Source: Candidatus Nanoarchaeia archaeon (lineage in GTDB: Archaea > Nanobdellota > Nanobdellia > Woesearchaeales > DATDTY01). Taken from it: a stretch of DNA of 64,000 nucleotides. Shown piece after piece: positions 1 to 64,000 of this stretch. The translations under genes were made by a program, and so were the position numbers. The notes below the pieces were generated by a model. It was not told the DNA's origin. It did no database searches and was given only the letters and a program-made list of their open reading frames with translations. The stretch is from positions 4,008 to 68,007 of the forward strand of contig DATDTY010000051.1 in assembly GCA_035290625.1 (NCBI GenBank), in the 5' to 3' direction. How positions within the stretch are numbered: position 1 is the stretch's first letter; each line of letters begins with the position of its first letter.

Positions 1-1454
1 GAGTTCGTCAGCAGCATCACAAGCCGGTCCATTCCGATGCCGATGCCCGAAGCAGGAGGCATTCCCACCTCTAATGCTTTCAGGAAATCCTTGTCGGTTC
101 TCTGCGCCTCTTCATCTCCTTTTTTGAGGAGCTGCTCCTGCTGTTTCCAGTTTTCTTTCAGGATCCCCGGGTCGTTCAATTCTGTGTAGACATTTGCGAT
201 CTCCCTTCCGTTGATGACTAATTCGAAACGCTCAGTGAAATCAGGATTGGCGGGCTTTGCCTTTGCAAGGGGAGAGACTTCTTTCGGATAATCCAGGATG
301 AAGGTCGGCTGGATCAGTTTTGATTCAACAGTCTCGTCATAGACTGCTGCAAGGATTGCTCCTTTTGTCTCCTTGTTTTCCAGGGGAACCTTGAGCTTCT
401 GGGCTGCTTCTTTTGCCTGGGCTGCGTTCAGGTTTGTGAAGTCAACAGGGGTATGCTTTTTTACCGCTTCCAGCATCGTCATCTTTGCGAATGGAGGCTT
501 GAATGATATTTTTGTTCCCTGGTATCCAATCTCCGTTGTGCCGAGAACAGCTTGGCAAACCGATGCAAGCATCTCCTCGGTAAGCTTCATGCTGTCATTG
601 TAGTCATGATACGCAGTCATCGTCTCCATGAGGGTGAATTCAGGATTGTGCTGAGTATCAATGCCCTCATTCCTGAAATCCTTTGAGAATTCAAAGACTT
701 TTTCAAAGCCGCCTACTAAAAGGCGTTTGAGGTATAATTCATTTGAGATTCTTAGGTAGAGATTCATTCCCAGGGTGTTGTGCTTTGTGGTGAACGGCCT
801 GGCAGCTGCGCCGCCGTAGACGGGTTGCAGGATCGGAGTCTCAACCTCAACATAGCCTTTGCTGAGCAGGAATTCCCGCATCGCCTGAAATATCCTGGAG
901 CGCATCTCAAAGGTCTTTTTGACTTGTGGATTCATGACAAGATCGGTGTAGCGTTCCCGGTAACGCAATTCAGTGTCAACAAGGCCATGGAATTTTTCCG
1001 GAAGCGGCTCTAGGGACTTCGCAAGAAGCGATATGGTCTTTGCCTCAACAGTGAGCTCTCCGGTTTTTGTCCTGAAGATGCTGCCCTCGATGCCCAGGAT
1101 ATCCCCGCGGTCAATGAATTGAAGAAAGCTGTAATGAGAGGTTCTATCCTGGCTCATGAAGATCTGGATTGATCCTGTGGTGTCCAGGAGATGGCCGAAA
1201 GCTGACTTTCCCATTCTTCGCAGGCTCATCAAGCGGCCTGCCACAGCCACCTTTACAGCCGCCCTTCCTGTCTTCTTTTCCCCATTTTTCTTTTCCCCAG
1301 TGTCCCCAAGATCGGCCGTATGAGCGTACTTCTCCTGCAGAGCTCCTGCATCATGTGTTTTCTTGAAAGAAGCAGGATAGGGATCAATTCCCTGCTTCCT
1401 GATGTCCTGGAGCTTTTTTAGGCGCTCCTGCCTGATCCGATCCTCAGTATTCAT
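1..1454 (-). CDS. lysS: Lysyl-tRNA synthetase, class II (C-terminus runs off window edge)
   Basis: Minus-strand translation starts MNTEDRIRQERLKKLQDIRKQGIDPYP (ATG = revcomp of cat 1452-1454). It ends at the window edge with ...GMPPASGIGIGMDRLVMLLTNS, the class II motif 3 region typical of LysRS/AsxRS. The plus-strand ORFs 373-1617 are antisense to it and judged spurious. Confidence 0.8.
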   Translation of the reverse strand, partial: MNTEDRIRQERLKKLQDIRKQGIDPYPASFKKTHDAGALQEKYAHTADLGDTGEKKNGEKKTGRAAVKVAVAGRLMSLRRMGKSAFGHLLDTTGSIQIFMSQDRTSHYSFLQFIDRGDILGIEGSIFRTKTGELTVEAKTISLLAKSLEPLPEKFHGLVDTELRYRERYTDLVMNPQVKKTFEMRSRIFQAMREFLLSKGYVEVETPILQPVYGGAAARPFTTKHNTLGMNLYLRISNELYLKRLLVGGFEKVFEFSKDFRNEGIDTQHNPEFTLMETMTAYHDYNDSMKLTEEMLASVCQAVLGTTEIGYQGTKISFKPPFAKMTMLEAVKKHTPVDFTNLNAAQAKEAAQKLKVPLENKETKGAILAAVYDETVESKLIQPTFILDYPKEVSPLAKAKPANPDFTERFELVINGREIANVYTELNDPGILKENWKQQEQLLKKGDEEAQRTDKDFLKALEVGMPPASGIGIGMDRLVMLLTN

Positions 1455-1884
1455 GCTCTCTGCAAAAGCCTGCTTCCTTTTTATAAGTATCGATTGGCTG
1501 GAAACATTCCTAAACGAAGGTTGCCGTCCTTTCTGCGAGGCTCTTACTGCAAAACATCACGCTGACAAGGGGGGTGTCCCTATGGAGGATATGTCAGCCC
1601 TCAGAGATCCCAGATAAGCCGAGCCTGACGGCAACCCGAGTATACGCGAGACTTAGGACAGAGCCGATTGGCTGCCTGATAAGCAAATATTTTAACGCTA
1701 TATCGCTGACTATGGCGGTGCGACGGTTTTGCTTTGCAAAACCTGCTCGGCATCCCGTAGGGAGCATCCCCTGCCTCGCCGCACGCCACGTCGTGCCTGA
1801 CGAAAAGGGGGTTGTCCTAATCAGTTGAGTAGTTTTCTTTACACTGCCATAATCTTTAAATACTGTGCTTCAATCGAATCATTC

Positions 1885-2217
1885 ATGCGGGTTACCATTG
1901 GGTTGGTTGAGCCTATCACTCTTATCGGAGCCAACGGCAGGCTCACCACGTATGCCAAGGTGGATACAGGCGCGACAAAGTCAAGCCTGGACAGCAGGCT
2001 TGCAAAAGAGCTTAGCCTTGGCCCGGTGCTGAGGCGCAAGATCGTCAAGAGTGCATCCGGAACAAAGGTGAGGCCAGTAATCAAGGTCACGGCAATCCTT
2101 AAAGGAAAGGAGATCACCACACACTTCACCATTGCTGACCGCCAGGACATGAAATACAAGGTCCTGATTGGGCAAAATATCCTTAAACATCATTTCCTTA
2201 TCGATCCAAAAAAATGA
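1885..2217 (+). CDS. Retropepsin-like aspartic protease (RimK-associated, DUF785-like)
   Basis: Has the VDTGA aspartic-protease motif and the size and architecture of the putative zinc/aspartic protease usually encoded next to rimK. The start is probably the internal M (MRVTIGL), not the 1825 ORF start. Confidence 0.55.
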   Translation: MRVTIGLVEPITLIGANGRLTTYAKVDTGATKSSLDSRLAKELSLGPVLRRKIVKSASGTKVRPVIKVTAILKGKEITTHFTIADRQDMKYKVLIGQNILKHHFLIDPKK

Positions 2218-2250
2218 GCCAAATGAATAGAAGATGAAAGCATCAAAAAA

Positions 2251-3324
2251 ATGAAAGCGGCGTTAATCTCCCTGGGAAGCGAAAGCTCGAAGTGGACTCT
2301 TAAAGCGATGAAGAAGTATTTCCAGAAAGTGGACGACTTTGACATCCGCAAGATGGAAGTTGCCATGACAAAGAGAGGGCTTGATGCCCTCTTTGAAGGC
2401 AATCCTCTCGAGGATTATGACTGCGTCTATGCCAAAGGCTCGTTCCGCTACCGGGCATTGCTAAGATCTATCACTGCTGCATTGTATTCAAAGTGCTACA
2501 TGCCTGTGTCTGCCGCTGCATTTTCCACAGGGCACAATAAGCTATCCACCCAGCTTGAGCTGCAGAAGAACAACGTCCCTATGCCGAACACGTATTTTGC
2601 CGCAACGCCGAGGGCTGGCCGCAACATCCTCAAGCGGGTCAGCTATCCGATTGTCATGAAGTTCCCGCAGGGAACACAGGGCAAAGGAGTCATGTTTTCT
2701 GACTCTTTTGCGTCAGCAAGCTCTCTTTTGGATGCCCTGGATGTCATGAACCAGCCATTTATCATCCAGGAGTATATCGAGACAGAAGGCAGCGACATCC
2801 GTGCGATTGTTGTCGGAGAGCAGGTGGTGGCCGCAATGAGGAGGACAGCGCTGAAGGGAGAGGTCCGCTCCAACATTCACGCAGGAGGACATGGCGAGCC
2901 TGTGAGCCTTGATTTCCAGGCCAGGAAGATAGCGGTTCAGGCTGCAAAAGCCATTGGTGCTGAGATATGCGGCGTGGATATCCTGGAGTCTGTGACAGGG
3001 CATTTAGTCATAGAGGTAAACCTGTCTCCTGGCCTGAAAGGAGTGACGAGAGCAACAGGGATAGATGTCGCTGACAAGATCGCTTCGTATCTTCATAGCC
3101 AGACAAAGCAAAGGGTTGATACGTCCAAAAAGAAAGGAGCAACAAAGATCATGAAGCAGATTGAGCCTGAGCAGCTAAAGGAGTTCATCACCACCCTGAG
3201 CTTTAGGGGAAACCGGATTCTATTGCCTGACACAGCCAACAACATTGCAAAGTTTAAGGATGATGAAGAAGTCACGATTCACGCCGAAAGGGGAAAGATT
3301 GAGATCAAGAAAACTGGATTCTGA
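2251..3324 (+). CDS. rimK: RimK-like ATP-grasp ligase with C-terminal extension
   Basis: ATP-grasp signature stretch (PIVMKFPQGTQGKGV...IIQEYIETEGSDIRAIVVG...EVN) adjacent to the retropepsin-like partner, plus about 80 aa of extra C-terminal tail. Confidence 0.7.
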   Translation: MKAALISLGSESSKWTLKAMKKYFQKVDDFDIRKMEVAMTKRGLDALFEGNPLEDYDCVYAKGSFRYRALLRSITAALYSKCYMPVSAAAFSTGHNKLSTQLELQKNNVPMPNTYFAATPRAGRNILKRVSYPIVMKFPQGTQGKGVMFSDSFASASSLLDALDVMNQPFIIQEYIETEGSDIRAIVVGEQVVAAMRRTALKGEVRSNIHAGGHGEPVSLDFQARKIAVQAAKAIGAEICGVDILESVTGHLVIEVNLSPGLKGVTRATGIDVADKIASYLHSQTKQRVDTSKKKGATKIMKQIEPEQLKEFITTLSFRGNRILLPDTANNIAKFKDDEEVTIHAERGKIEIKKTGF

Positions 3325-3475
3325 GTTTTCAGTATAGAAATGTTTTTATAGCTTAGAACGTTTTCTTTAGCATGGGACCTAAGGGTGAGAGTATTGATCT
3401 TGATTCTGTTTTGGCAGGTCATACATTGGTCGATTCCGCAAGCGAGTTTTTTGACGTTTCAGGAGCGATTCCGTA

Positions 3476-5083
3476 ATGATGGGAGGGAGAGGGCCAATGC
3501 CAGACACAAACCAGAATGCATCTGAAAGACCGTATATAAGCCCCAAGATATCTGAAAGCCTGAGCGAATATTTAATTCTTCCCTGGTGGGTCACCGCAAA
3601 ACCCGAAGAGGTCTCCCTGGAATGCAATCTGGGGAATATAAAGCTGCAATACCCGTTTATGACTGCGCGAATGCAGTCCGTTGTAGGGCCGGAGATGGCC
3701 GTAGCTGCAGGAAGGAACGGCATCTTGACGATGGTTCCAAGAAGCCTGAGGGATGAGGATAAACAGGCGATACTCGATGCGAATAATAATGCCCGCCTAA
3801 AGGCAGGAGATATTGAGTATCAAAGTAATTTTGTCTCTGCGCAACCGGAAACGAGATTTGACAATGTGGCAAAACTTGTTGAGACCTTTGGCTACTCAGT
3901 GATCCCTGTGATAGATAGGTTTTCAAAGCTCTATGGTGTATATGTCCATGATCCGAATAATCAACCTTCGGCTCCACCCTATACTCCTATTAAAGAACTC
4001 ATGCTTCCTTTAAGAAAACAAGGGCCGGGCAGGGGAGTTCAGTGTATTACTCATCGTGACGACCAGAAGATTAAAGAGATTGCGGCGAGCGAGGAGAAGA
4101 AGTTTATTCCTATAGTCAACGAAGCAGGCATTCTCCAAGAGATTGCATTCTTGCGCAAGTTTGATACAAATTATGCAGGGATAGCAATAAGTACCAGAGA
4201 TGGCCGTTGGCAGGAAGATCTGGAGAAATGGGGGCCTCAGGTGGACACCCTTTGTATTGACTCGTCAAATGCATGCTTTGATGATGCCCTCAAGATTCTT
4301 AAGGCAGCCAAAGAAAGGTTCCCTGATAAGCCGTTTGGGATAGGCAACATTGTCCACGGCGCACATTATAGACGATTTGCGGAAGATGGAGCAGATTATG
4401 TTATCGGAGGGATGGGTGTTGGTTCTATCTGCCAGACAGGAAGCGAGAGGGGGAATGGCAGGGGCCAGATGACTGTTGCCCATGAACTTGCCGTGGTGCG
4501 GGATGAATTGGAGGAAGAAGGGAAAAAGGTGCCATTTGTTATTGATGGGGCTATAGAGACTGTTAAGGATATGACCATTGCGCTGGCGCTGGCTGATCTC
4601 ATTATGATGGGTAATTTCTTTAACAGATTTTATGAAGCTGCAGGAAGAAAGTTAACAGAGAAAAGAAGCGGCAAAAATATAACTTATATTGAGACCGGCG
4701 ATGAATCTCTTATCAGTCACGTGGAGACTTGGGGGGAGGGCCATCCAACTGCAGGATTGGTTGCGATGTACGGGCTGCGTTTTAGAGAGGCCCTAGCCAA
4801 AGGATCTTCATCAAACAACGCCGAGGTTGCTGAGCGGTACGGACACTCAAATCTTTCAAGTTCTACGATAGAGGGAGTAGTTGGCGTAACGTCATACGCA
4901 GGGAGGCTGAAGCCCGGCATCGAGAAGGCGGGGAGGTATATTACAACAACCATATCCAATTCAGGCGGCCATGATCTGGCGAGCTTCAGAAAGTCTGTCA
5001 GGGAGAACCAGCTCCTTGAGCGAGCATCACAGAGAACAATCGAAGATATGCTTCCTCATGGTATTATAGTTACAGAAAGATAG
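3476..5083 (+). CDS. guaB: IMP dehydrogenase/GMP reductase family protein (CBS-containing, IMPDH-like)
   Basis: N-terminal barrel motif (NIKLQYPFMTARMQSVVGPEMAVAAGRNGILTMV) and a catalytic-Cys loop GGMGVGSICQT. A C-terminal IDGAIETVKDM...MMG stretch and inserted CBS-like segments are present. Longer than canonical IMPDH. Confidence 0.65.
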   Translation: MMGGRGPMPDTNQNASERPYISPKISESLSEYLILPWWVTAKPEEVSLECNLGNIKLQYPFMTARMQSVVGPEMAVAAGRNGILTMVPRSLRDEDKQAILDANNNARLKAGDIEYQSNFVSAQPETRFDNVAKLVETFGYSVIPVIDRFSKLYGVYVHDPNNQPSAPPYTPIKELMLPLRKQGPGRGVQCITHRDDQKIKEIAASEEKKFIPIVNEAGILQEIAFLRKFDTNYAGIAISTRDGRWQEDLEKWGPQVDTLCIDSSNACFDDALKILKAAKERFPDKPFGIGNIVHGAHYRRFAEDGADYVIGGMGVGSICQTGSERGNGRGQMTVAHELAVVRDELEEEGKKVPFVIDGAIETVKDMTIALALADLIMMGNFFNRFYEAAGRKLTEKRSGKNITYIETGDESLISHVETWGEGHPTAGLVAMYGLRFREALAKGSSSNNAEVAERYGHSNLSSSTIEGVVGVTSYAGRLKPGIEKAGRYITTTISNSGGHDLASFRKSVRENQLLERASQRTIEDMLPHGIIVTER

Positions 5084-5095
5084 GGGGTACAACGC

Positions 5096-6550
5096 ATGCT
5101 ATTAGAGTGTCTCCTGGGAAAGGCCCAGGTTGCAGCAGTCGTCTGCAACCAATGGGGGGATACAGGCAAAGGAAAGATCGTTGATTTATTTGCAGCCCAG
5201 TGGGCTGACGTGATTGCAAGGGGAACTGGCGGGAATAACGCAGGCCATACCGTTATTGTGAACGGCAAGCAAAGGATATTCCATCTTCTTCCTTCAGGGA
5301 TTACCTATGATGAGCAGGGAAAGGTAAACTTAATGGGGAATGGAATGGTTATTGATCTTGGAGTTCTTTGCCGCGAGCTTGATGCTTTGGAAAAAGACGG
5401 TGGAACCTACCGGAATCTTATGATCAGCAGGGATGCCCAAGTCACTATGCCTTACCATATACTCAGGGATAAGGAAGATCAGTCTCAGGCAGCCGGAGGC
5501 ATCGGGACTACGGGAAGGGGCATAGGCCCATGCTATGCGGACAAGATAGCCAGGAGAGGGGTGGCAATTCGCGACCTCTATAATAAGGATATCCTTGCAG
5601 AGAAGATCAGGAAAGCTGCTCAATTCTATCCTGAGCAGAAGATTGAGAAAGATCGGATTGAAGAGATTGTTGAGCAGCTTCAGCCTCTCGCAGGCCGCAT
5701 CAAGCCCTATGTTCGGGACACGATTGGTGAAATGCACAGGTTTATCCAACAGGGAAAACATGTCCTTCTTGAGGGAGCGCAAGGATTGCTGCTAAGCATT
5801 GAGTACGGCACCTACCCCCACGTGACTTCATCTGACTGTTCTATCAACGGCACTGCTGCAGGAGTTGGATTGTCTGCGAGGATGGTGGATGCAACATTCG
5901 GGCTTGTTAAATTTCCCTTCATGACCCGTGTAGGAGGTGGGCCCTTTCCGACAGAGATCGGAGGATCTGCATCCGAAGCGGATTGTAGTAAGAAAGAGGT
6001 GACCAAGGAGTATGAATTGATTACATACGGAATTCCCTATACTAAGGGTGATGATGGTCTGATTGTGTATGACTGCAATCACAAGGATATAGGAGGCATG
6101 ATCAACTCTGAAGATCCTTTGATCCAATCAGTTGGGATTCGCCTTGCAGCAGGAGAATATGGAGCAACAACAGGACGGCCAAGAAGAGTCGGGTGGACTG
6201 ATGCGGTTGCCTTAAGATATGCTGTCCAAATCAATGGGCCGCTGCACCTTGTGCTGACAAAGGCGGATAGTCTGCATGCAGCAGGAGAATTCCGTGTATG
6301 CTTCGGTTATCGGCAAAACAATAAGAACGATTGTGTGGTCACAGAATTCGACAGGGATGAGAGATTCCTTAGGGGCATTCATCCCGAATACGCCAAGTAT
6401 GAGGGCTACGGTGGACTTGGAGATATACGGGGTTTTGAAGGTCTCCCAAATACCCTGCGGACAGCGATTGCTGATTTGGAAAGATTCACAGGATCTGATG
6501 CTGCAATCGTTTCTGTCGGGCCAGAGCAGAGCCACACGATAATCAGATAG
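5096..6550 (+). CDS. purA: Adenylosuccinate synthetase
   Basis: QWGDTGKGK P-loop-like motif and GGIGTTGRGIGP (GIGPxY) motif. 484 aa, longer than typical, so it carries insertions. Confidence 0.85.
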   Translation: MLLECLLGKAQVAAVVCNQWGDTGKGKIVDLFAAQWADVIARGTGGNNAGHTVIVNGKQRIFHLLPSGITYDEQGKVNLMGNGMVIDLGVLCRELDALEKDGGTYRNLMISRDAQVTMPYHILRDKEDQSQAAGGIGTTGRGIGPCYADKIARRGVAIRDLYNKDILAEKIRKAAQFYPEQKIEKDRIEEIVEQLQPLAGRIKPYVRDTIGEMHRFIQQGKHVLLEGAQGLLLSIEYGTYPHVTSSDCSINGTAAGVGLSARMVDATFGLVKFPFMTRVGGGPFPTEIGGSASEADCSKKEVTKEYELITYGIPYTKGDDGLIVYDCNHKDIGGMINSEDPLIQSVGIRLAAGEYGATTGRPRRVGWTDAVALRYAVQINGPLHLVLTKADSLHAAGEFRVCFGYRQNNKNDCVVTEFDRDERFLRGIHPEYAKYEGYGGLGDIRGFEGLPNTLRTAIADLERFTGSDAAIVSVGPEQSHTIIR

Positions 6551-6565
6551 GTTAGAGAACTAGAT

Positions 6566-7534
6566 TCACTCCTTCCTCAGCACTTCCCGTGAGATATGAG
6601 CGATTGAAGATATCATGGCCTTGAGATGCTCGAAGATTCGGATCAGGTCTTCAGATTGGTTTGGGATGGTTCGCATGAATTCTGTGATTAGGGGCAGCAT
6701 ATCTTTGGTCTGAAACTCGCTGGAAATCGCAAGCTGCAGGTCCTTGGTGTAGAAGGCATTCATTGCCTGCTCATAGAGCGGCTTTATTCTGGCGTAGAGA
6801 TCCTTCAGCCCTTTTTTCTGCCTTGCGTCAAGCTTTGCTGCTGCCAGAAACCTGCCGATCCTTTTGACATGGTCCCCTATTTCCTCAATCCTGATCACGA
6901 TAAGCCAGCGCGCAAAGAGGTAGGTATCCTTCACCCCGATTGATTTCAGGAAAGATGGATTTTGCTGGGCATAGTTGAGCAGCCGAAAGGAGAGATACGA
7001 GAGCCTGTTGATGTCCTGATCCCGGTGCTTGAGGGTTTCCGGGTTGTAGCCGTCAAGGCATTCAATCACATCTCCGAGCATGACTCTCAGCATCATGTCG
7101 ATGCGCCGGATTGTCGCATCAATAGAGACCTCTTTTAGGTCAATAAGGTCCTTGGCAACAATTTTAGTAGGAGTCTGCTCAATGATCTCCATCCCGACAA
7201 GGCTATACAGAGTCTCCCGGATCTCGGCAAGATGCCGGTCAACAGCCTGTTTGCCCTTGATCTCAATAAAGGTTGAGTTCTTCAGATACGCTGAGATGAT
7301 CTCCAGCTTGAGGTGCTTGATGTCCTTGTTTTCTGCTTCAATGATGATGGACTTGGTCTCCTTTGCAGAATGATCCTTCGGCGCAAGAATAAGATGATCT
7401 CCCTGCTCAAGGTAGTAGACCACGTCCCCCTTATGGAGGTTGTGGGAGTCCATCCACTCCTTGGGAAGCGAAACTACATACGAATTGACTCCAAACTTGA
7501 TGATTTTTCTGAAGTCTATATCCTCCACCCCCAT
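6566..7534 (-). CDS. AbrB/SpoVT-domain plus PhoU-domain regulator (archaeal PhoU homolog)
   Basis: Starts MGVEDIDFRKIIKFGVNSYVVSLPKEWMDSHNLHKGDVV (swapped-hairpin AbrB/MazE-type N-domain) followed by PhoU-like helices (EEIGDHVKRIGR). The 133-aa N-terminal extension of the ORF track reads through the AT-rich promoter region and is rejected. Confidence 0.65.
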   Translation of the reverse strand: MGVEDIDFRKIIKFGVNSYVVSLPKEWMDSHNLHKGDVVYYLEQGDHLILAPKDHSAKETKSIIIEAENKDIKHLKLEIISAYLKNSTFIEIKGKQAVDRHLAEIRETLYSLVGMEIIEQTPTKIVAKDLIDLKEVSIDATIRRIDMMLRVMLGDVIECLDGYNPETLKHRDQDINRLSYLSFRLLNYAQQNPSFLKSIGVKDTYLFARWLIVIRIEEIGDHVKRIGRFLAAAKLDARQKKGLKDLYARIKPLYEQAMNAFYTKDLQLAISSEFQTKDMLPLITEFMRTIPNQSEDLIRIFEHLKAMISSIAHISREVLRKE

Positions 7535-7648
7535 GCCAAAGCTATTGATAGCCTTAAATTCGAGTATATATAAGTTATATTGTATATAAGGTATATGGGC
7601 AATGTATATATAATTTTTGGTCTCATTCTTAGATAAGGAGGTGATAGC
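7535..7648. promoter_or_regulatory. AT-rich divergent promoter region with TATA-like repeats (tatatataagttatattgtatataaggtatat)
   Basis: Intergenic region between the divergent PhoU-like gene and the small acidic ORF. It has multiple TATA-like boxes and a strong SD (AAGGAGGTGA) before the GTG at 7649. Confidence 0.4.
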
Positions 7649-7801
7649 GTGAAAGAACAGGAGTATGCAGGGGCCAAAGAAGAATTTGAGCCAATAGAGG
7701 GAGTGATTTATGACGAGGAGGAGAGGAACGCCCTGCTTGAGAATGACGAGATCGCTCCCTGGGAAGAAGGATTCATGGATGGGTATGACGGGGCAGGGTG
7801 A
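7649..7801 (+). CDS. Small acidic protein (50 aa) with EEGFMDGYD motif
   Basis: GTG start 9 nt after a perfect SD AAGGAGGTGA. Paralogous to the ORF at 11748-11948 (shared EEF..IY..LL..EE[DG]GFM[DQ]GY[DE] pattern). Confidence 0.45.
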   Translation: MKEQEYAGAKEEFEPIEGVIYDEEERNALLENDEIAPWEEGFMDGYDGAG

Positions 7802-7893
7802 GATTTCATCGTCTGCCCTTTTTGCGAGGGTTTTTCCTATAGTTAACAATAGCGATAGGCTTTTAAAATATACAAGGTTACAGTCCATTTCAA

Positions 7894-9198
7894 ATGGTAT
7901 GTAGTGTAAAGATGGCAACCACGTACGAATCACCTTGCCTTGATAGTTCCGGGGACAATTCAGCCGCGGAGCAAGATGGATTAAGACAGGTTGATGAATT
8001 TACGAGACCTAAGATTATCCTTGTTAGTGGACCAAAAGGCGCGGGGAAGCGCGAAATTGCCCAACTCCTAGAGATACAAAAATATGGAGTTGTCATAAAG
8101 AAGCACACTACCCGGAGGCCATCAGATTCACCTCTCCCGTGGGGGATAGATGAGACCTTGTTGTTCACCTTTGTTTCACCTACCGAATTCGAAAGTCTTG
8201 AACAGCAAGGCGAATTCAGGTTTATAACTCAGTCACAAGATCACAGGTATGGCATTCATCAGAAATCATTAGAAGAGGCATTGGGGGACTCATCGTTGCA
8301 TACTCTTTCACTGGCATCAGGATACTCTTCGTTTCAGGATCATTATAAATTTTTTAATAAAGTGGCAAAGAATCATCCGAATAAACCGACCCTTGTATCT
8401 GTTCTAATCTATTCAACCCAAAGAGACCTCCAAGACAGCGTGCTGAAGAGCCAAGAATTGGTAACAAGTCAGATGCTCCACGATTATGCTAAGAAATGCC
8501 AGACGCTCTTGCGACATCAAGATGAATTTGATTATATTATACGTAACCCGCTGCCGTTTGGGTACCTGCTAAGAGACGAAAAAGCACAGATAACCCATTC
8601 TGAATATATCAACCGGACCACCTTGTTATTTGGAAAAATATTAGAATGGGAGAAATCCGAACAACGAAACCCCAATGATTCGATAGCCCACAATCACAAA
8701 AGGTTCGTCAATCATCTCATCAGTACCATTTTTTCAAAGTCTACGGAGGAAGTTTCGTCTTCGTTAGAAAACAACCATTTGGAAATCCGATTTACTGAAG
8801 GAGAGAGGGAGAGCTATGCGCAGTCAAAGCGTTATCCTAAAAGCAGCATCCCACAGGAGGTGAGAATCAGGGCCATGCACAGATCCTATGGTATTTGGAC
8901 TATGTATATCTCAAGCAAGATGGGGGCAGAATCAAGAAACATGACCCTTGATATGATCGCGAGGAGAGCGGGGATGATCTATGCGCAAAGAATACCCCAA
9001 GAGGACTCCACACTCTTGGCGCCTCTGAGCCAAATTACTGAGCTTGGAAGAACAAAAACAAATGCAATGATTCACGAGGGCGGGCTATTCAGTTTACGTG
9101 ATGTCATAGCTAAGCAGCACAATGCGCCGGTCTATGCAGTAAATATCGCTTTCATCTACAATCTGCCTCGGCACCAACAGCTTCAATGTACTCCTTAG
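7894..9198 (+). CDS. Guanylate-kinase-like P-loop domain fused to an uncharacterised C-terminal domain (paralog 1)
   Basis: N-terminal section matches GMP kinase landmarks: SGPKGAGK (P-loop), KKHTTRRP (GK TTR motif), F.FVS..EF, RYG, FDYIIRNP. The C-terminal 230 aa have no recognisable motif but are homologous to the C-terminus of the next gene. Lower GC than flanks. Confidence 0.6.
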   Translation: MVCSVKMATTYESPCLDSSGDNSAAEQDGLRQVDEFTRPKIILVSGPKGAGKREIAQLLEIQKYGVVIKKHTTRRPSDSPLPWGIDETLLFTFVSPTEFESLEQQGEFRFITQSQDHRYGIHQKSLEEALGDSSLHTLSLASGYSSFQDHYKFFNKVAKNHPNKPTLVSVLIYSTQRDLQDSVLKSQELVTSQMLHDYAKKCQTLLRHQDEFDYIIRNPLPFGYLLRDEKAQITHSEYINRTTLLFGKILEWEKSEQRNPNDSIAHNHKRFVNHLISTIFSKSTEEVSSSLENNHLEIRFTEGERESYAQSKRYPKSSIPQEVRIRAMHRSYGIWTMYISSKMGAESRNMTLDMIARRAGMIYAQRIPQEDSTLLAPLSQITELGRTKTNAMIHEGGLFSLRDVIAKQHNAPVYAVNIAFIYNLPRHQQLQCTP

Positions 9199-9307
9199 AG
9201 TTGCGCTCGCCTGAGTCTTAAGTATAATCCCACATAATCCCGGCAAGCGGGATGACCACGGCAGCAGTTAAACGATAGCCTTTTAAACGGCCGGGGGTTA
9301 ACCGATA

Positions 9308-10621
9308 GTGGGGGGAACTATGGAGATACCTTTTAGACATAATTCAAAAAAAGATCCAGATGCCAAGGAAGTGTCTCCCCTCGTGCTTATTTTGACCGGT
9401 CCACGGGCAGTGGGGAAGACAGAAATCAAAGACATCCTTACGGAGCGTAACTATGGATGGAGTCTCCCAAAGATAACTACAAGGGCCCCGCGAGAAGGTG
9501 AAACCCAAGTTAAGGATAAGGAATTTATTGATCAGAAGAGATTTGACACGCTCCAGAAGGAGGGCAAACTCTCAGTTACATGCGCATATAAGGGGTGCGA
9601 TTATGGAGTTCTTCAAGAAGTCGAACAGGAGGCATTAACAAAACAAGAGGATATCATTATCACTGCAACTGGCTTTGGGATATTTAAGGCATTTTCATCT
9701 CATTTTCCTGATGCTGTTTCGGTATTAGTTTATTCCAGTATCGATGAGTTGCTGCAAAGGAAAGTGCTTCGGGATAAGATTGTGACAGAGGCTTCACTTC
9801 TGGAAGAGTTTATCCAGGAAATGAAGAAGTATGAGGAGCACCAGGAGCTCTTTACCTATATCGTAGAGAATCCTTCACCCTTTGGATTTGCAGTCGGCGA
9901 TATTTTTAAGCAGGACCACGTTGCCCAAGTGGCTCGCGCTGCAAATCTTGTTGCGGCTGCACTCGAGTGGGAAAAGATCTATAGAGAAACACCAACATCA
10001 ATGACGCGGAATATGGGGTTTATCAATCATCTTGTGGGGGCCATTTCCGATGGGGGGACAATGAAACAGATTGAGAGACAAATAAAGAAGAAGGGAAGCT
10101 ACCAAATCAATTTTCCCAAAGATCTTCGCGGGAAATATGCACATGATACATCCACTGCTCTTGGGATGATTCCTGAAAGCGTCTCTATAAATCCTACTTG
10201 TCAAACGTATGGTGTAATATCGCTCTTTATCGATAATGGTGCTGGAGAACAGAGATATAACGGATATGAAAGAAAGATTATACTTGACCTGTTTGAGCGG
10301 AAGGCGGTAATCAAGGGCAACATGCATGCCATATATGCCGAGGTTGCTGATCAGGGTTACCCCGAACAAGATCTGTCCAGCTACGGAAAGGTTGCTATAG
10401 GGGGGGCAAATATTCAGGAGGGGGGGCTTATAACGTTGCGAAGGGACTTGGGGGTTCCAACACCGGACCAAGAACTTCATGGCTTAAATCTTGGGTTTGT
10501 TCGCCATGACGCCCAACTGCCGCTTAAACCTCAGGGGATATCACTGCAACGGCTCGCTGAAAAAGCCAGAAATCTCTATTCTCAGGCGCGAAGTTTTATG
10601 ATACCCAGGACCTATCTTTAG
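9308..10621 (+). CDS. Guanylate-kinase-like P-loop domain fused to an uncharacterised C-terminal domain (paralog 2)
   Basis: LTGPRAVGKTEI P-loop, ITTRAPREGE, CAYKGCDYGV, FTYIVENPSPFG. Shares ILEWEK, [RG]FINHL and EGGL[FI][ST]LR blocks with paralog 1. Stop codon overlaps the convergent gene at 10618. Confidence 0.6.
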   Translation: MGGTMEIPFRHNSKKDPDAKEVSPLVLILTGPRAVGKTEIKDILTERNYGWSLPKITTRAPREGETQVKDKEFIDQKRFDTLQKEGKLSVTCAYKGCDYGVLQEVEQEALTKQEDIIITATGFGIFKAFSSHFPDAVSVLVYSSIDELLQRKVLRDKIVTEASLLEEFIQEMKKYEEHQELFTYIVENPSPFGFAVGDIFKQDHVAQVARAANLVAAALEWEKIYRETPTSMTRNMGFINHLVGAISDGGTMKQIERQIKKKGSYQINFPKDLRGKYAHDTSTALGMIPESVSINPTCQTYGVISLFIDNGAGEQRYNGYERKIILDLFERKAVIKGNMHAIYAEVADQGYPEQDLSSYGKVAIGGANIQEGGLITLRRDLGVPTPDQELHGLNLGFVRHDAQLPLKPQGISLQRLAEKARNLYSQARSFMIPRTYL

Positions 10622-11595
10622 TCCTTGAGGGATCTAGGGGCCTTAGCAGGGTATTCCTGAAGGGAAAGGAGAATTTTTGTCAGTTCTACCAGGAATTCCA
10701 GGATCGGCTCCATGCTGGTTAGAATGAGAAGTTCTGCGGGAGGGATTTTCTCCTTCAAATCTTTTATCCTTCTGATATACATATCTCTGTTGTGGTACAT
10801 ATCGGTTACTCTGTTCGGGTCATATTTGTAGAAAATACCATAAAAGAGGTGTAGGTTTTTATAAATTAAGGTGATGTTCGTAATGGAAGAGTCATCCATC
10901 TTCTTTTTGAGCAAGGCAGCCTCACGAGCAGAATATTTTACGGTGTCACGAACTTTATCAAGCATGGCTATGGTGTGGTAGATCACTGTAACCTTTTCAG
11001 GATCAGGCGGATATCCTCTTTTGTTAAGGATTCTTAGGGTATAGCTTGCAAACTTTGTAACAAGCCCATGCTTGTCCTCTATCGTGTGGATTTTATCATT
11101 TTTATGCTGCTTCAGACCTTCGATAAAGGTTTCGAGCATATCCAGCAAAAGCATAAATATCCGGCGGAGAACCACTTCAAAGTCCTTGAACGACGGTTCC
11201 GACAAATCTTTCAACATACAGAAATCATCCTTGAAACTGAGGACTTCAACCCCAATGAGGCGCTCAACCTCAGTCCGAATAATGCTCCGCATGTCCACAA
11301 ATTCCCGTGTTCGGAAGTGATACGCAGAGGGCTTTGAAAAATGAATGCCTATCTCATCGAAACCTCTGATATATAAGCCGCGGATATAGATGATGATGGA
11401 TGTGCGGTCAAGACCAGAAACGTCAATCTCAATCTTTTTAACTTCCGGGATTCTCTCTTTGCTTACAACAATCTGTTGCCCCTTCTCCTCCACCTCGATC
11501 TCATCCCCCTTCCTGATGTTATGGCTAAGGCACCACTTCCTCGGCAATGAGACGAGCTGCGTTGAATGGCCTACCTGGATGATTTTCCGCTTCAT
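10618..11595 (-). CDS. AbrB/SpoVT-domain plus PhoU-domain regulator (second copy)
   Basis: MKRKIIQVGHSTQLVSLPRKWCLSHNIRKGDEIEV (AbrB-type N-domain) followed by a PhoU-like helical region. Same architecture and size (325 aa) as 6566-7534. Confidence 0.65.
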   Translation of the reverse strand: MKRKIIQVGHSTQLVSLPRKWCLSHNIRKGDEIEVEEKGQQIVVSKERIPEVKKIEIDVSGLDRTSIIIYIRGLYIRGFDEIGIHFSKPSAYHFRTREFVDMRSIIRTEVERLIGVEVLSFKDDFCMLKDLSEPSFKDFEVVLRRIFMLLLDMLETFIEGLKQHKNDKIHTIEDKHGLVTKFASYTLRILNKRGYPPDPEKVTVIYHTIAMLDKVRDTVKYSAREAALLKKKMDDSSITNITLIYKNLHLFYGIFYKYDPNRVTDMYHNRDMYIRRIKDLKEKIPPAELLILTSMEPILEFLVELTKILLSLQEYPAKAPRSLKD

Positions 11596-11747
11596 ATTCC
11601 CCCGGAATCCTGGAGATACAACTTTTATATAAATCTTTTGATTCTATATAAAATCTATATAGATTATAAAATATTAGGGATAAGTATATAAAAATAGGGG
11701 AGTTCCCTCTCAACAGGGTAAGTACTACATTGTGAGGGGTGAGGCCG
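11596..11747. promoter_or_regulatory. AT-rich divergent promoter region (ttttatataaatcttttgattctatataaaatctatatagattataaaatattagggataagtatataaaaatag)
   Basis: Multiple TATA-like boxes and short inverted repeats (tatagat/atctata) between divergent genes. SD GGGGTGAGG sits before the ATG at 11748. Confidence 0.4.
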
Positions 11748-11948
11748 ATGAAGGAATTTGAGATGGACGAAGAATTTGATGACCAGAACATCTACGCAGG
11801 GCGCACAAGAGAGCTGCTCGTTGAAGAGGATTCCCTAAGGCCCGAAGAAGATGGCTTTATGCAAGGATATGAAGATGCTGAAAATCCTGATGATATCATA
11901 GAGGCCGCAGAAGAGGAGAGCCTTATGCAGGAGGTGGAATCAGGATGA
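11748..11948 (+). CDS. Small acidic protein (66 aa) with EDGFMQGYED motif
   Basis: Paralog of 7649-7801, placed in the same position divergent from an AbrB-PhoU gene. Acidic, low complexity. A GTG at 11739 could be the alternative start. Confidence 0.45.
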   Translation: MKEFEMDEEFDDQNIYAGRTRELLVEEDSLRPEEDGFMQGYEDAENPDDIIEAAEEESLMQEVESG

Positions 11949-12067
11949 AGCTGAATTATCACTTCTTTTTTGAGAAGGAAATAAATCCGGTATTCGAAGA
12001 GATCGAAAACGACGGAAAGCCTTATCGCATCCTTGAAGCGCTCAAGATGCTCAAGCGGAGATTGTAG
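11945..12067 (+). CDS. Small hypothetical ORF (40 aa)
   Basis: ATGA overlap with the previous ORF (MKLNYHFFFEKEINPVFEEIENDGKPYRILEALKMLKRRL). No homology evidence. Confidence 0.2.
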   Translation: MKLNYHFFFEKEINPVFEEIENDGKPYRILEALKMLKRRL

Positions 12068-12263
12068 GAGCATTGGCGTTCTTTGGAAGCAGTGAACAGA
12101 CATGTCATAAGTCATGATGCTGTGAGTTATGATAAGAATGTTTGTTCATGATTTTGCATAATTTTGTATATATTAAATATACCCCATATATGGCATATAG
12201 AAAATATCTATATACTTCAAGAGCTTCAGAGTATTCATGAGATGCGGACAGGGGGTGATCGGG

Positions 12264-12398
12264 ATGAGGGCAGACAAAAATACCTTCAAGAGGATCGTGG
12301 GGCTTTTAGAGACCTATGAGGACAAGGATATGGAAAGGTATCTGCTTGAGAAGGAGTGGGATGATCTGATTAACGGCAGAGAGGCAGGAGAGCTATAA
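12264..12398 (+). CDS. Small hypothetical ORF (44 aa)
   Basis: ATG follows the SD AGGGGGTGA; MRADKNTFKRIVGLLETYEDKDMERYLLEKEWDDLINGREAGEL. Confidence 0.25.
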   Translation: MRADKNTFKRIVGLLETYEDKDMERYLLEKEWDDLINGREAGEL

Positions 12399-12624
12399 GC
12401 TACGTTACCTGTTGTTAGGAGTATATGCTTGCCGGATCATACGAGTTCTTTCTCTACCAGACTGACAGAAACTTATTCTGCCTTATAACTTTCAGAGGAG
12501 TTCAAATTGATTTGCAACTAGAGTCTACATTGATGCCAAGACGGTATTCGCTTGTGTGCGCTTCCACCACTAATTCTGCCAGGATACGACCTATAACGCT
12601 TGATTTCTATAGAAACATTTATAA

Positions 12625-14583
<1,959 letters not shown>

Positions 14584-14618
14584 GGTGCCAGGTGCTCGAC
14601 ACTGTCATTGAGGATCAA

Positions 14619-15434
14619 ATGGATATACTACTCACCGGAGCAAGCGGGTATGTCGGGGCAGGAATCTATGGCTGCTTAAAAGATAAGCATAACACAACAG
14701 GAACGTATCATTCTAATAGATTATTCGCCCAACTGCATAAATTGGACATCACGAATAAAGAAGGGGTCTTGAAGGTTGTCTCTGAAGTTAATCCCGAAGT
14801 TATAATCCATGCTGCAGCCAATGCAAGCGGCAGTTGGTGTGATCAAAATCCGGATTTAGCGAGGTCTATTAACGAAAAAGGCACAGGGTATATTGTTGAT
14901 GCAGCAAATAAGGTAAATGCGAAGATCATCTACATTTCATCGTTTGCTGCTCTTGGCACAACCGTATATGGCAAAACAAAATTATCCGGAGAGGATTTTG
15001 TCAGGAAAACAAATGCAGGATTTATTATCTTACGGCCCTCCTTAATTGTGGGATACAGCCCAAATACAGAAAATGACAGGCCGTTTAATAGATTACTTAA
15101 GAATTTAAGGGAACGAACTCCTGCAAGGTATGATACTTCCTGGAAATTTCAGCCAACCTACCTCAGGCACATCTCAGAGGTAATTTTGAAGCTCATTGAA
15201 TCAGACATCTCAAATGAGATTATCCCAGTTGCAGTTCCTGAATTAAAATCCCGGTTTGATTTAGCTTACGACATTCTTTCGCCTTTCGGCATTGAGGTTG
15301 CGGGAGAAGATAGGAATGAGGGATCTCCGGTATTTTCCCAGGATTTGAGCAAATTGGGGGAATTGTGCTTGCCGCAATACTCGTATTCTGAAATGATTGA
15401 AGCTATCCGGCAGGAGATAAGAGACAAGGCATAA
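14619..15434 (+). CDS. NAD(P)-dependent epimerase/reductase-like (RmlD-like) protein
   Basis: Rossmann motif LLTGASGYVGAGI near the N-terminus (start likely MDILLTG, not the 14580 ORF start). AT-rich composition relative to neighbours. Confidence 0.5.
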   Translation: MDILLTGASGYVGAGIYGCLKDKHNTTGTYHSNRLFAQLHKLDITNKEGVLKVVSEVNPEVIIHAAANASGSWCDQNPDLARSINEKGTGYIVDAANKVNAKIIYISSFAALGTTVYGKTKLSGEDFVRKTNAGFIILRPSLIVGYSPNTENDRPFNRLLKNLRERTPARYDTSWKFQPTYLRHISEVILKLIESDISNEIIPVAVPELKSRFDLAYDILSPFGIEVAGEDRNEGSPVFSQDLSKLGELCLPQYSYSEMIEAIRQEIRDKA

Positions 15435-15643
15435 TTGCCCCCTTGCTATTGAATCGTGCTTTGGCTGTTTTTTAAAGAATTAGAAAGTAAACTGCATATT
15501 CGCCCGGGTTGCCAGTATTTTTCTCAGCGCTTGGCTTGGCATTCCTTCTCCTGCCCCCGGGGTAGTAGTGAGCATCATACATAAAGTGTTTATCAAGTCG
15601 TGCGAAGAAACCTTTATAAACCAACCCCATTCCCTCAAATCCC

Positions 15644-16363
15644 ATGCAGCAGCTCAAAGCAAAGAAACGATGGGTAAGGCTGATTGCGCCAAAGCTCTTT
15701 AATGAGCAGACCCTGGGGGAAACGCTTGTTTCTGATCCTGAAGAGGTCCTTGGAAGGAAACTGCAGGTCAATCTCACAGTTCTAACAAACGATCCAAAAA
15801 CCCAGAATGTGAAGGTAGGATTCATTGCAAAGGAGGCGAAGCAGGGCGCTGCTGAGACCGAGCTTGTGAGCTATTACATGATGCCCTCTGCCATAAAGCG
15901 GATGGTGAGGAGAGGGGGGCGCAGGATAGACGATTCTTTTGCCTGCCTTACTGCAGACAAGATCAGTGTCCGGGTCAAGCCCCTGGCGATTAGTAGGCAT
16001 ATGGTAAAGGGTTCTATCAGCGCAGCACTTGGGAAGCAGCTCAAAAAGGCCATCACAGAAGAAGCAGGAAAGCTGTCATACATTGATTTTGCTTCAGAGC
16101 TGATCCAGAATAAATTCCAGACCCGAATCAAGCAGGCCATTTCCAAGATTTATCCGTTGCGTACACTGGTGATACGCTTTATGGGCATTGAGCAGAACGC
16201 GAGCTCTCAGGAAAAGCAGGCTCAAAAGGCCCCTCAGGAAGAGCCGCAGACAACAACTGCTCAGGAAAATGTTGAGGAAACTGCTTCTCAGGAAACTCCG
16301 GAGATGGCGCAAAAGAAGTCTCAGGACACGCCAGAAAGGTTGCAAAAGGAGCCAGAGAAATAA
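15644..16363 (+). CDS. rps3ae: 30S ribosomal protein S3Ae (eS1)
   Basis: N-terminus KAKKRWVRLIAPKLFNEQ is typical of S3Ae. A K/E-rich C-terminal tail is present. Confidence 0.75.
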   Translation: MQQLKAKKRWVRLIAPKLFNEQTLGETLVSDPEEVLGRKLQVNLTVLTNDPKTQNVKVGFIAKEAKQGAAETELVSYYMMPSAIKRMVRRGGRRIDDSFACLTADKISVRVKPLAISRHMVKGSISAALGKQLKKAITEEAGKLSYIDFASELIQNKFQTRIKQAISKIYPLRTLVIRFMGIEQNASSQEKQAQKAPQEEPQTTTAQENVEETASQETPEMAQKKSQDTPERLQKEPEK

Positions 16364-16396
16364 ATTTATATAGCACACCTGTTTTCTAAAAAGTGC

Positions 16397-16490
16397 AGCC
16401 CCATGGTGTAGCGGTCAAATTCCTGTGAAGGAAGACGAAGCATCTTTGGTTCTGGGCCAAAGGACCTCGGTTCGAATCCGGGTGGGGCTA
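16397..16490 (+). tRNA. tRNA-Gln (anticodon CUG) with an about 20-nt insertion in the D-arm region (non-canonical intron)
   Basis: Acceptor AGCCCCA/TGGGGCT with discriminator A. Anticodon stem CTTTGG/CCAAAG with loop TTCTGGG (U33, CUG). T-arm CTCGG-TTCGAAT-CCGGG. 94 nt in total, so about 20 extra nt lie between the D-loop (GTGTAGCGGTCAA) and position 26. Confidence 0.6.
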
Positions 16491-16617
16491 TGGGTTTATT
16501 ATTGAAAATTGGGCTTTGTTAGAACTCATGCGCCAGTGTGCGATTGCCGTATATCCAATCATCACATGGCAAAGAGGTGGAAGGGATAAGGATTTATAAG
16601 CACGATGCAATTCTTGA

Positions 16618-17133
16618 TTGTTGATGAAAATCGAGACTGTATCAATTGACTGGCTTTTGCCAACACGGTGGGCTATTAAACAACGCCGTTACAAGAGAGC
16701 TGAAGATCTGGCTGAAGCCCATAAGTGGTTTTATGAAAAAGCAAAAGAGGCCGGACTATACCATCCTGAAACCAAGATATCAGTTGTCCGAAGAAAGATA
16801 GGAAACGAAGATCTTCTGGCTTTTGAAGCAGAATTTCCTGATCTGGAACTTCTTACCGATCCCATCGATCCGGTTAAAGAAGCGCTTGCTGATGATACAA
16901 GACATGAGGCATATAGATACTTGGATAGGGTATGCGCAGACGATGCTAATCCTAAAAGATTCATTAATTATGCTGCTTTGGATAATTATGCCGAATCAAT
17001 GGGATTTGATCCAGGCAGCAGTAAAGTTTATCTTACAACTTTGTTATTGATACAACCGAAGTATCCTGCGATGCCAATCTTGCTTAGGCACAAGGAAGAA
17101 ACCGGAATTGATTTAACGGGGCTTCTGCGTTGA
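16618..17133 (+). CDS. Hypothetical protein (171 aa)
   Basis: Intact ORF with no recognisable motif. Confidence 0.35.
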   Translation: MLMKIETVSIDWLLPTRWAIKQRRYKRAEDLAEAHKWFYEKAKEAGLYHPETKISVVRRKIGNEDLLAFEAEFPDLELLTDPIDPVKEALADDTRHEAYRYLDRVCADDANPKRFINYAALDNYAESMGFDPGSSKVYLTTLLLIQPKYPAMPILLRHKEETGIDLTGLLR

Positions 17134-17368
17134 GAAACCTCCGGCTGGGCTTAGTCTGGGAATGCCTCAGTCAAATCAGGATTTGAAAAGGGTATGATGG
17201 ATGACCCCCCCCTCAGGGAATAATCCTTCGGGATGGCCAAAGTAGAGCACCTCAGCAACTGGTTTTGACCCGATGCTACCCGAACAAAGTGAGCAACCTT
17301 TCAATGAGCCGGATAAGCGAAGTCTTTATATAGCACCATACTATATCATACTATAAGGTGATGTAAAA

Positions 17369-17614
17369 ATGGTCATGGTGACTCTGGACATACCGAAAGA
17401 CATAAACAAAAAGATTGAGCATTTTAAAATAGACAATAACCTCAAAGACAAGAGGGATGCAATTCTGCTTGCGCTTAGGAAGAGCATGGATCAGGAGGAT
17501 GATGCCCCCTCCATGGAGGAGATGTTTCGGATAGCAGACTCAATAAAACAAAAGAGAAGATATTCAACGAAGGAAGCGATCGCCCTCAGCCATGCATTGA
17601 GAAGGAAGAGATGA
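17369..17614 (+). CDS. Putative antitoxin (small, basic C-terminus) paired with a PIN toxin
   Basis: 81 aa, ending in an ATGA overlap with the downstream PIN-domain gene. Typical VapB-VapC arrangement. Confidence 0.45.
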   Translation: MVMVTLDIPKDINKKIEHFKIDNNLKDKRDAILLALRKSMDQEDDAPSMEEMFRIADSIKQKRRYSTKEAIALSHALRRKR

Positions 17615-17982
17615 CGCAGTTCATTGATGCAAATGTTATAATAAAAGCATTCACAGAGGGCGAGGATAAGGAGGAATGCAGGCTGGCCCTCTCAAGATAT
17701 TTTGTTACAGATGCCTTATGCCTTGTTGAAGCGATGAATGGTATCGTTAAGATTAAATGCGATCCAGCCATGGCATGCCAATGCGTCAAGTCACTCTACA
17801 GGCAGGATTGCACAATTGTACCTGTTGACAAGAACCTTCTTTTTACAGCGTGCAAAAAGATGGGGAATTTGAACATCTTTGATGCAGCTCATTATGCAGC
17901 AGCGCGCCTTAAAGGCTGCTCCTCAATCCTCAGCTACGATAAGCACTTTGACGGCTTAGAGATACCGAGAGAAGAGCCATGA
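17611..17982 (+). CDS. vapC: PIN-domain ribonuclease (VapC-like toxin)
   Basis: N-terminal FIDANVIIK (first acidic residue), DAAHYAAAR and a C-terminal SYDKHFD motif. 123 aa. Confidence 0.7.
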   Translation: MTQFIDANVIIKAFTEGEDKEECRLALSRYFVTDALCLVEAMNGIVKIKCDPAMACQCVKSLYRQDCTIVPVDKNLLFTACKKMGNLNIFDAAHYAAARLKGCSSILSYDKHFDGLEIPREEP

Positions 17983-18066
17983 ACTGGCTGAGAGTCATTG
18001 AGCAGATCGTCTGATGCTGTGCGGGATTCACCAGGAATCGGTAAGCATAAATAGGCTCGAAATTCC

Positions 18067-18852
18067 TTGACCCTCATGCAGATAACCTTAGACTACACCA
18101 AGACCCTTGAGCAAAATGCAGCCATGCTGTACGAGAAGGCAAAGAAGGCCAGAAAGAAGCGGCAGGGCGCTGAGGCAAGCCTCAAGAGGACTGAAGAGCA
18201 GCTGGAAAAGGGCGTTGCCCTGCAGAAGAAGACTGAGCTGGCAAAAGAGCGAAAACGCCCATGGTATGATCACTTTCACTGGTTTATTTCGTCAGAGGAT
18301 TTCCTTGTTATCGGTGGGAGGGATGCAACCACAAACGAGATTATTGTGAAGAAGCAAACTGCTCAAGGCGATCTTGTGTTCCATTCAGAGCTGGCAGGCA
18401 GCCCTTTTTTTGTGGTAAAGGCTGAAGGAAAAAAGATAGGCGAGATAACCAAGACAGAGGCAGCTATAGCAACTGCATCCTATTCACGTGCATGGAGGCA
18501 GGGCCTTACAACCATGGAGGTATTTGCTGTGGCTCCAGACCAGCTCTCAAAGACCCCCCAATCAGGAGAGTACATTTCAAAGGGCTCTTTCATCGTCCGG
18601 GGAAGGAAAGAAAGGTTTATGGTTTCATTGCAGCTTGCCCTGGGAGTATATCGGGAGGGTATCATGGCAGGCCCGCTTTCGGCAGTCAGCCGCCATTGCA
18701 GCAGGCTTATCGAGATTGCGCCTGGGAAGGAAAAATCAGGCAAGGCTGCAAAGCTGATCCAGAAGAGGATCGGCGGAGAGCTGGATGATATCATCCGTGG
18801 CATCCCTGCAGGAGGCGTTCAGGTCAAGGGAGTGCGGTTGCGAGAGATTTAG
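18067..18852 (+). CDS. NFACT-R (DUF814) domain protein, Rqc2/NEMF/FbpA family
   Basis: Coiled-coil N-terminal region then WYDHFHWFISSEDFLVIGGRDATTNEIIVKK...GDLVFHSELAGSPFFVV, matching the DUF814/NFACT-R signature. Confidence 0.55.
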   Translation: MTLMQITLDYTKTLEQNAAMLYEKAKKARKKRQGAEASLKRTEEQLEKGVALQKKTELAKERKRPWYDHFHWFISSEDFLVIGGRDATTNEIIVKKQTAQGDLVFHSELAGSPFFVVKAEGKKIGEITKTEAAIATASYSRAWRQGLTTMEVFAVAPDQLSKTPQSGEYISKGSFIVRGRKERFMVSLQLALGVYREGIMAGPLSAVSRHCSRLIEIAPGKEKSGKAAKLIQKRIGGELDDIIRGIPAGGVQVKGVRLREI

Positions 18853-18856
18853 GATC

Positions 18857-19315
18857 CTAGCAGGTGGATTTGGTTTCAATGACTCCCCTGCACTTCCTGC
18901 TTCCGCATTTGCAATCCATTCTCAGATCAGGGAGCGCGGTCTCTGCATAGTCTGATGTGATCTCCTCGCCTTTCTTGATATCCCTTTTCGCAACATCGCA
19001 GAGATTCTGGACAGTAGTGTTTGGATCGCAGGAATGGTTCACATATCGCTCCGGAGGCTGCTCGAGAAGGTACTTTCCATCGAGGAATGAGACATAGGGC
19101 TTTTCTTTTTCAGACACCTGCTCAACCTGCTCTTTGGTTAATTCCTTTGGCTTCCATCTCAGTACAATCTCGCCTTTCTTAAAAGACCGAAAGGCAAACA
19201 CCCCTTTTCCGTGGATTTTTGAGGTTTTCACAACAACATCCATGGTTCTCCGGAAGAACATGGGGTTTATTAAGATTAGCCCTTTCTCCAGCGGACTGGG
19301 CTGCTTTCCTGCCAA
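18857..19315 (-). CDS. SET-domain protein (putative lysine methyltransferase)
   Basis: GKGVFA, NHSCDPN (the SET NHSCxPN motif), ITSDYA (the SET C-terminal Tyr-containing motif) and a C-terminal Cys cluster CKCGSRKC (post-SET-like). The true start may be the internal MDVVVKT (19243). Confidence 0.75.
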   Translation of the reverse strand: MAGKQPSPLEKGLILINPMFFRRTMDVVVKTSKIHGKGVFAFRSFKKGEIVLRWKPKELTKEQVEQVSEKEKPYVSFLDGKYLLEQPPERYVNHSCDPNTTVQNLCDVAKRDIKKGEEITSDYAETALPDLRMDCKCGSRKCRGVIETKSTC

Positions 19316-19318
19316 GAT

Positions 19319-19624
19319 TTAATTTGAGGGAAGCCGCAGTGTGCCAAACCATGTATGGCTTTGGGCTTTTCTATAACAGGCCGGATCAAGAAAATACTGA
19401 GAGGTCAATGGATGCTGCGAATCTGTGTTCTCATCAATAAGCACGACCATGGTTCCTGTGATCTTCCTAGCGCAGAAATAGCACGCATGTGCTTCTGCCT
19501 CTGCCTCCAGCACGCTTAGTTCTCCGGTGCGTATCCTTTCGGCAAGGTCTCCTCGCTTTGCATCATATGCTGCTCCGATACGTATTGCCATAGGCATCGA
19601 GATTTGATTTATGTTTAAAAACAT
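19319..19624 (-). CDS. Hypothetical protein (about 100 aa), immediately upstream of the SET gene
   Basis: ORF 4 nt from the SET gene on the same strand. No motif recognised. Confidence 0.3.
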   Translation of the reverse strand: MFLNINQISMPMAIRIGAAYDAKRGDLAERIRTGELSVLEAEAEAHACYFCARKITGTMVVLIDENTDSQHPLTSQYFLDPACYRKAQSHTWFGTLRLPSN

Positions 19625-19759
19625 TTCAGTTCCTGTAACTCTTGGTGAGATTCGGAAATGCCAGGAGTGTTACGCCGAATAGAAAGCCTTATATATCTTA
19701 TTACACATCTGTAATGATTATGAGATAAAATGTTTAATAATTGTTACATATTTGTAATT

Positions 19760-19918
19760 ATGGCAAGACGCATCGCAATATCAGTAGACAAGGAGCAGGA
19801 GCAGCTTCTCCAGAGTGTCAAGGGCTTTGGAAAGAAAGAGGCAGAGAAGGTGAAGAGCATCCTGATGGCATACCTATCAGAAAAAGGATATATCGAGCTG
19901 TTCAACAAGAGGAGATGA
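19760..19918 (+). CDS. Small hypothetical protein (possible ribbon-helix-helix)
   Basis: MARRIAISVDKEQEQLLQSVKGF... has an RHH-like beta-strand at the N-terminus. The ORF-track start at 19730 lies in an AT-rich promoter, so 19760 is preferred. Confidence 0.3.
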   Translation: MARRIAISVDKEQEQLLQSVKGFGKKEAEKVKSILMAYLSEKGYIELFNKRR

Positions 19919-19941
19919 AGAAGTATGGGAGATGAAGCAGC

Positions 19942-21654
19942 ATGAATATGGTGTTTTTTGAGCTGAGCATCGTCATTATCGTTGCGACAGTGCTTGGAGG
20001 CCTGCTGAAGGCACTAAAGCAGCCCCTGATTCCGGCATATGTGATCGCAGGCCTGATTATAGGGCCTATTCTGGGATATGTAACTGATTCAGAGCTTATC
20101 AGCTCGCTTTCAGAGGTAGGCATCGCATTCCTTCTGTTCATTGTTGGGCTGGAGCTTGACTTCAAGAAGATCAGGAGCGTTGCCGGAGTTGCATTTGCTG
20201 CAGGGCTCATCAAGTCGTTGATCCTGTTTGCTGGAGGGGCATTCCTCGGAACGTGGTTCGGGTTTACAGGAACTGAAAGCTCCTACCTTGGCATAGTACT
20301 TGCTTTCTCCTCAACTGTTGTCGTAGTGAAGATGTACGCTGATACCAGGGAATTGGACACTCTGCATGGCAGGACTGTTATCGGGATTCTTCTTGCCGAA
20401 GACTTTCTGGCAATCCTTGCGCTCAGTGTGCTTTCAACAGGATCCGTATCTGTTGGAGATGCATCATTCATGCTTGCGAAGCTTGCAGGATTGCTGCTGG
20501 GCGCCATACTCTTTTCAAGATTTATTTTGGGCCCGCTGTACAAGTTTGCTGCCAAGAGCCAGGAGGTCTTCTTCCTGGTTTCCATCTCAATCGCCTTTCT
20601 TTTTGCCCTGGTTGCCAGCGGGTTGGGATTGAGCATCGTGATTGGGGCGTTTATTGCAGGAGTGGCGTTGGCAAACCTTCCTTATGCCTATGAGATTATC
20701 GGAAAGATAGTGCCGCTGAAGGATTTTTTTGCAACCATCTTTTTTGTCAGCCTGGGGCTTGTGCTGCCGCTCAACGAGATTCCTGCCATTGCCCTTCCCT
20801 TTGCAGTGTTGTTTGGTGTAGTCATCATCTTCAAGCCGCTGCTCGCCATGCTCATCAGTTCATTGCAGGGATTCACCAAGAGGCCGAGCTTCCTGGGAAG
20901 CATTTCAATAAGCCAGGTCTCTGAATTCTCCCTGATCATCGTTGCCCAGGCGATGGCGGTTGGAGCAGCAACAGGCCAGGAGCTCATAGGCCAGGATGTA
21001 TTTACCCTTACCGTGCTTCTTGCCATCTCCACGATGGCTGTGTCCTCCTACCTCATTGCCTATAAGGAGGCTATCTACGAGCAGCTCTCCCCCCTCCTGG
21101 GGATTTTCGAGCATCTGAGGGCAGGGAAACAGAGAGCTGAGTCAAAAAGAGTGAAGATCAAGCCGGAGATTATCCTTTTTGGCTACAACCGGATCGGGTA
21201 TAGCATTGTGCGAAAAGCAAAAGAGTTAAAAAAGAGAATCCTTATCATCGACTACGACCCGGAGGTTATCAGGCATTTGATTAAGAGGAAGACGCCATGC
21301 ATCTATGGGGACGTCACTGATCCGGAGATCCTCGATCGGGTGGATTTTGACACGTGCAAGATCCTCATCTCCACAGTTCCGGAATCGCATAATAACCTGC
21401 TGGTGCTGAGGAAGCTGCGAAAGATTTATCCGAAGATGATCATTTTTGTGACTGCAAATCATCTGCACGAAGCATTGGAGCTGTACGAGGAGGGCGCTGA
21501 TTACGTAATCCTGCCGCATTTCCTCGGCGGCGAGCACGTCGGCGTATTGATCGGGCAGCTTAGCATAGACCTGAACAGGATACTCAAGCACCGGAAGATG
21601 CATATCAAGGAGCTGCATCAGAGGAAAAAAGTGGGGCACATCATCAGGCAATGA
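19942..21654 (+). CDS. Kef-type K+/H+ (CPA2) antiporter with C-terminal RCK/TrkA-N domain
   Basis: About 12 predicted TM helices followed by ILFGYNRIGYSIVRKAKELKKRILIIDYDPEV...IYGDVTDPEIL, a Rossmann RCK domain. Confidence 0.8.
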   Translation: MNMVFFELSIVIIVATVLGGLLKALKQPLIPAYVIAGLIIGPILGYVTDSELISSLSEVGIAFLLFIVGLELDFKKIRSVAGVAFAAGLIKSLILFAGGAFLGTWFGFTGTESSYLGIVLAFSSTVVVVKMYADTRELDTLHGRTVIGILLAEDFLAILALSVLSTGSVSVGDASFMLAKLAGLLLGAILFSRFILGPLYKFAAKSQEVFFLVSISIAFLFALVASGLGLSIVIGAFIAGVALANLPYAYEIIGKIVPLKDFFATIFFVSLGLVLPLNEIPAIALPFAVLFGVVIIFKPLLAMLISSLQGFTKRPSFLGSISISQVSEFSLIIVAQAMAVGAATGQELIGQDVFTLTVLLAISTMAVSSYLIAYKEAIYEQLSPLLGIFEHLRAGKQRAESKRVKIKPEIILFGYNRIGYSIVRKAKELKKRILIIDYDPEVIRHLIKRKTPCIYGDVTDPEILDRVDFDTCKILISTVPESHNNLLVLRKLRKIYPKMIIFVTANHLHEALELYEEGADYVILPHFLGGEHVGVLIGQLSIDLNRILKHRKMHIKELHQRKKVGHIIRQ

Positions 21655-23162
21655 CAGACGACAGCGTTTATAGGCTCGTGAAAGCAGGCTTCATAAAATC
21701 GAAGTACAAGCCGCTGTATGCAGGGCTTGATGCATCAGCAAGAGCTAGGCTTGCAAAGAGCTTCCCCGGCAAGGAGGTAGAAGAGCATGCTGACGTGGAT
21801 ATCATAGAGATCGCAAAGGACCAGATGATCTCCACAGAGTACCCGGCCTCAAAGAGGAAATGGAGGCTTATCTTCGAAAGCACAAGGAACATTGAAGAGA
21901 CCTATTTCTGGATCCTGGACTACGCAAGAGATATGGGATTCTCAGAGTTTATCAAGACAACAGACAGCTTCACAGCAAGTGAGCATAGCTCATTTTTTGG
22001 AACAGCCCAGCAGCGCCTGGGATTGCAGCAGGACAGGGTATCGCAGTATCTTGCTACGATTGGCAAGATGGTCAAGGAGCTTTTCCAGCTGGTTCGGGAG
22101 CTGCGCATCCTGGATGAAAGGCTCGCGTACTACAGCGACAGCTATGACTATTTAAGCAGGAGCAGGGAAAGCGCAGAAATCACACTCAAAGGAACATTCA
22201 TCGACCAGGTCGAAGGAGGCGCAAAGAACCCTGCTTCGGTCTATGGAATGTCCAGGGAGCTTCAGTTTACTGTTCTCCCTGACCTTTTCTTTACTGTGCA
22301 CCCCAAGACAAGCAGGGATGTTGATGAGGCAGTGGACAGGCTTGAGTTTAACAGAAAGGTGAAGGAGGTGCTCAAGAGAAAGCTAAGGAGCTACATGGAG
22401 TGGAAGGAGCACACCTTTGACGAGCTTAAGAACAGGAGACGGTTTACGCTGAAGTACCTCAAGCAGCACTATGATGTGATCAAGATGTACATGACCTGGG
22501 TGAGGCCGTATTTGAGGAACATCCGCAGGCTGCAGTCAGAGGCAATGGATATCAAAAAAGCGAGCAGCGTGGACAGCATCTCTGCGTTTGAGGGATCGCT
22601 TATCGATATTGAGTTTATGGCTCTTGCCCTTCCTCAAGGCAATAAGGATGTGTACGCAGTTTCCCTGATCACCTTTGAGTACAGGACGATTCCTGCGATG
22701 AGCTTCCAGCAGGAGGGCTTTCAGCGAGGGCCGCTCCATTCAGGCGAGATCAAGATGAATTTCCGGTGTTATGCATGGACACGGGAGCAGATCAACAGCT
22801 ATAAGCAGATGAAAGAGGAGGAAGACATGGCTCTGCTCGGAGTCATTGATGGCTCAGTCCGGGCTGCGATGGAGGCATTGGGGACAGAGCTGGAGACCTA
22901 CTTGAAAGAAGCAGGGGAAGAGACATTCCAGAAAGGCGCTGTGAATGCGCCGGTAAGGGAGCCGGGTGTTGCTGAGCCGTTTATCGGAATTCTGAAGGGA
23001 TTTAAAGAGCTGTTTGGCGTGAAATCCGCGCCTGGCAAGAAGCCCAAGGTGGATGCCTTTAAGAGGGAGAAGGAAACGGACAATGCGTTTAAGACTGTAA
23101 AATCATTGACCTGGGCGATCTATAAGAATTACAAGAAGGCCCATAAGATGGTATCGTGGTAG
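21651..23162 (+). CDS. Hypothetical protein (503 aa), translationally coupled to the antiporter
   Basis: ATGA overlap with the upstream gene. Largely helical and charged; no recognisable motif. Confidence 0.45.
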   Translation: MTDDSVYRLVKAGFIKSKYKPLYAGLDASARARLAKSFPGKEVEEHADVDIIEIAKDQMISTEYPASKRKWRLIFESTRNIEETYFWILDYARDMGFSEFIKTTDSFTASEHSSFFGTAQQRLGLQQDRVSQYLATIGKMVKELFQLVRELRILDERLAYYSDSYDYLSRSRESAEITLKGTFIDQVEGGAKNPASVYGMSRELQFTVLPDLFFTVHPKTSRDVDEAVDRLEFNRKVKEVLKRKLRSYMEWKEHTFDELKNRRRFTLKYLKQHYDVIKMYMTWVRPYLRNIRRLQSEAMDIKKASSVDSISAFEGSLIDIEFMALALPQGNKDVYAVSLITFEYRTIPAMSFQQEGFQRGPLHSGEIKMNFRCYAWTREQINSYKQMKEEEDMALLGVIDGSVRAAMEALGTELETYLKEAGEETFQKGAVNAPVREPGVAEPFIGILKGFKELFGVKSAPGKKPKVDAFKREKETDNAFKTVKSLTWAIYKNYKKAHKMVSW

Positions 23163-23364
23163 GATTGCCTTGAGGCTCTGCTGAAACCGCATGCAGTGCC
23201 ATTTTTGCGAGGCGCAGGAATTGAAACAGCACACCGAGAGGAGGGTTGGCTCCTTCGGAGGATGTCGGTTTTCTGTAAGGCGTATCGAGCCGAGCGAAGC
23301 GAGAAGGATTTCAGCAGAGCCTAATTCAGAAACCTTTTTATAATCGCCTGCAATAAAAATCACT

Positions 23365-24639
23365 ATGCTGGATATCAAGATTATCCGAGAAAAGCCGGAT
23401 CTCATCAGAAAAGACCTGAAGAAGCGCAGAGACTCTGAAAAGCTCTCATGGCTTGACGGCCTCCTGCAAAAAGACAGGGAGTATCTCCTGACATTGCAGA
23501 AGGTTGAGGAACTCAGGGCAAGGCGAAACAAGGCAACAGAGGAGATACGGGAGCTGAAGAAGGAGGGAAAAGACATCAGCCAGAAGGTATCAGAGATCAA
23601 AGGGCTCGGAAACATTCAGGAACAGGAATCAAGGCTTAATGAATTGCTGGAAAAAATCCACTGGTACCTGCTCCGGCTGCCGAACCTTATGCATCCGTCT
23701 GTTCCTTATGGCAAGGATGAATCTGGCAATGTCCAGGTCAGGAAATGGGGCAGGCAGAAAAAGCCAGCATTCGAGCTTATCCCCCACGGAGAGCTTGCAG
23801 AAAAGCTGGGAGGCGCAGACTTTGAAGCAGCTGCCCAAGCCTCAGGAAGGGGGTTCTACTACCTTAAAGGCCATCTTGCCCTGCTCAATCGGGCATTAAT
23901 CAATCTTGCAATTACTCATCTCGTGAAAAAAGGATTTACATTTATTGAGCCCCCCTTGCTGATTAATAAAAAGGTTGTTGAGGGAGTGACTGACTACGAA
24001 TTCTTTGAGAATATGATCTACAAGATAGAGAATGAGGACCTTCATCTCATTGGAACGTCTGAGCACCCCTTGATGGGAATGTTTATGAACACGACAGTGA
24101 AGGAGGAAGATCTTCCGCTAAAGCTTGTCAGCTATTCTCCTTGTTTCAGGAAAGAAATCGGCAGCCATGGCATTGATGAGCGGGGGTTTTTCAGGGTGCA
24201 TCAGTTCCATAAGGTTGAGCAGGTTGTGCTTTGCACACCACAGCAGTCTGAAAAGCTGCATGAGGAGATCACAAAAAATGCAGAAGAGCTGATGAAGATA
24301 CTCAAACTCCCTTACCGGATCGTGAATATCTGCACAGGAGACCTTGGCATTGTTGCATCAAAGAAATACGACCTGGAGCTCTGGATGCCAAGGCAGAAGA
24401 AATACAAGGAGGCCGGCTCATCCTCAAACTGCACAGACTATCAGGCAAGAAGGCTGAACATCAGGTATGGGATTCCGGGGGCTCCAAAAAATCCCCTTGT
24501 CCATTCATTGAACAACACAGCAATTGCGACAAGCAGAGTGATAATTGCCATTTTGGAGAATTACCAGAAGAAGGACGGATCAGTTGAGGTTCCTGCTGCT
24601 TTACAGCCGTATATGGGAAGAATAAAAACCCTTAAATAA
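23365..24639 (+). CDS. serS: Seryl-tRNA synthetase (bacterial type)
   Basis: N-terminal coiled-coil arm, then class II motifs (FRKEIGSHGIDERGFFRVHQFHKVEQ, GSSSNCTDYQARRL). Confidence 0.9.
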   Translation: MLDIKIIREKPDLIRKDLKKRRDSEKLSWLDGLLQKDREYLLTLQKVEELRARRNKATEEIRELKKEGKDISQKVSEIKGLGNIQEQESRLNELLEKIHWYLLRLPNLMHPSVPYGKDESGNVQVRKWGRQKKPAFELIPHGELAEKLGGADFEAAAQASGRGFYYLKGHLALLNRALINLAITHLVKKGFTFIEPPLLINKKVVEGVTDYEFFENMIYKIENEDLHLIGTSEHPLMGMFMNTTVKEEDLPLKLVSYSPCFRKEIGSHGIDERGFFRVHQFHKVEQVVLCTPQQSEKLHEEITKNAEELMKILKLPYRIVNICTGDLGIVASKKYDLELWMPRQKKYKEAGSSSNCTDYQARRLNIRYGIPGAPKNPLVHSLNNTAIATSRVIIAILENYQKKDGSVEVPAALQPYMGRIKTLK

Positions 24640-24660
24640 CCATTCTGCCTCCTCAGGGCT

Positions 24661-25734
24661 ATGGCCCTCTTCGACAAGATGCTTTCTTCAAATGAGTCGT
24701 TGTTCAAGGATGAGATTGCCCTTTCCTTTGATTATATCCCCAAGATTGTTCCCTATCGCGAAGCCCAGCAGAGGCATATTGCATCGTGCATCGCCCCTCT
24801 CTTCAGCAAGAGGAACGGAAAGAGCCTGTTTATTTCAGGCAGGCCAGGGATTGGGAAGACTGTTGCGGTCCGCCATGTGCTTGGAGAGGTGGAAGAAAAG
24901 ACCGATGATATCATACCGCTCTATATCAACTGCTGGCAAAAAAATACCTCATTTAAGATTGCCATTGAGCTCTGCGAACAGCTCGGCTACAAGCTGACCA
25001 TGAACAAGCGGACTGATGAGCTGTTTAGCATTGCAAAGCAGATGCTCAATAAGAAGGAATGCGTGCTTGTGTTTGATGAAGTGGACAAGCTTGAGGAGTT
25101 TGACATCCTCTACCATATCCTTGAGGAGGTTTACAGGAGAGCAGTCATCATCATAACCAATGGAAAAGAATGGCTCGGCAACCTTGACGAAAGGTTGCGA
25201 TCAAGGCTTTCTACCGAGGTGCTTGAGTTCAGGCCGTACACCCAGTCTGAGACTGACGGGATCCTCCGGCAGCGGATCCAGTATGCGTTTGTTGCGGGCA
25301 TCTGGGAGCCTGAGGCGATTAGCCTTGTCAGCGAGAGAACAAGCCAGCTCCAGGATATCCGTTCAGGCCTCTTCCTCCTCAAAGAGGCAGGGGAGATCGC
25401 CGAGGCAAAGGCATCCAGAAAGATAACATTGGATCATGCCAGGGAAGCAATCACCAAACTCGCTGATTTCGAGATTAACAGCTCCCAGGACCTTGACACC
25501 GATGCGAAGAAGGTCTTGGACATCATCAAGGGAGAGCAGTCAGAGATCAAGAGCGGAGACCTCTTCCGGAAATACCAGGAGGCAGGAGGCACTGCTTCCT
25601 ACAAGACCATGCACCGCACCATCAAAAAACTCGAGCAGGGGAAATTCATCACTCTCCGCAAGGTCGAGGGCGGGAAAGAAGGAACGACATCATTGATACG
25701 GCTCAACACCGTGAAGAAGCTTACTGAGTTCTAG
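24661..25734 (+). CDS. cdc6: Orc1/Cdc6 replication initiator
   Basis: Walker A ISGRPGIGKT, Walker B VLVFDEVD, and a C-terminal winged-helix region. Confidence 0.85.
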   Translation: MALFDKMLSSNESLFKDEIALSFDYIPKIVPYREAQQRHIASCIAPLFSKRNGKSLFISGRPGIGKTVAVRHVLGEVEEKTDDIIPLYINCWQKNTSFKIAIELCEQLGYKLTMNKRTDELFSIAKQMLNKKECVLVFDEVDKLEEFDILYHILEEVYRRAVIIITNGKEWLGNLDERLRSRLSTEVLEFRPYTQSETDGILRQRIQYAFVAGIWEPEAISLVSERTSQLQDIRSGLFLLKEAGEIAEAKASRKITLDHAREAITKLADFEINSSQDLDTDAKKVLDIIKGEQSEIKSGDLFRKYQEAGGTASYKTMHRTIKKLEQGKFITLRKVEGGKEGTTSLIRLNTVKKLTEF

Positions 25735-25823
25735 CTGCCGGTTTCACCAGCTCTGAAAAGAATCCTCTAACTCATCGCTTCAACTGTCCAAGAACTCTTT
25801 TAATTTAGCCGGAGCCCAAAAAC

Positions 25824-26162
25824 CTAATATTTGAATCTTCGCGCATATGCTTTATGATCGAACCATTCAAGGATTACATTCAGAATCATAATCTCATTTG
25901 TTTGAATGGTATAGACGATTCTCCAACCATCAGGTAAATCATACTTCCATAAGTTCGTCACTGCATACTTTTTAATATACTCTTTAGGCCATAATCGTTT
26001 TTCAATTTTTGCTCCACAAGTAGGGTTCTTTTTCAAATCTTCTCTGGCCCGACTAATAAAACCATATAACTGCTTATCCTCAAACTTGCCTTCTTTCAAT
26101 GATTCAAAGTCGTTCTCCAGCTTTTTGTTGCCAAACGAAACATAGATAGGCTTATCATTCAT
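25824..26162 (-). CDS. RelE/ParE-superfamily toxin-like protein
   Basis: 112 aa. The C-terminal LPDGWRIVYTIQTNEIMILNVILEWFDHKAYARRF resembles the RelE/YoeB core. Its start overlaps the stop of the upstream small gene (ATGA). Confidence 0.5.
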   Translation of the reverse strand: MNDKPIYVSFGNKKLENDFESLKEGKFEDKQLYGFISRAREDLKKNPTCGAKIEKRLWPKEYIKKYAVTNLWKYDLPDGWRIVYTIQTNEIMILNVILEWFDHKAYARRFKY

Positions 26163-26425
26163 TTCAAAGTAACTCCTTCTGATAGTATCTTTTTTATCAT
26201 TTGAGGATTATAAGTCCAAATAATACAGCCATCTTTATCGATCATTATTTTTCCTGATTGTTCTAAATAACCCAAGATTATCTGAAATGTCTGGTACATC
26301 ATTTTTTTAGGTAACTTATTCCATAGCTGGTATTTGCCGCACTCTTGGCTGTATTTTTGTATCGTTTTCTCTACCATGAGCACAGATTCTAGTGTTGGGC
26401 TGTGCAAAATTGTTGTTTGTTTCAT
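26159..26425 (-). CDS. Putative antitoxin partner (88 aa)
   Basis: Only the C-terminal 88 codons of the 26159-26821 ORF are kept (start MKQTTILH). The rest overlaps the MraZ-like gene. Confidence 0.35.
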   Translation of the reverse strand: MKQTTILHSPTLESVLMVEKTIQKYSQECGKYQLWNKLPKKMMYQTFQIILGYLEQSGKIMIDKDGCIIWTYNPQMIKKILSEGVTLK

Positions 26426-26597
26426 CTTATATAAGTGTATATAATAGCTAATATTTATACTTTTCGGTTTTGGGGCTCTGAAGCGATGAGAATTCTTGGG
26501 CCCTCTCAGACAATTCCGAGCTCCCATGGTCAGCTGGCGCTTGGAAGACCGCAGGCAAGAAGCCTTGTGGAGCTGGATGGCCCGAGGGAGAGAAGAG

Positions 26598-27059
26598 CTA
26601 CGGTGAGCCCTCTTCCTTTGCAAGGAGCGCGAACAGCGTATCCTCCAGCGAGTAGATTGAGTCACCTGCGCCAAGGTCTTCGGTGTTTGATTCAAGCAGT
26701 TCCTGAAGCTTTGGAGTTGTAACATAGAATGAGTCGCCATTGCCAACAACAACTGCTGCTCCTGTCGGAAAGCCAGGAATGTTGACCCTTCCATCTTTGT
26801 CCACTGTCCTTGCATGCGCAACCATCAAGGCATAAAACTGTAACCGGTAAGGGTTGCCGATCGGGAATGCCCTATACTTTGATTGGAGCTGAGAGTATGT
26901 CTCAGGCGGAAAAACAATCGCCAGCGGGAGGTCTGGAACAACACGTATATAGAGATAGGGATCTGGGTCTGTGTTGATGATTGCCCTTATTTCAGCAGGG
27001 AGCAGCAGGCGCGACTTCGAATCCACTTTTTTCTTATATTTTCCAACAAGATAGCTCAT
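26598..27059 (-). CDS. mraZ: MraZ-like protein (tandem AbrB/SpoVT swapped-hairpin domains)
   Basis: MSYLVGKYKKKVDSKSRLLLPAEIR and ARTVDKDGRVNIPGFP match the two MraZ DxxxR repeats. Confidence 0.6.
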   Translation of the reverse strand: MSYLVGKYKKKVDSKSRLLLPAEIRAIINTDPDPYLYIRVVPDLPLAIVFPPETYSQLQSKYRAFPIGNPYRLQFYALMVAHARTVDKDGRVNIPGFPTGAAVVVGNGDSFYVTTPKLQELLESNTEDLGAGDSIYSLEDTLFALLAKEEGSP

Positions 27060-27114
27060 AAATATCTGGAGTTGCGCGCCTCTTTAAAAAACATGCGGCG
27101 CACAGCAAAAAAAC

Positions 27115-27215
27115 GGCTTCGGTGAAAATCAGTGCTGCCGCCTCTTTGCGAGGCTCTTAAGGGATAGTATGAGCTGAGTTGAGGGGGTTGCCCCATACGG
27201 GGCTTCACCGAAGCC
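27115..27215 (-). mobile_element. Internally deleted (101 bp) copy of the MITE family B element
   Basis: Termini GGCTTCGGTGAA...TTCACCGAAGCC (12-bp TIR). Its reverse complement matches the 3' third of the 60306-60510 copy (gaagccccgtatggg..caaccccctcaactcag..gagcctcgcaaagaggcggcagcactgattttcacc). Confidence 0.6.
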
Positions 27216-27261
27216 CAAAAACAAAACATATAAAAACAGGAGCAATCAGCCAGCTCAAGAG

Positions 27262-27795
27262 GTGGCTTTTATGAAACAGAATATCGCAGTCATGGTGTTT
27301 TTCTCAATTATGGCCTTGGCTATTGCTGGGTGCAGCGAGCCTGCAGCAGTCATGCAGCCGCCAAGCGTAGGCCCAATGCCAGGAAATGCTCCATCAGGAG
27401 AAGATGATGGAACTCCGGTATCCTCAAACATGCCTGCGATTCCCGGGGATGATGTTCCTGAGATGATTGTTGTGCCAGATGGAGAGGCTATGCAGGATTT
27501 GCAGGACATGCCTCAAGCCCCACTTAAAGAGTTCACAATGACTGCGCGCCAATGGGAATTCAGCCCAAGTGAAATTCGCGTGAATAAAGGCGATCGCGTG
27601 CGCATCAGCCTTACGAGCGAAGATGTGACCCACGGATTCAGGCTTTCTGAGTTCGGTGTTGATGAAAGGCTTCCTCCTGGACAAGAGATTATTGTTGAGT
27701 TCGTGGCAGACAAAGCAGGGACATTTCCATTCTCCTGCTCAGTGCCCTGCGGCTCAGGCCATGGAAGCATGACAGGAACGCTCATCGTTGAATAG
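27262..27795 (+). CDS. Cupredoxin-fold lipoprotein with CuA-type (COX2-like) copper site
   Basis: Signal peptide with lipobox-like LAIAGC, then the H-x(n)-C-x3-C-G-x-G-H-x2-M pattern (HGF...FSCSVPCGSGHGSM), as in CuA centres. Confidence 0.6.
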   Translation: MAFMKQNIAVMVFFSIMALAIAGCSEPAAVMQPPSVGPMPGNAPSGEDDGTPVSSNMPAIPGDDVPEMIVVPDGEAMQDLQDMPQAPLKEFTMTARQWEFSPSEIRVNKGDRVRISLTSEDVTHGFRLSEFGVDERLPPGQEIIVEFVADKAGTFPFSCSVPCGSGHGSMTGTLIVE

Positions 27796-27840
27796 AACCC
27801 TGATTTTGGTTGATTTCCGAGTTGTTTTCACCAGAGCCCG

Positions 27841-29019
27841 CTACCCGATCCATCTTGCCTTGAGTTCTGCATACTTCTTTTTCTTTATTGCAACCCGTAT
27901 CTCAGCGGTGAGGTTAAGAAAGAAGGAGACATTATGGTGGCTGAGAAGCGTAAATGCCAGCAGCTCTTTTGCATTGAAGAGATGGTTGATATATGCCCGT
28001 GAATAGAGCTTGCAGACACGGCATGGGCAATCAGAATCAATAGGGGCGGGGTCTTTCTTGAACGCTGCTGCCTTGAGCCTGACCCTGAATTTATTTCTCA
28101 TAGTGCCAAGGGGCGGCCGGACATAGGCATACCCGCATCTGGCTAGCCTTGTAGGGCTTACACAGTCAAAGAGGTCTATCCCCCGATCTACTGCCTCAAA
28201 GATGTCTTCAACAACACCTATGCCAAGGAGATGCCTCGGCTTTTCTTCCGGCAGCTCCTCCACAACCCAGTCAAGGATGTTATGCATGTCCTTCTTCGTC
28301 TTTCCCAGAGAGCCCCCTATGGCAATTGCGTCAAATGGCTGTGATGCGATGAATCTTGCAGACTGTTTCCTGAGGTCTTTCCAGTGGGAGCCCTGAACAA
28401 TGCCGGCCAAAGCCTGGCCAGAGGTATGGGCTGCAAGGGATTCCAAGGCCCACCTGTTGGTCCGTTCAAGGCTTTTCTTCACATAGGCTTTATCGCTGAG
28501 AGGAGACGTGCATTCATCCAGGGCAAGGATCATGTCTGCTCCCAGTTTTTCCTGCACCTCAATAGACTTCTTCGGAGTAAGAAACTGCCTTGAATTATCA
28601 TAGATTGACCGGAAATGGACGCCTTTCTCAGCTACCACTGCCAGCGGCTTTCCGGGCTTGAGCTGCTCATTCTTCCTTGGCTTGTACATCTTTGTTGTGC
28701 CATGCTCTTTTCCCAAGCCAAGAGAGAATGCCTGGAAGCCTCCGCTGTCTGTCACCAGGGGCTTTTTCCAGTTCATGAACTTGTTTAGCCCACCCAGCTC
28801 CTCAATGACATCTGCTCCTGGCTTCAGCATGAGATGGTACGTATTGCAGATCAGCATTTGGGCCTGAAGGCGGTCCAAAGGCACAGCCTTGACGGTTGCA
28901 TTGGTTGCAACAGGCATCAGTTCAGGAGTCTGCACGTTTCCATGCTTGAGCCTGAGGATTCCTATTCTCGCCATCCCGTCTTTGGCAAGCACCCGGAATT
29001 GCAATCTTCCCATTTGCAA
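27841..29019 (-). CDS. tgt: tRNA-guanine transglycosylase (queuine/archaeosine TGT family, short form without PUA)
   Basis: N-terminal LQFRVLAKDGMARIG..GNVQTPELMPVAT, and a zinc site DSDCPCRVC...H near the C-terminus. Confidence 0.85.
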   Translation of the reverse strand: MQMGRLQFRVLAKDGMARIGILRLKHGNVQTPELMPVATNATVKAVPLDRLQAQMLICNTYHLMLKPGADVIEELGGLNKFMNWKKPLVTDSGGFQAFSLGLGKEHGTTKMYKPRKNEQLKPGKPLAVVAEKGVHFRSIYDNSRQFLTPKKSIEVQEKLGADMILALDECTSPLSDKAYVKKSLERTNRWALESLAAHTSGQALAGIVQGSHWKDLRKQSARFIASQPFDAIAIGGSLGKTKKDMHNILDWVVEELPEEKPRHLLGIGVVEDIFEAVDRGIDLFDCVSPTRLARCGYAYVRPPLGTMRNKFRVRLKAAAFKKDPAPIDSDCPCRVCKLYSRAYINHLFNAKELLAFTLLSHHNVSFFLNLTAEIRVAIKKKKYAELKARWIG

Positions 29020-29058
29020 CAGAAAGAGTTAAGAATCATATAATACTTTGGAATTTCC

Positions 29059-30318
29059 TTGGAATCTATCGAGATCAGTCCAGGCTTCCGCAGGGCGCTC
29101 AGCCTTATTGAAGAGGGCAGCTCAGTGTTCATCACCGGAAAGGCGGGCACCGGGAAATCAACCCTGCTTGGGCATTTCAGGGACACGACAAGGAAGAAGA
29201 TTGCTGTCCTGGCTCCTACAGGAGTAGCTGCAGTCAATGTTGCAGGCCAGACCATCCATTCTTTCTTCAGATTCCCGCCCAGAATCCTGAATCCTGCTGA
29301 TATCAAGCTGCGCTCAGGCAGGATATTCAAACAGCTTGAGGCCCTCGTGATTGATGAGGTTTCCATGGTAAGCGCAAACCTGATGGATGCCATTGATGCT
29401 GCATTGCGGAAGGCAAGGCACAGCAGGGAACTCTTCGGAGGCGTGCAGCTCATCCTTTTCGGAGACCTGTACCAGCTCCCCCCGATAGTCCCGATGACAG
29501 AGAAAAGATATGGCTCTCCCTATTTTTTCAGCTCTGAGGCCATACGCAGGCTTCCTTTGCAGATCGTTGAATTAACCAAGGTTTATCGGCAGAAGGATCA
29601 CCAGTTCATTTCGTTTCTTGATGCAGTCAGGAAAGGAGCGGTTGATAATGCCCATATGGATATGATCAATGCGAGAGTCACGGAGCAGATTCCTGAGGGA
29701 AGCATCATGCTTACGACAACAAATGCTTCTGCCCATGCAAGAAACCAGGCAGAGCTGAGAAAGCTGCCTGGGCCGGAAGCCAGCTATGAGGCAGAGCTTG
29801 ATGGCAATATCTCACCCAGTGATCTGCCTGTGGACTTTGTTCTGCAGTTGAAGAAAGGAAGCAGGGTGATGTTTCTGAAGAATGATCCTGGGAAGAGGTG
29901 GTACAATGGGACGCTTGGCACAGTTGCTGATCTTGGCAAGGATTGGGTTGATGTGAAGACTGACGATGGAATAGCGACAGTTGGAAAAGAGACGTGGGAG
30001 AAGATCCACTACCAGTACGATGCAAAAGAGGACAGGATAACTGCTGCTGTGACAGGGAAGCTCCTCCAGATACCCTTGCGGCTTGCCTGGGCAGTGACCA
30101 TCCATAAGAGCCAGAGCCAGACACTTGACAATGTCTATCTTGATTTTTCTCCGGGAGTCTGGGAATACGGCCAGGCCTATGTTGCGTTGAGCAGATGTCG
30201 GACGCTTGAGGGAATCTCCCTTGGGCATAAGCTGTATGCCTCGCACATCAAAACCGATCCTCGGATCAGGCAGTTCATGGCGAGGCAAAGCGGGCTCACA
30301 GAGTTCTGGGGGGAGTAG
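29059..30318 (+). CDS. PIF1/RecD-like SF1 helicase (short form)
   Basis: Walker A GKAGTGKST, DEVSMV (Walker B), LFGDLYQLPPI, and C-terminal AVTIHKSQSQTLD (SF1 motifs V and VI). Confidence 0.7.
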   Translation: MESIEISPGFRRALSLIEEGSSVFITGKAGTGKSTLLGHFRDTTRKKIAVLAPTGVAAVNVAGQTIHSFFRFPPRILNPADIKLRSGRIFKQLEALVIDEVSMVSANLMDAIDAALRKARHSRELFGGVQLILFGDLYQLPPIVPMTEKRYGSPYFFSSEAIRRLPLQIVELTKVYRQKDHQFISFLDAVRKGAVDNAHMDMINARVTEQIPEGSIMLTTTNASAHARNQAELRKLPGPEASYEAELDGNISPSDLPVDFVLQLKKGSRVMFLKNDPGKRWYNGTLGTVADLGKDWVDVKTDDGIATVGKETWEKIHYQYDAKEDRITAAVTGKLLQIPLRLAWAVTIHKSQSQTLDNVYLDFSPGVWEYGQAYVALSRCRTLEGISLGHKLYASHIKTDPRIRQFMARQSGLTEFWGE

Positions 30319-30371
30319 GCGTAGAGGGGGTTTAAAGCAAGGTAAGCTCAATGCCGCTCCGCCGCCAACCC

Positions 30372-30824
30372 CTAGTTTGATTGATTGGCTAAGTACCCTT
30401 TCCAGCGGGCTTCCAATTGGACGCATTCCCTTTTAAACGCAGCCAGTTTTTGCCCTTTAAAGAGCAGGCTGGACCTCCTGATGTCCTCCCTGACTCTTCC
30501 TAAATGAGGAAGTTCCCCATCCCATCTGTAGAATTCCTCGATTGCCTGAACCAGCTTGCTTGGATCTTCTGCTTCCTTTGGCCCATCATAATCACTTTGA
30601 GTAGGAGTGAAGCTAAAGTAACCTTCATGAGCCCAGGCATAAATCTGCCCTCCAGATACCAGTCCTCTGTCGGTTTCATAGCTCCATCCAAAGATCGGGA
30701 CAGCCTGGATGCCGTCCTCAAACTGCATAGGCATTCCTGTGATATAGGGCTTCCAATGAGCTTTTCCCATGGCCGAGAGGTGCCAGTAAGCCATATAAAG
30801 ATTTGTTTCTGCTTCGGCGAAAAC
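30372..30824 (-). CDS. Hypothetical protein (about 150 aa)
   Basis: The ORF 30372-30995 overlaps the polB 3' end. An internal Met start is preferred. No motif recognised. Confidence 0.3.
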   Translation of the reverse strand, partial: VFAEAETNLYMAYWHLSAMGKAHWKPYITGMPMQFEDGIQAVPIFGWSYETDRGLVSGGQIYAWAHEGYFSFTPTQSDYDGPKEAEDPSKLVQAIEEFYRWDGELPHLGRVREDIRRSSLLFKGQKLAAFKRECVQLEARWKGYLANQSN

Positions 30825-30843
30825 CATCTGTCCAACAGCGGAT

Positions 30844-33285
30844 TCACACAAACCACGCATCCAGTTTCTTCTGGTCTTTTGGAGCAACAAGGTTTTCTCT
30901 GGAATAGCCGAGGACTTCAAAGATCTTGTCCACAGCAGGGACGACCTGGTTATGAATATAGTAATCTGCATCGTACTCGCCTTCCTGCACTTCATCAGGA
31001 AGCTTGACCCTTTCCCTCACCTTTTCAGAGCCTGGCGTGATGATAAATTTTATCAGGGATCCCAGCGCTATTGTCTGGCCGCGCTGCTGCATGCGCCTTG
31101 CTGCTGCGACATGAGGGCCAATTGCCTCATAGCTAGCCATCTCCTTCTGGAGCCTGGTGTACATAATGACTTTTTCACAAGGAACCTTCCTTTCCCTGAG
31201 CTGCCTGATGACAGCCTGGGCGCAATTGAAAGCCTTTTCAGGATTCTGCTCCTTGAGGATGATATTCAGGACCTCAATCTGCGTTTCTTTTGCGACTGCA
31301 GACCAGTTTCTCCGCACAGTCTCAAAACCCCTGATCTTGATCTCTCTTTTTTCAGACAGGAGCGCGTACTTCTTCTTTGCCCCATACGGGCCAAGTTTTG
31401 CAGACACAAAGATGCCTGCAGGGTAATGGCCTTCATACTCGAGCTCCATCAGGCCAGGCAGGTCCCGGTTGATTTCAGCAACAAAGTCAGTTGCTTTTTT
31501 GAGCGGATTTTCTTTGAGAAGGAAGAATACGCTATCAGTGTCTGAATAGATCACCTCAAAGCCTTTTGCCTGCGCTCCATCAATAACCTTATGGATGTAG
31601 AATCTGGCAAGCGCGGTTGTTGAAGAGGCTGACTCCAAGCTGTACCATCTGCTCATGTAGAACCCTAAATAACCGTAGAAGGAGTTTCCTAACAATTTTA
31701 AGGCGTTGGAGCGCGCTTTCAAGAATTCGTCCTGGGATTCCCTGAGGATCTCCTTGATGCGCATCCTCCGTGTGATCAGCTCTTCGATCAGAAGCGGAAT
31801 AAATCCCTTCTGCTTTTCGCAGAACCACCACTCTTTGCCCTCTAACGGAACTTTCTTTGCAGACAAGGAGCAGCAGGTGCAGTTGAATGTCGCAGGAGAG
31901 ATGTTATGCGAGGAGATAATGGAAGGATACAGGCTGCGGTAGTCATACACCATGATGTCCTTGTAGAGCCCGGGCTTTGGCTGGAAGACAAACGCGCCTT
32001 GGTAGGATTTCGCGAGGCGCTCCTTTGATTGCTGGGAAGAAGGCTTGTTGGGAGCAAGCTGGTTATGAGCTTTTGCTTCCTTCAGGAGATACCATTCAAC
32101 GAGCTGGGAGAAGCCCATCCTGTTGACTTCGTATAAGGTCAGGCCAACAATCTTGACCATCTCGACAATTGTTGGAAGGTTTTTTACTGCTAACTGGTAG
32201 GTGAGGAAGGCATCATGAAGGTTGTAGGTGCAGAAGCGCTCCAGCTCTTCGGGGTTATTGTCCCATATGGCATAGAGATTGTCAAGATCCACTTCCTGCT
32301 TCCTGATGCCAAGCATCTCCTCTGCAATCGCATCAAGGCCATAGGTTTCTGTGTCAAGGCTTCTTCCGATGATTTTGCTTATGAATCTGAAGACGTCGAA
32401 ATGAGGGATTCCAGCGATGTATGCTTTGATTGTCATGCCTGAAGAAATCTTGAGAGGGCTATTGTCCATTCCAATATCCAGATTCACCTTATTGATTTCA
32501 GCCCTTGTTTTTATGTATGGAAGGTCAAAGCCGTCTGAGTAATAGCCTGTGAGGATGTCAGGATTCTGCTCTTTTATAATCTGGACAAACCTCTCGAGCA
32601 AGGATTTCTCTGAGTCAAGGAATTCGATATACGTATTCTGGGTGGAGAATCTCTTCCAGGTCAGCACTTTCTTGTACTCCTTTCCGTGAAGCGCGATCAT
32701 CAGGATAGGATTCTTGTTCATGTCCATCTGCTTGCCTTCAGGATTATACGTTTCTATGTCCAGGCTGAGGATGTTCGGGTCAGCTAAGGTCTGTGGGTCT
32801 TCAGAAGGCTTAATCTTTTCTGCTTTGAAGATGTTGTTTTCCGTCTTTCCTTCAGCAGTGCAGGCAGTCATAGGAACAAGAGAGGTATCGATCATGTAGC
32901 GGTTTACAAAGAGGATATCATATTCATGTATTGATTCAATGATATCCCATACCTTGACTGCCTCTCTCAGGACAGGAACATCCCTGGGAAGGTTTGTGTA
33001 TGCTTTAATTGCCTCAACCTCTTTTCCATTGAGATTTTTCTTACGGATCTCAGTACGGCTTATCTCTGAGACTTCTGCGTTGTTCTGGATCTTCAGTTTT
33101 GTCAGCTTTTCCTGTACATTGTCAAGCTGGCCTGGCTTGGGGATAATCCAGAAATAAGGCCGGAAGGTGTCGTCTTCAATGATAAGTCTCTTTCCATCCA
33201 ATGTTCTTGCAAACAGAACGATAATAGGCTTGTTCTCTGCCACTCGGTAGGTGATGTCCAGGAGGTAGAAATCTATGGCTGGCAT
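30844..33285 (-). CDS. polB: DNA polymerase, family B (with 3'-5' exonuclease)
   Basis: Exo I LSLDIETYN, Pol A DYRSLYPSII, Pol C IYSDTDSVFF, KxxxNSFYG. 813 aa. Confidence 0.9.
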   Translation of the reverse strand: MPAIDFYLLDITYRVAENKPIIVLFARTLDGKRLIIEDDTFRPYFWIIPKPGQLDNVQEKLTKLKIQNNAEVSEISRTEIRKKNLNGKEVEAIKAYTNLPRDVPVLREAVKVWDIIESIHEYDILFVNRYMIDTSLVPMTACTAEGKTENNIFKAEKIKPSEDPQTLADPNILSLDIETYNPEGKQMDMNKNPILMIALHGKEYKKVLTWKRFSTQNTYIEFLDSEKSLLERFVQIIKEQNPDILTGYYSDGFDLPYIKTRAEINKVNLDIGMDNSPLKISSGMTIKAYIAGIPHFDVFRFISKIIGRSLDTETYGLDAIAEEMLGIRKQEVDLDNLYAIWDNNPEELERFCTYNLHDAFLTYQLAVKNLPTIVEMVKIVGLTLYEVNRMGFSQLVEWYLLKEAKAHNQLAPNKPSSQQSKERLAKSYQGAFVFQPKPGLYKDIMVYDYRSLYPSIISSHNISPATFNCTCCSLSAKKVPLEGKEWWFCEKQKGFIPLLIEELITRRMRIKEILRESQDEFLKARSNALKLLGNSFYGYLGFYMSRWYSLESASSTTALARFYIHKVIDGAQAKGFEVIYSDTDSVFFLLKENPLKKATDFVAEINRDLPGLMELEYEGHYPAGIFVSAKLGPYGAKKKYALLSEKREIKIRGFETVRRNWSAVAKETQIEVLNIILKEQNPEKAFNCAQAVIRQLRERKVPCEKVIMYTRLQKEMASYEAIGPHVAAARRMQQRGQTIALGSLIKFIITPGSEKVRERVKLPDEVQEGEYDADYYIHNQVVPAVDKIFEVLGYSRENLVAPKDQKKLDAWFV

Positions 33286-33501
33286 AGAACCTAGAAAGGG
33301 AAGTTTGTTTATAAATGTAAAGGTAAATTATTTATAGTTTAAATGAATGGAAGTATCGTATATGGAAGAATGGGAGCATGGACTGGAAGGCGTGCATCAG
33401 TCACGCAAGAGAAAATGCCCTGCATGCTCTTCTTTCAATGTCATTATTGATTCCAGGCTTGGCAGGATTCACTGCGTAGAATGCAGCTATGAGGGGAGGA
33501 G

Positions 33502-34479
33502 CTAGGCAATCTTATAGAGGTCTTCGTTTCCTTCCCTAAGAGGAAACTTTTTTGTATGTGTTGCATTCACAATAAGAGCTACGGTTTCGAGAGGAAGGAC
33601 AGCTGTAGCCTTCTCTACAGAGGCATTCGGATAGCTTGGCTGGCCTTTGCCGTACATTTTGAATTCAAAGAGGAGAGGCGCATCTACTTTTTCAGGAATG
33701 CTTACTTTATTTTTGCCCATCGATGTTCCAGAATAAATTCCCTTTAAAACATTTTCAACGATGCTCTGAGGTATTGTGCCTCCTTTTCCTTTCTTGTAGA
33801 TGTTTCCTGGGTCAATAGCCCTGTTCGGGATATTTTCCAGTGTAGGTGAAGCTAAGAATCGTTTAAGGGTCTTGGAAACCTCCTCAGATTCGCCAGGGTT
33901 GTTTGGATTCCAGCGCTTTCCTGCTTCCATGATGTAGGTTACGAGATTGTTATTCTTAGCCGCAGAAGGGGAGAGCTTAAAATCAATGCTCTTCTGCGAT
34001 TTGGATGCATCCTCTCCTGCATTCCACAGTGGTCCGTATGCCCCCAGCATCGCATACCATAGTATTTCCTCGACAGGGCCCTGAAGTTTAAAGGAAGAGG
34101 AATTTGCTGTTTTAATGCCTTCCAGCCAGTTGAGATAATCTATGACCTTTTGCTCTACAGTCATGCGCTTAATGAGAGGACCAGAGTTATTTTGCAAATA
34201 GGTCTGGAGATCAATTAGCAAAGGCATAGGGTCATCCTTGTTTTGAGCGAGCAGAGGAGAAGGCATTCGGCCTGTTAAACGAGTGAAGAGCTGAGCCACC
34301 AGAGTATTGTTCTTCGGATTGATGAGATCCTGCGCAACAGAGTCTTGGCCTTTTTGGATTCTTTTCTTCGGGCTCAACTCATGCTGCAAAACCTGGTGGA
34401 TATTGTACAAGTCTGCAGCCTTAGTGGAGTCCACTAAAGCCGTCTGATAAGGTAAGAGCCCCGTCATTTTGTCTGCCAT
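33502..34479 (-). CDS. Hypothetical protein (325 aa, N/K-rich)
   Basis: Intact ORF downstream of an AT-rich region. No motif recognised. Confidence 0.4.
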   Translation of the reverse strand: MADKMTGLLPYQTALVDSTKAADLYNIHQVLQHELSPKKRIQKGQDSVAQDLINPKNNTLVAQLFTRLTGRMPSPLLAQNKDDPMPLLIDLQTYLQNNSGPLIKRMTVEQKVIDYLNWLEGIKTANSSSFKLQGPVEEILWYAMLGAYGPLWNAGEDASKSQKSIDFKLSPSAAKNNNLVTYIMEAGKRWNPNNPGESEEVSKTLKRFLASPTLENIPNRAIDPGNIYKKGKGGTIPQSIVENVLKGIYSGTSMGKNKVSIPEKVDAPLLFEFKMYGKGQPSYPNASVEKATAVLPLETVALIVNATHTKKFPLREGNEDLYKIA

Positions 34480-34722
34480 TTTTGTGTTCTTTTTGTTGAT
34501 TATGTATATATTAGTATACCTTTTGGTATATTAATTTTTGGTTTGTTATATTTTGGTTTGTTATAATTACCTTTGATATATCCTCTGAGGGTATGTAAAC
34601 ATAGCTCCTTTATTAATCTTTTGTTTTTAGTATCACTATACAGGGACTATAAGTTATCGGAACATTTTTATAGGAAGAGCAAGAGACATACCCATTGGGG
34701 GAAATTGTAAAGAGGTGATAGT

Positions 34723-35022
34723 ATGGTGGAATGTATGCCTGTTATCGATTTGTCTGACAAAATCCAGGATGGCTCTTTAGAGAAGAGCATAGTAAGGATG
34801 GCTCCAAAGCCGGATTCACCAAGATTCAAAACTGAGGTGGATTACTTTCTTGCTGCTCTTGAGTCCTATAAAACCATGGCTGAAAGCCAAGGGGTGAGAG
34901 GGATAGGAGACCGGCTGCTTGAACTCTCAAATTTCTACAGGCAACATCATAAGTATGATGGGGCGAAACAGGTTGAAGAGAAGATTGCGTACTGGATTAT
35001 CCAGGACATCCTGGCAGCTTGA
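34723..35022 (+). CDS. Small hypothetical protein (99 aa)
   Basis: ORF preceded by the SD-like sequence AAAGAGGTGA. No homology evidence. Confidence 0.3.
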   Translation: MVECMPVIDLSDKIQDGSLEKSIVRMAPKPDSPRFKTEVDYFLAALESYKTMAESQGVRGIGDRLLELSNFYRQHHKYDGAKQVEEKIAYWIIQDILAA

Positions 35023-35142
35023 TCTAGGGGGTTGATCAAAATTATGTTTTTTCTGATCATCACATCAGAATAGCATAAAGAATACCATAAGCAATTGTTT
35101 TTTCAGCTACTGCAAAAACATAAATTATATTAATCAGTTGGA

Positions 35143-35892
35143 GTGCTAAAGTTAACGATGGTGAAGCAATGGAGCATATTCCTCAACAGTGTCTTTTTTG
35201 TGCTTGGATTTAGTGTGATTTTCTCGTTGGTTGGAGTGCTGCTGCAGAGCATATTAAGCGATGTTTCGTATGAAGCACAGATCTGGCTTGGCAGGGTTGG
35301 CGGGCTGCTGATTATTTTCTTTGGGCTCTATCTTTTGGGCTTAATCAGGATCCCTTTTTTGGAGAGGGAGCACAAACTCCATGTCAAGAAGAGATTCAGA
35401 AGCTCGTATATCACCTCATTTGTATTCGGGGCTGCCTTTGCAGTGGGCTGGACTCCTTGCGTCGGAGCTGTTCTAGGAGCAATACTGTCTTTTGCTGCAA
35501 CCAACCCGTCAATAGCATTTTTTTTGCTTTTAGCGTACAGCCTTGGGTTGGGAATTCCTTTTTTGGTTGTTGGCCTGTTTACGACGCAGATTTCAGTCTG
35601 GCTGCAGAAGGAGCATTCCTGGCTGAAATGGGTGAATATGGTGTTTGGGGTTATCCTTATTTTATTGGGGATACTGGTGTTTACAAATCAGCTCAGCAGG
35701 ATTGCTTCCCTGCAGTTTGCAAGCGATATCCTGATCAGATTTAATCAGGCAGGGATTGGGTTTAGCGGAGAAGGTGTTGGAATCGGGATTGCTTTCTTGG
35801 CAGGCCTTGTTTCGTTTTTAAGCCCATGCATCCTTCCCCTGATTCCTGCATTCCTGGCGTATCTGGGAAGCACGGTAAAGAGGGAAGGATGA
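35143..35892 (+). CDS. ccdA: CcdA/DsbD-family transmembrane thiol-disulfide electron transporter
   Basis: Six TM helices. Conserved Cys in GWTPCVGAVLG and FLSPCILPLIPA. Confidence 0.75.
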   Translation: MLKLTMVKQWSIFLNSVFFVLGFSVIFSLVGVLLQSILSDVSYEAQIWLGRVGGLLIIFFGLYLLGLIRIPFLEREHKLHVKKRFRSSYITSFVFGAAFAVGWTPCVGAVLGAILSFAATNPSIAFFLLLAYSLGLGIPFLVVGLFTTQISVWLQKEHSWLKWVNMVFGVILILLGILVFTNQLSRIASLQFASDILIRFNQAGIGFSGEGVGIGIAFLAGLVSFLSPCILPLIPAFLAYLGSTVKREG

Positions 35893-37013
35893 AAAAGAAC
35901 CATGTCCTGGTTATCGTGGTAATCCTTATCATAGCTGCCATCGCCTATCTGGAGAGCGCCAGCCCAAAGATCCAGGAGGTTGAGGTTAAGGCAGCCCCTC
36001 GTGAGTATAAGGTATTAGAAGAGGTGTTGGCTGAAAAATCACAGGCATACAAAGCTGCGCCTGAATTAGCAGGCATTTCCGGGCATATCAACACAGACGG
36101 GAATATCAGCATCGGAGGCCTGAAGGGAAAAGTCGTTCTGGTCGATTTCTGGACCTATACCTGCATCAACTGCATCAGGACGCTTCCGTATCTCAAGATG
36201 TGGGATGAGAAATACAGGAATGAGGGGCTCGTCATTATCGGTGTTCATACGCCTGAGTTTGAGTTTGAGAAAGAATACGGAAATGTGTTAAATGCCGTTG
36301 AGGAGCATGGGATTCAGTATCCTGTTGTCCAGGATAATGATTATGCAACCTGGAGGGCATTCCAGAACAGGTTTTGGCCAAGAAAATACCTGATTGACAT
36401 TGACGGGTTTATTGTATATGACCACATTGGAGAAGGAGCCTATAAAGAAACTGAGGAAAAGATCCAGGATCTTCTTAAAGAGAGGATGGAAAAAGAGGGT
36501 GTTGCGAAGGAGCTTCCTGAATCTGCAGGAGAGCTTCCAGAAGCTGTTAAGGTAACAGGGAGGGTTGGAACTCCTGAGATTTATTTAGGCTCTGGCTTTT
36601 ACAGGGGAAACTTCGGAAACAAGGAAGGACTGGCTGTCTCTGGGCCTGTCGAGTATACACTGCCTGAGGAGCTGCAGCACAATACCGCCTATTTTGAGGG
36701 AACTTGGGTTACAGAAAATGATGCATCAAGGCTTGTGAGCGAAACTGGAAAGATTGTGCTTCCCTATGATGCAAAGGTGGTTAATATTGTCGCAGGAGCG
36801 ATGAATGAGAGCGAGATTGCCGTATTTGTGGATGGCAGGCCTGAGGATAAGGAATCAAAAGGAGCAGACATAGAGCTTGTTAATGGCAAGCCAATTGGCA
36901 GGATACAGGATCACCGCTTGTACAGCCTTGTGGAGTATCAGTATGGGCAGCATGTTGTCGAGATTGAGGTGAAAGGAAAAGGATTTATGATTTACACCTT
37001 CACGTTCGGATAG
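35889..37013 (+). CDS. TlpA/ResA-like thioredoxin-fold oxidoreductase (CINC active site) with extra C-terminal domain
   Basis: ATGA overlap with ccdA. N-terminal TM anchor, then WTYTCINCIRTLPYL (CxxC thioredoxin motif), then an approximately 180-aa domain of unknown function. Confidence 0.7.
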   Translation: MKKNHVLVIVVILIIAAIAYLESASPKIQEVEVKAAPREYKVLEEVLAEKSQAYKAAPELAGISGHINTDGNISIGGLKGKVVLVDFWTYTCINCIRTLPYLKMWDEKYRNEGLVIIGVHTPEFEFEKEYGNVLNAVEEHGIQYPVVQDNDYATWRAFQNRFWPRKYLIDIDGFIVYDHIGEGAYKETEEKIQDLLKERMEKEGVAKELPESAGELPEAVKVTGRVGTPEIYLGSGFYRGNFGNKEGLAVSGPVEYTLPEELQHNTAYFEGTWVTENDASRLVSETGKIVLPYDAKVVNIVAGAMNESEIAVFVDGRPEDKESKGADIELVNGKPIGRIQDHRLYSLVEYQYGQHVVEIEVKGKGFMIYTFTFG

Positions 37014-37292
37014 CTCTGTAGAAAATCTCGTTTTGCTCGGGCAGCATCAGGTTCGCCTCGCATAGCCTTAAGTTCAAAGCGACATATCCCCGCAACCTTT
37101 TTCCGCTCGCTACGCTTGCGCAAAAAGCTTGACCAGAAAAGAGTGGGTTACTGCGTAACCCACAAAGGGCGGTTCGGAGGGCTTCATGCCCTCCTTAAGC
37201 ACTTTTGGTCGAACTTTTGGTAAAAGGTCGTGGGACACCCCCCTTGTCGCTGCTAACTTCTTTGTTTCCAAGGCTCACATAGGATGCTGCCC

Positions 37293-37937
37293 TTATTTTC
37301 CACAGAGCCCGTTCGGATAGGATTGATAGAATTCTGAGCAGAGCTTTATCGCAAGGCTGCTCTCCCTGGACTGGAGGCACAAAAGCCTGAGATTCCTGAG
37401 CAATGCGATTCTCTGGACAAAATAGATCAGTTCCCGCCGTGTCAGGCCTGCTCCGCCAGCAACTCTCTCATGGATGAAGACAGCAGCATGAGCATACTTG
37501 TTTGTGGCAGCAAGGATATTGTCTGAAACCTCCTGCACCCCTTCAACAGAAATCTCTTTCATCGCATAATTCTTAAGCCTGTTTTCCCTGAAGAAATTGT
37601 ATCCGAGGAGGTCATAGGAATGGCTGCCAGCATACACAACTGCCTCCTTCTGGATCCCTCCCTGTTTTATTGCCTGGAGGAGGCAGGGGAACAAGGACTC
37701 CTTTGCTGCAAGGTTGGAGTCAAACACAATCACAGCGCAATTCCCAAGGCCTGCGCAGAGATCAAGGATTTCTGCAATGCTGTCATCGTCTCCCAGAAGC
37801 ACAGCACAACGACGGCCTGAGGCAAGTTCCTGGCTGATGTGATCGCTGTTGAGATCCTCGATTTCCAGGGAAACAGAACAGCCTGATTCGTTGAGTATCG
37901 TTTTTGCAGGCAGAGGATTCTCAGTAAAGATTTTCAT
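37293..37937 (-). CDS. Hypothetical protein (214 aa)
   Basis: Intact ORF. The C-terminal codons run into the structured G-rich intergenic repeat. No family assigned. Confidence 0.35.
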   Translation of the reverse strand: MKIFTENPLPAKTILNESGCSVSLEIEDLNSDHISQELASGRRCAVLLGDDDSIAEILDLCAGLGNCAVIVFDSNLAAKESLFPCLLQAIKQGGIQKEAVVYAGSHSYDLLGYNFFRENRLKNYAMKEISVEGVQEVSDNILAATNKYAHAAVFIHERVAGGAGLTRRELIYFVQRIALLRNLRLLCLQSRESSLAIKLCSEFYQSYPNGLCGK

Positions 37938-38066
37938 AAAGTCGTAGGGCGCATGCCTCCAGACGCCCTATTTGCCATCTCGTGTATTGAGGTTAGTAAT
38001 TGGTTCTGCAATCTCTCTCTTTATCTCTTTTTCTTGGGTTGCTGGGTTGCTAATTCGGAAATCCTA

Positions 38067-38486
38067 TTAATCAGAGTCCTGCCTACCTGATTTTTTATGT
38101 TCTATCGTATCCGCGTCCTTCATTGCGGCAATCATCTGCTGAATGGCAATATAAGCTCCTGCTCCAAACATTTCTTCAGCTAAATCCTTTTTTGACATTG
38201 CTTTAAGCTCTTCTTTTCGTTCACTCCAAATATCCGGAAAAGCCTCTTCCATCAAAGAATTAGTCATGTTTTCAGGGATAATCTCTTCCATCTTGTCCAT
38301 AGGGATATCAACGTGGATTTCTCCTAAGTCTTCCCCTTTCGCCAATTCCCCTGCGTTCTGAAAGCAATCATAGCACATGTGCTTCTTTGATTTTTGCAGC
38401 ATATCCTTGGGGCATTCAATTTCCTTGCCGCAAAAAGTGCAGTTGACTTTTACTGATTCTTTCTTGTCTTCCCTGATATCCCTCAC
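38067..38486 (-). CDS. Zinc-ribbon protein (CxxC...CxxC)
   Basis: CTFCGKEIECP...CYDCF pair of CxxC knuckles near the N-terminus; acidic C-terminus. Confidence 0.4.
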   Translation of the reverse strand: MRDIREDKKESVKVNCTFCGKEIECPKDMLQKSKKHMCYDCFQNAGELAKGEDLGEIHVDIPMDKMEEIIPENMTNSLMEEAFPDIWSERKEELKAMSKKDLAEEMFGAGAYIAIQQMIAAMKDADTIEHKKSGRQDSD

Positions 38487-38537
38487 CCCTTACACAGCAA
38501 TTTCAGACCATAATGAACGGTTTTTTCTTTTTTCATT

Positions 38538-39761
38538 TCAGAGCTTATGATTCATCTTCAGTTTTTTTGTCTCAAGGTATTTCTGGTTGATCTCATTCGG
38601 CTTGGTTCTTAGAGGGATTGCCTTTTCAACCTCAATCCCGTATCCCTTAAGCTGCTCCTCTTTTTCCGGGTTGTTTGTGAGCAGCCGGATGCTTTTCACC
38701 TTGAGGTGCTTGAGCAGTGCGGCTGCAGGCAGATAGTCCCTGCTATCCGCCTCAAAGCCAAGCTCGATATTTGCGTCATGCGTATCCTTTCCCTTGTCCT
38801 GGAGGCTATAGGCTTTGATTTTCTGCACAAGGCCAATCCCCCTCCCTTCCTGGTTCAGATAGATGAGAAGCCCTGCAGGCTCTCTCTGGATCATCTTCAG
38901 CGCCTTCATCAGCTGCTCCCTGCAATCGCACCGCAGCGAGTAGAGGGTCTCTGAGGTAAAACAGCTCGAATGAACCCGTACAAGGACGTTGGAATCATCC
39001 ACCTTCCCTTTAGAGAGCACAACGATCTCCTGGCCTGCAACAGAAAAGACGCTGATCTCAAAATCCCCGTACAGCGTTGGAAGCTTGGATGATGCCTCAC
39101 GCACAACTGAGAGCTCAGACTGCCTGTCAGCAAAGTATTCCTTAAGCCCTGTGACTGAGGGGAGTATTCCGTCTGCGTTCCCAAAATGCTCTTCTTTGTG
39201 CCATCCGGTCAGGACTCCAATAAATGGGATCTCAGCATTCTTTGCAGTTTCCAGATCATGGACGCTGTCTCCAACATAGACGACCTGATCAGGCCTCAGC
39301 CCATACCTCTCAAGAAAAACCTGAAAGATCATCTTGCTGGGCTTTTCATATCCCAGATCTTCTGATCCCTGGATGCTGCTAAAATACTCCTTGGGGATCC
39401 CTGTCTGGCTCAGCAGGGTAATAAGGCTTTCTCTGGATCTTGAGGAAATGATGTGGAGAGCATACCCTGCTTGCTTGAGGAATTTGAGGGTCTCTGAAGC
39501 GCCTTCAATCTGCCTCCTCGGAAATTCCTTTGCTATCTCCAGATAGGTCTGCTTGAAAAGCTCAGGATGCGCCCTTGGCCAGAGCTTCCGGATGATGACT
39601 TCCCAGGGCTTGCCGAACTGGGATGCAATCTCCTCATCTGTTGGAATGCGAAGATCAAGCTTCTCTGCTGCCTTTTTATGGCTTTCTAACCCTATCTCTT
39701 TGTATTGGATAAGAGTATCATCAAAATCAAAGACGATCGCCTTGATGGTGTTCTTGTTCAT
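38538..39761 (-). CDS. ribA: Fusion protein: HAD-superfamily phosphatase domain plus GTP cyclohydrolase II (RibA)
   Basis: N-terminal FDFDDTL (HAD motif I) and GDSVHD (motif IV). The C-terminus has the RibA zinc motif CFTSE...RCDCREQ, YLNQEGRGIGL and LLTNNPEK. Confidence 0.75.
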   Translation of the reverse strand: MNKNTIKAIVFDFDDTLIQYKEIGLESHKKAAEKLDLRIPTDEEIASQFGKPWEVIIRKLWPRAHPELFKQTYLEIAKEFPRRQIEGASETLKFLKQAGYALHIISSRSRESLITLLSQTGIPKEYFSSIQGSEDLGYEKPSKMIFQVFLERYGLRPDQVVYVGDSVHDLETAKNAEIPFIGVLTGWHKEEHFGNADGILPSVTGLKEYFADRQSELSVVREASSKLPTLYGDFEISVFSVAGQEIVVLSKGKVDDSNVLVRVHSSCFTSETLYSLRCDCREQLMKALKMIQREPAGLLIYLNQEGRGIGLVQKIKAYSLQDKGKDTHDANIELGFEADSRDYLPAAALLKHLKVKSIRLLTNNPEKEEQLKGYGIEVEKAIPLRTKPNEINQKYLETKKLKMNHKL

Positions 39762-39874
39762 GGTAGCTGTTCCAGTCCTATCTCAGTCCTATCTCCTGTC
39801 TATCTGTTGTCCTTTACTTAATATCTTCTATTTGCTGTCTTCTCGTATTTGGTATCTTCTAGGTACTGTCTCTT

Positions 39875-40951
39875 TTATTTGCCGTCCTGCCTGTAGCGTG
39901 CAGTAATGAGGAGATCTGGCCCAAAGCGCTGGACATCCTGAAATTCAAGGCCAATTGCATTGCTGATTTCAGGGATCCTGCCCCCCATCACCGATATGCC
40001 GTCTCCCAGGAGCTTTGGGACAACGATGAAGTAAAAAGCATCCACATGCCTTCCCTTGATGAAGGATGTGAAGACCTTTGAGCCGCCCTCAACAAAGAGG
40101 TGGCTGATGTTCCTTTGCCCAAGCTTCTCCAAAAGATCCGTAATGTCTATGCCAGTTCCGCTGCGTTTGCACAGCAGAACCTCTGCCCTTGCCGTAAGGA
40201 GCTCTTGTTTCTCTTTTTTTAAATCTTCCGGAACTGCGATGATGGTCCTGCCAGGCTGGCTGAAGATTCTTGCCTCAGGGAAAATATCCCCTGAATGTGA
40301 CAATACGATCCGGGTTGGATAGTATACCATTTCAGTTCTCGCGCTAAGCTGAGGATTGTCCTCCCTGACAGTGCTGGCTCCAACAAGGATGCCATCAATA
40401 GTATTCCGAAAATCATGAACCCAGAGCCGCGACTGCTCTGAGCTTATCCACTGGGAACTATGAGAAACTGTTGCAATCTTGCCATCAAGTGTTATGGCTG
40501 CCTTTAATGAGACATACGGAAGCCCTGTGGTTATCCATTTGAAGAACGGAGCATTGAGAGCCTTGGCTTGCTCCTCTGCAATGCCGCATACCACCTCTAT
40601 TCCTGCATCCCTGAGTTTCTGCAGTGATTTTCCATTGGTTTTGGGATTTGGGTCTTTTGTTGCAACAATGACTTTTTTGATGCCTGAATCTATGATCCTG
40701 TCAACACAAGGAGGAGTTCTCCCATAGTGAAAACAGGGCTCAAGATTGACGATCATGGTTGCGCCTTCTACTGATTCTGTGCAGGCGTTCAGACAATTGA
40801 TCTCTGCATGAGGCTCTCCAGCTTTTTGGTGGTGTCCTTTCCCGATTATCCTTCCATTTTTGACAATCAGGCAGCCGACATAGGGATTAGGATGGGGGAA
40901 ACCTTGCCTAGCAAGCTCCAGAGCCTGCTCCATGAGTTGGGTGATATCCAT
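39875..40951 (-). CDS. ribD: Riboflavin biosynthesis deaminase-reductase (RibD)
   Basis: Deaminase zinc motif HAEINCL...LEPCFHYGRTPPC, then a DHFR-like reductase half. The probable start is MDITQLMEQALELA. The ORF-track start at 41029 would overlap the upstream gene by about 120 nt. Confidence 0.75.
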   Translation of the reverse strand: MDITQLMEQALELARQGFPHPNPYVGCLIVKNGRIIGKGHHQKAGEPHAEINCLNACTESVEGATMIVNLEPCFHYGRTPPCVDRIIDSGIKKVIVATKDPNPKTNGKSLQKLRDAGIEVVCGIAEEQAKALNAPFFKWITTGLPYVSLKAAITLDGKIATVSHSSQWISSEQSRLWVHDFRNTIDGILVGASTVREDNPQLSARTEMVYYPTRIVLSHSGDIFPEARIFSQPGRTIIAVPEDLKKEKQELLTARAEVLLCKRSGTGIDITDLLEKLGQRNISHLFVEGGSKVFTSFIKGRHVDAFYFIVVPKLLGDGISVMGGRIPEISNAIGLEFQDVQRFGPDLLITARYRQDGK

Positions 40952-41825
40952 GAGTGCTATGATCTCCAAGCATGATGAGCACAGCCTCAGCAGCGCGCTG
41001 TGCATACTCCTTGTGGCGCTGCACTGCAAGCTCCCATGTAATTCTTGGGCCTACGATTCCGAGGCCGATTGGCTTCCCATATGCAATCGCAAGGTCTGCA
41101 ATCTTTCTGGCAGCATTCTCTCCAACAATTCTGTCATGATCTGTCTTTCCTTGGATGACAACTGCGAGCGTGACAATTCCATCAACCTGCTTGACAAGCC
41201 TCTGGCAGGCAAGCGGAACCTCAAATGCTCCAGGAACGTGAACAGCCTGAATACGGCAACCATGGTTTTTCAGGACATTGGCTGCAACCTCAAGCATTGC
41301 GTGGGTCAACTCGCTGTTGAAGTCAGAGACAACAATGCCTATGCTGAGCTGCCCCCCTTCTTTATCCAATGGCCCGGCATGCTCCCTGCCCTGCCTCCTT
41401 CCTTTGCCTGCAAAAGGGGTTAACGCGGTTTTTCCCTTCAGCAGCTCGAGAGCATTCAATGCGTGCTTGATCGTCCTGTCTTCAAAAATACTGATGAGGT
41501 CTTTGGCGTCCCTGCCCTCTTCCTCATGAACAACAACTTCCAGGATATGGGTATTCGTGAGGAGCTGAACTTGCTGGATTCCGAGAGAGGCTTCATGGCT
41601 GCACTGTTTGTCAATCTGCTCCTTTCCAGCCATGCCCAAACAAAGCACAAGAGTGCACTTTTCCTCCTCAATCAGCTTCTTTGCGGCAACAGGCAGGTCC
41701 TTGATTCCAGGGACGGTGGTGCGCTCAATCTCGATGCCAGGAGCCTGCTCTCGGATAGTCTTGATCGCCAGGCCCCCCATGTCATACCTGCTGAACGTGG
41801 TGTCTGCAATGCCGATCTTTGCCAT
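40908..41825 (-). CDS. Fusion of archaeal-type riboflavin synthase (RibC, MJ1184-like) and 6,7-dimethyl-8-ribityllumazine synthase (RibH)
   Basis: N-half MAKIGIADTTFSRYDMGGLAIKTI...VPGIKDLPVAAKKL...LTPFAGKGRRQG closely parallels archaeal RibC. C-half IGIVVSDFNSELTHAML...VHVPGAFEVPLA...VVIQGKTDHD is a lumazine synthase. Confidence 0.75.
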   Translation of the reverse strand: MAKIGIADTTFSRYDMGGLAIKTIREQAPGIEIERTTVPGIKDLPVAAKKLIEEEKCTLVLCLGMAGKEQIDKQCSHEASLGIQQVQLLTNTHILEVVVHEEEGRDAKDLISIFEDRTIKHALNALELLKGKTALTPFAGKGRRQGREHAGPLDKEGGQLSIGIVVSDFNSELTHAMLEVAANVLKNHGCRIQAVHVPGAFEVPLACQRLVKQVDGIVTLAVVIQGKTDHDRIVGENAARKIADLAIAYGKPIGLGIVGPRITWELAVQRHKEYAQRAAEAVLIMLGDHSTHGYHPTHGAGSGAC

Positions 41826-41915
41826 AGCCTCATGAGAACTCGTTCTACTTAAAAATGTTTGTGTACTCAGGAATGAGTAGAAATGATGCACGCAACCTCT
41901 CCTGCGTTACAAGAT

Positions 41916-42275
41916 TCACTCTTGGTAATACTCCGTCCCTAACGCCAGGCTAATCTCTGCCTTCTTCAGCTCTTTTCCGATGTAGGCTATGTGGTCCTTG
42001 GCAGTAAACCACTTGAGGTTATGCTTTTTCTCATATTCAAACAGTTTTGTATAGATGCCCTGGGCCTTGCTTCCGATCACTTCAAGGAGGATCTCATGCT
42101 TGTAGTTGCAGACCGCCAGATGGATTTTCAGCGTATCGAATTTCGGCTTGATCAGGACATAGCAGCCAGGATCTGCCTTGAAGTCCTTATAAGGATCATA
42201 AGGAGCGCATTCTATCTTTTCAAAAGAATCTGCTACGGTCTTGTCCTTGACCCAGGTCGGGCGTTCATCTGCCAT
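41916..42275 (-). CDS. Hypothetical protein (119 aa), last gene of the nrdJ-cobA operon
   Basis: Same strand, 85 nt after cobA. No motif recognised. Confidence 0.35.
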   Translation of the reverse strand: MADERPTWVKDKTVADSFEKIECAPYDPYKDFKADPGCYVLIKPKFDTLKIHLAVCNYKHEILLEVIGSKAQGIYTKLFEYEKKHNLKWFTAKDHIAYIGKELKKAEISLALGTEYYQE

Positions 42276-42360
42276 AGAGGATAAGTGGTCGAGGGGGGTT
42301 TTTAAATGTTATGGACGAAAACTCTTCCCTAAATGCCCGAAGTACGAGGAACCACTATTT

Positions 42361-42894
42361 CTAAAACTCAATCCCTTTCCTGCCAGTCTCTCCCTTATCG
42401 AAGTAGTGCTTCAAAGGCTTCATTTCAGTGACAAGGTCTGCCATCTCGCAGAGCTGCTGAGGCGCCCCTCTTCCTGTGAGGATAATATTCAGCCTTTCCG
42501 GCTTTTGCTTGAGGAGCTCAACAACATCCTCGACCCTGATCAGATTGAGGGTGATGGCCACATTCACCTCATCAAGGACAAGGAGATGAAGCTCAGGATC
42601 CTGCATCTGCTCACGCGCAAGGTGAAGCGCTTTGTACGCCTCCCTCTGATGCGTCTCGAGAGGGTATTTGTCATCCAGAATTCCCACAAAGCCCTTTCCC
42701 GACGCATAGATCGTCACATGAGGATTCAGGAGGACAGGGATGGAATCCCTCTCTCCTGTATGCCAGGTTCCTTTTACAAACTGGATAACACAGGATTTCA
42801 GGCCATACCCTGCAGCCCTCAGGCAGACCCCGAGGGAGGCTGTTGTCTTTCCCTTGCCGTCTCCTGTGTAGATGTGGACGACTCCTTTTTTCAT
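42361..42894 (-). CDS. cobA: Cob(I)alamin adenosyltransferase (CobA/CobO/BtuR family)
   Basis: IYTGDGKGKTTASLG P-loop near the N-terminus, the size and pattern of ATP:corrinoid adenosyltransferase. ATGA overlap with nrdJ. Confidence 0.8.
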   Translation of the reverse strand: MKKGVVHIYTGDGKGKTTASLGVCLRAAGYGLKSCVIQFVKGTWHTGERDSIPVLLNPHVTIYASGKGFVGILDDKYPLETHQREAYKALHLAREQMQDPELHLLVLDEVNVAITLNLIRVEDVVELLKQKPERLNIILTGRGAPQQLCEMADLVTEMKPLKHYFDKGETGRKGIEF

Positions 42895-44894
42895 GGTGCT
42901 CCTGAAGTGTATACCTGATCTGACCTGCTTCCATCACGGTATACAGTAATCCCCTTGCAGCCGGATTTATAGGCAAGAAGGAATGCGTTTTCGATATCTT
43001 CGATGGATGCACCGTTGGGGATATTGATGGTCTTTGAAATAGAATTATCCACATATTCCTGGAAGGCTGCCTGCATCCTGATATGCCACTCAGCTGGGAT
43101 TTCCATTGCTGTGACAAAGACCTTCTTCATCTCAATGGTAAGGTTCTTGGTTTCCTTGATGTTGCCTGTCTGGCAGACTTGGCTGATGAGCTCCTCTGAA
43201 TACAGATCCTTCTCCCTGAGCGCCTGTAGGAAATATTTATTTACGATCACTGCTTCCTGGTCTCCCATCAGCTTCCGCTTGTAGGCCAATGCATAGACCG
43301 GCTCTATCCCAAAGCTGGTTCCTGCCAGGAGGCTGCGGGAACCTGTGGGGGAAATTGTTGTTATGGTTGCATTGCGTATCTTTTTGCTCCGATAGCTGGA
43401 GGTCTCCCATAACGGAAATGGCCCTTTCTCTTCTGCAAGCTCTTCAGAAGCAGTCCGGGCTCCCTTGCGTATGGTCTGCATAACCTTCTTGCCAGTTTCC
43501 AGGCCAAGCTGGCTGTTGTAGGGAATCCTCATCTGATAGAGCATATCTGCAAAGCCGAGAATCCCAAACCCGATCCTCCTCAGCTCCTTTGTCCGTGTGG
43601 TCACAGCATTGAGCGGAAGCTTGCACGCATCAACCGCATTATCAAGGAAACGGACTGCGATAGGCACAGCTTCCTCCAGCCTGTCATAATCAACCTCCTT
43701 GTCCTTGACAAATTTGCTCAGGTTGAGCGCTCCAAGCGGCACCCCTTCATAGGGAAACAGGGGCTGGTCTCCGCACGGGTCTGTGGTCTCAATCCTCCCT
43801 ATCTTTTTTAGCGGATTGTCTTTATTGATCGTGTCAATGAAGAGTATCCCCGGCTCGCCATTCTTCCATGCCATCGTTGCAAGCAGATTAAAGGTCTGCC
43901 GGGCTGAGTTTCTTCCCACAACTTTCCCTGTTGCCGGGCTCATCAGGTCATATTGCTCATCCTTCTCCAGCGCCTTCATGAACGCATCAGTGATCTCAAC
44001 GCTGAGGTTGAAATTTGTGAGCTTATTTTCTCCCTCCTTCGCTGTGATGAAGTGGATGATGTCAGGGTGATGGACACTGAGGCTCCCCATGTTTGCGCTT
44101 TTCCTGTTTCCCGGCAATTTTGTCAGCTCAGTTGCATGGTCAAAAAGCTCAAGGAAATCAAGCGGGCCATGCGCATAGCCCTTCATGGTGGAAAGGATTC
44201 CTCTTGGCCGTATTTTTGAGAATGAAAATCCAATCCCTCCCCCAACCCTCTGGATCAGCGCCTTTTCATAGAGCGTCTTGAAGATGTTCTTCATCGAGTC
44301 TTCAAGCGGCAGGACAAAGCAGCTGAAGAGCTGAGAGCTTTCTGTGCCTGCCTCAGCAAGGATCCTCCCCCCAGGGATGAATTCAAGCGAATTCAGAACT
44401 GAAAAGAATTTTTCTTCTATCGGCTTTGCATCATTGCCATATCTCCGCTCAACTATCGCCATTGCTTTGGCAACCCGCCGGAACATTTCAACAGGGGTCT
44501 CAATCGTGTTGCCCTCCTCGTCTTTCAAGAGGTACTTCTCCCTTGCGATCCGAAGCCCGTCGTTGTCAAAGGGAGCATCGTCCTCCTTCAGGCCCTTGCG
44601 GAGCTCTGCGTGCTTCTGCCTGTAGAGGATATACGCCTTTGCCGTTTTTGGAAATCCCTTCTCCATCAAAGCCTCTTCTACAGTATCCTGGATCTCCTCT
44701 ACTGCAGGGATAGAATTCTTGTGGAACTTCTTATTGATCCTTTCCGTAACTGCATCAGTCACTGCCCAGGCCTGTTGCTCCGAACCCTCATCCGTTGCCT
44801 CAAAGGCCTTGTCCAGAGCCTTTGCTATTCGCGCCTTGTCAAAGTCAGCGATAGAGCCGTCCCGCTTGCGTATTTTTGAGATTCCCTCTGCCAT
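42891..44894 (-). CDS. nrdJ: Adenosylcobalamin-dependent (class II) ribonucleotide reductase
   Basis: N-terminal ATP-cone-like region and the active-site TDPCGDQPL (C-G-[ED]-Q loop). 667 aa, no separate small subunit. Confidence 0.85.
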
Positions 44895-44925
44895 GTTTCC
44901 CCTATGTGCAGGAGGTGATGGCTGT

Positions 44926-46053
44926 TTAAAAATGTTTTGAACAGAAGGGCTCAGGTGAAAGCCGAATCTGGATGAGGGGGGCTTCCTGCTTATATCTCTT
45001 ATAGAGGTTTGTTATTCTTCTCGACCTCTCTTTAATGATTTGCGAAGAAAGCTGCATCAGAGTTGCTGCTTTTGTCCCTGGCCTTGAGGAAAAGGTTGAG
45101 ATATTGAGCACTTCCGGTCTGATTTCCTTGATGAGGCTGCACGTTTCCTGGAAATCCTCCTCGGTCTCTGTGGGATATCCAACAATGACGTCGGTTGCAA
45201 CAGTAATGCCTGGAAATTCTGACCTGAATTTTTTCACAGCCTCCCTAAAGCTCTCCACAGTATGGATCCTCTTCATGTCCCGCAGCACTTTTTCTGAGCC
45301 TGACTGCACGGGGATATGGAGGAACTTCATTATTTTTTCTGACCGGTATGCTTCCAGCAATGGTTCCGCAATTCTCCGCAAATGCCATGGATTCATCATG
45401 CCTACTCGGATCTTGTAGTCTCCCTCAACAGTTACCAGCTCGTTGAGCAGCTCAGGCAATGAAGTGTTTATATCAAAACCGTAGCATCCATTGTCCTGGG
45501 AAGTGATGTAGATGGCTGCGCGGCCTTGTCTCACCGCAATTTCAAGTTCCCGCTTAATGTCTCCGATCCTATAGCTCTGCAGCATGCCCCTTGCCAGCTT
45601 TGTTGCGCAGAATGCGCAGGTGTTGAGGCAGCCTTGGGATGTTTGGATGATTGCAATGCCGTTTTTCTTTCTGAGTGCCGGCACGTTGATCCTTTCTTCC
45701 TTTTTGCCTGAAAAAACATCATGAGGATTTTCAACAATGTCATTGATTTTTAGTATTGAATTAGTGTCAAAGACAGCAGAGAGGTCAGGTATTTTTTTCC
45801 GGAGATTGAGCGTTTTGGTGAGGCATCCGCCGATGATTATTTTTTTGGGTTTTTCATTTTTTAAGTGGGTATTGAGATAATTCAATATCTTTGACTGGGT
45901 TGCGTTCTTGACTGAGCATGAGTTTACGATAATGGCATCTGCATCAGATTCGTTGGCAACAAGGGTATGGTTATTGGCTTTAAGAAGGCCTGCCATCTGC
46001 TCGGAATCTGCAATGTTTGCCTGGCAGCCATACGTTTTGATGAAGATGTTCAT
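44926..46053 (-). CDS. Radical-SAM methylthiotransferase (MiaB/MtaB-like)
   Basis: MTTase N-domain KTYGCQAN, the radical SAM motif CLNTCAFCATK and a C-terminal TRAM-like region. Confidence 0.8.
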   Translation of the reverse strand: MNIFIKTYGCQANIADSEQMAGLLKANNHTLVANESDADAIIVNSCSVKNATQSKILNYLNTHLKNEKPKKIIIGGCLTKTLNLRKKIPDLSAVFDTNSILKINDIVENPHDVFSGKKEERINVPALRKKNGIAIIQTSQGCLNTCAFCATKLARGMLQSYRIGDIKRELEIAVRQGRAAIYITSQDNGCYGFDINTSLPELLNELVTVEGDYKIRVGMMNPWHLRRIAEPLLEAYRSEKIMKFLHIPVQSGSEKVLRDMKRIHTVESFREAVKKFRSEFPGITVATDVIVGYPTETEEDFQETCSLIKEIRPEVLNISTFSSRPGTKAATLMQLSSQIIKERSRRITNLYKRYKQEAPLIQIRLSPEPFCSKHF

Positions 46054-46085
46054 AAGAGGTAAAGATAGCTGTCAATTTAAAAATT

Positions 46086-46424
46086 TTATTGGTCTCTTCT
46101 GGCCTTAGGAGCATACTCTGAGATCATTTGTGCTATCCCAACAGCTCCAATCGCGCCTATAATCGCAGCTGTTCCATACAATACTGCCTCATTCGAGTAG
46201 AGTTCCCAGGGGATGCCGGTTTCTTCAGGATGGTAGATGCTTCTCTCGAAGAGGTACTGTTGCTGCTGTCCCTGTCTCGCCTGAGTGGCGTAGGTGCCAA
46301 GAAGGCAGGCCATTCCAGAACCAACACAACACGCTTTGATGAGTAATGCATCAAGCAAGGCTTTTTTGAGCTCTCCGGAATTCCAGGAGGAGTTTATTCT
46401 CTCTAACAGATTCAAAATGGTCAC
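46086..46424 (-). CDS. Small membrane protein (hypothetical)
   Basis: 112 aa with two hydrophobic segments, 4-nt overlap with gltX. Confidence 0.3.
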   Translation of the reverse strand: MTILNLLERINSSWNSGELKKALLDALLIKACCVGSGMACLLGTYATQARQGQQQQYLFERSIYHPEETGIPWELYSNEAVLYGTAAIIGAIGAVGIAQMISEYAPKARRDQ

Positions 46425-48079
46425 CTGTGCAAATACCAGAACGAGAGCTTGTTTTTATCTTTTTTGTCTAATGTGCAGAAGCCGAAGCGCTCGAACTGGA
46501 TAATATCTCTTTCTTTCAAGGCAGTTACTCCTTTCTCAGCCAGTCCCTTTCGCCGCGACCCGTCAGGCATGACCACCTCTGCCAGAGGCAGGCCTTTCTC
46601 AACAGGCAGGTAATGAAGCATGCCGTCTCCCTTATATTTTTCATGCTCCCTGCTGTGGAAATTGAATCCTTTCTTCTTGACAAAATTCAGGCAGCCCATC
46701 AGGCGGTAGATCTTGCCTCTCTTAAGGCTCTTGTAATCGCCCGGAGTGATATAAAAGGCATCCTTTGTAGTGAAGACCCTGCCTCCCTTCTTATTGGTAG
46801 GATGCAGGTCAAGCTCCCTGCTGAACACTGGCGCTCCCTCAACGACAATCTTTTTTGGCGCCTCAACAAAGAAATACCGGTGGGCAAGGGGATCGATGAT
46901 GTCTTTGTTGAATGCATTGAGTGTTTTCATAAATTCTTCCAGCGAAACCGTCTTGTCATGGCTGGTGACTCCCATCTCCACTGCATATTTTATGATTGCG
47001 TCAGCCTGGTAGCCTCTTCTCCTGAGCGCCTGCAGGAACGGCAGCCTGATATCATCCCAGCCGGTGTATTTCTTCTTGCGTATCAGCTCCGCAGTAGTCC
47101 TTGTCGAAAGCTTGAGGTTAGTAAAATTAATCTTTCCGATATACAAGTGCTCAGGCATCATCCAGCCCATCGAGTTGAATATCCATTCCTGCTTCTTCTC
47201 ATTGTCTGCATGGTCCTTTGCCCGGATGGTGTGCGTGATTCCTTCATCATGGTCATCAACAGCAACTGCCAGATTGAGGAGGGGCCAGACCCTGAATTTC
47301 TTCCCGGTCCGTGGATGCTTTGCTGTCTTGATGCGTGCTAAAGGAAAATCCCTGAGCGAGGGATTAGGATGCGTGAGATCTGCCTTCATCCTGACAACAA
47401 AAGAACCTTCCTTTGCATTGCTCAGCATCTTTTCCCAGCGTGCCAGGCTTTCCTCGCCATATCTGCAGGGGCATGCCTGCTGGTTATCAAGGAGCTTCTT
47501 GAACTTTGCAGGCTTGCATCCGCACACATAGGCATGGCTGCTGCTCAGGAGCGTTTCTATAACCTCATAATACCGCTGCAGATTATCGGACTGGATGATA
47601 AGCTCTTTGATATTGCCTTTTGTGATCCAGTTCGCATCCTCAGGGATGAGCTTGTATGCCTCCTCCCGGATCGCTTCAGGGTTTGTGTCCGCTATCCTCA
47701 GGATGAGCTTGCCATTGTATTTTCGGCAGTACTCGGAATTAAGAGTGAGTGTATATGCATGGCCGATGTGGAGCGGTCCTGAAGGCGAGGGCTCAAAGCG
47801 CATAATTACCTCTCCAGGCTTGGCATTGATGAGCTGACCGATCCCTTTAGGCTCCTCCAATCGCTCCTTTTGCGGAATCTGCACAGCCTCCAGCTTTGCT
47901 TTTGAGAGGCCATTGACCTTGTGGATGGCTGAGTGTATCTGCTTCAGCAGCCCCGGGATGTCCTTCTTGAGCTCAGGATGCTCTGCCAGGATCTTTCCGA
48001 GAACAGCCTCAGGCCTTGCTTTGCCGAATTTGGCAGCATTCACCAATGCATGCTGCTCGATTTCCTTGATAAGAGACAT
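46421..48079 (-). CDS. gltX: Glutamyl-tRNA synthetase (archaeal/eukaryal GlxRS type)
   Basis: HIGH motif PSGPLHIGHA and a KMSKS-like LKLSTR. 552 aa. Confidence 0.85.
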   Translation of the reverse strand: MSLIKEIEQHALVNAAKFGKARPEAVLGKILAEHPELKKDIPGLLKQIHSAIHKVNGLSKAKLEAVQIPQKERLEEPKGIGQLINAKPGEVIMRFEPSPSGPLHIGHAYTLTLNSEYCRKYNGKLILRIADTNPEAIREEAYKLIPEDANWITKGNIKELIIQSDNLQRYYEVIETLLSSSHAYVCGCKPAKFKKLLDNQQACPCRYGEESLARWEKMLSNAKEGSFVVRMKADLTHPNPSLRDFPLARIKTAKHPRTGKKFRVWPLLNLAVAVDDHDEGITHTIRAKDHADNEKKQEWIFNSMGWMMPEHLYIGKINFTNLKLSTRTTAELIRKKKYTGWDDIRLPFLQALRRRGYQADAIIKYAVEMGVTSHDKTVSLEEFMKTLNAFNKDIIDPLAHRYFFVEAPKKIVVEGAPVFSRELDLHPTNKKGGRVFTTKDAFYITPGDYKSLKRGKIYRLMGCLNFVKKKGFNFHSREHEKYKGDGMLHYLPVEKGLPLAEVVMPDGSRRKGLAEKGVTALKERDIIQFERFGFCTLDKKDKNKLSFWYLHR

Positions 48080-48166
48080 GGGCGGTTTGATATGATTTCG
48101 GTATTTAAATTTTGGTATTTTGCTGTTCTAGAAAGATATTAAAATGACACGGATGCTCCGCTTTCT

Positions 48167-48442
48167 ATGAAGTATTCCCTCTTTGTGTATGAAGAAACAC
48201 AGCACAAAGTGTATTTTGCCATAGAGGGAAGCAATCAGAAAAAGGTTCAGGGAAATACTCTGGAACAATTAGCAGCCGAAGCGGCAATTCGCCAAATTGA
48301 GGCGAGGGATATTGAAGACTCAGTTGAGGAGGGGTTGCTCAAGCATGTGCAGAAAATGTATAGGATTACAGATTCTATCCGGGCAGCCACTCCAAAAGAG
48401 ATCATTGCTTTGAAGAAGGCGATGGGCAATCAAAAGATTTAA
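48167..48442 (+). CDS. Hypothetical protein (91 aa)
   Basis: Intact ORF, no motif recognised. Confidence 0.3.
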   Translation: MKYSLFVYEETQHKVYFAIEGSNQKKVQGNTLEQLAAEAAIRQIEARDIEDSVEEGLLKHVQKMYRITDSIRAATPKEIIALKKAMGNQKI

Positions 48443-48521
48443 ATAGCCGTCCTGTTCAGGACATGCTACACAAAAACCAGGGGTTTTCTTCTTCGTGAAG
48501 AAAGCCCCGGTTTCTTTATAG

Positions 48522-48728
48522 ATGGTTCGCCTTATCATTCCACGAGCAGCAGCAACAAGGATATTGATGGATTGCGGCGCAAAGAGGGTATCTTCAAAGG
48601 GAGCTGCTGCGTTTTCTGAACTCATTGAGAAATGCGGCATCAGCCTTGCAGGCCGCGCAGTTGAGCTTGCCAGGCACGCAGGCAGGAAAACCGTGGATGC
48701 TGCAGATATGAAGATGAGCAGGCGATGA
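48522..48728 (+). CDS. Archaeal histone (HMf-like histone fold)
   Basis: 68 aa. IPRAAATRIL..GAKRVS..A...L.E......AGRAVELARHAGRKTVDAADMK parallels the HMfB residue pattern, including the ...HAGRKT... loop. Confidence 0.7.
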   Translation: MVRLIIPRAAATRILMDCGAKRVSSKGAAAFSELIEKCGISLAGRAVELARHAGRKTVDAADMKMSRR

Positions 48729-48761
48729 GCATAAAAAGCCTCGCTTATTTCTCAGTCAAAA

Positions 48762-48835
48762 GGGCCAATAGCTCAACCTGGTAGAGTGCCGCATTGGCTA
48801 TGCGGAGGTTTCGGGTTCGAATCCCGATTGGTCCA
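48762..48835 (+). tRNA. tRNA-Ala (anticodon GGC)
   Basis: Acceptor GGGCCAA/TTGGTCC has the G3:U70 Ala identity pair, with discriminator A. D-arm GCTC-AACCTGGTA-GAGT. Anticodon stem CCGCA/TGCGG, loop TTGGCTA. T-arm TCGGG-TTCGAAT-CCCGA. No encoded CCA. Confidence 0.7.
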
Positions 48836-48839
48836 TACC

Positions 48840-49044
48840 GGCTGCGGTGAAAATCTCGCGGTGGCTTGCGAGTGAGCTCGTTCTCACTCGCTCACCAGCC
48901 ACCGGCTGCCGCCAAGTTCGCAATTTGCGTTCTTTGTCCTCATAATCGACATTCGTCCCCGATGGGGCATCCCCCTCGAAGTCGATGCCCTGATTCCAGT
49001 TGTGCTGCTCACAAAGGGCGGCAGCATTGATTTTCACCGCAGCC
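48840..49044 (+). mobile_element. MITE-like non-coding element, family B (205 bp, perfect 16-bp TIR GGCTGCGGTGAAAATC)
   Basis: Termini ggctgcggtgaaaatc...gattttcaccgcagcc. An internal 9-bp-stem hairpin gcgagtgag-ctcgtt-ctcactcgc. A second full copy lies at 60306-60510 and a deleted copy at 27115-27215. It sits 4 bp after tRNA-Ala and 3 bp before the ATG of the HD gene. Confidence 0.7.
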
Positions 49045-49047
49045 TCC

Positions 49048-50076
49048 ATGACCGCAACAGTTAAAAAACATGGAAGAATCCCTTTTTTAATGGATCCGCT
49101 GCTTATTGAAGACCCAGTCTACGGAAAAAAGGAATTGCGGAATGAAACCGTTCTTGCCATTATCAAAACCCCTGAATTCCAGAGGCTGAAGGGCATCAAC
49201 CAGTACGGAACCGGGAACTATATGACCCCCAAGATGCCTACTACGAGGTATGAGCACAGCATTGGGGTGTATCTGCTCCTGCAGAAACTCGGGGCATCCT
49301 TCGAGGAGCAGATTGCAGGGCTACTGCATGACATCAGCCATACAGCTTTCTCCCATGTCGTTGATTTCCTGAGGAATGAGAGTATGAAGCAGGACTTCCA
49401 TGAGCTGCATTTGAAACGGGTTCTGGAGAGTTCAGAGATCAAGGAGATTCTGGGAAAAGAGGGATTCCGCATCGACAGGATTACTGATCATTCCGGATAC
49501 AGCCTCCTGGATTCGGATGACCAGAGCCTGAATGCAGACCGGCTTGACTATGGGATGCGGGACGGGCTGTTGTTCGGCACCTTTCGGAAGGATAGGATTG
49601 ATAAGGTCCTAGGTTCTCTCTTGGTTAAGGATGGGCAGATTGTGCTGGCAGATGAGGAAGCTGCTTCTGCCGCTGCATGGGGCTATTTTCACACCTCAAC
49701 GCAGTTCTGGAGCAATCCGCTGTTCGGAGGAAGCTATATGGCTTTGGTTGCTGCTTTGAGGGCAGCGCTGGATAAAGGAGTTATCAGGGAAGAGGACCTT
49801 TTTGGGACTGATGAGGAAGTGATGGGGAAGCTGAAGGCTTCAGAGGATGCCAGGATCATGCATTATCTCGGTTTCATAGACTGGGTCAACCTTAGCGAGC
49901 AGGAACACGGAGAGTTTATGATCAAGACCAAGGCAAGGTATATTGACCCGCTTTTTTGGAAGAAGGGCAAGCTCATCAGGTATTCAGAGGCTGACGAGGT
50001 GTTTAAGGAAAGGGTTGAGGCCTGGGTAAGGGAGATGAAAAACGGCCATCGGGTCGGCATAAATACAAAACTTTAA
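49048..50076 (+). CDS. HD-domain phosphohydrolase
   Basis: YEHSIGVY...LLHDISHTAFSH (H...HD...H metal ligands), DRLDYGMRD. The start is MTATVKK immediately after the MITE; the ORF-track start at 49000 lies inside the MITE. Confidence 0.7.
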   Translation: MTATVKKHGRIPFLMDPLLIEDPVYGKKELRNETVLAIIKTPEFQRLKGINQYGTGNYMTPKMPTTRYEHSIGVYLLLQKLGASFEEQIAGLLHDISHTAFSHVVDFLRNESMKQDFHELHLKRVLESSEIKEILGKEGFRIDRITDHSGYSLLDSDDQSLNADRLDYGMRDGLLFGTFRKDRIDKVLGSLLVKDGQIVLADEEAASAAAWGYFHTSTQFWSNPLFGGSYMALVAALRAALDKGVIREEDLFGTDEEVMGKLKASEDARIMHYLGFIDWVNLSEQEHGEFMIKTKARYIDPLFWKKGKLIRYSEADEVFKERVEAWVREMKNGHRVGINTKL

Positions 50077-50101
50077 ATGAGGGTGAGGATTCCGGATTCG
50101 C

Positions 50102-50737
50102 ATGAAAGCCATACTATTTGATTCCTGGGGCACTCTGATCGAGAACGGCGTCAAGCCAAGCCCGCTGAGGCAGGTTCAGGAGATCTTGAGGGTCAGGCTT
50201 CCCTTTTCAGAATTTGTCCAGCAGTTTGAGAAGTCATTCATGACCAGGAAATACACAGACCTAGGAGAAGCATTTTACGCAGCTATTGATGATCTTGGGA
50301 TCCGTGTTGCTCCTTTTGTAGTCGAGAAGCTCATCGGGCTCTGGAATAAGAACATGCTGTTTGCGAAGCCGTTTGAGGATATCACTGAGCTCACAAAGCT
50401 TAAGCAGAAGTACAAAATCGGGCTGATTTCAAACACGGATCCGTTTTCGCTCACTCCGGTGCTGGAGAAGCACGATCTTACCAAGTATTTTGATGCCGTA
50501 GTGCTGTCATGCGACGCAGGCGTTCTGAAGACTGACCCAAAGATGTATGAGCTCTGCCTGCAGCAGCTGGGGGTTTCCAAGGATGAATGCGTGATGGTAG
50601 GGGATTCTATGCAGACTGATATCGAGGGCGCAAAACGCGCAGGGATCAGAGCCATACTGATGGACCGCAAGGACAGAAGGGAGTATGATGAAAAGGTAAC
50701 GAGCCTGAAGCAGCTTGCTGAGGTGCTTGGTGGGTGA
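50102..50737 (+). CDS. HAD-superfamily hydrolase (variant motif I: DSWGT)
   Basis: AILFDSWGTLIEN (motif I with Trp in place of the second Asp), LISNTD (motif II) and GDSMQTDIEGAKRAG (motif IV). Confidence 0.65.
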   Translation: MKAILFDSWGTLIENGVKPSPLRQVQEILRVRLPFSEFVQQFEKSFMTRKYTDLGEAFYAAIDDLGIRVAPFVVEKLIGLWNKNMLFAKPFEDITELTKLKQKYKIGLISNTDPFSLTPVLEKHDLTKYFDAVVLSCDAGVLKTDPKMYELCLQQLGVSKDECVMVGDSMQTDIEGAKRAGIRAILMDRKDRREYDEKVTSLKQLAEVLGG

Positions 50738-51137
50738 CTGCGCCTTCTGCAGCATTGCGCAGGCAAGGATTCCTGCAAGAAGGGTCTATGAAGATAAGAT
50801 GTTCCTGGCGTTCCTTGATATTGCTCCATCGAACCCGGGCCATATACTGGTGATTCCGAAAGAGCATCATGAGACCCTGCTTGACCTTCCTGATGCGATT
50901 TCAGCCAGGATTCTGGGAGTGGTTAAGAAAATCGCTGCAGCTGCAACCCAAGCCACAGGAGCTCAGGGGTTCAATGTGCTGATCAACAACCAGAGTGCAG
51001 CAGGACAGGTCGTGTTCCATAGCCATTTCCATATTATCCCAAGGTTTAAGGGAGATGGGTTAAAGCATTGGGCCAAGAAGGAGATTCCCGGGCAGGAGAT
51101 GGATGCTATCTGCAGGAAAATCGTTAGTTTTATATAA
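50715..51137 (+). CDS. HIT-family (histidine triad) nucleotide hydrolase
   Basis: CAFCSIAQARIPA...GHILVIPKEHH...QVVFHSHFHIIPR (HxHxHxx triad). Confidence 0.75.
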   Translation: MLRCLVGDCAFCSIAQARIPARRVYEDKMFLAFLDIAPSNPGHILVIPKEHHETLLDLPDAISARILGVVKKIAAAATQATGAQGFNVLINNQSAAGQVVFHSHFHIIPRFKGDGLKHWAKKEIPGQEMDAICRKIVSFI

Positions 51138-51159
51138 CAAGTTTAGGTTTTTCTGTCCA

Positions 51160-51312
51160 TGCCGCTGTAGCTCAGCCTGGTTAGAGCGCTACATGCTTGT
51201 TTTCGCAAGTCAGCGAGGCTCATATGTTTGAGCGATGATCCGAAAGGAGATGACATACTCAGGCGATAACTGGGTGACGTAGAGGTCAGGGGCTCAAATC
51301 CCCTCAGCGGCA
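51160..51312 (+). tRNA. Intron-containing tRNA (about 153 nt; roughly 78-nt insertion in the anticodon region; anticodon unresolved, CUU/Lys possible)
   Basis: Acceptor GCCGCTG/CAGCGGC with discriminator A. Canonical D-arm TAGCTCAGCCTGGTTAGAGCG (A14, G18G19, A21). T-arm AGGGG-CTCAAAT-CCCCT with C48, G53:C61. Between position 26 and CGTAG (39-43) lies a structured insert containing the CTTG-TTTTCG-CAAG hairpin. A31/C39 would mispair if the intron sits at 37/38. Confidence 0.6.
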
Positions 51313-51429
51313 TTTCAGCTCATCAAACGAAACGTGGATGAATTCAGGGTTTTGGATGTTCGGTTCTTTCGTGATGATCTCAGAGGTCACCGATTTGACT
51401 TCAACCTTTTATTGGAGGGCTACTGCAAC

Positions 51430-51672
51430 TGGCTCTGTAGAAAGTCCGGCATCAGTTCTGCGAGCTTCTTCGGCCACATAAGCAGTGCTGACGGAGGGTT
51501 GCCCCAATCAAAACGCCGTCTGGCGTTTTGGTGTGCCAAAAGAGCGTAGCTCTTTTTAGCACCTTCGGGGGTGTCAGCATGCACCGATAGAGTCACAAGC
51601 GAGCCGGCGGCTAGCGAGCAAGCTCACCTTGCTCGCTTGCAAGCCACTGCCGACTGACTTTCTACAGAGCCA
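51430..51672 (+). mobile_element. MITE-like non-coding element, family A (243 bp, 17-bp TIR TGGCTCTGTAGAAAGTC)
   Basis: Termini tggctctgtagaaagtc...gactttctacagagcca. About 90% identical across its length to 61356-61602, including the hairpins caaaacgcc-gtct-ggcgttttg and gcgagcaag-ctcacc-ttgctcgc. No ORF of likely significance. Confidence 0.65.
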
Positions 51673-51746
51673 CTACGACCATTCACGTATAGAATGAATG
51701 CGTCGGCCGGTAGTGAGACTTTGGTCTCGGACCGGCCTAACATGAA

Positions 51747-51829
51747 TGCGTCGGCCGGGATTTGAACCCGGATCAACGGCTTTCTCCGATCCATGGAAGG
51801 CCGCAATCATGCCATTAGACCACCGACGC
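51747..51829 (-). tRNA. tRNA-Gly (anticodon UCC) with 12-nt intron at canonical 37/38 position
   Basis: Minus-strand read GCGTCGG-TG-GTCT-AATGGCA-TGAT-T-GCGGC-CTTCCA[TGGATCGGAGAA]A-GCCGT-TGAT-CCGGG-TTCAAAT-CCCGG-CCGACGC-A. Canonical T-arm, U33, A37, anticodon TCC. The 13:22 pair is mismatched. Confidence 0.55.
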
Positions 51830-51928
51830 ATACTCTCAATTGTTCTGGCATTGTTTATAAAGATTATGATGACGGAATCGCATCCATGCTCCACAAACTT
51901 TTTAAACACTCAAACATTCCTTCAGATC

Positions 51929-52477
51929 ATGACTTGGAAGATTCTTTCAGACACGCCCGACCTCAAGCTGTTGGAAAAAAAGAAGGGAGACCTGAACATC
52001 CGCATCGAGGCAAGGCTCACACGAGAGAAGAAGTGGGACATCTACAAGATTTACGTTGGGAAATCCATGCCGAACCTTGTTGAGGAATACCATGCGCAGA
52101 CAGGCAGCGAGGCAGAGCAGCTTATCAGCTCACTAAAGAAGAAAGAGCTCACGCTGGAGCAGATCAGGGAGATGCAGAAGACACAGATTGTTCTGCGCCG
52201 GGAGTTCAATGAGGTCAATGTCGAGAAATGGGTTGTTTCAGTCAGCCGGCTACCTGCCGGAGCAGTCTTCGTACGCTACTATGATCCCATCACGGTGGAC
52301 ATCATCCTGGATGAGCGCTACGCCTCTATCGAGTCCTCAATCCTCAGGGAAGCTTATACCACCCTTGGCATCGAAGATGAAGGAAAAGACCAGACAATCT
52401 ATTACTATACACGGAAGTCAAGAGCCGAGAAGAAGCCCACGATTGTCGGGAAGATAGAGTTTGGCATCGCGCGTTAG
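51929..52477 (+). CDS. Hypothetical protein (182 aa)
   Basis: The ORF-track start at 51746 overlaps the tRNA-Gly gene. An internal Met (MTWKILS), downstream of a TATA-like tttataaa at 51855, is preferred. No motif recognised. Confidence 0.4.
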   Translation: MTWKILSDTPDLKLLEKKKGDLNIRIEARLTREKKWDIYKIYVGKSMPNLVEEYHAQTGSEAEQLISSLKKKELTLEQIREMQKTQIVLRREFNEVNVEKWVVSVSRLPAGAVFVRYYDPITVDIILDERYASIESSILREAYTTLGIEDEGKDQTIYYYTRKSRAEKKPTIVGKIEFGIAR

Positions 52478-53505
52478 ATCTGCCCGCGAATTCTTCGGAT
52501 GAATTCATCGAAGTTGTGCGTCTTCACCACAGCACCGCACGCATGCTCATGGCCGCCTCCATAGCCCTCAAGGCCAGCCAGGCTTTGCTGCACAAGAGGA
52601 GGCAGGAGCAGTGCCGCAGAGCGGAGCGAGCACTTCATCTCCCCTGATTTTTCTCTGCAGACAATGATTGTCTTTTCAGGGAACCTATGGAGCAGCTCAT
52701 TGCTCAGGTCAGAGGTGAGTGAGATGGTGTCATCAGTGTAGCTGAAAAGGAGCAGGGGATCCTGCTTTTTTGCTGCAGCACAGCCGGATTTCAGAAGGCT
52801 CTGGTACTCCCTATTGACCTCTTTGAATCGCTTGGTGAGGTACTTTGCCTGGGGAGTTTTCTGCTCAACAAGCTCGCGGATATCGCCAACACGCGTCAGA
52901 ATCTTCACGCAGCCCATCGCTACCCTCGTGTCTCCCTTGAGGATAAAGGAGAAGAGCCTCACAATCTCTCCGAGAGGGGTCTCAAACAGGCCAACCTGCG
53001 GATCGGTTATCCCAGGAGGAAGCAGTTCAGGATACTGCCTTGAGAATGCGTCATAAATGTCCTTTTTGTACACCCAGTCAGCCACAACGCCAACTGCGGC
53101 AATCCATAAATCGCTCTCCACAATCTGATGGCAAAGATAGGATGTTGGAACATTCGCCTCCTTCCGGAGCCGGGGGTTGAAATACATAACCCCTTTCCTT
53201 TCCTGCGGCTCATGATGGTCAATCCATACGATCTTCCGGTTCGCCTGATCAATGAATTCCTGCGACACCTTTGGCTTGTCAAGGACAAAGATAACGTCAG
53301 GGTTGTAGTCCTCAACCTTTCTGACAAACTGCTCTCTCAGCTCAGGCAGGGATTTCACCACAACGCCATGGCCTTTCTTGGCATACCTGTAGAGCAGCAG
53401 AAATGAGCACAATCCATCAGGATCGTCATCGAAAAAGAAGAGAGGGTTCCTGGAAGAGTCCAAAAGCTTCCGGATTTCCTTGACCTCCTTTTGTGTAAGC
53501 CCCAT
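52474..53505 (-). CDS. DHH-family phosphoesterase (archaeal RecJ/NrnA-like)
   Basis: DHH motif IWIDHHEP, DHHA1-like GGGHEHACG at the C-terminus, and N-terminal FFFDDDPDGLCS (motif I). Confidence 0.75.
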   Translation of the reverse strand: MGLTQKEVKEIRKLLDSSRNPLFFFDDDPDGLCSFLLLYRYAKKGHGVVVKSLPELREQFVRKVEDYNPDVIFVLDKPKVSQEFIDQANRKIVWIDHHEPQERKGVMYFNPRLRKEANVPTSYLCHQIVESDLWIAAVGVVADWVYKKDIYDAFSRQYPELLPPGITDPQVGLFETPLGEIVRLFSFILKGDTRVAMGCVKILTRVGDIRELVEQKTPQAKYLTKRFKEVNREYQSLLKSGCAAAKKQDPLLLFSYTDDTISLTSDLSNELLHRFPEKTIIVCREKSGEMKCSLRSAALLLPPLVQQSLAGLEGYGGGHEHACGAVVKTHNFDEFIRRIRGQI

Positions 53506-53681
53506 AGGATAGCGAGAAAGAGCGTGCTTTATATGGATTGCGGATAAAAGAATGCGCGCCGTTAAATAATTTGAGAGTATGAGAACAAGGGCCGGTTTAA
53601 TATTATTTTAGGGTTCAGCGTTTTTTTGTTATTAACTATTAGATAGTAACGTTTATATAATTACCCGGTTCTTGGCAGGAT

Positions 53682-54890
53682 ATGGACTATTATTTGCAGG
53701 ATATATCGAGATTAGAAGGACAGCCCAAAAGAACAATCGCAGATTATGCGGAGCAGAATGGGATTTTGGTTCCTCGCAGATTTGATTCTTTGGCAGAAGC
53801 CAGAAGGTCTCATAAAGGCATTTTTCTAAGGAGCGAACACCCTCAAGAGTATAATGGGATTTCTGGCTTGTTAAATAGTTTCAGCCTGTCTTCATTAACT
53901 TTTCCAGTTAGAGGTTCTCGGAGCTTAGAAGAGGTTAAACAAAGATATTTTACGCAGGGAGAAATGCAGCCAGATGCGTATAAAGAATATTGTAAACAGC
54001 TAGGATTAAGTGAAGATGAATTCATAAAACAAGCCTCTTTTTCAATATGGGAAAAATTGGGCGGATTAAACAGGACCGTAATTGCCGATTCCTCGATTGC
54101 TGGCAGGTATCACATTATGAGTCTTTGTTATGAGAAAAATAACAAGCTGACTAATTATGCCATTGTAGAGGAAGGAAGATTAGCACATGAGTTTATCAAA
54201 CCTCTTCCAGATGAGTTGAGGGGTGGTTTAGGAGCTCTAATAGAAACCTATGAGCAGGTAAGAAATTTAGGAAGATTTGACCCTAATAATTGCCCAATAA
54301 TGGAATTTCGAACGCATAACGGCAAGAATTATTTTCTTCAGTACCATAGAACAAGAGATTTTTCACCAGCAGGATTTATGTTAGATAGAGGTCTAGAGGA
54401 TGGGGAAATTGAAGTGCCATGGGTGCGTGGAGCAACATCGAAAGAGGGAGGGGCGTTTAAGATTACGGTTTATTATGCAGGAGGAAAGTTTGATCCTGAA
54501 GATGAAGACGGCTCTTTTGATTTGCACTGGAATTGGATTTTTTCAGAGCTGCAATTCAAGAGAAGGAGATTACAAAGTATAGACAGCACGGTAGACGGCG
54601 GAAGCTTTGCAAATTTGGTTGGAAATCATGAGCATAGGTCAAAAATGTTCAAACCTGAGATTTCTGCAGTTTTTCCAATTGAATCGGTAATGAGGGACAA
54701 TGAAGTTTTGTGGGGAAACGAAAATTGGGATCTTGGCGACGGCAAGAAATATTCCCCAAGAGACCCAATTCTCAAAGATGGTGAAACTATTTTTAGTTTT
54801 GGGGAAGAAACAAAGAAAGGACACAATTCATATATGAATCTTCATTTTGTTTCTGATGGAAGAAGGGCGTTTGTAAGGAGGATAGGATAA
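53682..54890 (+). CDS. Hypothetical protein (402 aa), low-GC gene
   Basis: Intact ORF with markedly AT-richer codon usage than flanking genes. No recognisable motif. Confidence 0.45.
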   Translation: MDYYLQDISRLEGQPKRTIADYAEQNGILVPRRFDSLAEARRSHKGIFLRSEHPQEYNGISGLLNSFSLSSLTFPVRGSRSLEEVKQRYFTQGEMQPDAYKEYCKQLGLSEDEFIKQASFSIWEKLGGLNRTVIADSSIAGRYHIMSLCYEKNNKLTNYAIVEEGRLAHEFIKPLPDELRGGLGALIETYEQVRNLGRFDPNNCPIMEFRTHNGKNYFLQYHRTRDFSPAGFMLDRGLEDGEIEVPWVRGATSKEGGAFKITVYYAGGKFDPEDEDGSFDLHWNWIFSELQFKRRRLQSIDSTVDGGSFANLVGNHEHRSKMFKPEISAVFPIESVMRDNEVLWGNENWDLGDGKKYSPRDPILKDGETIFSFGEETKKGHNSYMNLHFVSDGRRAFVRRIG

Positions 54891-55056
54891 TCGAGCCACA
54901 AAGTTGCAGGTCAGGAAGTTTACGATAAGCTGCAATCTCAGAGAGGGATCAAGTATCCTCCAAGCCTTGGGTAAATCTCCAAATCCAAAAAAAACCGAAA
55001 GCCTTATAAATATAATATTCATTAGCAATTACAGGGATTCTGAAGGTTTCAAGAAG

Positions 55057-55704
55057 ATGGATGAAAACGAAGCTCACATGTTGAAGACAGGAACAACAAC
55101 AGTCGGTATTCTCTGCAAAGACGGTGTTGTGCTGGCAGCAGACCGCAGGGCCACGTCAGGCTATCTTGTCTCAAGCAAGAGGATCGACAAGGTCCACCAG
55201 CTTACAGAGAACTTAGTGGTCACCATGGCAGGAACAGCCTCAGACGCGCAGCTTCTTGTCAAGATAACCCAGGTCGAGCTCAAGCTCCGCAAGATACGGA
55301 TAGGAAGGGAAACCACAGGAAAAGAGGCGGCAAATTTCATTTCACGGATGGTATATTCAAATATCCGCAAGATGAGCATTATTCCGGGAATCAGCCATTT
55401 TATTCTCGGCGCAAAGGACGAGTCAGGGTTCTCGATATGGGATCTCTATGCAGACGGCTCAATCACCCAGGTTGATGATTATATCTCCTCAGGATCAGGA
55501 AGCGTGATGGCGTTTGGTGTCCTTGAGACGCTCTACAGGAAAGATATGGGCATAGACGAAGGGATTAAGCTTGCGGTGAAGTGCATCAACGCAGCAATCC
55601 AGCGGGACATCGCCTCTGGGAATGGCATCGACATTGTCACCATCACGAAAGACGGCGTTAAGAAGGCCCTCCAAGAGGAGATTGATATGCACATTAAGGT
55701 ATAA
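55057..55704 (+). CDS. psmB: Proteasome subunit beta (with short propeptide)
   Basis: MDENEAHMLKTG-TTTVGI, with Thr1 after the propeptide, and GSG...DG family motifs. The ORF-track start at 54904 is an upstream extension. Confidence 0.85.
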   Translation: MDENEAHMLKTGTTTVGILCKDGVVLAADRRATSGYLVSSKRIDKVHQLTENLVVTMAGTASDAQLLVKITQVELKLRKIRIGRETTGKEAANFISRMVYSNIRKMSIIPGISHFILGAKDESGFSIWDLYADGSITQVDDYISSGSGSVMAFGVLETLYRKDMGIDEGIKLAVKCINAAIQRDIASGNGIDIVTITKDGVKKALQEEIDMHIKV

Positions 55705-55728
55705 ATCATTCTGGAACCAGGTTATTCA

Positions 55729-57630
55729 ATGGCAGAAATCATAAAGGAGATTCTCAAGCATCTCCCCGATGGCAAGATTAGCTCCGCAGAATTCGAGGGA
55801 GCGAACATTGTCCTCTACACCAAAGACAAGGAGTTCTTCTTAGATAATAATGGCGTGATTAAGAAGATTGTGAATGATATCAAGAAGCGGGTTGAGCTCC
55901 GGCCAGACCCCAGCATCGCCATGGACCAGGAGCAGGCAGAACAGGAGATCCGAAAGAGCATCCCCAAGGAGGCCGGAGTCGGCAGCATCATTTTTGATCC
56001 CCAGCGGAGCATCGTTATTGTTGAGACTGAGAAGCCTGGCCTCGCCATCGGGAAGCAGGGCAGCATCCTGAGGGAGATAAGGGAAAAGACAATGTGGATA
56101 CCCTTAATCAGGAGGACTCCTGCGATTAAATCCCAGCTCATTGAGAATATCAGGGCGGTCCTCTACCAGAACTCAGACTATAGGAGAAAATTCCTTGACA
56201 GGATCGGCCATAGAGTCTATGATGGATGGATGCGCGGAAAAAAACAGGAATGGGTGCGCTTTTCAACGCTGGGCGCAGGCCGCCAGGTTGGCAGGTCATG
56301 CTTTCTGCTCCAGACGCCTGAATCCCGGATTATGATCGATTGCGGCATCGATCCTGCAAAGGAGTACGGATCAGAGGAAGCCTATCCTCATCTCGAAGCG
56401 CCTGAGTTCAAATTAGATGAGATTGATGCGATTATCATCAGCCATGCCCACTTGGACCATTGCGGCCTTTTGCCCTACCTCTTCAAGCTTGGCTACAAAG
56501 GCCCGGTATACTGCACTCCCCCCACAAGGGATATCATGGCCTTGCTGCAGCTCGATATGGTCAAAATTGCAAAGAACGATGGCAAGGACCCCTTATTCAC
56601 CTCAGAAGAGATTAAGGAGATGGTCAAGCATACGATTACTGTAGAGTTTGATGAAGTGACAGATATCACGCCAGATGTGCGCCTGACACTCTATAACTCG
56701 GGCCACATCCTGGGAAGCGCAATGGTCCATCTCCATATCGGCAATGGGCTTCACAACTTCCTCTACACAGGCGACATGAAGTATGGCCACACGGATCTCC
56801 TTGACCCTGCGGTTACAATTTTCCCCCGCCTGGAAACCCTCATGATCGAATCAACCTATGGAGGGAAAGACAATATTCCTGCCAGCAAGGAACAGTCAGA
56901 TGAGGAGCTGGTCACAATCATCAAGAGCACAATTGGCCAGGGAGGAAAACTTCTGATCCCTGTCTTGGGTGTGGGAAGGGCGCAGGAGGTGCTCCTGATT
57001 ATCGAACGGCTTGTTCGGGAAGGCCAGCTCGAGAAGATTCCAGTCTATGTGGACGGCATGGTCTGGGACGTAACTGCGATTCACACTGCCTATCCTGAAT
57101 ATCTCAATAACAACATCAGAAAGCTTATCTTCCATAAGGATGCCAATCCGTTCCTGGCAGAAATCTTCCATAGGGTGGGATCGCAGAAGGAGAGGGCACA
57201 GGTGATTGAAGAGCAGGGAGCATGCGTCATCCTTGCAACCTCAGGTATGCTCACCGGCGGCCCATCAGTGGAATACTTGAGGAGGCTGGGGGACAACCCA
57301 AAGAACGCTTTGGTGTTTGTCTCGTATCAGGGAGAGGGCTCTCTCGGCAGGCGCATCCAGAGAGGCGAGCGCGAGATCGTCTTCTCAAACGGAATGAAGA
57401 AAGAGATCCTGCCTGTAAGGCTAAGCATCTACACCATTGAAGGGTTCTCAGGCCATTCCAACAGGAGGGAGCTCATGAACTTCATCTATAAGTGCACGCC
57501 CAGGCCAAAGAAGATCCTGGTGAACCATGGTGAGGCAAGCAGATGCCTTGACTTGGCAAGCTCTATCCACAAGCAATACCGTGTTGAGACCGCTGCTCCG
57601 AAGAATCTGGAGATTATCAGGCTGAAGTAA
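55729..57630 (+). CDS. aCPSF1 (KH-KH plus metallo-beta-lactamase/beta-CASP RNase)
   Basis: Two N-terminal KH-like segments, then HAHLDHCG (HxHxDH), the beta-CASP region and a C-terminal RMBL motif HGE. 633 aa. Confidence 0.85.
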   Translation: MAEIIKEILKHLPDGKISSAEFEGANIVLYTKDKEFFLDNNGVIKKIVNDIKKRVELRPDPSIAMDQEQAEQEIRKSIPKEAGVGSIIFDPQRSIVIVETEKPGLAIGKQGSILREIREKTMWIPLIRRTPAIKSQLIENIRAVLYQNSDYRRKFLDRIGHRVYDGWMRGKKQEWVRFSTLGAGRQVGRSCFLLQTPESRIMIDCGIDPAKEYGSEEAYPHLEAPEFKLDEIDAIIISHAHLDHCGLLPYLFKLGYKGPVYCTPPTRDIMALLQLDMVKIAKNDGKDPLFTSEEIKEMVKHTITVEFDEVTDITPDVRLTLYNSGHILGSAMVHLHIGNGLHNFLYTGDMKYGHTDLLDPAVTIFPRLETLMIESTYGGKDNIPASKEQSDEELVTIIKSTIGQGGKLLIPVLGVGRAQEVLLIIERLVREGQLEKIPVYVDGMVWDVTAIHTAYPEYLNNNIRKLIFHKDANPFLAEIFHRVGSQKERAQVIEEQGACVILATSGMLTGGPSVEYLRRLGDNPKNALVFVSYQGEGSLGRRIQRGEREIVFSNGMKKEILPVRLSIYTIEGFSGHSNRRELMNFIYKCTPRPKKILVNHGEASRCLDLASSIHKQYRVETAAPKNLEIIRLK

Positions 57631-57671
57631 GAGTATACACCAAATAAGGTCTGATTTTTTCTTTCAAAATT

Positions 57672-59033
57672 TCACTTTCTCATCATAAAAAGCTTCAGCA
57701 CGAGAAGCCCGGCAGCTGTAAGAATGACGAGATTTGCAAGGATAAGAAGAGCCACCTTAATGCCAGGGCTAATGCTAGAGATTTCCTCAGCTGCTGGCTC
57801 TGCAGGCTCTAGAGGTTCTCCGGGCTCTGGGAAGAGTTCTTCTTCAGGTTGTGCCTCAGGCTGTTCAGGTTCAGCCACTGGCTGCACCTCTGGCGCTGCA
57901 GGCGCGCACATCACCTCAAGGAACACACGCCCCAGGTTTGACAGCTGGTCAGTATCATAATAAGATCTGACCTCAATGTTGTGATTGCCAGCAGGAGCAT
58001 TGGCAGGCAGGGCAATCCTCCGCGTGATATGGCTGGAATAATCCTCAGTTTCAGGATCATCAAGGTATATCGGCCCCTCACTGAGCACGATCCCCAAGGC
58101 CGGATTTTGGATTGTGTAGGCTGCGCTCTCCTCCTCTCCCTGGCCGTAATTCAATAAATCAAAGCTAAGGGTTACAGATTCTCCGCATGAGGCTTTGACA
58201 GGATCGATCTGCAGATTCTGGACAAGGATATCATGATTCTCCCTGCGTATATCAAGTTCAAGCTCGAGTTCAGCAGAGTGGATCCTCCCATTCTCATCCT
58301 CGCCTTCTGCCTCAATATGCACAACATAGGTATCTTCATCAATAAGGCCTGGAAGCGTGAACCTGAAGGTTTCAAGCCTGGTCCTGTCTGCAGGAAGCTC
58401 AAAGGTGTTGGACTCCTTTTCCAAGTCCTCTCCATCATTGATACCCTCAAGTCTGACAGTGATGAATGCGTCCTCCAGCTTCGTCTTTTCAATAGTTGTA
58501 AAAGTGTTCTTGACCCGAACATCAAAGGTTATCGTTGAGCCCGGCTTTGCAGTCTTCGGGATCGCTGTTGCATTCTGCAGGTCTTTGTTTTCCTCATTGT
58601 CGATCGTAACATCCAGATCATCAAGAATGAGCCTTCCGATGATCGTGGCTTTAAGGGCGAATGTTGAGCTTATTTGAGTGCCGTCTGTCTGGTTTGCTGT
58701 TACGATGACATTTCCCAGCGTCCTTGGGCCCTGCACCTGGCTGAACGGAATTGTTGCATTTACAGCTATTGTTGCAGAAGCTCCTGCAGCCAATGAGCTG
58801 AGATTTGCCGGGCTGAAAGTAACGGAAAAAGGAGCATCACTCGATAAGGAAAGATTCACAAGCTGCTGATCCCCGGAATTCCGAATCTCGAATTGGGCTG
58901 ACCCTGTCGTATTAATCCCGATAGCCCCAAAATTCACCTCAGAAGGAACAGCAAGCTGCCCTGCTGCGCTAACCATACCTGCAAGCAAGACAAACCAAAG
59001 CAGGTGCATAAGGTGCTTCATGAGGCTAACCAC
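57672..59033 (-). CDS. Cell-surface protein with signal peptide, low-complexity PE-rich linker and C-terminal TM anchor
   Basis: N-terminal hydrophobic signal, Ig-like repetitive body, PEQPEAQPEEELFPEPGEPLEPAEP linker, then SPGIKVALLILANLVILTAAGLLVLKLFMMRK (PGF-CTERM-like anchor with PGI). Confidence 0.5.
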   Translation of the reverse strand: MVSLMKHLMHLLWFVLLAGMVSAAGQLAVPSEVNFGAIGINTTGSAQFEIRNSGDQQLVNLSLSSDAPFSVTFSPANLSSLAAGASATIAVNATIPFSQVQGPRTLGNVIVTANQTDGTQISSTFALKATIIGRLILDDLDVTIDNEENKDLQNATAIPKTAKPGSTITFDVRVKNTFTTIEKTKLEDAFITVRLEGINDGEDLEKESNTFELPADRTRLETFRFTLPGLIDEDTYVVHIEAEGEDENGRIHSAELELELDIRRENHDILVQNLQIDPVKASCGESVTLSFDLLNYGQGEEESAAYTIQNPALGIVLSEGPIYLDDPETEDYSSHITRRIALPANAPAGNHNIEVRSYYDTDQLSNLGRVFLEVMCAPAAPEVQPVAEPEQPEAQPEEELFPEPGEPLEPAEPAAEEISSISPGIKVALLILANLVILTAAGLLVLKLFMMRK

Positions 59034-59081
59034 AGAGGAGAGATGTGCCTATTTTTATTTAAATGTATCGGTGAATCTGCA

Positions 59082-60260
59082 TCAAAATCGGGGCTGCAGA
59101 CTTGCCAGGCTCTCCCTCAACTCAGAGTGCTTCAGGCCGTAGACCTGAAGAGGGATATGATGCAGATGGCTGTCTAAAGCCTGCCTGCACGCCATTGCCC
59201 CTTTTCTGACACCATGGCTATGGCCGGAAACAGCATCTGTAAACTGGATCACGAGGTCATTGCCAAGCCTCTGAACAAGACCGGGGATGTGAGAAGCTCC
59301 TACCCTGCAAGCAAGGCCCATGGAGCTCTTAACCCCGTGCCAGGGCTTGGCAAGGCTGCGTTCCTCAATAAGCCTCTTGTCAATCACGTCATGGACATGG
59401 ACAGAAGCATCAGCATTCATTGGTCCCGGCAGGGAGCCGATATGAACGATGTCTGCTCCCGCCAGCCTGCAGAGTTTTGCGCAGGCATGCGAGGACATAT
59501 GGGGCATCCTGACGCTTCGCTGCAGCTGGATAGCAACGGGAACATCAGCCTCACGAAGGTTCTGGAGTGAAGAAAAACCTGAAAGGTTGAGTACAACTGC
59601 CTCACAGCCAAGAGTATGGGCAAAATCTGCCCTCTTCACTGTCTCCGAACCCGTCACATTTGGCATATACATCTTATGCCCTCCGTTCAGCTGCTCAGCT
59701 TTTTTCTTTCTCCGATGCGTCTGAAAGACGCGTTCCTTGAAACGATTCGATGGAAGGTTTGTGAGGGAAGGGGCATCAGCAACGATATCCATCCCTGTCC
59801 ATGCCTCATAGGCATTCATGGAAAACTCATACGAAGACCCCTGCAGCAATGAAGCCTCAAGCAGGGCCTGGTTGGTCCCAATCAGTTTTCGGATTCCCTT
59901 CACGCCAAATCTTGGGCCCGGAAAGGATTTCACTAAAGTCCGCGGAAATTGCATATCAAGAAGCGTTGCCCTCTTTACAGAAGGAAGCTGCAGATGGCCA
60001 GTAAGGCTATGGCTGATCTGATCTGCGTTCCCCGGCTCAAAGAGATCAGCAGGATAGCGTATCAACGCAACCTGTCCCCCCTTGTCAAGGGATACCACCG
60101 CGGGAGCGTCTCCTCTAACAAATGCCTCCGGAGATACGCCAATGCTTGCAGCAGCAACATGCCTGCAGGCATCCTGGAATGAAACTGCCTGAGCAGGCTC
60201 GATTGCATACTCGGCAATGACGTCAGACTTGCTGAAACGTGTTGACAGGAACTGGAACAT
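59082..60260 (-). CDS. RuBisCO large-subunit-like protein (RLP) with substituted carbamylation-site lysine
   Basis: C-terminal blocks MPHMSSHACAKLCRLAGADIVHIG, WHGVKSSMGLACRVGASHIPGLV and QFTDAVSGHSHG parallel the RuBisCO H294/R295, H327/K334 and GGG loops. The segment aligning to GGLDFTKDDE reads GMDIVADAPS, so K201 and E204 appear replaced. Confidence 0.65.
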   Translation of the reverse strand: MFQFLSTRFSKSDVIAEYAIEPAQAVSFQDACRHVAAASIGVSPEAFVRGDAPAVVSLDKGGQVALIRYPADLFEPGNADQISHSLTGHLQLPSVKRATLLDMQFPRTLVKSFPGPRFGVKGIRKLIGTNQALLEASLLQGSSYEFSMNAYEAWTGMDIVADAPSLTNLPSNRFKERVFQTHRRKKKAEQLNGGHKMYMPNVTGSETVKRADFAHTLGCEAVVLNLSGFSSLQNLREADVPVAIQLQRSVRMPHMSSHACAKLCRLAGADIVHIGSLPGPMNADASVHVHDVIDKRLIEERSLAKPWHGVKSSMGLACRVGASHIPGLVQRLGNDLVIQFTDAVSGHSHGVRKGAMACRQALDSHLHHIPLQVYGLKHSELRESLASLQPRF

Positions 60261-60305
60261 GCATCCACTGATGCTGAGACGCTATTTAAAGGTTTTGGAA
60301 GCCGG

Positions 60306-60510
60306 GGCTGCGGTGAAAATCTTGCTTCGCAGCTGCCGCCAGTACTCAAAAATGCTGTTCATTTTTGGTCGCTCCTGCGGAGCATCTCGGCTTGTGTCGC
60401 CCTTCTGTATGCATCGTTGAAGCCCCGTATGGGACAACCCCCTCAACTCAGTCTATGGCAATCCTCAAGAGCCTCGCAAAGAGGCGGCAGCACTGATTTT
60501 CACCGCAGCC
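60306..60510 (+). mobile_element. MITE-like non-coding element, family B (205 bp, perfect 16-bp TIR GGCTGCGGTGAAAATC)
   Basis: Same termini and length as 48840-49044. The internal sequence is only partly shared (ggctgccgcc and gcagcac tgattttcaccgcagcc ends). Intergenic between two minus-strand genes. Confidence 0.7.
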
Positions 60511-60528
60511 AGAAGCAAGAGACAGGAG

Positions 60529-61314
60529 TCATCTGCTGTATTTATCATGCCGGTATTCTGATATCAGATAAAACGCAGTTATTGTGTATATCCAAAAGAA
60601 GAGGTACGGCAGAACATAGATCCGGAATCCGAAGATCGAAAGAGGAAAAAGGTACTTCTGAAAAAAGTAGGGCATGATCAAAAGCTCGGGAAGGATAATC
60701 CAGGTGGATGCGAACCCAGTAACCCTGATGACCCGGGTAAACTTTACATGCAGCCTCATCAGCTTTGCAAGGAAGTATCCAAGAAGGATAGACACTGCCC
60801 ACACCATCGTGTATTTTATCGAATACCCTATAAAAAGGACGAACAGCAGCACAGGAAGGCTTGCCAGAAAGCCTACGCTTAGGATGTCCTTAAGAAACTC
60901 TCTTTTTTCCAGCAAATCCCCGAAAGATGACCATTTGTAATTCTTCGTAGCAAAGAAAGAATGCACTGCAAAGCCGTCAGCGTCTGCAAACACAAACTCA
61001 GAGGTCCTGTTAACCTTGCCTTCAGTGTCGATCGTGATATAAGGGTTTCCCGAAGGGATGAGGATGGGAGAGGTGGTCTCCATCTTCACAGTCAGATTGA
61101 GCACAGAGAATTTTGACAGCGCCTCATCAACACGCGACGCAGATTGGGTATACGCCGGGGCAGCAATAAGCAGGGAGAGGAACAGGGAGAAAAATATCAG
61201 AGAATAGAAATAGGCAATCACATACCTCTTCTTCCGCGAAGCGATAATCTTATAGTGATGGGGGCTTAAGGTCTCGATAATTGTCTTGAAGAAATGGATA
61301 TAATGGTCAAACAT
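60529..61314 (-). CDS. Hypothetical integral membrane protein (261 aa)
   Basis: Several hydrophobic helices. No motif recognised. Confidence 0.4.
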   Translation of the reverse strand: MFDHYIHFFKTIIETLSPHHYKIIASRKKRYVIAYFYSLIFFSLFLSLLIAAPAYTQSASRVDEALSKFSVLNLTVKMETTSPILIPSGNPYITIDTEGKVNRTSEFVFADADGFAVHSFFATKNYKWSSFGDLLEKREFLKDILSVGFLASLPVLLFVLFIGYSIKYTMVWAVSILLGYFLAKLMRLHVKFTRVIRVTGFASTWIILPELLIMPYFFQKYLFPLSIFGFRIYVLPYLFFWIYTITAFYLISEYRHDKYSR

Positions 61315-61355
61315 AGAGTTCCCAAGGGACGAGAAGTATAAAAAGGTTACTCAGA

Positions 61356-61602
61356 TGGGGCTCAGCAGAAAGTCCGGTATCCCTTCTGCGAGCTTCTTCG
61401 CAGTCATAACCGCCGCTGACAGAGGGTTGCCCCAATCAAAACGCCCTCTGGCGTTTTGGTGTGCCAAAAGAGCGTAGCTCTTTTTAGCACCTTCGGGGGT
61501 GTCAGCAATCGCAGGGGCAAGCGCAAGCGAGCCGGTGGCTAGCGAGCAAGCTCGCCTTGCTCGCTTGCAAGCCACTGCCGATTGACTTTCTACTGAGCCC
61601 CA
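61356..61602 (+). mobile_element. MITE-like non-coding element, family A (247 bp, 18-19 bp TIR TGGGGCTCAGCAGAAAGTC)
   Basis: Termini tggggctcagcagaaagtc...gactttctactgagcccca (1 mismatch). A near-identical copy lies at 51430-51672. Confidence 0.65.
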
Positions 61603-61738
61603 ATGCCGAATAGTGTAGTATGCAGGCTCTCCAGCAGTAAGACACAACCACACCTGCTCTTGGTACAATGAGTATAATGATTACTATATAGTGGTTAAAA
61701 TAACAAGATTTAAATAGGGATTTGGGCTCCACAGCAGT

Positions 61739-62509
61739 ATGAGCAGTGTAAGTCGCATAGGCGCGCATCCTGCATACGGCTACCAGCCGTACAGCCGCAG
61801 CAATGGGTATAAGCCGTTAGTGCCTCCAATCGCAAAGATCGTGCATGATGCAGCAAGTCTCTACAGCCAGGGCAGAGTCCAAGCTGCTCATCAGGCAATC
61901 AGCCAGATCCCTCTGAAAACCACGCACAATCCGATCTTGCAAGCCATCAGGCTAGAGGCTGAGTCAGTCCAATCAGCACGTGGCAGATTACGCAGCCAGG
62001 AAACACTGGAGGAACTCAGCAGCCACTACAACAGGATTCCAGCCATAGGCCAAGGAGTTGAGCAGGTTGTAAGAGCAGCAATCCCGAACAGGCAGTATCC
62101 GGCCAGAGAGAAAACAGGATATACTCCCCCGGTGGTTCCAACCGAAATCGCGGTTCAGACGCAAGGCCATGGGCTTGAGGCGCAGCTTGCTCTTGGCCAT
62201 GATAGCAGGCTGAGAGGGGCGCTTCCTGTTGATCTCATCGCACGCGGAGCAGCTCACGATTATCTGGACAATAAAGTGCTTAAAGTGATAGAAGAGAACC
62301 AGAAAGGAAAGAAGGCTGCAGCGCAAGCAGATGTGCCAAACCAGATTGTGGATCACGTTATCCACGGCAAGGGCCTTGCCAGCTCCAATCAGATCTATGG
62401 GATTGTAAATGAGATGGTTGCAACTGCTGTTCCGATCTTCGGAAACCACATTGACGTATTGCCCGTAGACAGAAATGCAACGATAGAGCCAACCATAATC
62501 ACCCAGTGA
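61739..62509 (+). CDS. Hypothetical protein (256 aa)
   Basis: GC-rich ORF with Ala/Gln-rich low complexity. Could be non-coding; no motif. Confidence 0.3.
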   Translation: MSSVSRIGAHPAYGYQPYSRSNGYKPLVPPIAKIVHDAASLYSQGRVQAAHQAISQIPLKTTHNPILQAIRLEAESVQSARGRLRSQETLEELSSHYNRIPAIGQGVEQVVRAAIPNRQYPAREKTGYTPPVVPTEIAVQTQGHGLEAQLALGHDSRLRGALPVDLIARGAAHDYLDNKVLKVIEENQKGKKAAAQADVPNQIVDHVIHGKGLASSNQIYGIVNEMVATAVPIFGNHIDVLPVDRNATIEPTIITQ

Positions 62510-62550
62510 AGAAATAGAAAATAAAAAAATAGAAAGAGGATCCAGATGCC

Positions 62551-63618
62551 CTATCCGACAAACTGGATGCCTAGTTCCCGAGAAAGCCCGCGCGCCTCGC
62601 GAGCTTTCTGCTGCTGATCTACTTTTCCAAGGATCCAAGGAGATTTAACGCCAGTCATGATTGTCATGACAGCAATCTTTCCCTTCATATCATTGTTTAT
62701 CCTTGCTCCCCAGATTACATTGGCATCGTCATCGAGGCTTTCAGTGACAAGATCGCCTGCCCTGCTTACCTCATCAAGGGTCATATCGGGGCCGCCTTCG
62801 ATGTGGATCAGCGCGCCTGTAGCTCCCTTGTAGCTGATATCCAGCAAAGGATTGGAAAGGGCGCCTTTGACAGCCTCTTCAACCCGATTGGTAGTATCCG
62901 AATACCCAACACCAATCGCTGCTACTCCTCCATTTGTCATGATTGCCTTTACATCCGCATAGTCCAGGTTGACCAAGGAAGGGACTGCAATTGTCTCCAC
63001 AATCCCGCGGATCATCGTGGAGATAAGCTCATTGGCAACTGCAAATGCCTGTTGTACTGGCAAATTGCCTGCGATGCTGACAAGTCGATTATTGTCAATG
63101 ACGATGACAGTATCAGATACTTGGCGAAGCTGATTCAGCCCAAACTCTGCCTTGTCAATTCGAGCGCGTTCGATGTTGAACGGCATTGTCACAGTGCCAA
63201 TAACAATCGCTCCCATGTCCTTGGCTACCTGAGCTATGATGGGCGCAGAACCGGTACCAGTACCGCCTCCCATTCCTGCACATACAAAGACCATGTCAGA
63301 ACCCTGAAGCATCTCACGAATCTGCTGCAGTGTTTCCTTTGCAGCAGCAGCTCCCTTTTCAGGGTAGCCTCCGCATCCCAGGCCCCTCGTGACATCCCGT
63401 CCGATAAGGAGTTTTTTATCGCATTCAGTAATATCCAGATGCTGCTTGTCAGTATTGCATGCCAGAATCTCTGCTCCACGGATTCCTTTCTTATACAGCC
63501 AGTTGACCATATTCGAGCCTGCTCCTCCGCAGCCAAAAACCCGAATGTTTGCCTTCCCAAACGTAGCAGCAGCAGCCTGCGTCTGCCCCTTGAGGGCATT
63601 CTCAATAATCATATCCAT
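62551..63618 (-). CDS. ftsZ: Cell division GTPase FtsZ
   Basis: Tubulin signature GGGTGTGSAP, N-terminal NIRVFGCGGAGSN and a T7 loop region. The start is taken at MDMIIENALK rather than the longer 63678 ORF. Confidence 0.85.
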   Translation of the reverse strand: MDMIIENALKGQTQAAAATFGKANIRVFGCGGAGSNMVNWLYKKGIRGAEILACNTDKQHLDITECDKKLLIGRDVTRGLGCGGYPEKGAAAAKETLQQIREMLQGSDMVFVCAGMGGGTGTGSAPIIAQVAKDMGAIVIGTVTMPFNIERARIDKAEFGLNQLRQVSDTVIVIDNNRLVSIAGNLPVQQAFAVANELISTMIRGIVETIAVPSLVNLDYADVKAIMTNGGVAAIGVGYSDTTNRVEEAVKGALSNPLLDISYKGATGALIHIEGGPDMTLDEVSRAGDLVTESLDDDANVIWGARINNDMKGKIAVMTIMTGVKSPWILGKVDQQQKAREARGLSRELGIQFVG

Positions 63619-64000
63619 GGTGTCACCTCGAAAAGTTGGGCCCCCAAAAGGACGCATTAAGAGCCTGATTCCCTGCATCTGGCTTGTGCCAGACCCGATG
63701 GAAATCTCCTTTGCTCACGCATCCTTTTTGGCGGGCGCTTTTTTTAATTCTTATGGTGGAGCTAATATATAAATGTTACGTTTTTGTATACTGGGATAGA
63801 GAAGTAATGAAAATGGGAACTAGGAAATGATTTGTTTTCAATATGGAAAAGATTGAAGCGTAAGATACTAAAGCAAGACCAGAGCCTTTTTAAATTCCCC
63901 CCCCCGCTTAGTAACGAGCATGCCAAAGCAGCCAACCTTAGACAAAGTCCAGGCATTCCTTGCCAACATCCTGCGATTGACATTAGTAATCGCAGTTGCC

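Follow-up and report, generated by a model that had tools for sequence, protein, structure and literature searches.

A 241-bp non-coding MITE family of an uncultured DPANN archaeon and its probable mobilization by an IS5/IS903-like transposase

The window, i.e., the whole 64-kb stretch of DNA that was analysed, belongs to an NCBI MAG named 'Candidatus Nanoarchaeia archaeon'. Two copies of a non-coding element, designated family A, were found in it. Copy A (51431-51671, plus strand, 241 bp, ends GGCTCTGTAGAAAGTC and GACTTTCTACAGAGCC) is flanked by convergent tRNA genes (51161-51312(+) and 51747-51829(-)). Copy B (61359-61599, plus strand, 241 bp, ends GGCTCAGCAGAAAGTC and GACTTTCTACTGAGCC) occupies the divergent intergenic region between a DUF1189 gene (60529-61314, -) and a 256-aa gene (61739-62509, +), and its sequence is also present in L013, L019, L020, L022 and L024. 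The homology of the two segments, put at about 90% in an earlier note on this DNA, is real: the mean column identity is 89% in a MAFFT alignment, and the identity is 88% over 241 nt in the ungapped register. Exactly two occurrences of a 49-nt core string were counted in the window, against an expectation of zero.

The true ends of family A, GGCTC...GAGCC, were set by comparison with seven independent copies. The terminal inverted repeat is 16 bp long, GGCTCwGyAGAAAGTC, i.e., GGCTC(A/T)G(T/C)AGAAAGTC; it is perfect in copy A, matches at 15/16 positions in copy B and is 92–96% conserved across the seven copies. The earlier note was right about non-coding copies with terminal inverted repeats, but its sizes were too large, 243–247 bp for the copies (241 bp each) and 17–19 bp for the repeats, the latter because one extra nucleotide in copy A and three in copy B are chance-complementary flanking bases. 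The nested hairpins that it quoted are present in both copies, and the minus-strand ORFs 51624-51806(-) and 61351-61668(-) exist. A Pfam scan of three of the small ORFs overlapping the copies (61351-61668(-), 51334-51549(+) and 51673-51909(-), with 51624-51806(-) left out) gave no match. Family A encodes nothing recognisable.

Six further MITEs of the same superfamily were located in the window, which gives eight in 64 kb, or approximately 125 per Mb and 2.5% of the sequence. The first (1501-1665, 165 bp) has the right end GGCTCTGTCCTAAGTC, which is identical at 17/18 positions to the terminal repeat found in the IS family described below (IS L041 and L045), with the outer 13–14 nt exact. It is flanked by a perfect 9-bp duplication, GATTGGCTG, at 1492-1500 and 1666-1674, and its interior contains motifs like those of families A and C (GGTTGCCGTC..GACGGCAACC, TTCTGCGAGGCTCTT). 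The second (23174-23321, 148 bp, ends GGCTCTGCTGAAA, central motif GAGGAGGGTTGGCTCCTTCGGAGG) has no clear target-site duplication in its flanks. A short family C-type MITE of 101 bp, GGCTTCGGTGAA...TTCACCGAAGCC, lies at 27115-27215 between the flanks CAAAAAAAC and CAAAAACAA. The MITE at 37012-37309 (298 bp, ends (A)GCTCTGTAGAAAATC and GGCTCTGTGGAAAATA) is surrounded by a perfect 9-bp duplication, CGTTCGGAT, at 37003-37011 and 37310-37318; it is situated between two convergent ORFs and overlaps the stop codons of both. Two family C MITEs of 205 bp, both ends of each being GGCTGCGGTGAAAATC, were found at 48840-49044, 5 nt past tRNA-Ala and with near-identical flanks (TCCATACC and TCCATGACC), and at 60306-60510, where the MITE forms one arm of the window inverted repeat I1. 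A pair at 44948-45241 was rejected as another MITE, being located inside a radical-SAM gene and lacking a duplication. For the repeat beside tRNA-Trp, Tandem Repeats Finder found nothing in the window, and only about 1.3 units are present there.

Beyond the window, a metagenome scan and BLAST revealed family A in L008/L016, L009/L015 (two copies), L012/L017 and L026. These copies represent at least four other loci on groundwater metagenome contigs, with flanks unrelated to the window, so that the family is not limited to the two copies which the earlier note would have taken for a simple duplication. In all, at least six distinct flanking contexts are known, and in every copy the homology ends exactly at GGCTC...GAGCC; at the window sites, the unit does not form part of any larger IS, a second possibility raised in that note. 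BLASTN of the element against plasmid and phage collections returned nothing, and viral contigs scanned for the terminal repeat and for the core gave no matches. A junction-pattern scan of species-representative genome contigs yielded five matches, all by chance and in bacteria; the host genome is apparently absent there or the pattern was too strict.

Neither family A copy in the window has a clean target-site duplication. Copy A is bordered by decayed 9-bp sequences, ACTGCAACT (51422-51430) and ACTACGACC (51672-51680), which agree at 6/9 positions. On the right of copy B lies the 9-bp target CCAATGCCG (61600-61608), and the left duplication copy (TCAGATGG, approximately 61351-61358) is degenerate. 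In contrast to these two copies, duplications, which the earlier note had proposed to look for, are perfect at three family A copies elsewhere: GAATCCAAG (L015a), ATAAAAACC (L017/L012) and GATTGGCGG (L016a/L008a). Four sister MITEs also have perfect 9-bp duplications, namely CGTTCGGAT and GATTGGCTG for the window MITEs at 37012 and 1501, TCAATGCCG in L027 and TTGTTTTAG in L016b. All the clean duplications are of 9 bp, and none is of 8 bp.

The orthologous site of copy A is empty in the diverged strain L038, where a single ACTATAACC corresponds to ACTGCAACT, the element and ACTACGACC in the window. The flanks of this site in L038 are 89–96% identical to those in the window, and the window without the element and one 9-mer aligns with L038 across the junction free of gaps. 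The 9-bp target of copy B is TCAATGCCG in L026; in the strain L027, a different MITE has been inserted in this same target, and TCAATGCCG is perfectly duplicated around it. Family A is bounded by 16-bp repeats, occurs at no fewer than six unrelated sites with 9-bp duplications and is missing where a related strain has the orthologous site. The unrelated loci, the duplications and the empty site in L038 support its reading as a non-autonomous transposable element (MITE), which the earlier note had put forward.

No transposase was detected among 42 ORFs of the window scanned with Pfam, and tblastn of the IS transposase against the window gave no match. Likewise, the IS903 transposase had no phmmer match in the six-frame translation of the window and L001–L038 (the IS-bearing L040–L049 were left out). 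It took a Pfam scan of ORFs on MITE-bearing contigs to reveal the DPANN transposase. An intact IS of 904 bp is located on the contig L015 (971-1874) and encodes a 271-aa DDE_Tnp_1 transposase (PF01609, E 9e-12, 45.5 bits versus a 23-bit cut-off). It adjoins the family A copy L015a, with only the duplication of that copy between them. The earlier note had envisaged an autonomous partner, and this element, with its DDE transposase and with ends related, not identical, to those of family A, provides a candidate.

Based on NCBIfam, the best model for the L015 transposase is NF033579 (IS5_2, E 1.5e-35), which is also the best model for that of IS903. The score on NF033579 is 123.1 bits, under the curated cut-off of 140; the protein is a distant relative and not a curated member. 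BLASTP aligned it colinearly with the IS903 transposase (E 7e-6, 20% identity), and the motifs DSTG, AD(G/K)(A/G)Y and Y-2-R-3-E-6-K coincide. More than 1000 homologues were found, one of them named 'transposase [Nanoarchaeota archaeon]'. The IS belongs to a family of approximately 885–905 bp with the left inverted repeat GGCTCTGTCCTrAATCTC and the right inverted repeat (IRR) GGCTCTGTCCyrAAAGTCTG. Relatives with perfect 9-bp duplications occur in L041/L043 (GATTTTAAC) and L046 (TAGAAATGT), and in L021 the IS is physically linked to genes of the window.

Based on the above results, we suggest that family A is very likely a MITE: it spans 241 bp, has no coding content and is a DNA transposon of the non-autonomous type. 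Its host is an uncultured DPANN archaeon, and the enzyme that moves it is probably an IS5/IS903-like transposase whose gene lies elsewhere in the same population. The protein acting on family A in trans would be an IS5-family DDE transposase related to that of IS903, and the likely source is the 885–905-bp IS family, which is abundant in DPANN metagenomes and also produces 9-bp duplications. After binding to the two ends, the transposase would make its cuts and place the element into staggered nicks 9 bp apart, and gap repair after insertion would create the 9-bp duplication. An IS of this type that lost its transposase gene most likely gave rise to family A, the ends of which resemble the IRR.

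It is unlikely, in our estimation, that the MITE is moved by another transposase family with 8–9-bp duplications and GG ends (IS1, IS4/IS10, ISL3 or IS6-like) instead of the IS5/IS903-like IS. This alternative draws on the ends themselves. The L015 IS end GGCTCTGTCCyrAAAGTC is related to those of family A but differs by a 2-nt indel and one substitution (GTCCyrAAAGTC versus GT-AGAAAGTC). This mismatch could block the recognition of family A by an L015-type transposase, and no IS with ends identical to those of family A was found on the sequences examined. The ends of ISL3 are GGCTCTT, which also speaks for another family. Furthermore, the same population harbours an IS6-like element with an 8-bp duplication (L038), an IS with the ends GGTTAAGTCAAC and a second DDE_Tnp_1 IS with the ends CGAGTGTGGTTA, the last two with 9-bp duplications. 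However, the IS5-like IS is the only one with GGCTCTGT... ends, and the window MITE at 1501-1665 combines a nearly unchanged IS5-like end with the interior motifs of families A and C. The uniform 9-bp length of the clean duplications also argues against a family producing 8 bp. The IS6-like element of L038 was rejected as a partner owing to its unrelated ends and 8-bp duplication, and a search for the GGTTAAGTCAAC-ended IS with a 29-aa C-terminal fragment gave no candidate.

Both strands of both copies fold far better than shuffled sequences (z from -7.5 to -9.3). The best-conserved parts of family A are the terminal repeats and a core with 94.5% mean pairwise identity among the copies versus 62–79% for the arms. 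This 85-nt core forms a three-way junction in copy A (51494-51578, +) and recurs in copy B (61422-61506, +); its hairpins CAAAACGCC/GGCGTTTTG and AAAAGAGC/GCTCTTTT are enclosed by GTGC/GCAC. The core was also found, with 94% identity, inside an otherwise unalignable family C-type MITE (L016b/L008b). A covariance model of the core detected no copies beyond the known ones in 223 kb of sequence, and cmsearch gave one weak match (15.5 bits) in one IS leader, the other ISs being without it. Alignments of the MITE core with the IS leader are short and local (z 0.4–5). The leader that precedes the IS transposase start codon is rich in hairpins and may be the ancestor of the two-hairpin core, although this link is weak. 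It is also conceivable, if rather improbable, that the core is a functional module itself and not passive filler: it could be a leader-derived RNA/DNA structure binding the transposase or a host factor, or a two-way oligo-T terminator, which MITE families would have exchanged and which would have been dispersed across a DPANN genome of about 1 Mb.

The stable folds bring up another reading, an alternative already named in the earlier note, according to which the 241-nt units are dispersed genes for a structured non-coding RNA, transcribed and folded, with the terminal repeats kept by compensation as a closing helix. The terminal helix retains its pairing through two double changes (winA, T/A; L015b, C/G), changes in the core sit in loops and junctions and leave the stems unbroken, and a deletion in L015b swaps two hairpins for a simple GCCCC-CTC-GGGGG hairpin with pairing preserved. 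Nevertheless, of the 71 pairs, only 2 show compensation; these belong to the terminal repeats, where three other changes are uncompensated. The RNAalifold covariation term is positive, i.e., unfavourable (+5.35), in a set of seven copies too similar to each other for a firm judgement. When the whole window was compared with Rfam at the gathering score, tRNAs were the only matches; for copy A, a search at E<=10 found no family, only chance miRNA-type matches of at most 17 bits. Both strands fold equally well, as DNA palindromes should, and the strong fold follows from the terminal repeats and internal palindromes, so that RNA function is not required. An RNA gene would not be expected to have IS-like ends, to be flanked by 9-bp duplications or to leave an empty site, and we consider this reading very unlikely. 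A plain segmental duplication within the genome, without mobility, might be suggested by the window, with its two copies and neither having a clean duplication, but it is refuted by the exact ends of all copies, the six or more flanking contexts, the perfect duplications elsewhere and the empty site, and its probability is negligible.

Read as a MITE, family A is a clear case of an element type already known, and an ordinary one; the knowledge of the MITE mechanism is unchanged by it, and a Woesearchaeal genome dense in MITEs has already been published (PMC11602168). The 85-nt two-hairpin core, shared with an otherwise unrelated MITE backbone, is mildly unusual. DPANN genomes are very small, yet this 64-kb window holds eight MITEs of one superfamily. 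The population bears several signs of recent activity, namely insertion polymorphism, repeated use of the same 9-bp target and hybrid copies, and the hybrid copies suggest recombination between MITEs. The system consists of an IS and its MITE derivatives, for which the ends and the duplication length are defined, and offers a tangible example, open to checking, of how active transposition shapes the structure of a reduced genome at the level of strains. It is also of practical use, since the repeats are the places where assemblies of metagenomes from this lineage stop (L006, L013 and L021–L028 end at or inside them).

BOX, ERIC and Correia elements are intergenic and highly structured, and their variants gain or lose internal hairpin modules. 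Family A shares these general features with them, being intergenic, structured and modular. BOX and ERIC are not known to have 9-bp duplications or a candidate IS partner, in contrast to family A. Like the prokaryotic MITEs of a 2024 census that also covered DPANN genomes (PMC11602168), family A is short, non-coding, intergenic and multi-copy, with terminal inverted repeats and a target-site duplication; at 241 bp, it exceeds the median length of 104 bp in that census, and its interior is modular. The highest densities among archaea in that census were 105 MITEs per Mb in a Woesearchaea genome and 146 in Ca. Altiarchaeum (PMC11602168).

The 9-bp target-site duplication is a feature in common with IS903 and the IS5 family (IS903 group), which together with MITEs derived from IS5-family elements come closest to the present system, and 9-bp direct repeats were reported for IS903B (PMC10513040). 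The GGCT start and A-rich inner part are common to the ends of IS903 (GGCTTTGTTGAATAAATC, verified in L039), the candidate IS (GGCTCTGTCCTGAAAGTC) and the MITE (GGCTCAGTAGAAAGTC). The candidate transposase resembles that of IS903 in its DDE_Tnp_1 domain, the aligned DDE and Y-2-R-3-E-6-K motifs and the shared best model NF033579, but differs in having 20% protein identity and a score below the curated cut-off of this model. Its nearest annotated relatives are archaeal IS5-family transposases of haloarchaeal and Methanomethylovorans plasmids (25–30% identity); the Methanomethylovorans relative was examined for terminal repeats and showed no clear ends. Unlike IS903, with its 1057 bp, the candidate IS is only about 885–905 bp long, and its host is an archaeon of the DPANN group.

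The two homologous segments are assigned with high confidence to a family of MITEs, family A. The earlier note had described them as units of 243–247 bp, about 90% identical, with 17–19-bp terminal inverted repeats. The homology was borne out by a MAFFT alignment (89% column identity), while the lengths had to be corrected: the repeat finder gave 241-bp copies at 51431–51671 (copy A) and 61359–61599 (copy B), 88% identical in ungapped register. Comparison with other copies likewise set the element boundaries at GGCTC...GAGCC, 241 bp apart (end form GGCTCAGTAGAAAGTC), so the terminal inverted repeats exist but were overestimated, as 1–3 flanking bases pair by chance. A 49-nt string of the core, the two-hairpin central part of the element, occurs exactly twice in the window against none expected. 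Small ORFs exist over the copies, neither of which the earlier note credited with a believable ORF; none of the three scanned gave a Pfam match. Copy A is flanked by two convergent tRNA genes and copy B by two divergent protein genes.

The search for further copies proposed in the earlier note revealed relatives at other genomic sites in metagenome contigs. A 19-mer from the core matched 12 metagenomic loci, and real relatives were present in 7 of them; their similarity to the window was confined to the element, and they therefore represent separate genomic sites. The genome_contigs scan returned chance matches only. Target-site duplications were also found: junction reading gave perfect 9-bp direct repeats at three family A copies outside the window, namely GAATCCAAG at L015a (also in L009), ATAAAAACC at L017/L012 and GATTGGCGG at L016a/L008a. 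L015b, which retains a duplication remnant of 6–7 bp, is an older copy. There are also family A variants devoid of whole internal hairpins. The right-hand hairpin is missing from L016a and L017, GCCCC-CTC-GGGGG replaces both core hairpins in L015b, and L008a has one further deletion.

Contigs with the neighbours of copy A were retrieved. The strain represented by L038 is 89–96% identical to the window in the copy A flanks and lacks the element, reading ...GAAGGACT/ACTATAACC/ATTCAC..., where the window reads ...GGAGGGCT/ACTGCAACT/element/ACTACGACC/ATTCAC.... Once the element and one 9-mer are removed from the window, the junction aligns gap-free with L038; copy A therefore inserted long ago, and its 9-bp duplication has since drifted. 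L038 also carries an IS6-like IS (487–1425; 251-aa DDE_Tnp_IS240 protein, ends GACATTGTTTAATTAA, 8-bp duplication CAGAATAC) upstream of a HAD hydrolase gene, where the window has an HD-domain gene.

The copy B region was identical to the window in five other assemblies. In L027 (33–198, compared with window 61351–61608), the copy B position is occupied by a 166-bp MITE of family C, a sister type of the same superfamily. This MITE has the ends GGCTCCGGTGAAAATC and is flanked by perfect 9-bp direct repeats, TCAATGCCG; the right flank of copy B in the window is CCAATGCCG. A family A copy in L026 has the same right flank as copy B and an unrelated left flank. The use of one 9-bp target (TCAATGCCG) by family C in L027 and by family A in the window and L026 points to a hot spot for insertion or to replacement. 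Near-identical targets were found in two other insertions, GATTGGCGG (L016a) and GATTGGCTG (window 1492–1500). Immediately left of copy B (window 61350–61358), L006 (1–139), L013 (1–97) and L024 differ in the presence of another IS, whose ends are GGTTAAGTCAAC and whose 9-bp duplication is CTCAGATGG. The window lacks this IS, contigs break inside it, and its C-terminal reading frame runs out within the right terminal repeat; the joined end fragments matched nothing when searched.

Paired ends were then sought in the window with GGCTCnGnnGAAAnTC, two mismatches being allowed. Eight superfamily elements, including the two family A copies, make up about 1.6 kb of the 64 kb. The others are located at 1501–1665 (duplication GATTGGCTG), 37012–37309 (duplication CGTTCGGAT), 23174–23321, 27115–27215, 48840–49044 and 60306–60510. 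Interior motifs recur among the elements, namely a GGTTGCCGnC/GnCGGCAACC stem, TTTGCGAGGCTCTT and, in the centre, a GAGGGTTGCCCC...GGGG hairpin. A further pair of ends, at 44948–45241, falls within a radical-SAM gene and was rejected as a chance match. The 298-bp MITE (37003–37318 with duplications) lies between the convergent ORFs 35826–37013 (plus strand, thioredoxin-like protein) and 37293–37937 (minus strand) and overlaps both stop codons, so that both frames terminate within the element. The family C MITE at 48840–49044 (region 48836–49053) begins 5 nt past the 3′ end of tRNA-Ala (48762–48835), and its right end extends over the annotated start of an HD-domain ORF (49000–50076); in other assemblies this gene encodes 328 aa and starts downstream of the MITE.

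The window itself is archaeal, encoding FtsZ, aCPSF1/FttA, a proteasome beta subunit, form III RuBisCO and GluRS, and its tRNAs include intron-bearing ones; the related contigs originate from groundwater metagenomes. Exact sequence matches assign it to a 'Candidatus Nanoarchaeia archaeon' MAG, and its RuBisCO is additionally recorded for an 'uncultured DPANN archaeon'. Inserts occur in three of the four window tRNA genes (51161–51312, 16397–16490 and 51747–51829). In one, 86 nt with GATGAT/GATGAC box-C-like words are inserted into the anticodon loop; in another, which ARAGORN calls undetermined, the insert of 24 nt lies in the D region; tRNA-Trp has a 14-nt intron. A repeated unit of roughly 48 nt adjoins tRNA-Trp at its 3′ end (window 51694–51760; also L030, L031 and L033). 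It opens with a copy of the 3′ acceptor end of this tRNA (TGAATGCGTCGGCCGG) and continues with TAGTGAGACTTTGGTCTCGGACCGGCCTAACA; the window has about 1.3 copies and L033 three, with fewer in L031. The array may have arisen by slippage or be what remains of an integration site. The ORFs 7894–9198 and 9308–10621, neighbouring paralogues of about 435 aa, gave only a weak guanylate-kinase domain match.

As for a dispersed structured RNA gene, which the earlier note had offered as an alternative, both copies do contain the hairpins it quoted and fold on either strand with z from -7.5 to -9.3 against dinucleotide shuffles; the element matched no Rfam family, only 2 of the 71 pairs predicted by RNAalifold on seven independent copies showed compensated changes, both within the terminal repeats, and the covariation term was unfavourable. 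Conservation was 92–96% in the terminal repeats, 94.5% in the 85-nt core and 62–79% in the arms. The conserved terminal repeats fit a transposon, for which conservation of the core is less expected. The core also occurs, at 94% identity over 72 nt, within the L016b/L008b MITE (L016:880–1120 and L008:3070–3310, both minus strand). This MITE has a backbone of the family C type, different ends and a separate 9-bp duplication TTGTTTTAG, and outside the core it cannot be aligned with family A, which implies that modules are exchanged between MITE families. Searched over 223 kb, a covariance model built from the core brought up no other contexts and weakly matched the hairpin-rich leader of one IS (15.5 bits), and local alignments of the core with IS leaders were short (z 0.4–5). 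Since this is a single low-scoring match with short alignments, it gives only a hint that the core may descend from an IS leader.

Two hybrid family A MITEs, both from sample ERZ4903137, were found. The hybrid at L029:4330–4570 is copy A-like and then L015a-like, with the left flank of copy A and the right flank of L015a, and that at L021:150–390 is L015a-like and then copy B-like, with the left flank of IS/L015a and the right flank of copy B. Either recombination between MITEs has rearranged the genome or the hybrids are chimeras of the assembly. The identity tracts that contain the crossovers measure 57 and 90 nt and so fall short of the k-mer of 141 that the contig names imply for the assembly, which makes real recombination plausible.

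A scan of 42 ORFs of the window revealed no transposase, and the ORF scan of MITE-bearing contigs yielded two DDE_Tnp_1 proteins, both on L015. A candidate autonomous partner is a 904-bp IS (L015:971–1874; ends GGCTCTGTCCTGAATCTC and GGCTCTGTCCCGAAAGTCTG, related but not identical to those of family A) with a 271-aa DDE_Tnp_1 transposase (L015:1070–1885), which adjoins the MITE copy L015a with only the duplication of the latter in between. The single contig L021 carries window genes together with both this IS and the MITE. IS relatives of 885–888 bp on L041/L043 and L046 share these ends, and each is flanked by a perfect 9-bp duplication (GATTTTAAC and TAGAAATGT, respectively). In this IS family (L015:1070–1885, L041:1501–2316), the transposase frame crosses the right terminal repeat and stops 8–11 nt beyond the element; therefore, the last residues depend on the insertion site. 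The second DDE_Tnp_1 IS of L015 (9893–10866; 314-aa protein, ends CGAGTGTGGTTA, perfect 9-bp duplication GGGCTATAC) lies near a Phage_integrase-family gene (7913–8767).

The 271-aa transposase has more than 1000 homologues, most of them on contigs of about 1 kb and one named a Nanoarchaeota transposase, and its closest annotated relatives are archaeal IS5-family transposases (25–30% identity). Its best NCBIfam model was NF033579 (IS5_2), with 123 bits, under the 140-bit cut-off, compared with 353 bits for IS903. In BLASTP it was colinear with the IS903 transposase (E 7e-6, 20% identity), and both Asp motifs and Y-2-R-3-E-6-K were aligned. The IS903 ends GGCTTTGTTGAATAAATC were verified, and 9-bp repeats are documented for this element (PMC10513040). 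One substitution and a 2-nt indel separate the family A end GGCTCTGT-A-GAAAGTC from the IS right end GGCTCTGT-CCy-rAAAGTC, and the window MITE at 1501–1665 keeps the IS end almost intact (17/18). With moderate confidence, an IS5/IS903-like IS family that is common among DPANN archaea is taken as the probable mobiliser and source of family A. A very high MITE density has already been published for a Woesearchaeal genome (PMC11602168), so family A adds to a known class, and the one thing about it that is mildly unusual is that different MITE families have the conserved core module in common.

Follow-up and report, generated by a model that had tools for sequence, protein, structure and literature searches.

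In DPANN and CPR genomes, finding RuBisCO is routinely taken as a sign of the AMP/nucleotide-salvage pathway, which incorporates CO2. In current descriptions all rubiscos constitute one clade and the RuBisCO-like proteins (RLPs) are distinct, form IV being a clade apart from forms I-III (PMC13454268), and the characterised RLP chemistries all pass through a Mg2+-stabilised enediolate (PMC10176493). Within form III-b, only "most" sequences were reported to keep the critical residues, and around 70 DPANN sequences were put in this group by default (Jaffe et al., 2019; PMC6389311). No description of a dead form III RuBisCO or of a RuBisCO pseudoenzyme was found in the papers searched, full text included. 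Here we describe a RuBisCO homologue which, with a probability of roughly 60% and judging from sequence analyses, would be a pseudoenzyme that arose from form III and has been retained for a role other than catalysis.

The gene (Table 1) lies in a 64-kb window, this being the whole stretch of DNA that was analysed, and its GC and GC3 are typical for the window, in which TGA is the commonest stop. The host is a tiny groundwater DPANN archaeon with a streamlined genome, labelled by NCBI as "Candidatus Nanoarchaeia archaeon". An earlier sequence-only reading had identified a RuBisCO-related gene at this position, and this was borne out by the open reading frame and by matches to both RuBisCO Pfam domains, RuBisCO_large_N (PF02788, E 7.8e-11) and RuBisCO_large (PF00016, E 1.3e-23, 84 bits versus a cut-off of 30), each exceeding the gathering threshold. 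The AF2 model of the 392-aa protein (pLDDT 86.5, pTM 0.88) showed alternating strands and helices in the C-terminal domain and was matched by Foldseek to the Pyrococcus horikoshii form III structures 2d69/2cwx (TM 0.86), and phmmer against PDB sequences also gave form III enzymes as top matches (E 3e-41). By fold, the protein is a member of the RuBisCO large subunit superfamily. An identical protein was already public (VDS11137.1, VDS11148.1, UniRef A0A447IUE3) under the name "RuBisCO long chain, Form III-b" [uncultured DPANN archaeon], where its degeneracy goes unmentioned; PGAP labels it only [quoted passage not shown].

Table 1. Features of the RuBisCO-homologue locus, with positions in the window.
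Feature	Position	Strand	Details
Degenerate RuBisCO large-subunit homologue gene	59082..60260	-	392 aa; TGA stop 59082-59084
N-terminal domain	59907..60260	-	codons 1-118; FPGPRFG linker at end; RuBisCO_large_N residues 10-107
C-terminal TIM-barrel domain	59085..59906	-	codons 119-392; RuBisCO_large residues 145-386; active site obliterated
GMDIVADAPS, counterpart of GxDxxKDDEN	59766..59795	-	residues 156-165; K201->A, D203->A, E204->P; D202 kept
Putative archaeal promoter	60283..60298	-	TATA box TTTAAATA 60283-60290; purine-rich BRE-like CCAAAACC 60291-60298
MITE-like element A	60306..60510		205 bp; perfect 16-nt TIRs GGCTGCGGTGAAAATC; inverted repeat I2
MITE-like element B	61356..61602		247 bp; 19-nt TIRs; inverted repeat I1
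Upstream neighbour	60529..61314	-	261-aa membrane protein, weak DUF1189 match; syntenic in L001; dN/dS 0.14
Downstream neighbour	57672..59033	-	453-aa Ig-like/CARDB-type surface protein; own TTTAAATA box; syntenic in L001; dN/dS 0.18

Profile alignment revealed R295 and H327 as the sole survivors among the 21 canonical active-site positions: the 21-position pattern of the window protein is -VSHLQ-AAPQR-HPMC-RTD, versus ETWNIKKKDEHRHHKMSGGGG in intact form III enzymes (n=39). The sequence-only reading had proposed that GMDIVADAPS replaces the segment bearing K201 and E204. Its register was right, being the same in four independent alignments: phmmer (partner, P. horikoshii form III 2cwx, which reads GIDLLKDDEN), MAFFT, hmmalign (form I/III profile), and AF2 plus Foldseek. 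Proper alignment did not bring back K201, D203 or E204. In the orthologue of a second lineage, L001, this segment reads GMDIVADALS. Elsewhere in the barrel, KPK (K175/K177) is replaced by LQ plus a deletion, H294 by Q and K334 by P, and H298 is deleted; S379 is changed to C, G381 to R, and G403/G404 to T/D, the D at position 404 bringing an acidic side chain into the P1 phosphate site. In the N-terminal domain N123 is changed to H, T65 to V and W66 to S, and E60 is deleted. In L001 even R295 is gone (Q). The losses therefore comprise the carbamylated lysine, both Mg2+ ligands, K175 and K334, and both phosphate sites. As compared with bona fide RuBisCOs of forms I-III, the protein has A, A and P in the positions of K201, D203 and E204, and it also lacks K175, H294, K334 and the phosphate residues, with R295 and H327 alone remaining. 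The conserved blocks on which the sequence-only reading relied do align, but the catalytic residues within them are gone, so that the extent of the loss had been understated. Its statement that the protein is not a carboxylase is supported by the absence of the carbamylation/Mg2+ triad, K175, K334, H294 and both phosphate sites, and it is almost certain that the protein has neither carboxylase nor any known RLP enzyme activity. The different chemistry that had been suggested instead (enolase, isomerase) is not supported for the old site: a reaction of this type is implausible there because the metal site is missing and known RLP chemistry needs a Mg2+-stabilised enediolate.

The best NCBIfam model was that of type III RuBisCO (TIGR03326), with 176.8 bits, below the equivalog cut-off of 497. 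The form IV models stayed below their cut-offs too: the two MtnW/YkrW enolase models gave 97 and 82 bits versus cut-offs of 409 and 514, and OiaX 46 bits versus 700. The nearest relatives were intact DPANN form III-b sequences (P0003 and P0004, 38% identity), followed by sequences from Aenigmarchaeota and Micrarchaeota MAGs, and the distance to P0003 was 1.1, as against approximately 2.0 to the form IV and form I representatives. The closest sequences by both score and distance are thus intact form III-b, with bootstrap values of 21% or less in the deeper nodes of the neighbour-joining (NJ) tree. From the form I outgroup the window protein is separated by 2.04, versus 1.16-1.20 for intact form III, a sign of strong past acceleration in its lineage, with a branch that exceeds that of form III-b by about 0.85 substitutions per site. 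By similarity, the protein would derive from form III-b and not from form IV. Hence, the divergent form IV clade proposed in the sequence-only reading was not supported, nor did the protein fall into a characterised RLP clade. The scores also bear on the possibility implied by public annotation, that of an active form III-b enzyme serving AMP/nucleotide salvage. The deposited name of the identical protein and the passing of both Pfam thresholds would speak for it, but it is already refuted at the sequence level and scarcely credible: 19 of the 21 catalytic or substrate-binding residues are gone, the type III score is 177 bits where 497 are required, PGAP goes no further than a C-terminal-like domain, and the form III-b label comes with the two reservations of Jaffe et al. 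cited above (critical residues in "most" members; DPANN sequences by default; PMC6389311). P0003 and P0004 were also considered as the live enzyme orthologous in situ to the window gene, and this was rejected: their contigs have no synteny with the window, 34-36% GC versus 48%, and a low tetranucleotide correlation, pointing to different organisms, and no copies of the MITE-like elements were found on them.

Relatives were searched for by word-indexed searches, by HMMER over 1.84 billion representatives, in GTDB species genomes and in JGI metagenome contigs, and beyond L001 and L002 none exceeded 39% identity. Only the window species and L001 carried the gene among approximately 15 billion proteins, in the representative genomes of GTDB and in the metagenomes of JGI. 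Other degenerate sequences do exist: K201, D203 and E204 were all lost in 23 of the 171 nearest homologues (50%-identity clusters; at least 22 besides the window protein). These include similarly degenerate form III-like DPANN sequences, namely the P0063 cluster (VDS11144.1, "Form III-b", uncultured Woesearchaeota), P0036, P0045, P0049, P0053, and P0076, which share with the window protein the absence of the three residues and a broad neighbourhood in sequence space; P0036 also has the D-x-PSLT motif in common with it (GIDMVCDCPSLTSIP). However, their identity to the window protein is only 27-33%, their replacement residues are not shared, and their gene contexts differ. About 28 degenerate sequences were grouped together in the NJ tree, but this was not accepted as evidence of monophyly, since bootstrap support did not exceed 21% and long-branch attraction is likely; they may be either a single family or the outcome of independent decay in several lineages. 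When an indexed search was made with a profile built from 12 degenerate sequences, most matches were intact enzymes or form IV, and P0076 was the sole degenerate addition. This sequence comes from Hainich groundwater, from an archaeal contig with TFIIB, and is flanked by genes for S8 and M50 peptidases; its context has nothing in common with the neighbourhood in the window.

The gene is preceded by a putative archaeal promoter (Table 1), and the 22 nt between the end of the TATA box and the ATG predict a leaderless or near-leaderless mRNA. The block CCAAAACCTTTAAATAGCGTC is unchanged across the window, L001 and L002, and the spacer around it varies; going by the archaeal consensus, the block would act as the promoter. 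The sequence-only reading had described the gene as flanked by two different MITE-like elements. Two different elements bounded by terminal inverted repeats (TIRs) are indeed present, but both are upstream, and none occurs in the 48-bp downstream spacer. Element A has been inserted just upstream of the promoter, 16 bp from the TATA box, and has partial copies in the window at 27115-27214 (87%) and 49008-49044; it was found in L002 and is missing from the orthologous L001 spacer, and no clear target-site duplication was seen at its ends on reading the sequence. Element B lies past the upstream DUF1189-like gene, not adjoining the RuBisCO homologue, and is repeated at 51431-51671 by another copy, 87.6% identical over 241 bp. 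Both have the attributes of MITEs, being short, non-coding and bounded by TIRs, with extra copies in the window and, for A, presence/absence polymorphism. Pfam annotation of approximately 40 ORFs of the 64-kb window revealed genes for aCPSF1/FttA, a proteasome subunit, FtsZ, GluRS, B12-RNR, riboflavin synthesis, PolB, GyrB, IMPDH and AdSS, and deoA, e2b2 and PRK were not found, nor was a second RuBisCO copy. Gene context was discarded as a guide to the function of the homologue: its neighbours are housekeeping or surface-protein genes only. The pathway partners that the sequence-only reading had suggested looking for in relatives are not conserved alongside the gene in the window or beside P0076.

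The whole coding sequence has been under strong purifying selection since the split from L001. In a single pairwise comparison of the window gene with its syntenic L001 orthologue, averaged across the whole divergence time, dN/dS was 0.153 (bootstrap CI 0.107-0.209) at a dS of 0.62, and the flanking genes gave similar values (Table 1). Blocks of 65 codons ranged from 0.12 to 0.24 throughout the gene (N-domain 0.14, barrel 0.16). The two proteins are 83% identical, and their differences are rarest in strands (8.5% of residues), as against 15% in helices and 22% in loops (strand versus rest, p=0.03); at the former active-site positions four of 21 differ, no departure from the background rate (p=0.76). 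Constraint is greatest on the barrel strands and lacking at the former active site. Synteny of the locus extends to L001 and L002. The reading frame is intact in the window and L002 copies, and dN/dS in the comparison with L001 is not near 1, unlike what would be expected of a pseudogene. In L001 there is one in-frame TGA, at codon 119. Two nucleotides of TTT must change to give this codon, and a simple read error is thus ruled out. UGA recoding was rejected, other L001 genes having no in-frame TGA and this codon being the stop used most in the window. The stop sits exactly at the interdomain linker, with a GTG 4 nt downstream and both halves in frame and equally constrained, and therefore the L001 copy may be a split gene and not a dead one. 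Since L001 is the sole other lineage with the gene, this TGA also indicates that the gene may be dispensable. It could be argued that the gene is a relic being lost, whose function went with the active site, whose constraint is residual or directed against misfolding, and for which the L001 stop, neither recoded nor a single change away from TTT, is the next step of decay. The great rarity of the lineage and its past acceleration would agree with such a course. We consider it unlikely, given that a dN/dS of 0.15 over a dS of 0.62 (CI 0.11-0.21) does not allow neutral drift to have prevailed over most of the time since the split, that the window and L002 copies have neither frameshift nor stop, that substitutions follow secondary structure, that the promoter motif is conserved, and that the L001 stop, at the linker and close to a GTG, may mark a split gene. 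It is likely, then, that the homologue is a functional protein and not a pseudogene.

Purifying selection equal to that on the neighbouring genes shows that the protein does something, and this could also be catalysis of a new kind, in keeping with the different chemistry of the sequence-only reading: a barrel re-tooled with new catalytic or ligand-binding residues for a chemistry outside enediolate formation and corresponding to no known RLP reaction. TIM barrels are notoriously evolvable, and several polar or metal-capable residues of the former active site are common to the window and L001 proteins (N123->H, H294->Q, H327, S379->C, G404->D, GHSHG/GHAHG); H89, Q247, H273, C318, D342 and H347/H349 line the barrel and could form a new site. 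However, sharing between only two sequences that are 83% identical is no sign of constraint, and this class of positions changes at the background rate (4/21), with R295 and the replacements of K334, E204 and G381 differing between the two orthologues. Moreover, the distant degenerate relatives (P0036, P0049, P0045, P0053 and others) have no common replacement pattern, and no conserved pathway partner occurs beside the gene or beside P0076. A neofunctionalised enzyme is thus unlikely, and the role of the protein is probably non-catalytic.

In the reading that we favour, a pseudoenzyme derived from form III, the gene looks expressed and its product would be descended from the large subunit of an archaeal form III-b enzyme, having retained the two-domain fold and lost essentially the entire catalytic apparatus. 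It would no longer catalyse carboxylation or the enediolate chemistries of known RLPs, and would have been retained as a folded, probably still dimeric protein acting by binding. Three features expected of a pseudoenzyme, homology to an enzyme, loss of catalytic residues and purifying selection, were all found here. RuBisCO active sites are shared between two subunits, one contributing its barrel and the other its N-domain, so that a dead subunit, once paired with a live one of form III, would disable both sites. A candidate role is accordingly that of a regulator through heterodimers with a live form III subunit, and the dimer architecture of RuBisCO suggests here a testable regulatory mechanism. 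On a wider scale, DPANN archaea (Woesearchaeota/Nanoarchaeia and relatives) might conceivably hold unrecognised RuBisCO-fold pseudoenzymes, arisen secondarily from working form III-b, independently of form IV, and selected for a non-catalytic role. Tentatively, these could be, for instance, dominant-negative or regulatory heterodimer partners, or sensors of sugar phosphates or nucleotides, and the window protein would be among the most stripped of them. That a dead enzyme is held at a dN/dS of 0.15 while the genome is streamlined points to a function worth finding. In addition, a protein that passes Pfam, bears a "Form III-b" name and, like at least 22 of the 171 clusters, lacks the metal site implies that surveys over-count functional RuBisCO; the window protein should be left out of any count of working enzymes.

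Comparison with form III-b RuBisCOs (Thermococcus kodakarensis, P. horikoshii, DPANN) shows a common two-domain fold (TM 0.86), the common motifs YP..LFE, GPxFG..GIR, RPL, GxD, K.Y.PN.T, ARLAGAD and HP.G..GA.A.RQA, the same host group (DPANN), and an identical sequence deposited under the form III-b name. In contrast to these enzymes, the window protein has none of K175, K177, K201, D203, E204, H294, H298, K334, S379, G381, G403, G404, E60, T65, W66 and N123; it would be a descendant of form III-b and not a functional member. Form IV RLPs (the MtnW/YkrW DK-MTP-1-P enolases, the R. rubrum and C. tepidum RLPs, and OiaX/OiaT of apiose catabolism) are likewise non-carboxylating, with a substituted active site. 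However, the form IV representatives in our alignment keep K175, K201 and D203, which the window protein does not, and the MtnW sequence P0013 retains K175, K201, D203 and E204, all four absent here. Characterised RLPs are Mg2+-enediolate enzymes, whereas the window protein has neither a metal site nor conserved pathway neighbours. A non-carboxylase lineage from inside form III that has given up even the carbamate-Mg2+ site, still present in form IV RLPs, would represent a second route out of catalysis. A further parallel is offered by pseudoenzymes such as pseudokinases, dead paralogues of enzymes kept as regulators or scaffolds. In them, as in the window protein, the fold is kept, the catalytic residues are lost, and selection acts on the fold and not on the old site; by analogy, we infer a likeness in function.

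The 392-aa query, a RuBisCO large-subunit homologue, matched RuBisCO_large_N over residues 10-107 and RuBisCO_large over residues 145-386, both above the Pfam gathering thresholds. Its top NCBIfam model was type III RuBisCO (177 bits vs. a cut-off of 497). Two models for the MtnW enolase gave 97 and 82 bits and the OiaX model gave 46, all well under that score, and no NCBIfam RuBisCO or RuBisCO-like protein (RLP) model among these attained its own cut-off. The nearest solved structures were archaeal form III enzymes: 2cwx from P. horikoshii (E 3e-41), followed by 6hun, 8dht, and 1geh. An AlphaFold2 model (mean pLDDT 86.5, pTM 0.88; input alignment of 21 sequences) showed a sole disordered stretch at residues 279-290, the one-time loop-6 region, and was superposed by Foldseek on form III RuBisCO with a TM of 0.86. 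A second RuBisCO homologue was not found in the 64-kb window.

The 171 homologues nearest to the query (50%-identity cluster representatives and GTDB loci) were aligned to a profile of intact sequences from forms I and III, and 21 canonical positions were scored: the 19 attributed to Tabita et al. plus H298 and G380. At these positions the query reads '-VSHLQ-AAPQR-HPMC-RTD' and 39 intact form III sequences read ETWNIKKKDEHRHHKMSGGGG; R295 and H327 are the sole canonical residues left. The query segment GMDIVADAPS lies opposite GIDLLKDDEN of 2cwx and pairs with G(G)LDIVKDDEN of intact relatives, giving the substitutions K201 to A, D203 to A, and E204 to P at the metal site; the register of the sequence-only reading, which had K201 and E204 missing, was therefore correct. 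Also absent are the proton acceptor K175, K177, H294, H298, K334 of loop 6, the P1 site (S379, G381, G403, and G404, with an Asp now at the G404 position), and the N-domain residues serving the partner subunit (E60, T65, W66, and N123). With 19 of the 21 positions lost, the damage is more extensive than that reading had stated. Its claim that the protein cannot be a carboxylase was borne out by the absence of the carbamate/Mg2+ site, K175, K334, and H294, and carboxylation is excluded as far as these residues predict activity. A Mg2+-stabilised enediolate is shared by every characterised RLP reaction (PMC10176493); any reaction depending on it would be excluded on the same grounds.

Apart from a same-species contig (L002, 2 nt differences from the window) and a related locus (L001) whose orthologue, represented by the 267-aa fragment P0002, shares 83% aa identity with the query, no sequence closer than 39% identity turned up when 1.84 billion cluster representatives were searched exhaustively with HMMER, or among GTDB genomes (one per species) or JGI metagenome contigs. 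The next-nearest sequences were fully intact form III-b enzymes (33-38% identity) from Rifle groundwater contigs (P0003 and P0004) and from Aenigmarchaeota, Micrarchaeota, and unclassified archaeal MAGs, with form IV and form I representatives about twice as distant. These distances indicated descent from form III-b and not from form IV and, together with the absent enediolate metal site, contradicted the suggestion of a form IV RLP that catalyses a different reaction. The distance from the query to the form I outgroup was 2.04 vs. 1.16-1.20 for intact form III, pointing to a long episode of accelerated change in the query lineage. K201 was absent in 50 of the 171 homologues, and K201, D203, and E204 were all absent in 23. 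In a neighbour-joining tree the query joined the homologues P0036/P0049 weakly (21% bootstrap) and also fell among some 28 loosely grouped degenerate sequences (bootstrap <=12%); given likely long-branch attraction, this grouping was not trusted. The replacement residues at the former active site differ among degenerate relatives in the alignment. Three homologues (P0137, P0150, and P0166) that also lack K201, D203, and E204, with TCDP[ST] replacing TKDDE, are nearer form I (distance 1.1-1.4) than form III and may represent a separate case in which the active site was lost, on another branch of the family.

The L001 locus is syntenic with the window, with a DUF1189-like membrane-protein gene upstream of the query gene and an Ig-like surface-protein gene and aCPSF1 downstream. 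Between the two loci, dN/dS of the query gene was 0.153 (Nei-Gojobori; bootstrap 95% interval 0.107-0.209) at a dS of 0.62, and that of two flanking genes was 0.179 and 0.144 at similar dS. The ratio was 0.12-0.24 in each 65-codon block (N-domain 0.14, barrel 0.16). These evenly low values ruled out a decaying gene for most of its recent history; GC and GC3 were typical of the window. Amino acid differences were rarest in the strands of the model (8.5% of residues), against 15% in helices and 22% in loops (strand vs. rest, Fisher p = 0.03), and 4 of the 21 former active-site positions differed, against a background of 17% (p = 0.76). Selection keeps the fold, not the old pocket.

Codon 119 of the L001 orthologue (L001:614-1795) is TGA, the window having TTT. 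Since two nucleotide changes are needed, in-frame TGA codons are missing from all other L001 genes, and genes of the window end in TGA more often than in any other stop, a read error or recoding was rejected as its cause. The stop sits in the FPGPRFG linker between N-domain and barrel and is followed 4 nt later by a GTG; both halves are in frame and equally constrained. The orthologue is either a newly dead gene or one now split at the domain boundary into two polypeptides; under either reading, confidence that the protein is indispensable is lowered.

Upstream of the query gene, CCAAAACC is followed by a TTTAAATA box whose end lies 22 nt from the ATG. This block is invariant across the window, L001, and L002, the spacer around it being variable, and would fit a putative archaeal promoter giving a leaderless transcript. 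Element A, a MITE-like element with terminal inverted repeats (TIRs), is present in L002 and missing from the orthologous spacer of L001, which, with its distance from the TATA box, indicated a recent insertion that spared the promoter. The gene had been described as flanked by two such elements; two different elements do exist (A and B), but both lie upstream, and the 48-bp spacer 3' of the gene holds only the TATA box of the next gene. Copies of both MITE-like families are dispersed across the window; to our knowledge, such mobile elements are not commonly described in DPANN genomes.

Features of the window (strand given where reported)
Feature	Position	Strand	Description
Query gene	59082-60260	-	longest ORF there, 392 aa
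Element A	60306-60510		205 bp, perfect 16-nt TIRs; 16 bp upstream of TATA box
Element A, partial copy	27115-27214		87% identity
Element A, partial copy	49008-49044
Element B	61356-61602		19-nt TIRs; past the upstream gene
Element B, near-full copy	51431-51671		87.6% identity over 241 bp
tRNA	51161-51312	+	152 nt; Rfam, not reported by ARAGORN
tRNA	16397-16490	+	94 nt; ARAGORN, 'anticodon' of four bases
Guanylate-kinase-like domain gene	7894-9198		434 aa
Guanylate-kinase-like domain gene	9308-10621		437 aa
MazE/AbrB-domain gene	6566-7933		additional weak PhoU match
MazE/AbrB-domain gene	10618-11595
Riboflavin-synthesis cluster	38538-41891	-	unusual architectures
HAD phosphatase-GTP cyclohydrolase II fusion	38538-39761		in riboflavin cluster
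Lumazine-synthase ORF	40908-41891		327 aa; ~180-aa N-terminal extension; DMRL_synthase matched in two stretches
ORF, no Pfam match (E<=0.001)	21651-23162	+	503 aa
ORF, no Pfam match (E<=0.001)	33502-34479	-	325 aa
ORF, no Pfam match (E<=0.001)	53682-54890	+	402 aa
ORF, no Pfam match (E<=0.001)	61739-62509	+	256 aa; overlaps 216-aa antisense ORF

Among the other features, both tRNAs are probably intron-containing archaeal tRNAs. The guanylate-kinase-like genes are tandem paralogues, each paired with a divergently oriented MazE/AbrB-domain gene, and positions 6566-11595 look like a duplicated two-gene module. The ORF with the antisense overlap may not be a real gene.

By exact sequence match, the window belongs to a contig of a MAG with the label 'Candidatus Nanoarchaeia archaeon' (DPANN), and the query corresponds to HLD43298.1, for which PGAP gives the name 'RuBisCO large subunit C-terminal-like domain-containing protein'. 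Identical deposits (UniRef A0A447IUE3, VDS11137.1/VDS11148.1) are named 'RuBisCO long chain, Form III-b [uncultured DPANN archaeon]', so the sequence is public and mislabelled, not unknown; at least one more degenerate cluster, P0063/P0247 (VDS11144.1, uncultured Woesearchaeota archaeon), is likewise named 'Form III-b'. As Jaffe et al. 2019 use the same form III-b naming, we infer that the VDS record of the query originates from that study. There, critical residues were kept in 'most' new form III-b sequences, and ~70 DPANN sequences not belonging to the characterised III-b clade were put in III-b, support for another placement being absent (PMC6389311). Neither that paper nor the later surveys consulted describe degenerate form III-b members. 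A full-text literature search returned nothing relevant on dead or pseudoenzyme RuBisCO, and the degenerate nature of the sequence has apparently not been described previously.

The query keeps a RuBisCO fold but has neither a RuBisCO nor an RLP active site; it probably descends from form III-b, and purifying selection acts on its fold. It would probably be a pseudoenzyme working through binding. Each RuBisCO active site is shared across the dimer: one subunit provides the barrel and its partner an N-domain, which contributes E60, T65, W66, and N123. In a mixed dimer, a dead subunit still able to dimerise would leave neither site active, and a regulatory or dominant-negative role would be mechanistically plausible for the query. 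The main rival is a re-tooled enzyme with new residues in the old site: His, Cys, Asp, and Gln now line the former active site, but they are conserved only between the two close orthologues and vary in more distant degenerate relatives. The gene context of the query in the window and that of the degenerate relative P0076 offered no functional clue. The query is of note both as a candidate pseudoenzyme and as a warning to studies that infer DPANN metabolism from RuBisCO genes. We classified it as a RuBisCO homologue that does not carboxylate, that probably arose independently from form III, and in which even the metal site is lost: form IV sequences in the same alignment retain K175, K201, and D203, whereas the query retains none of these.
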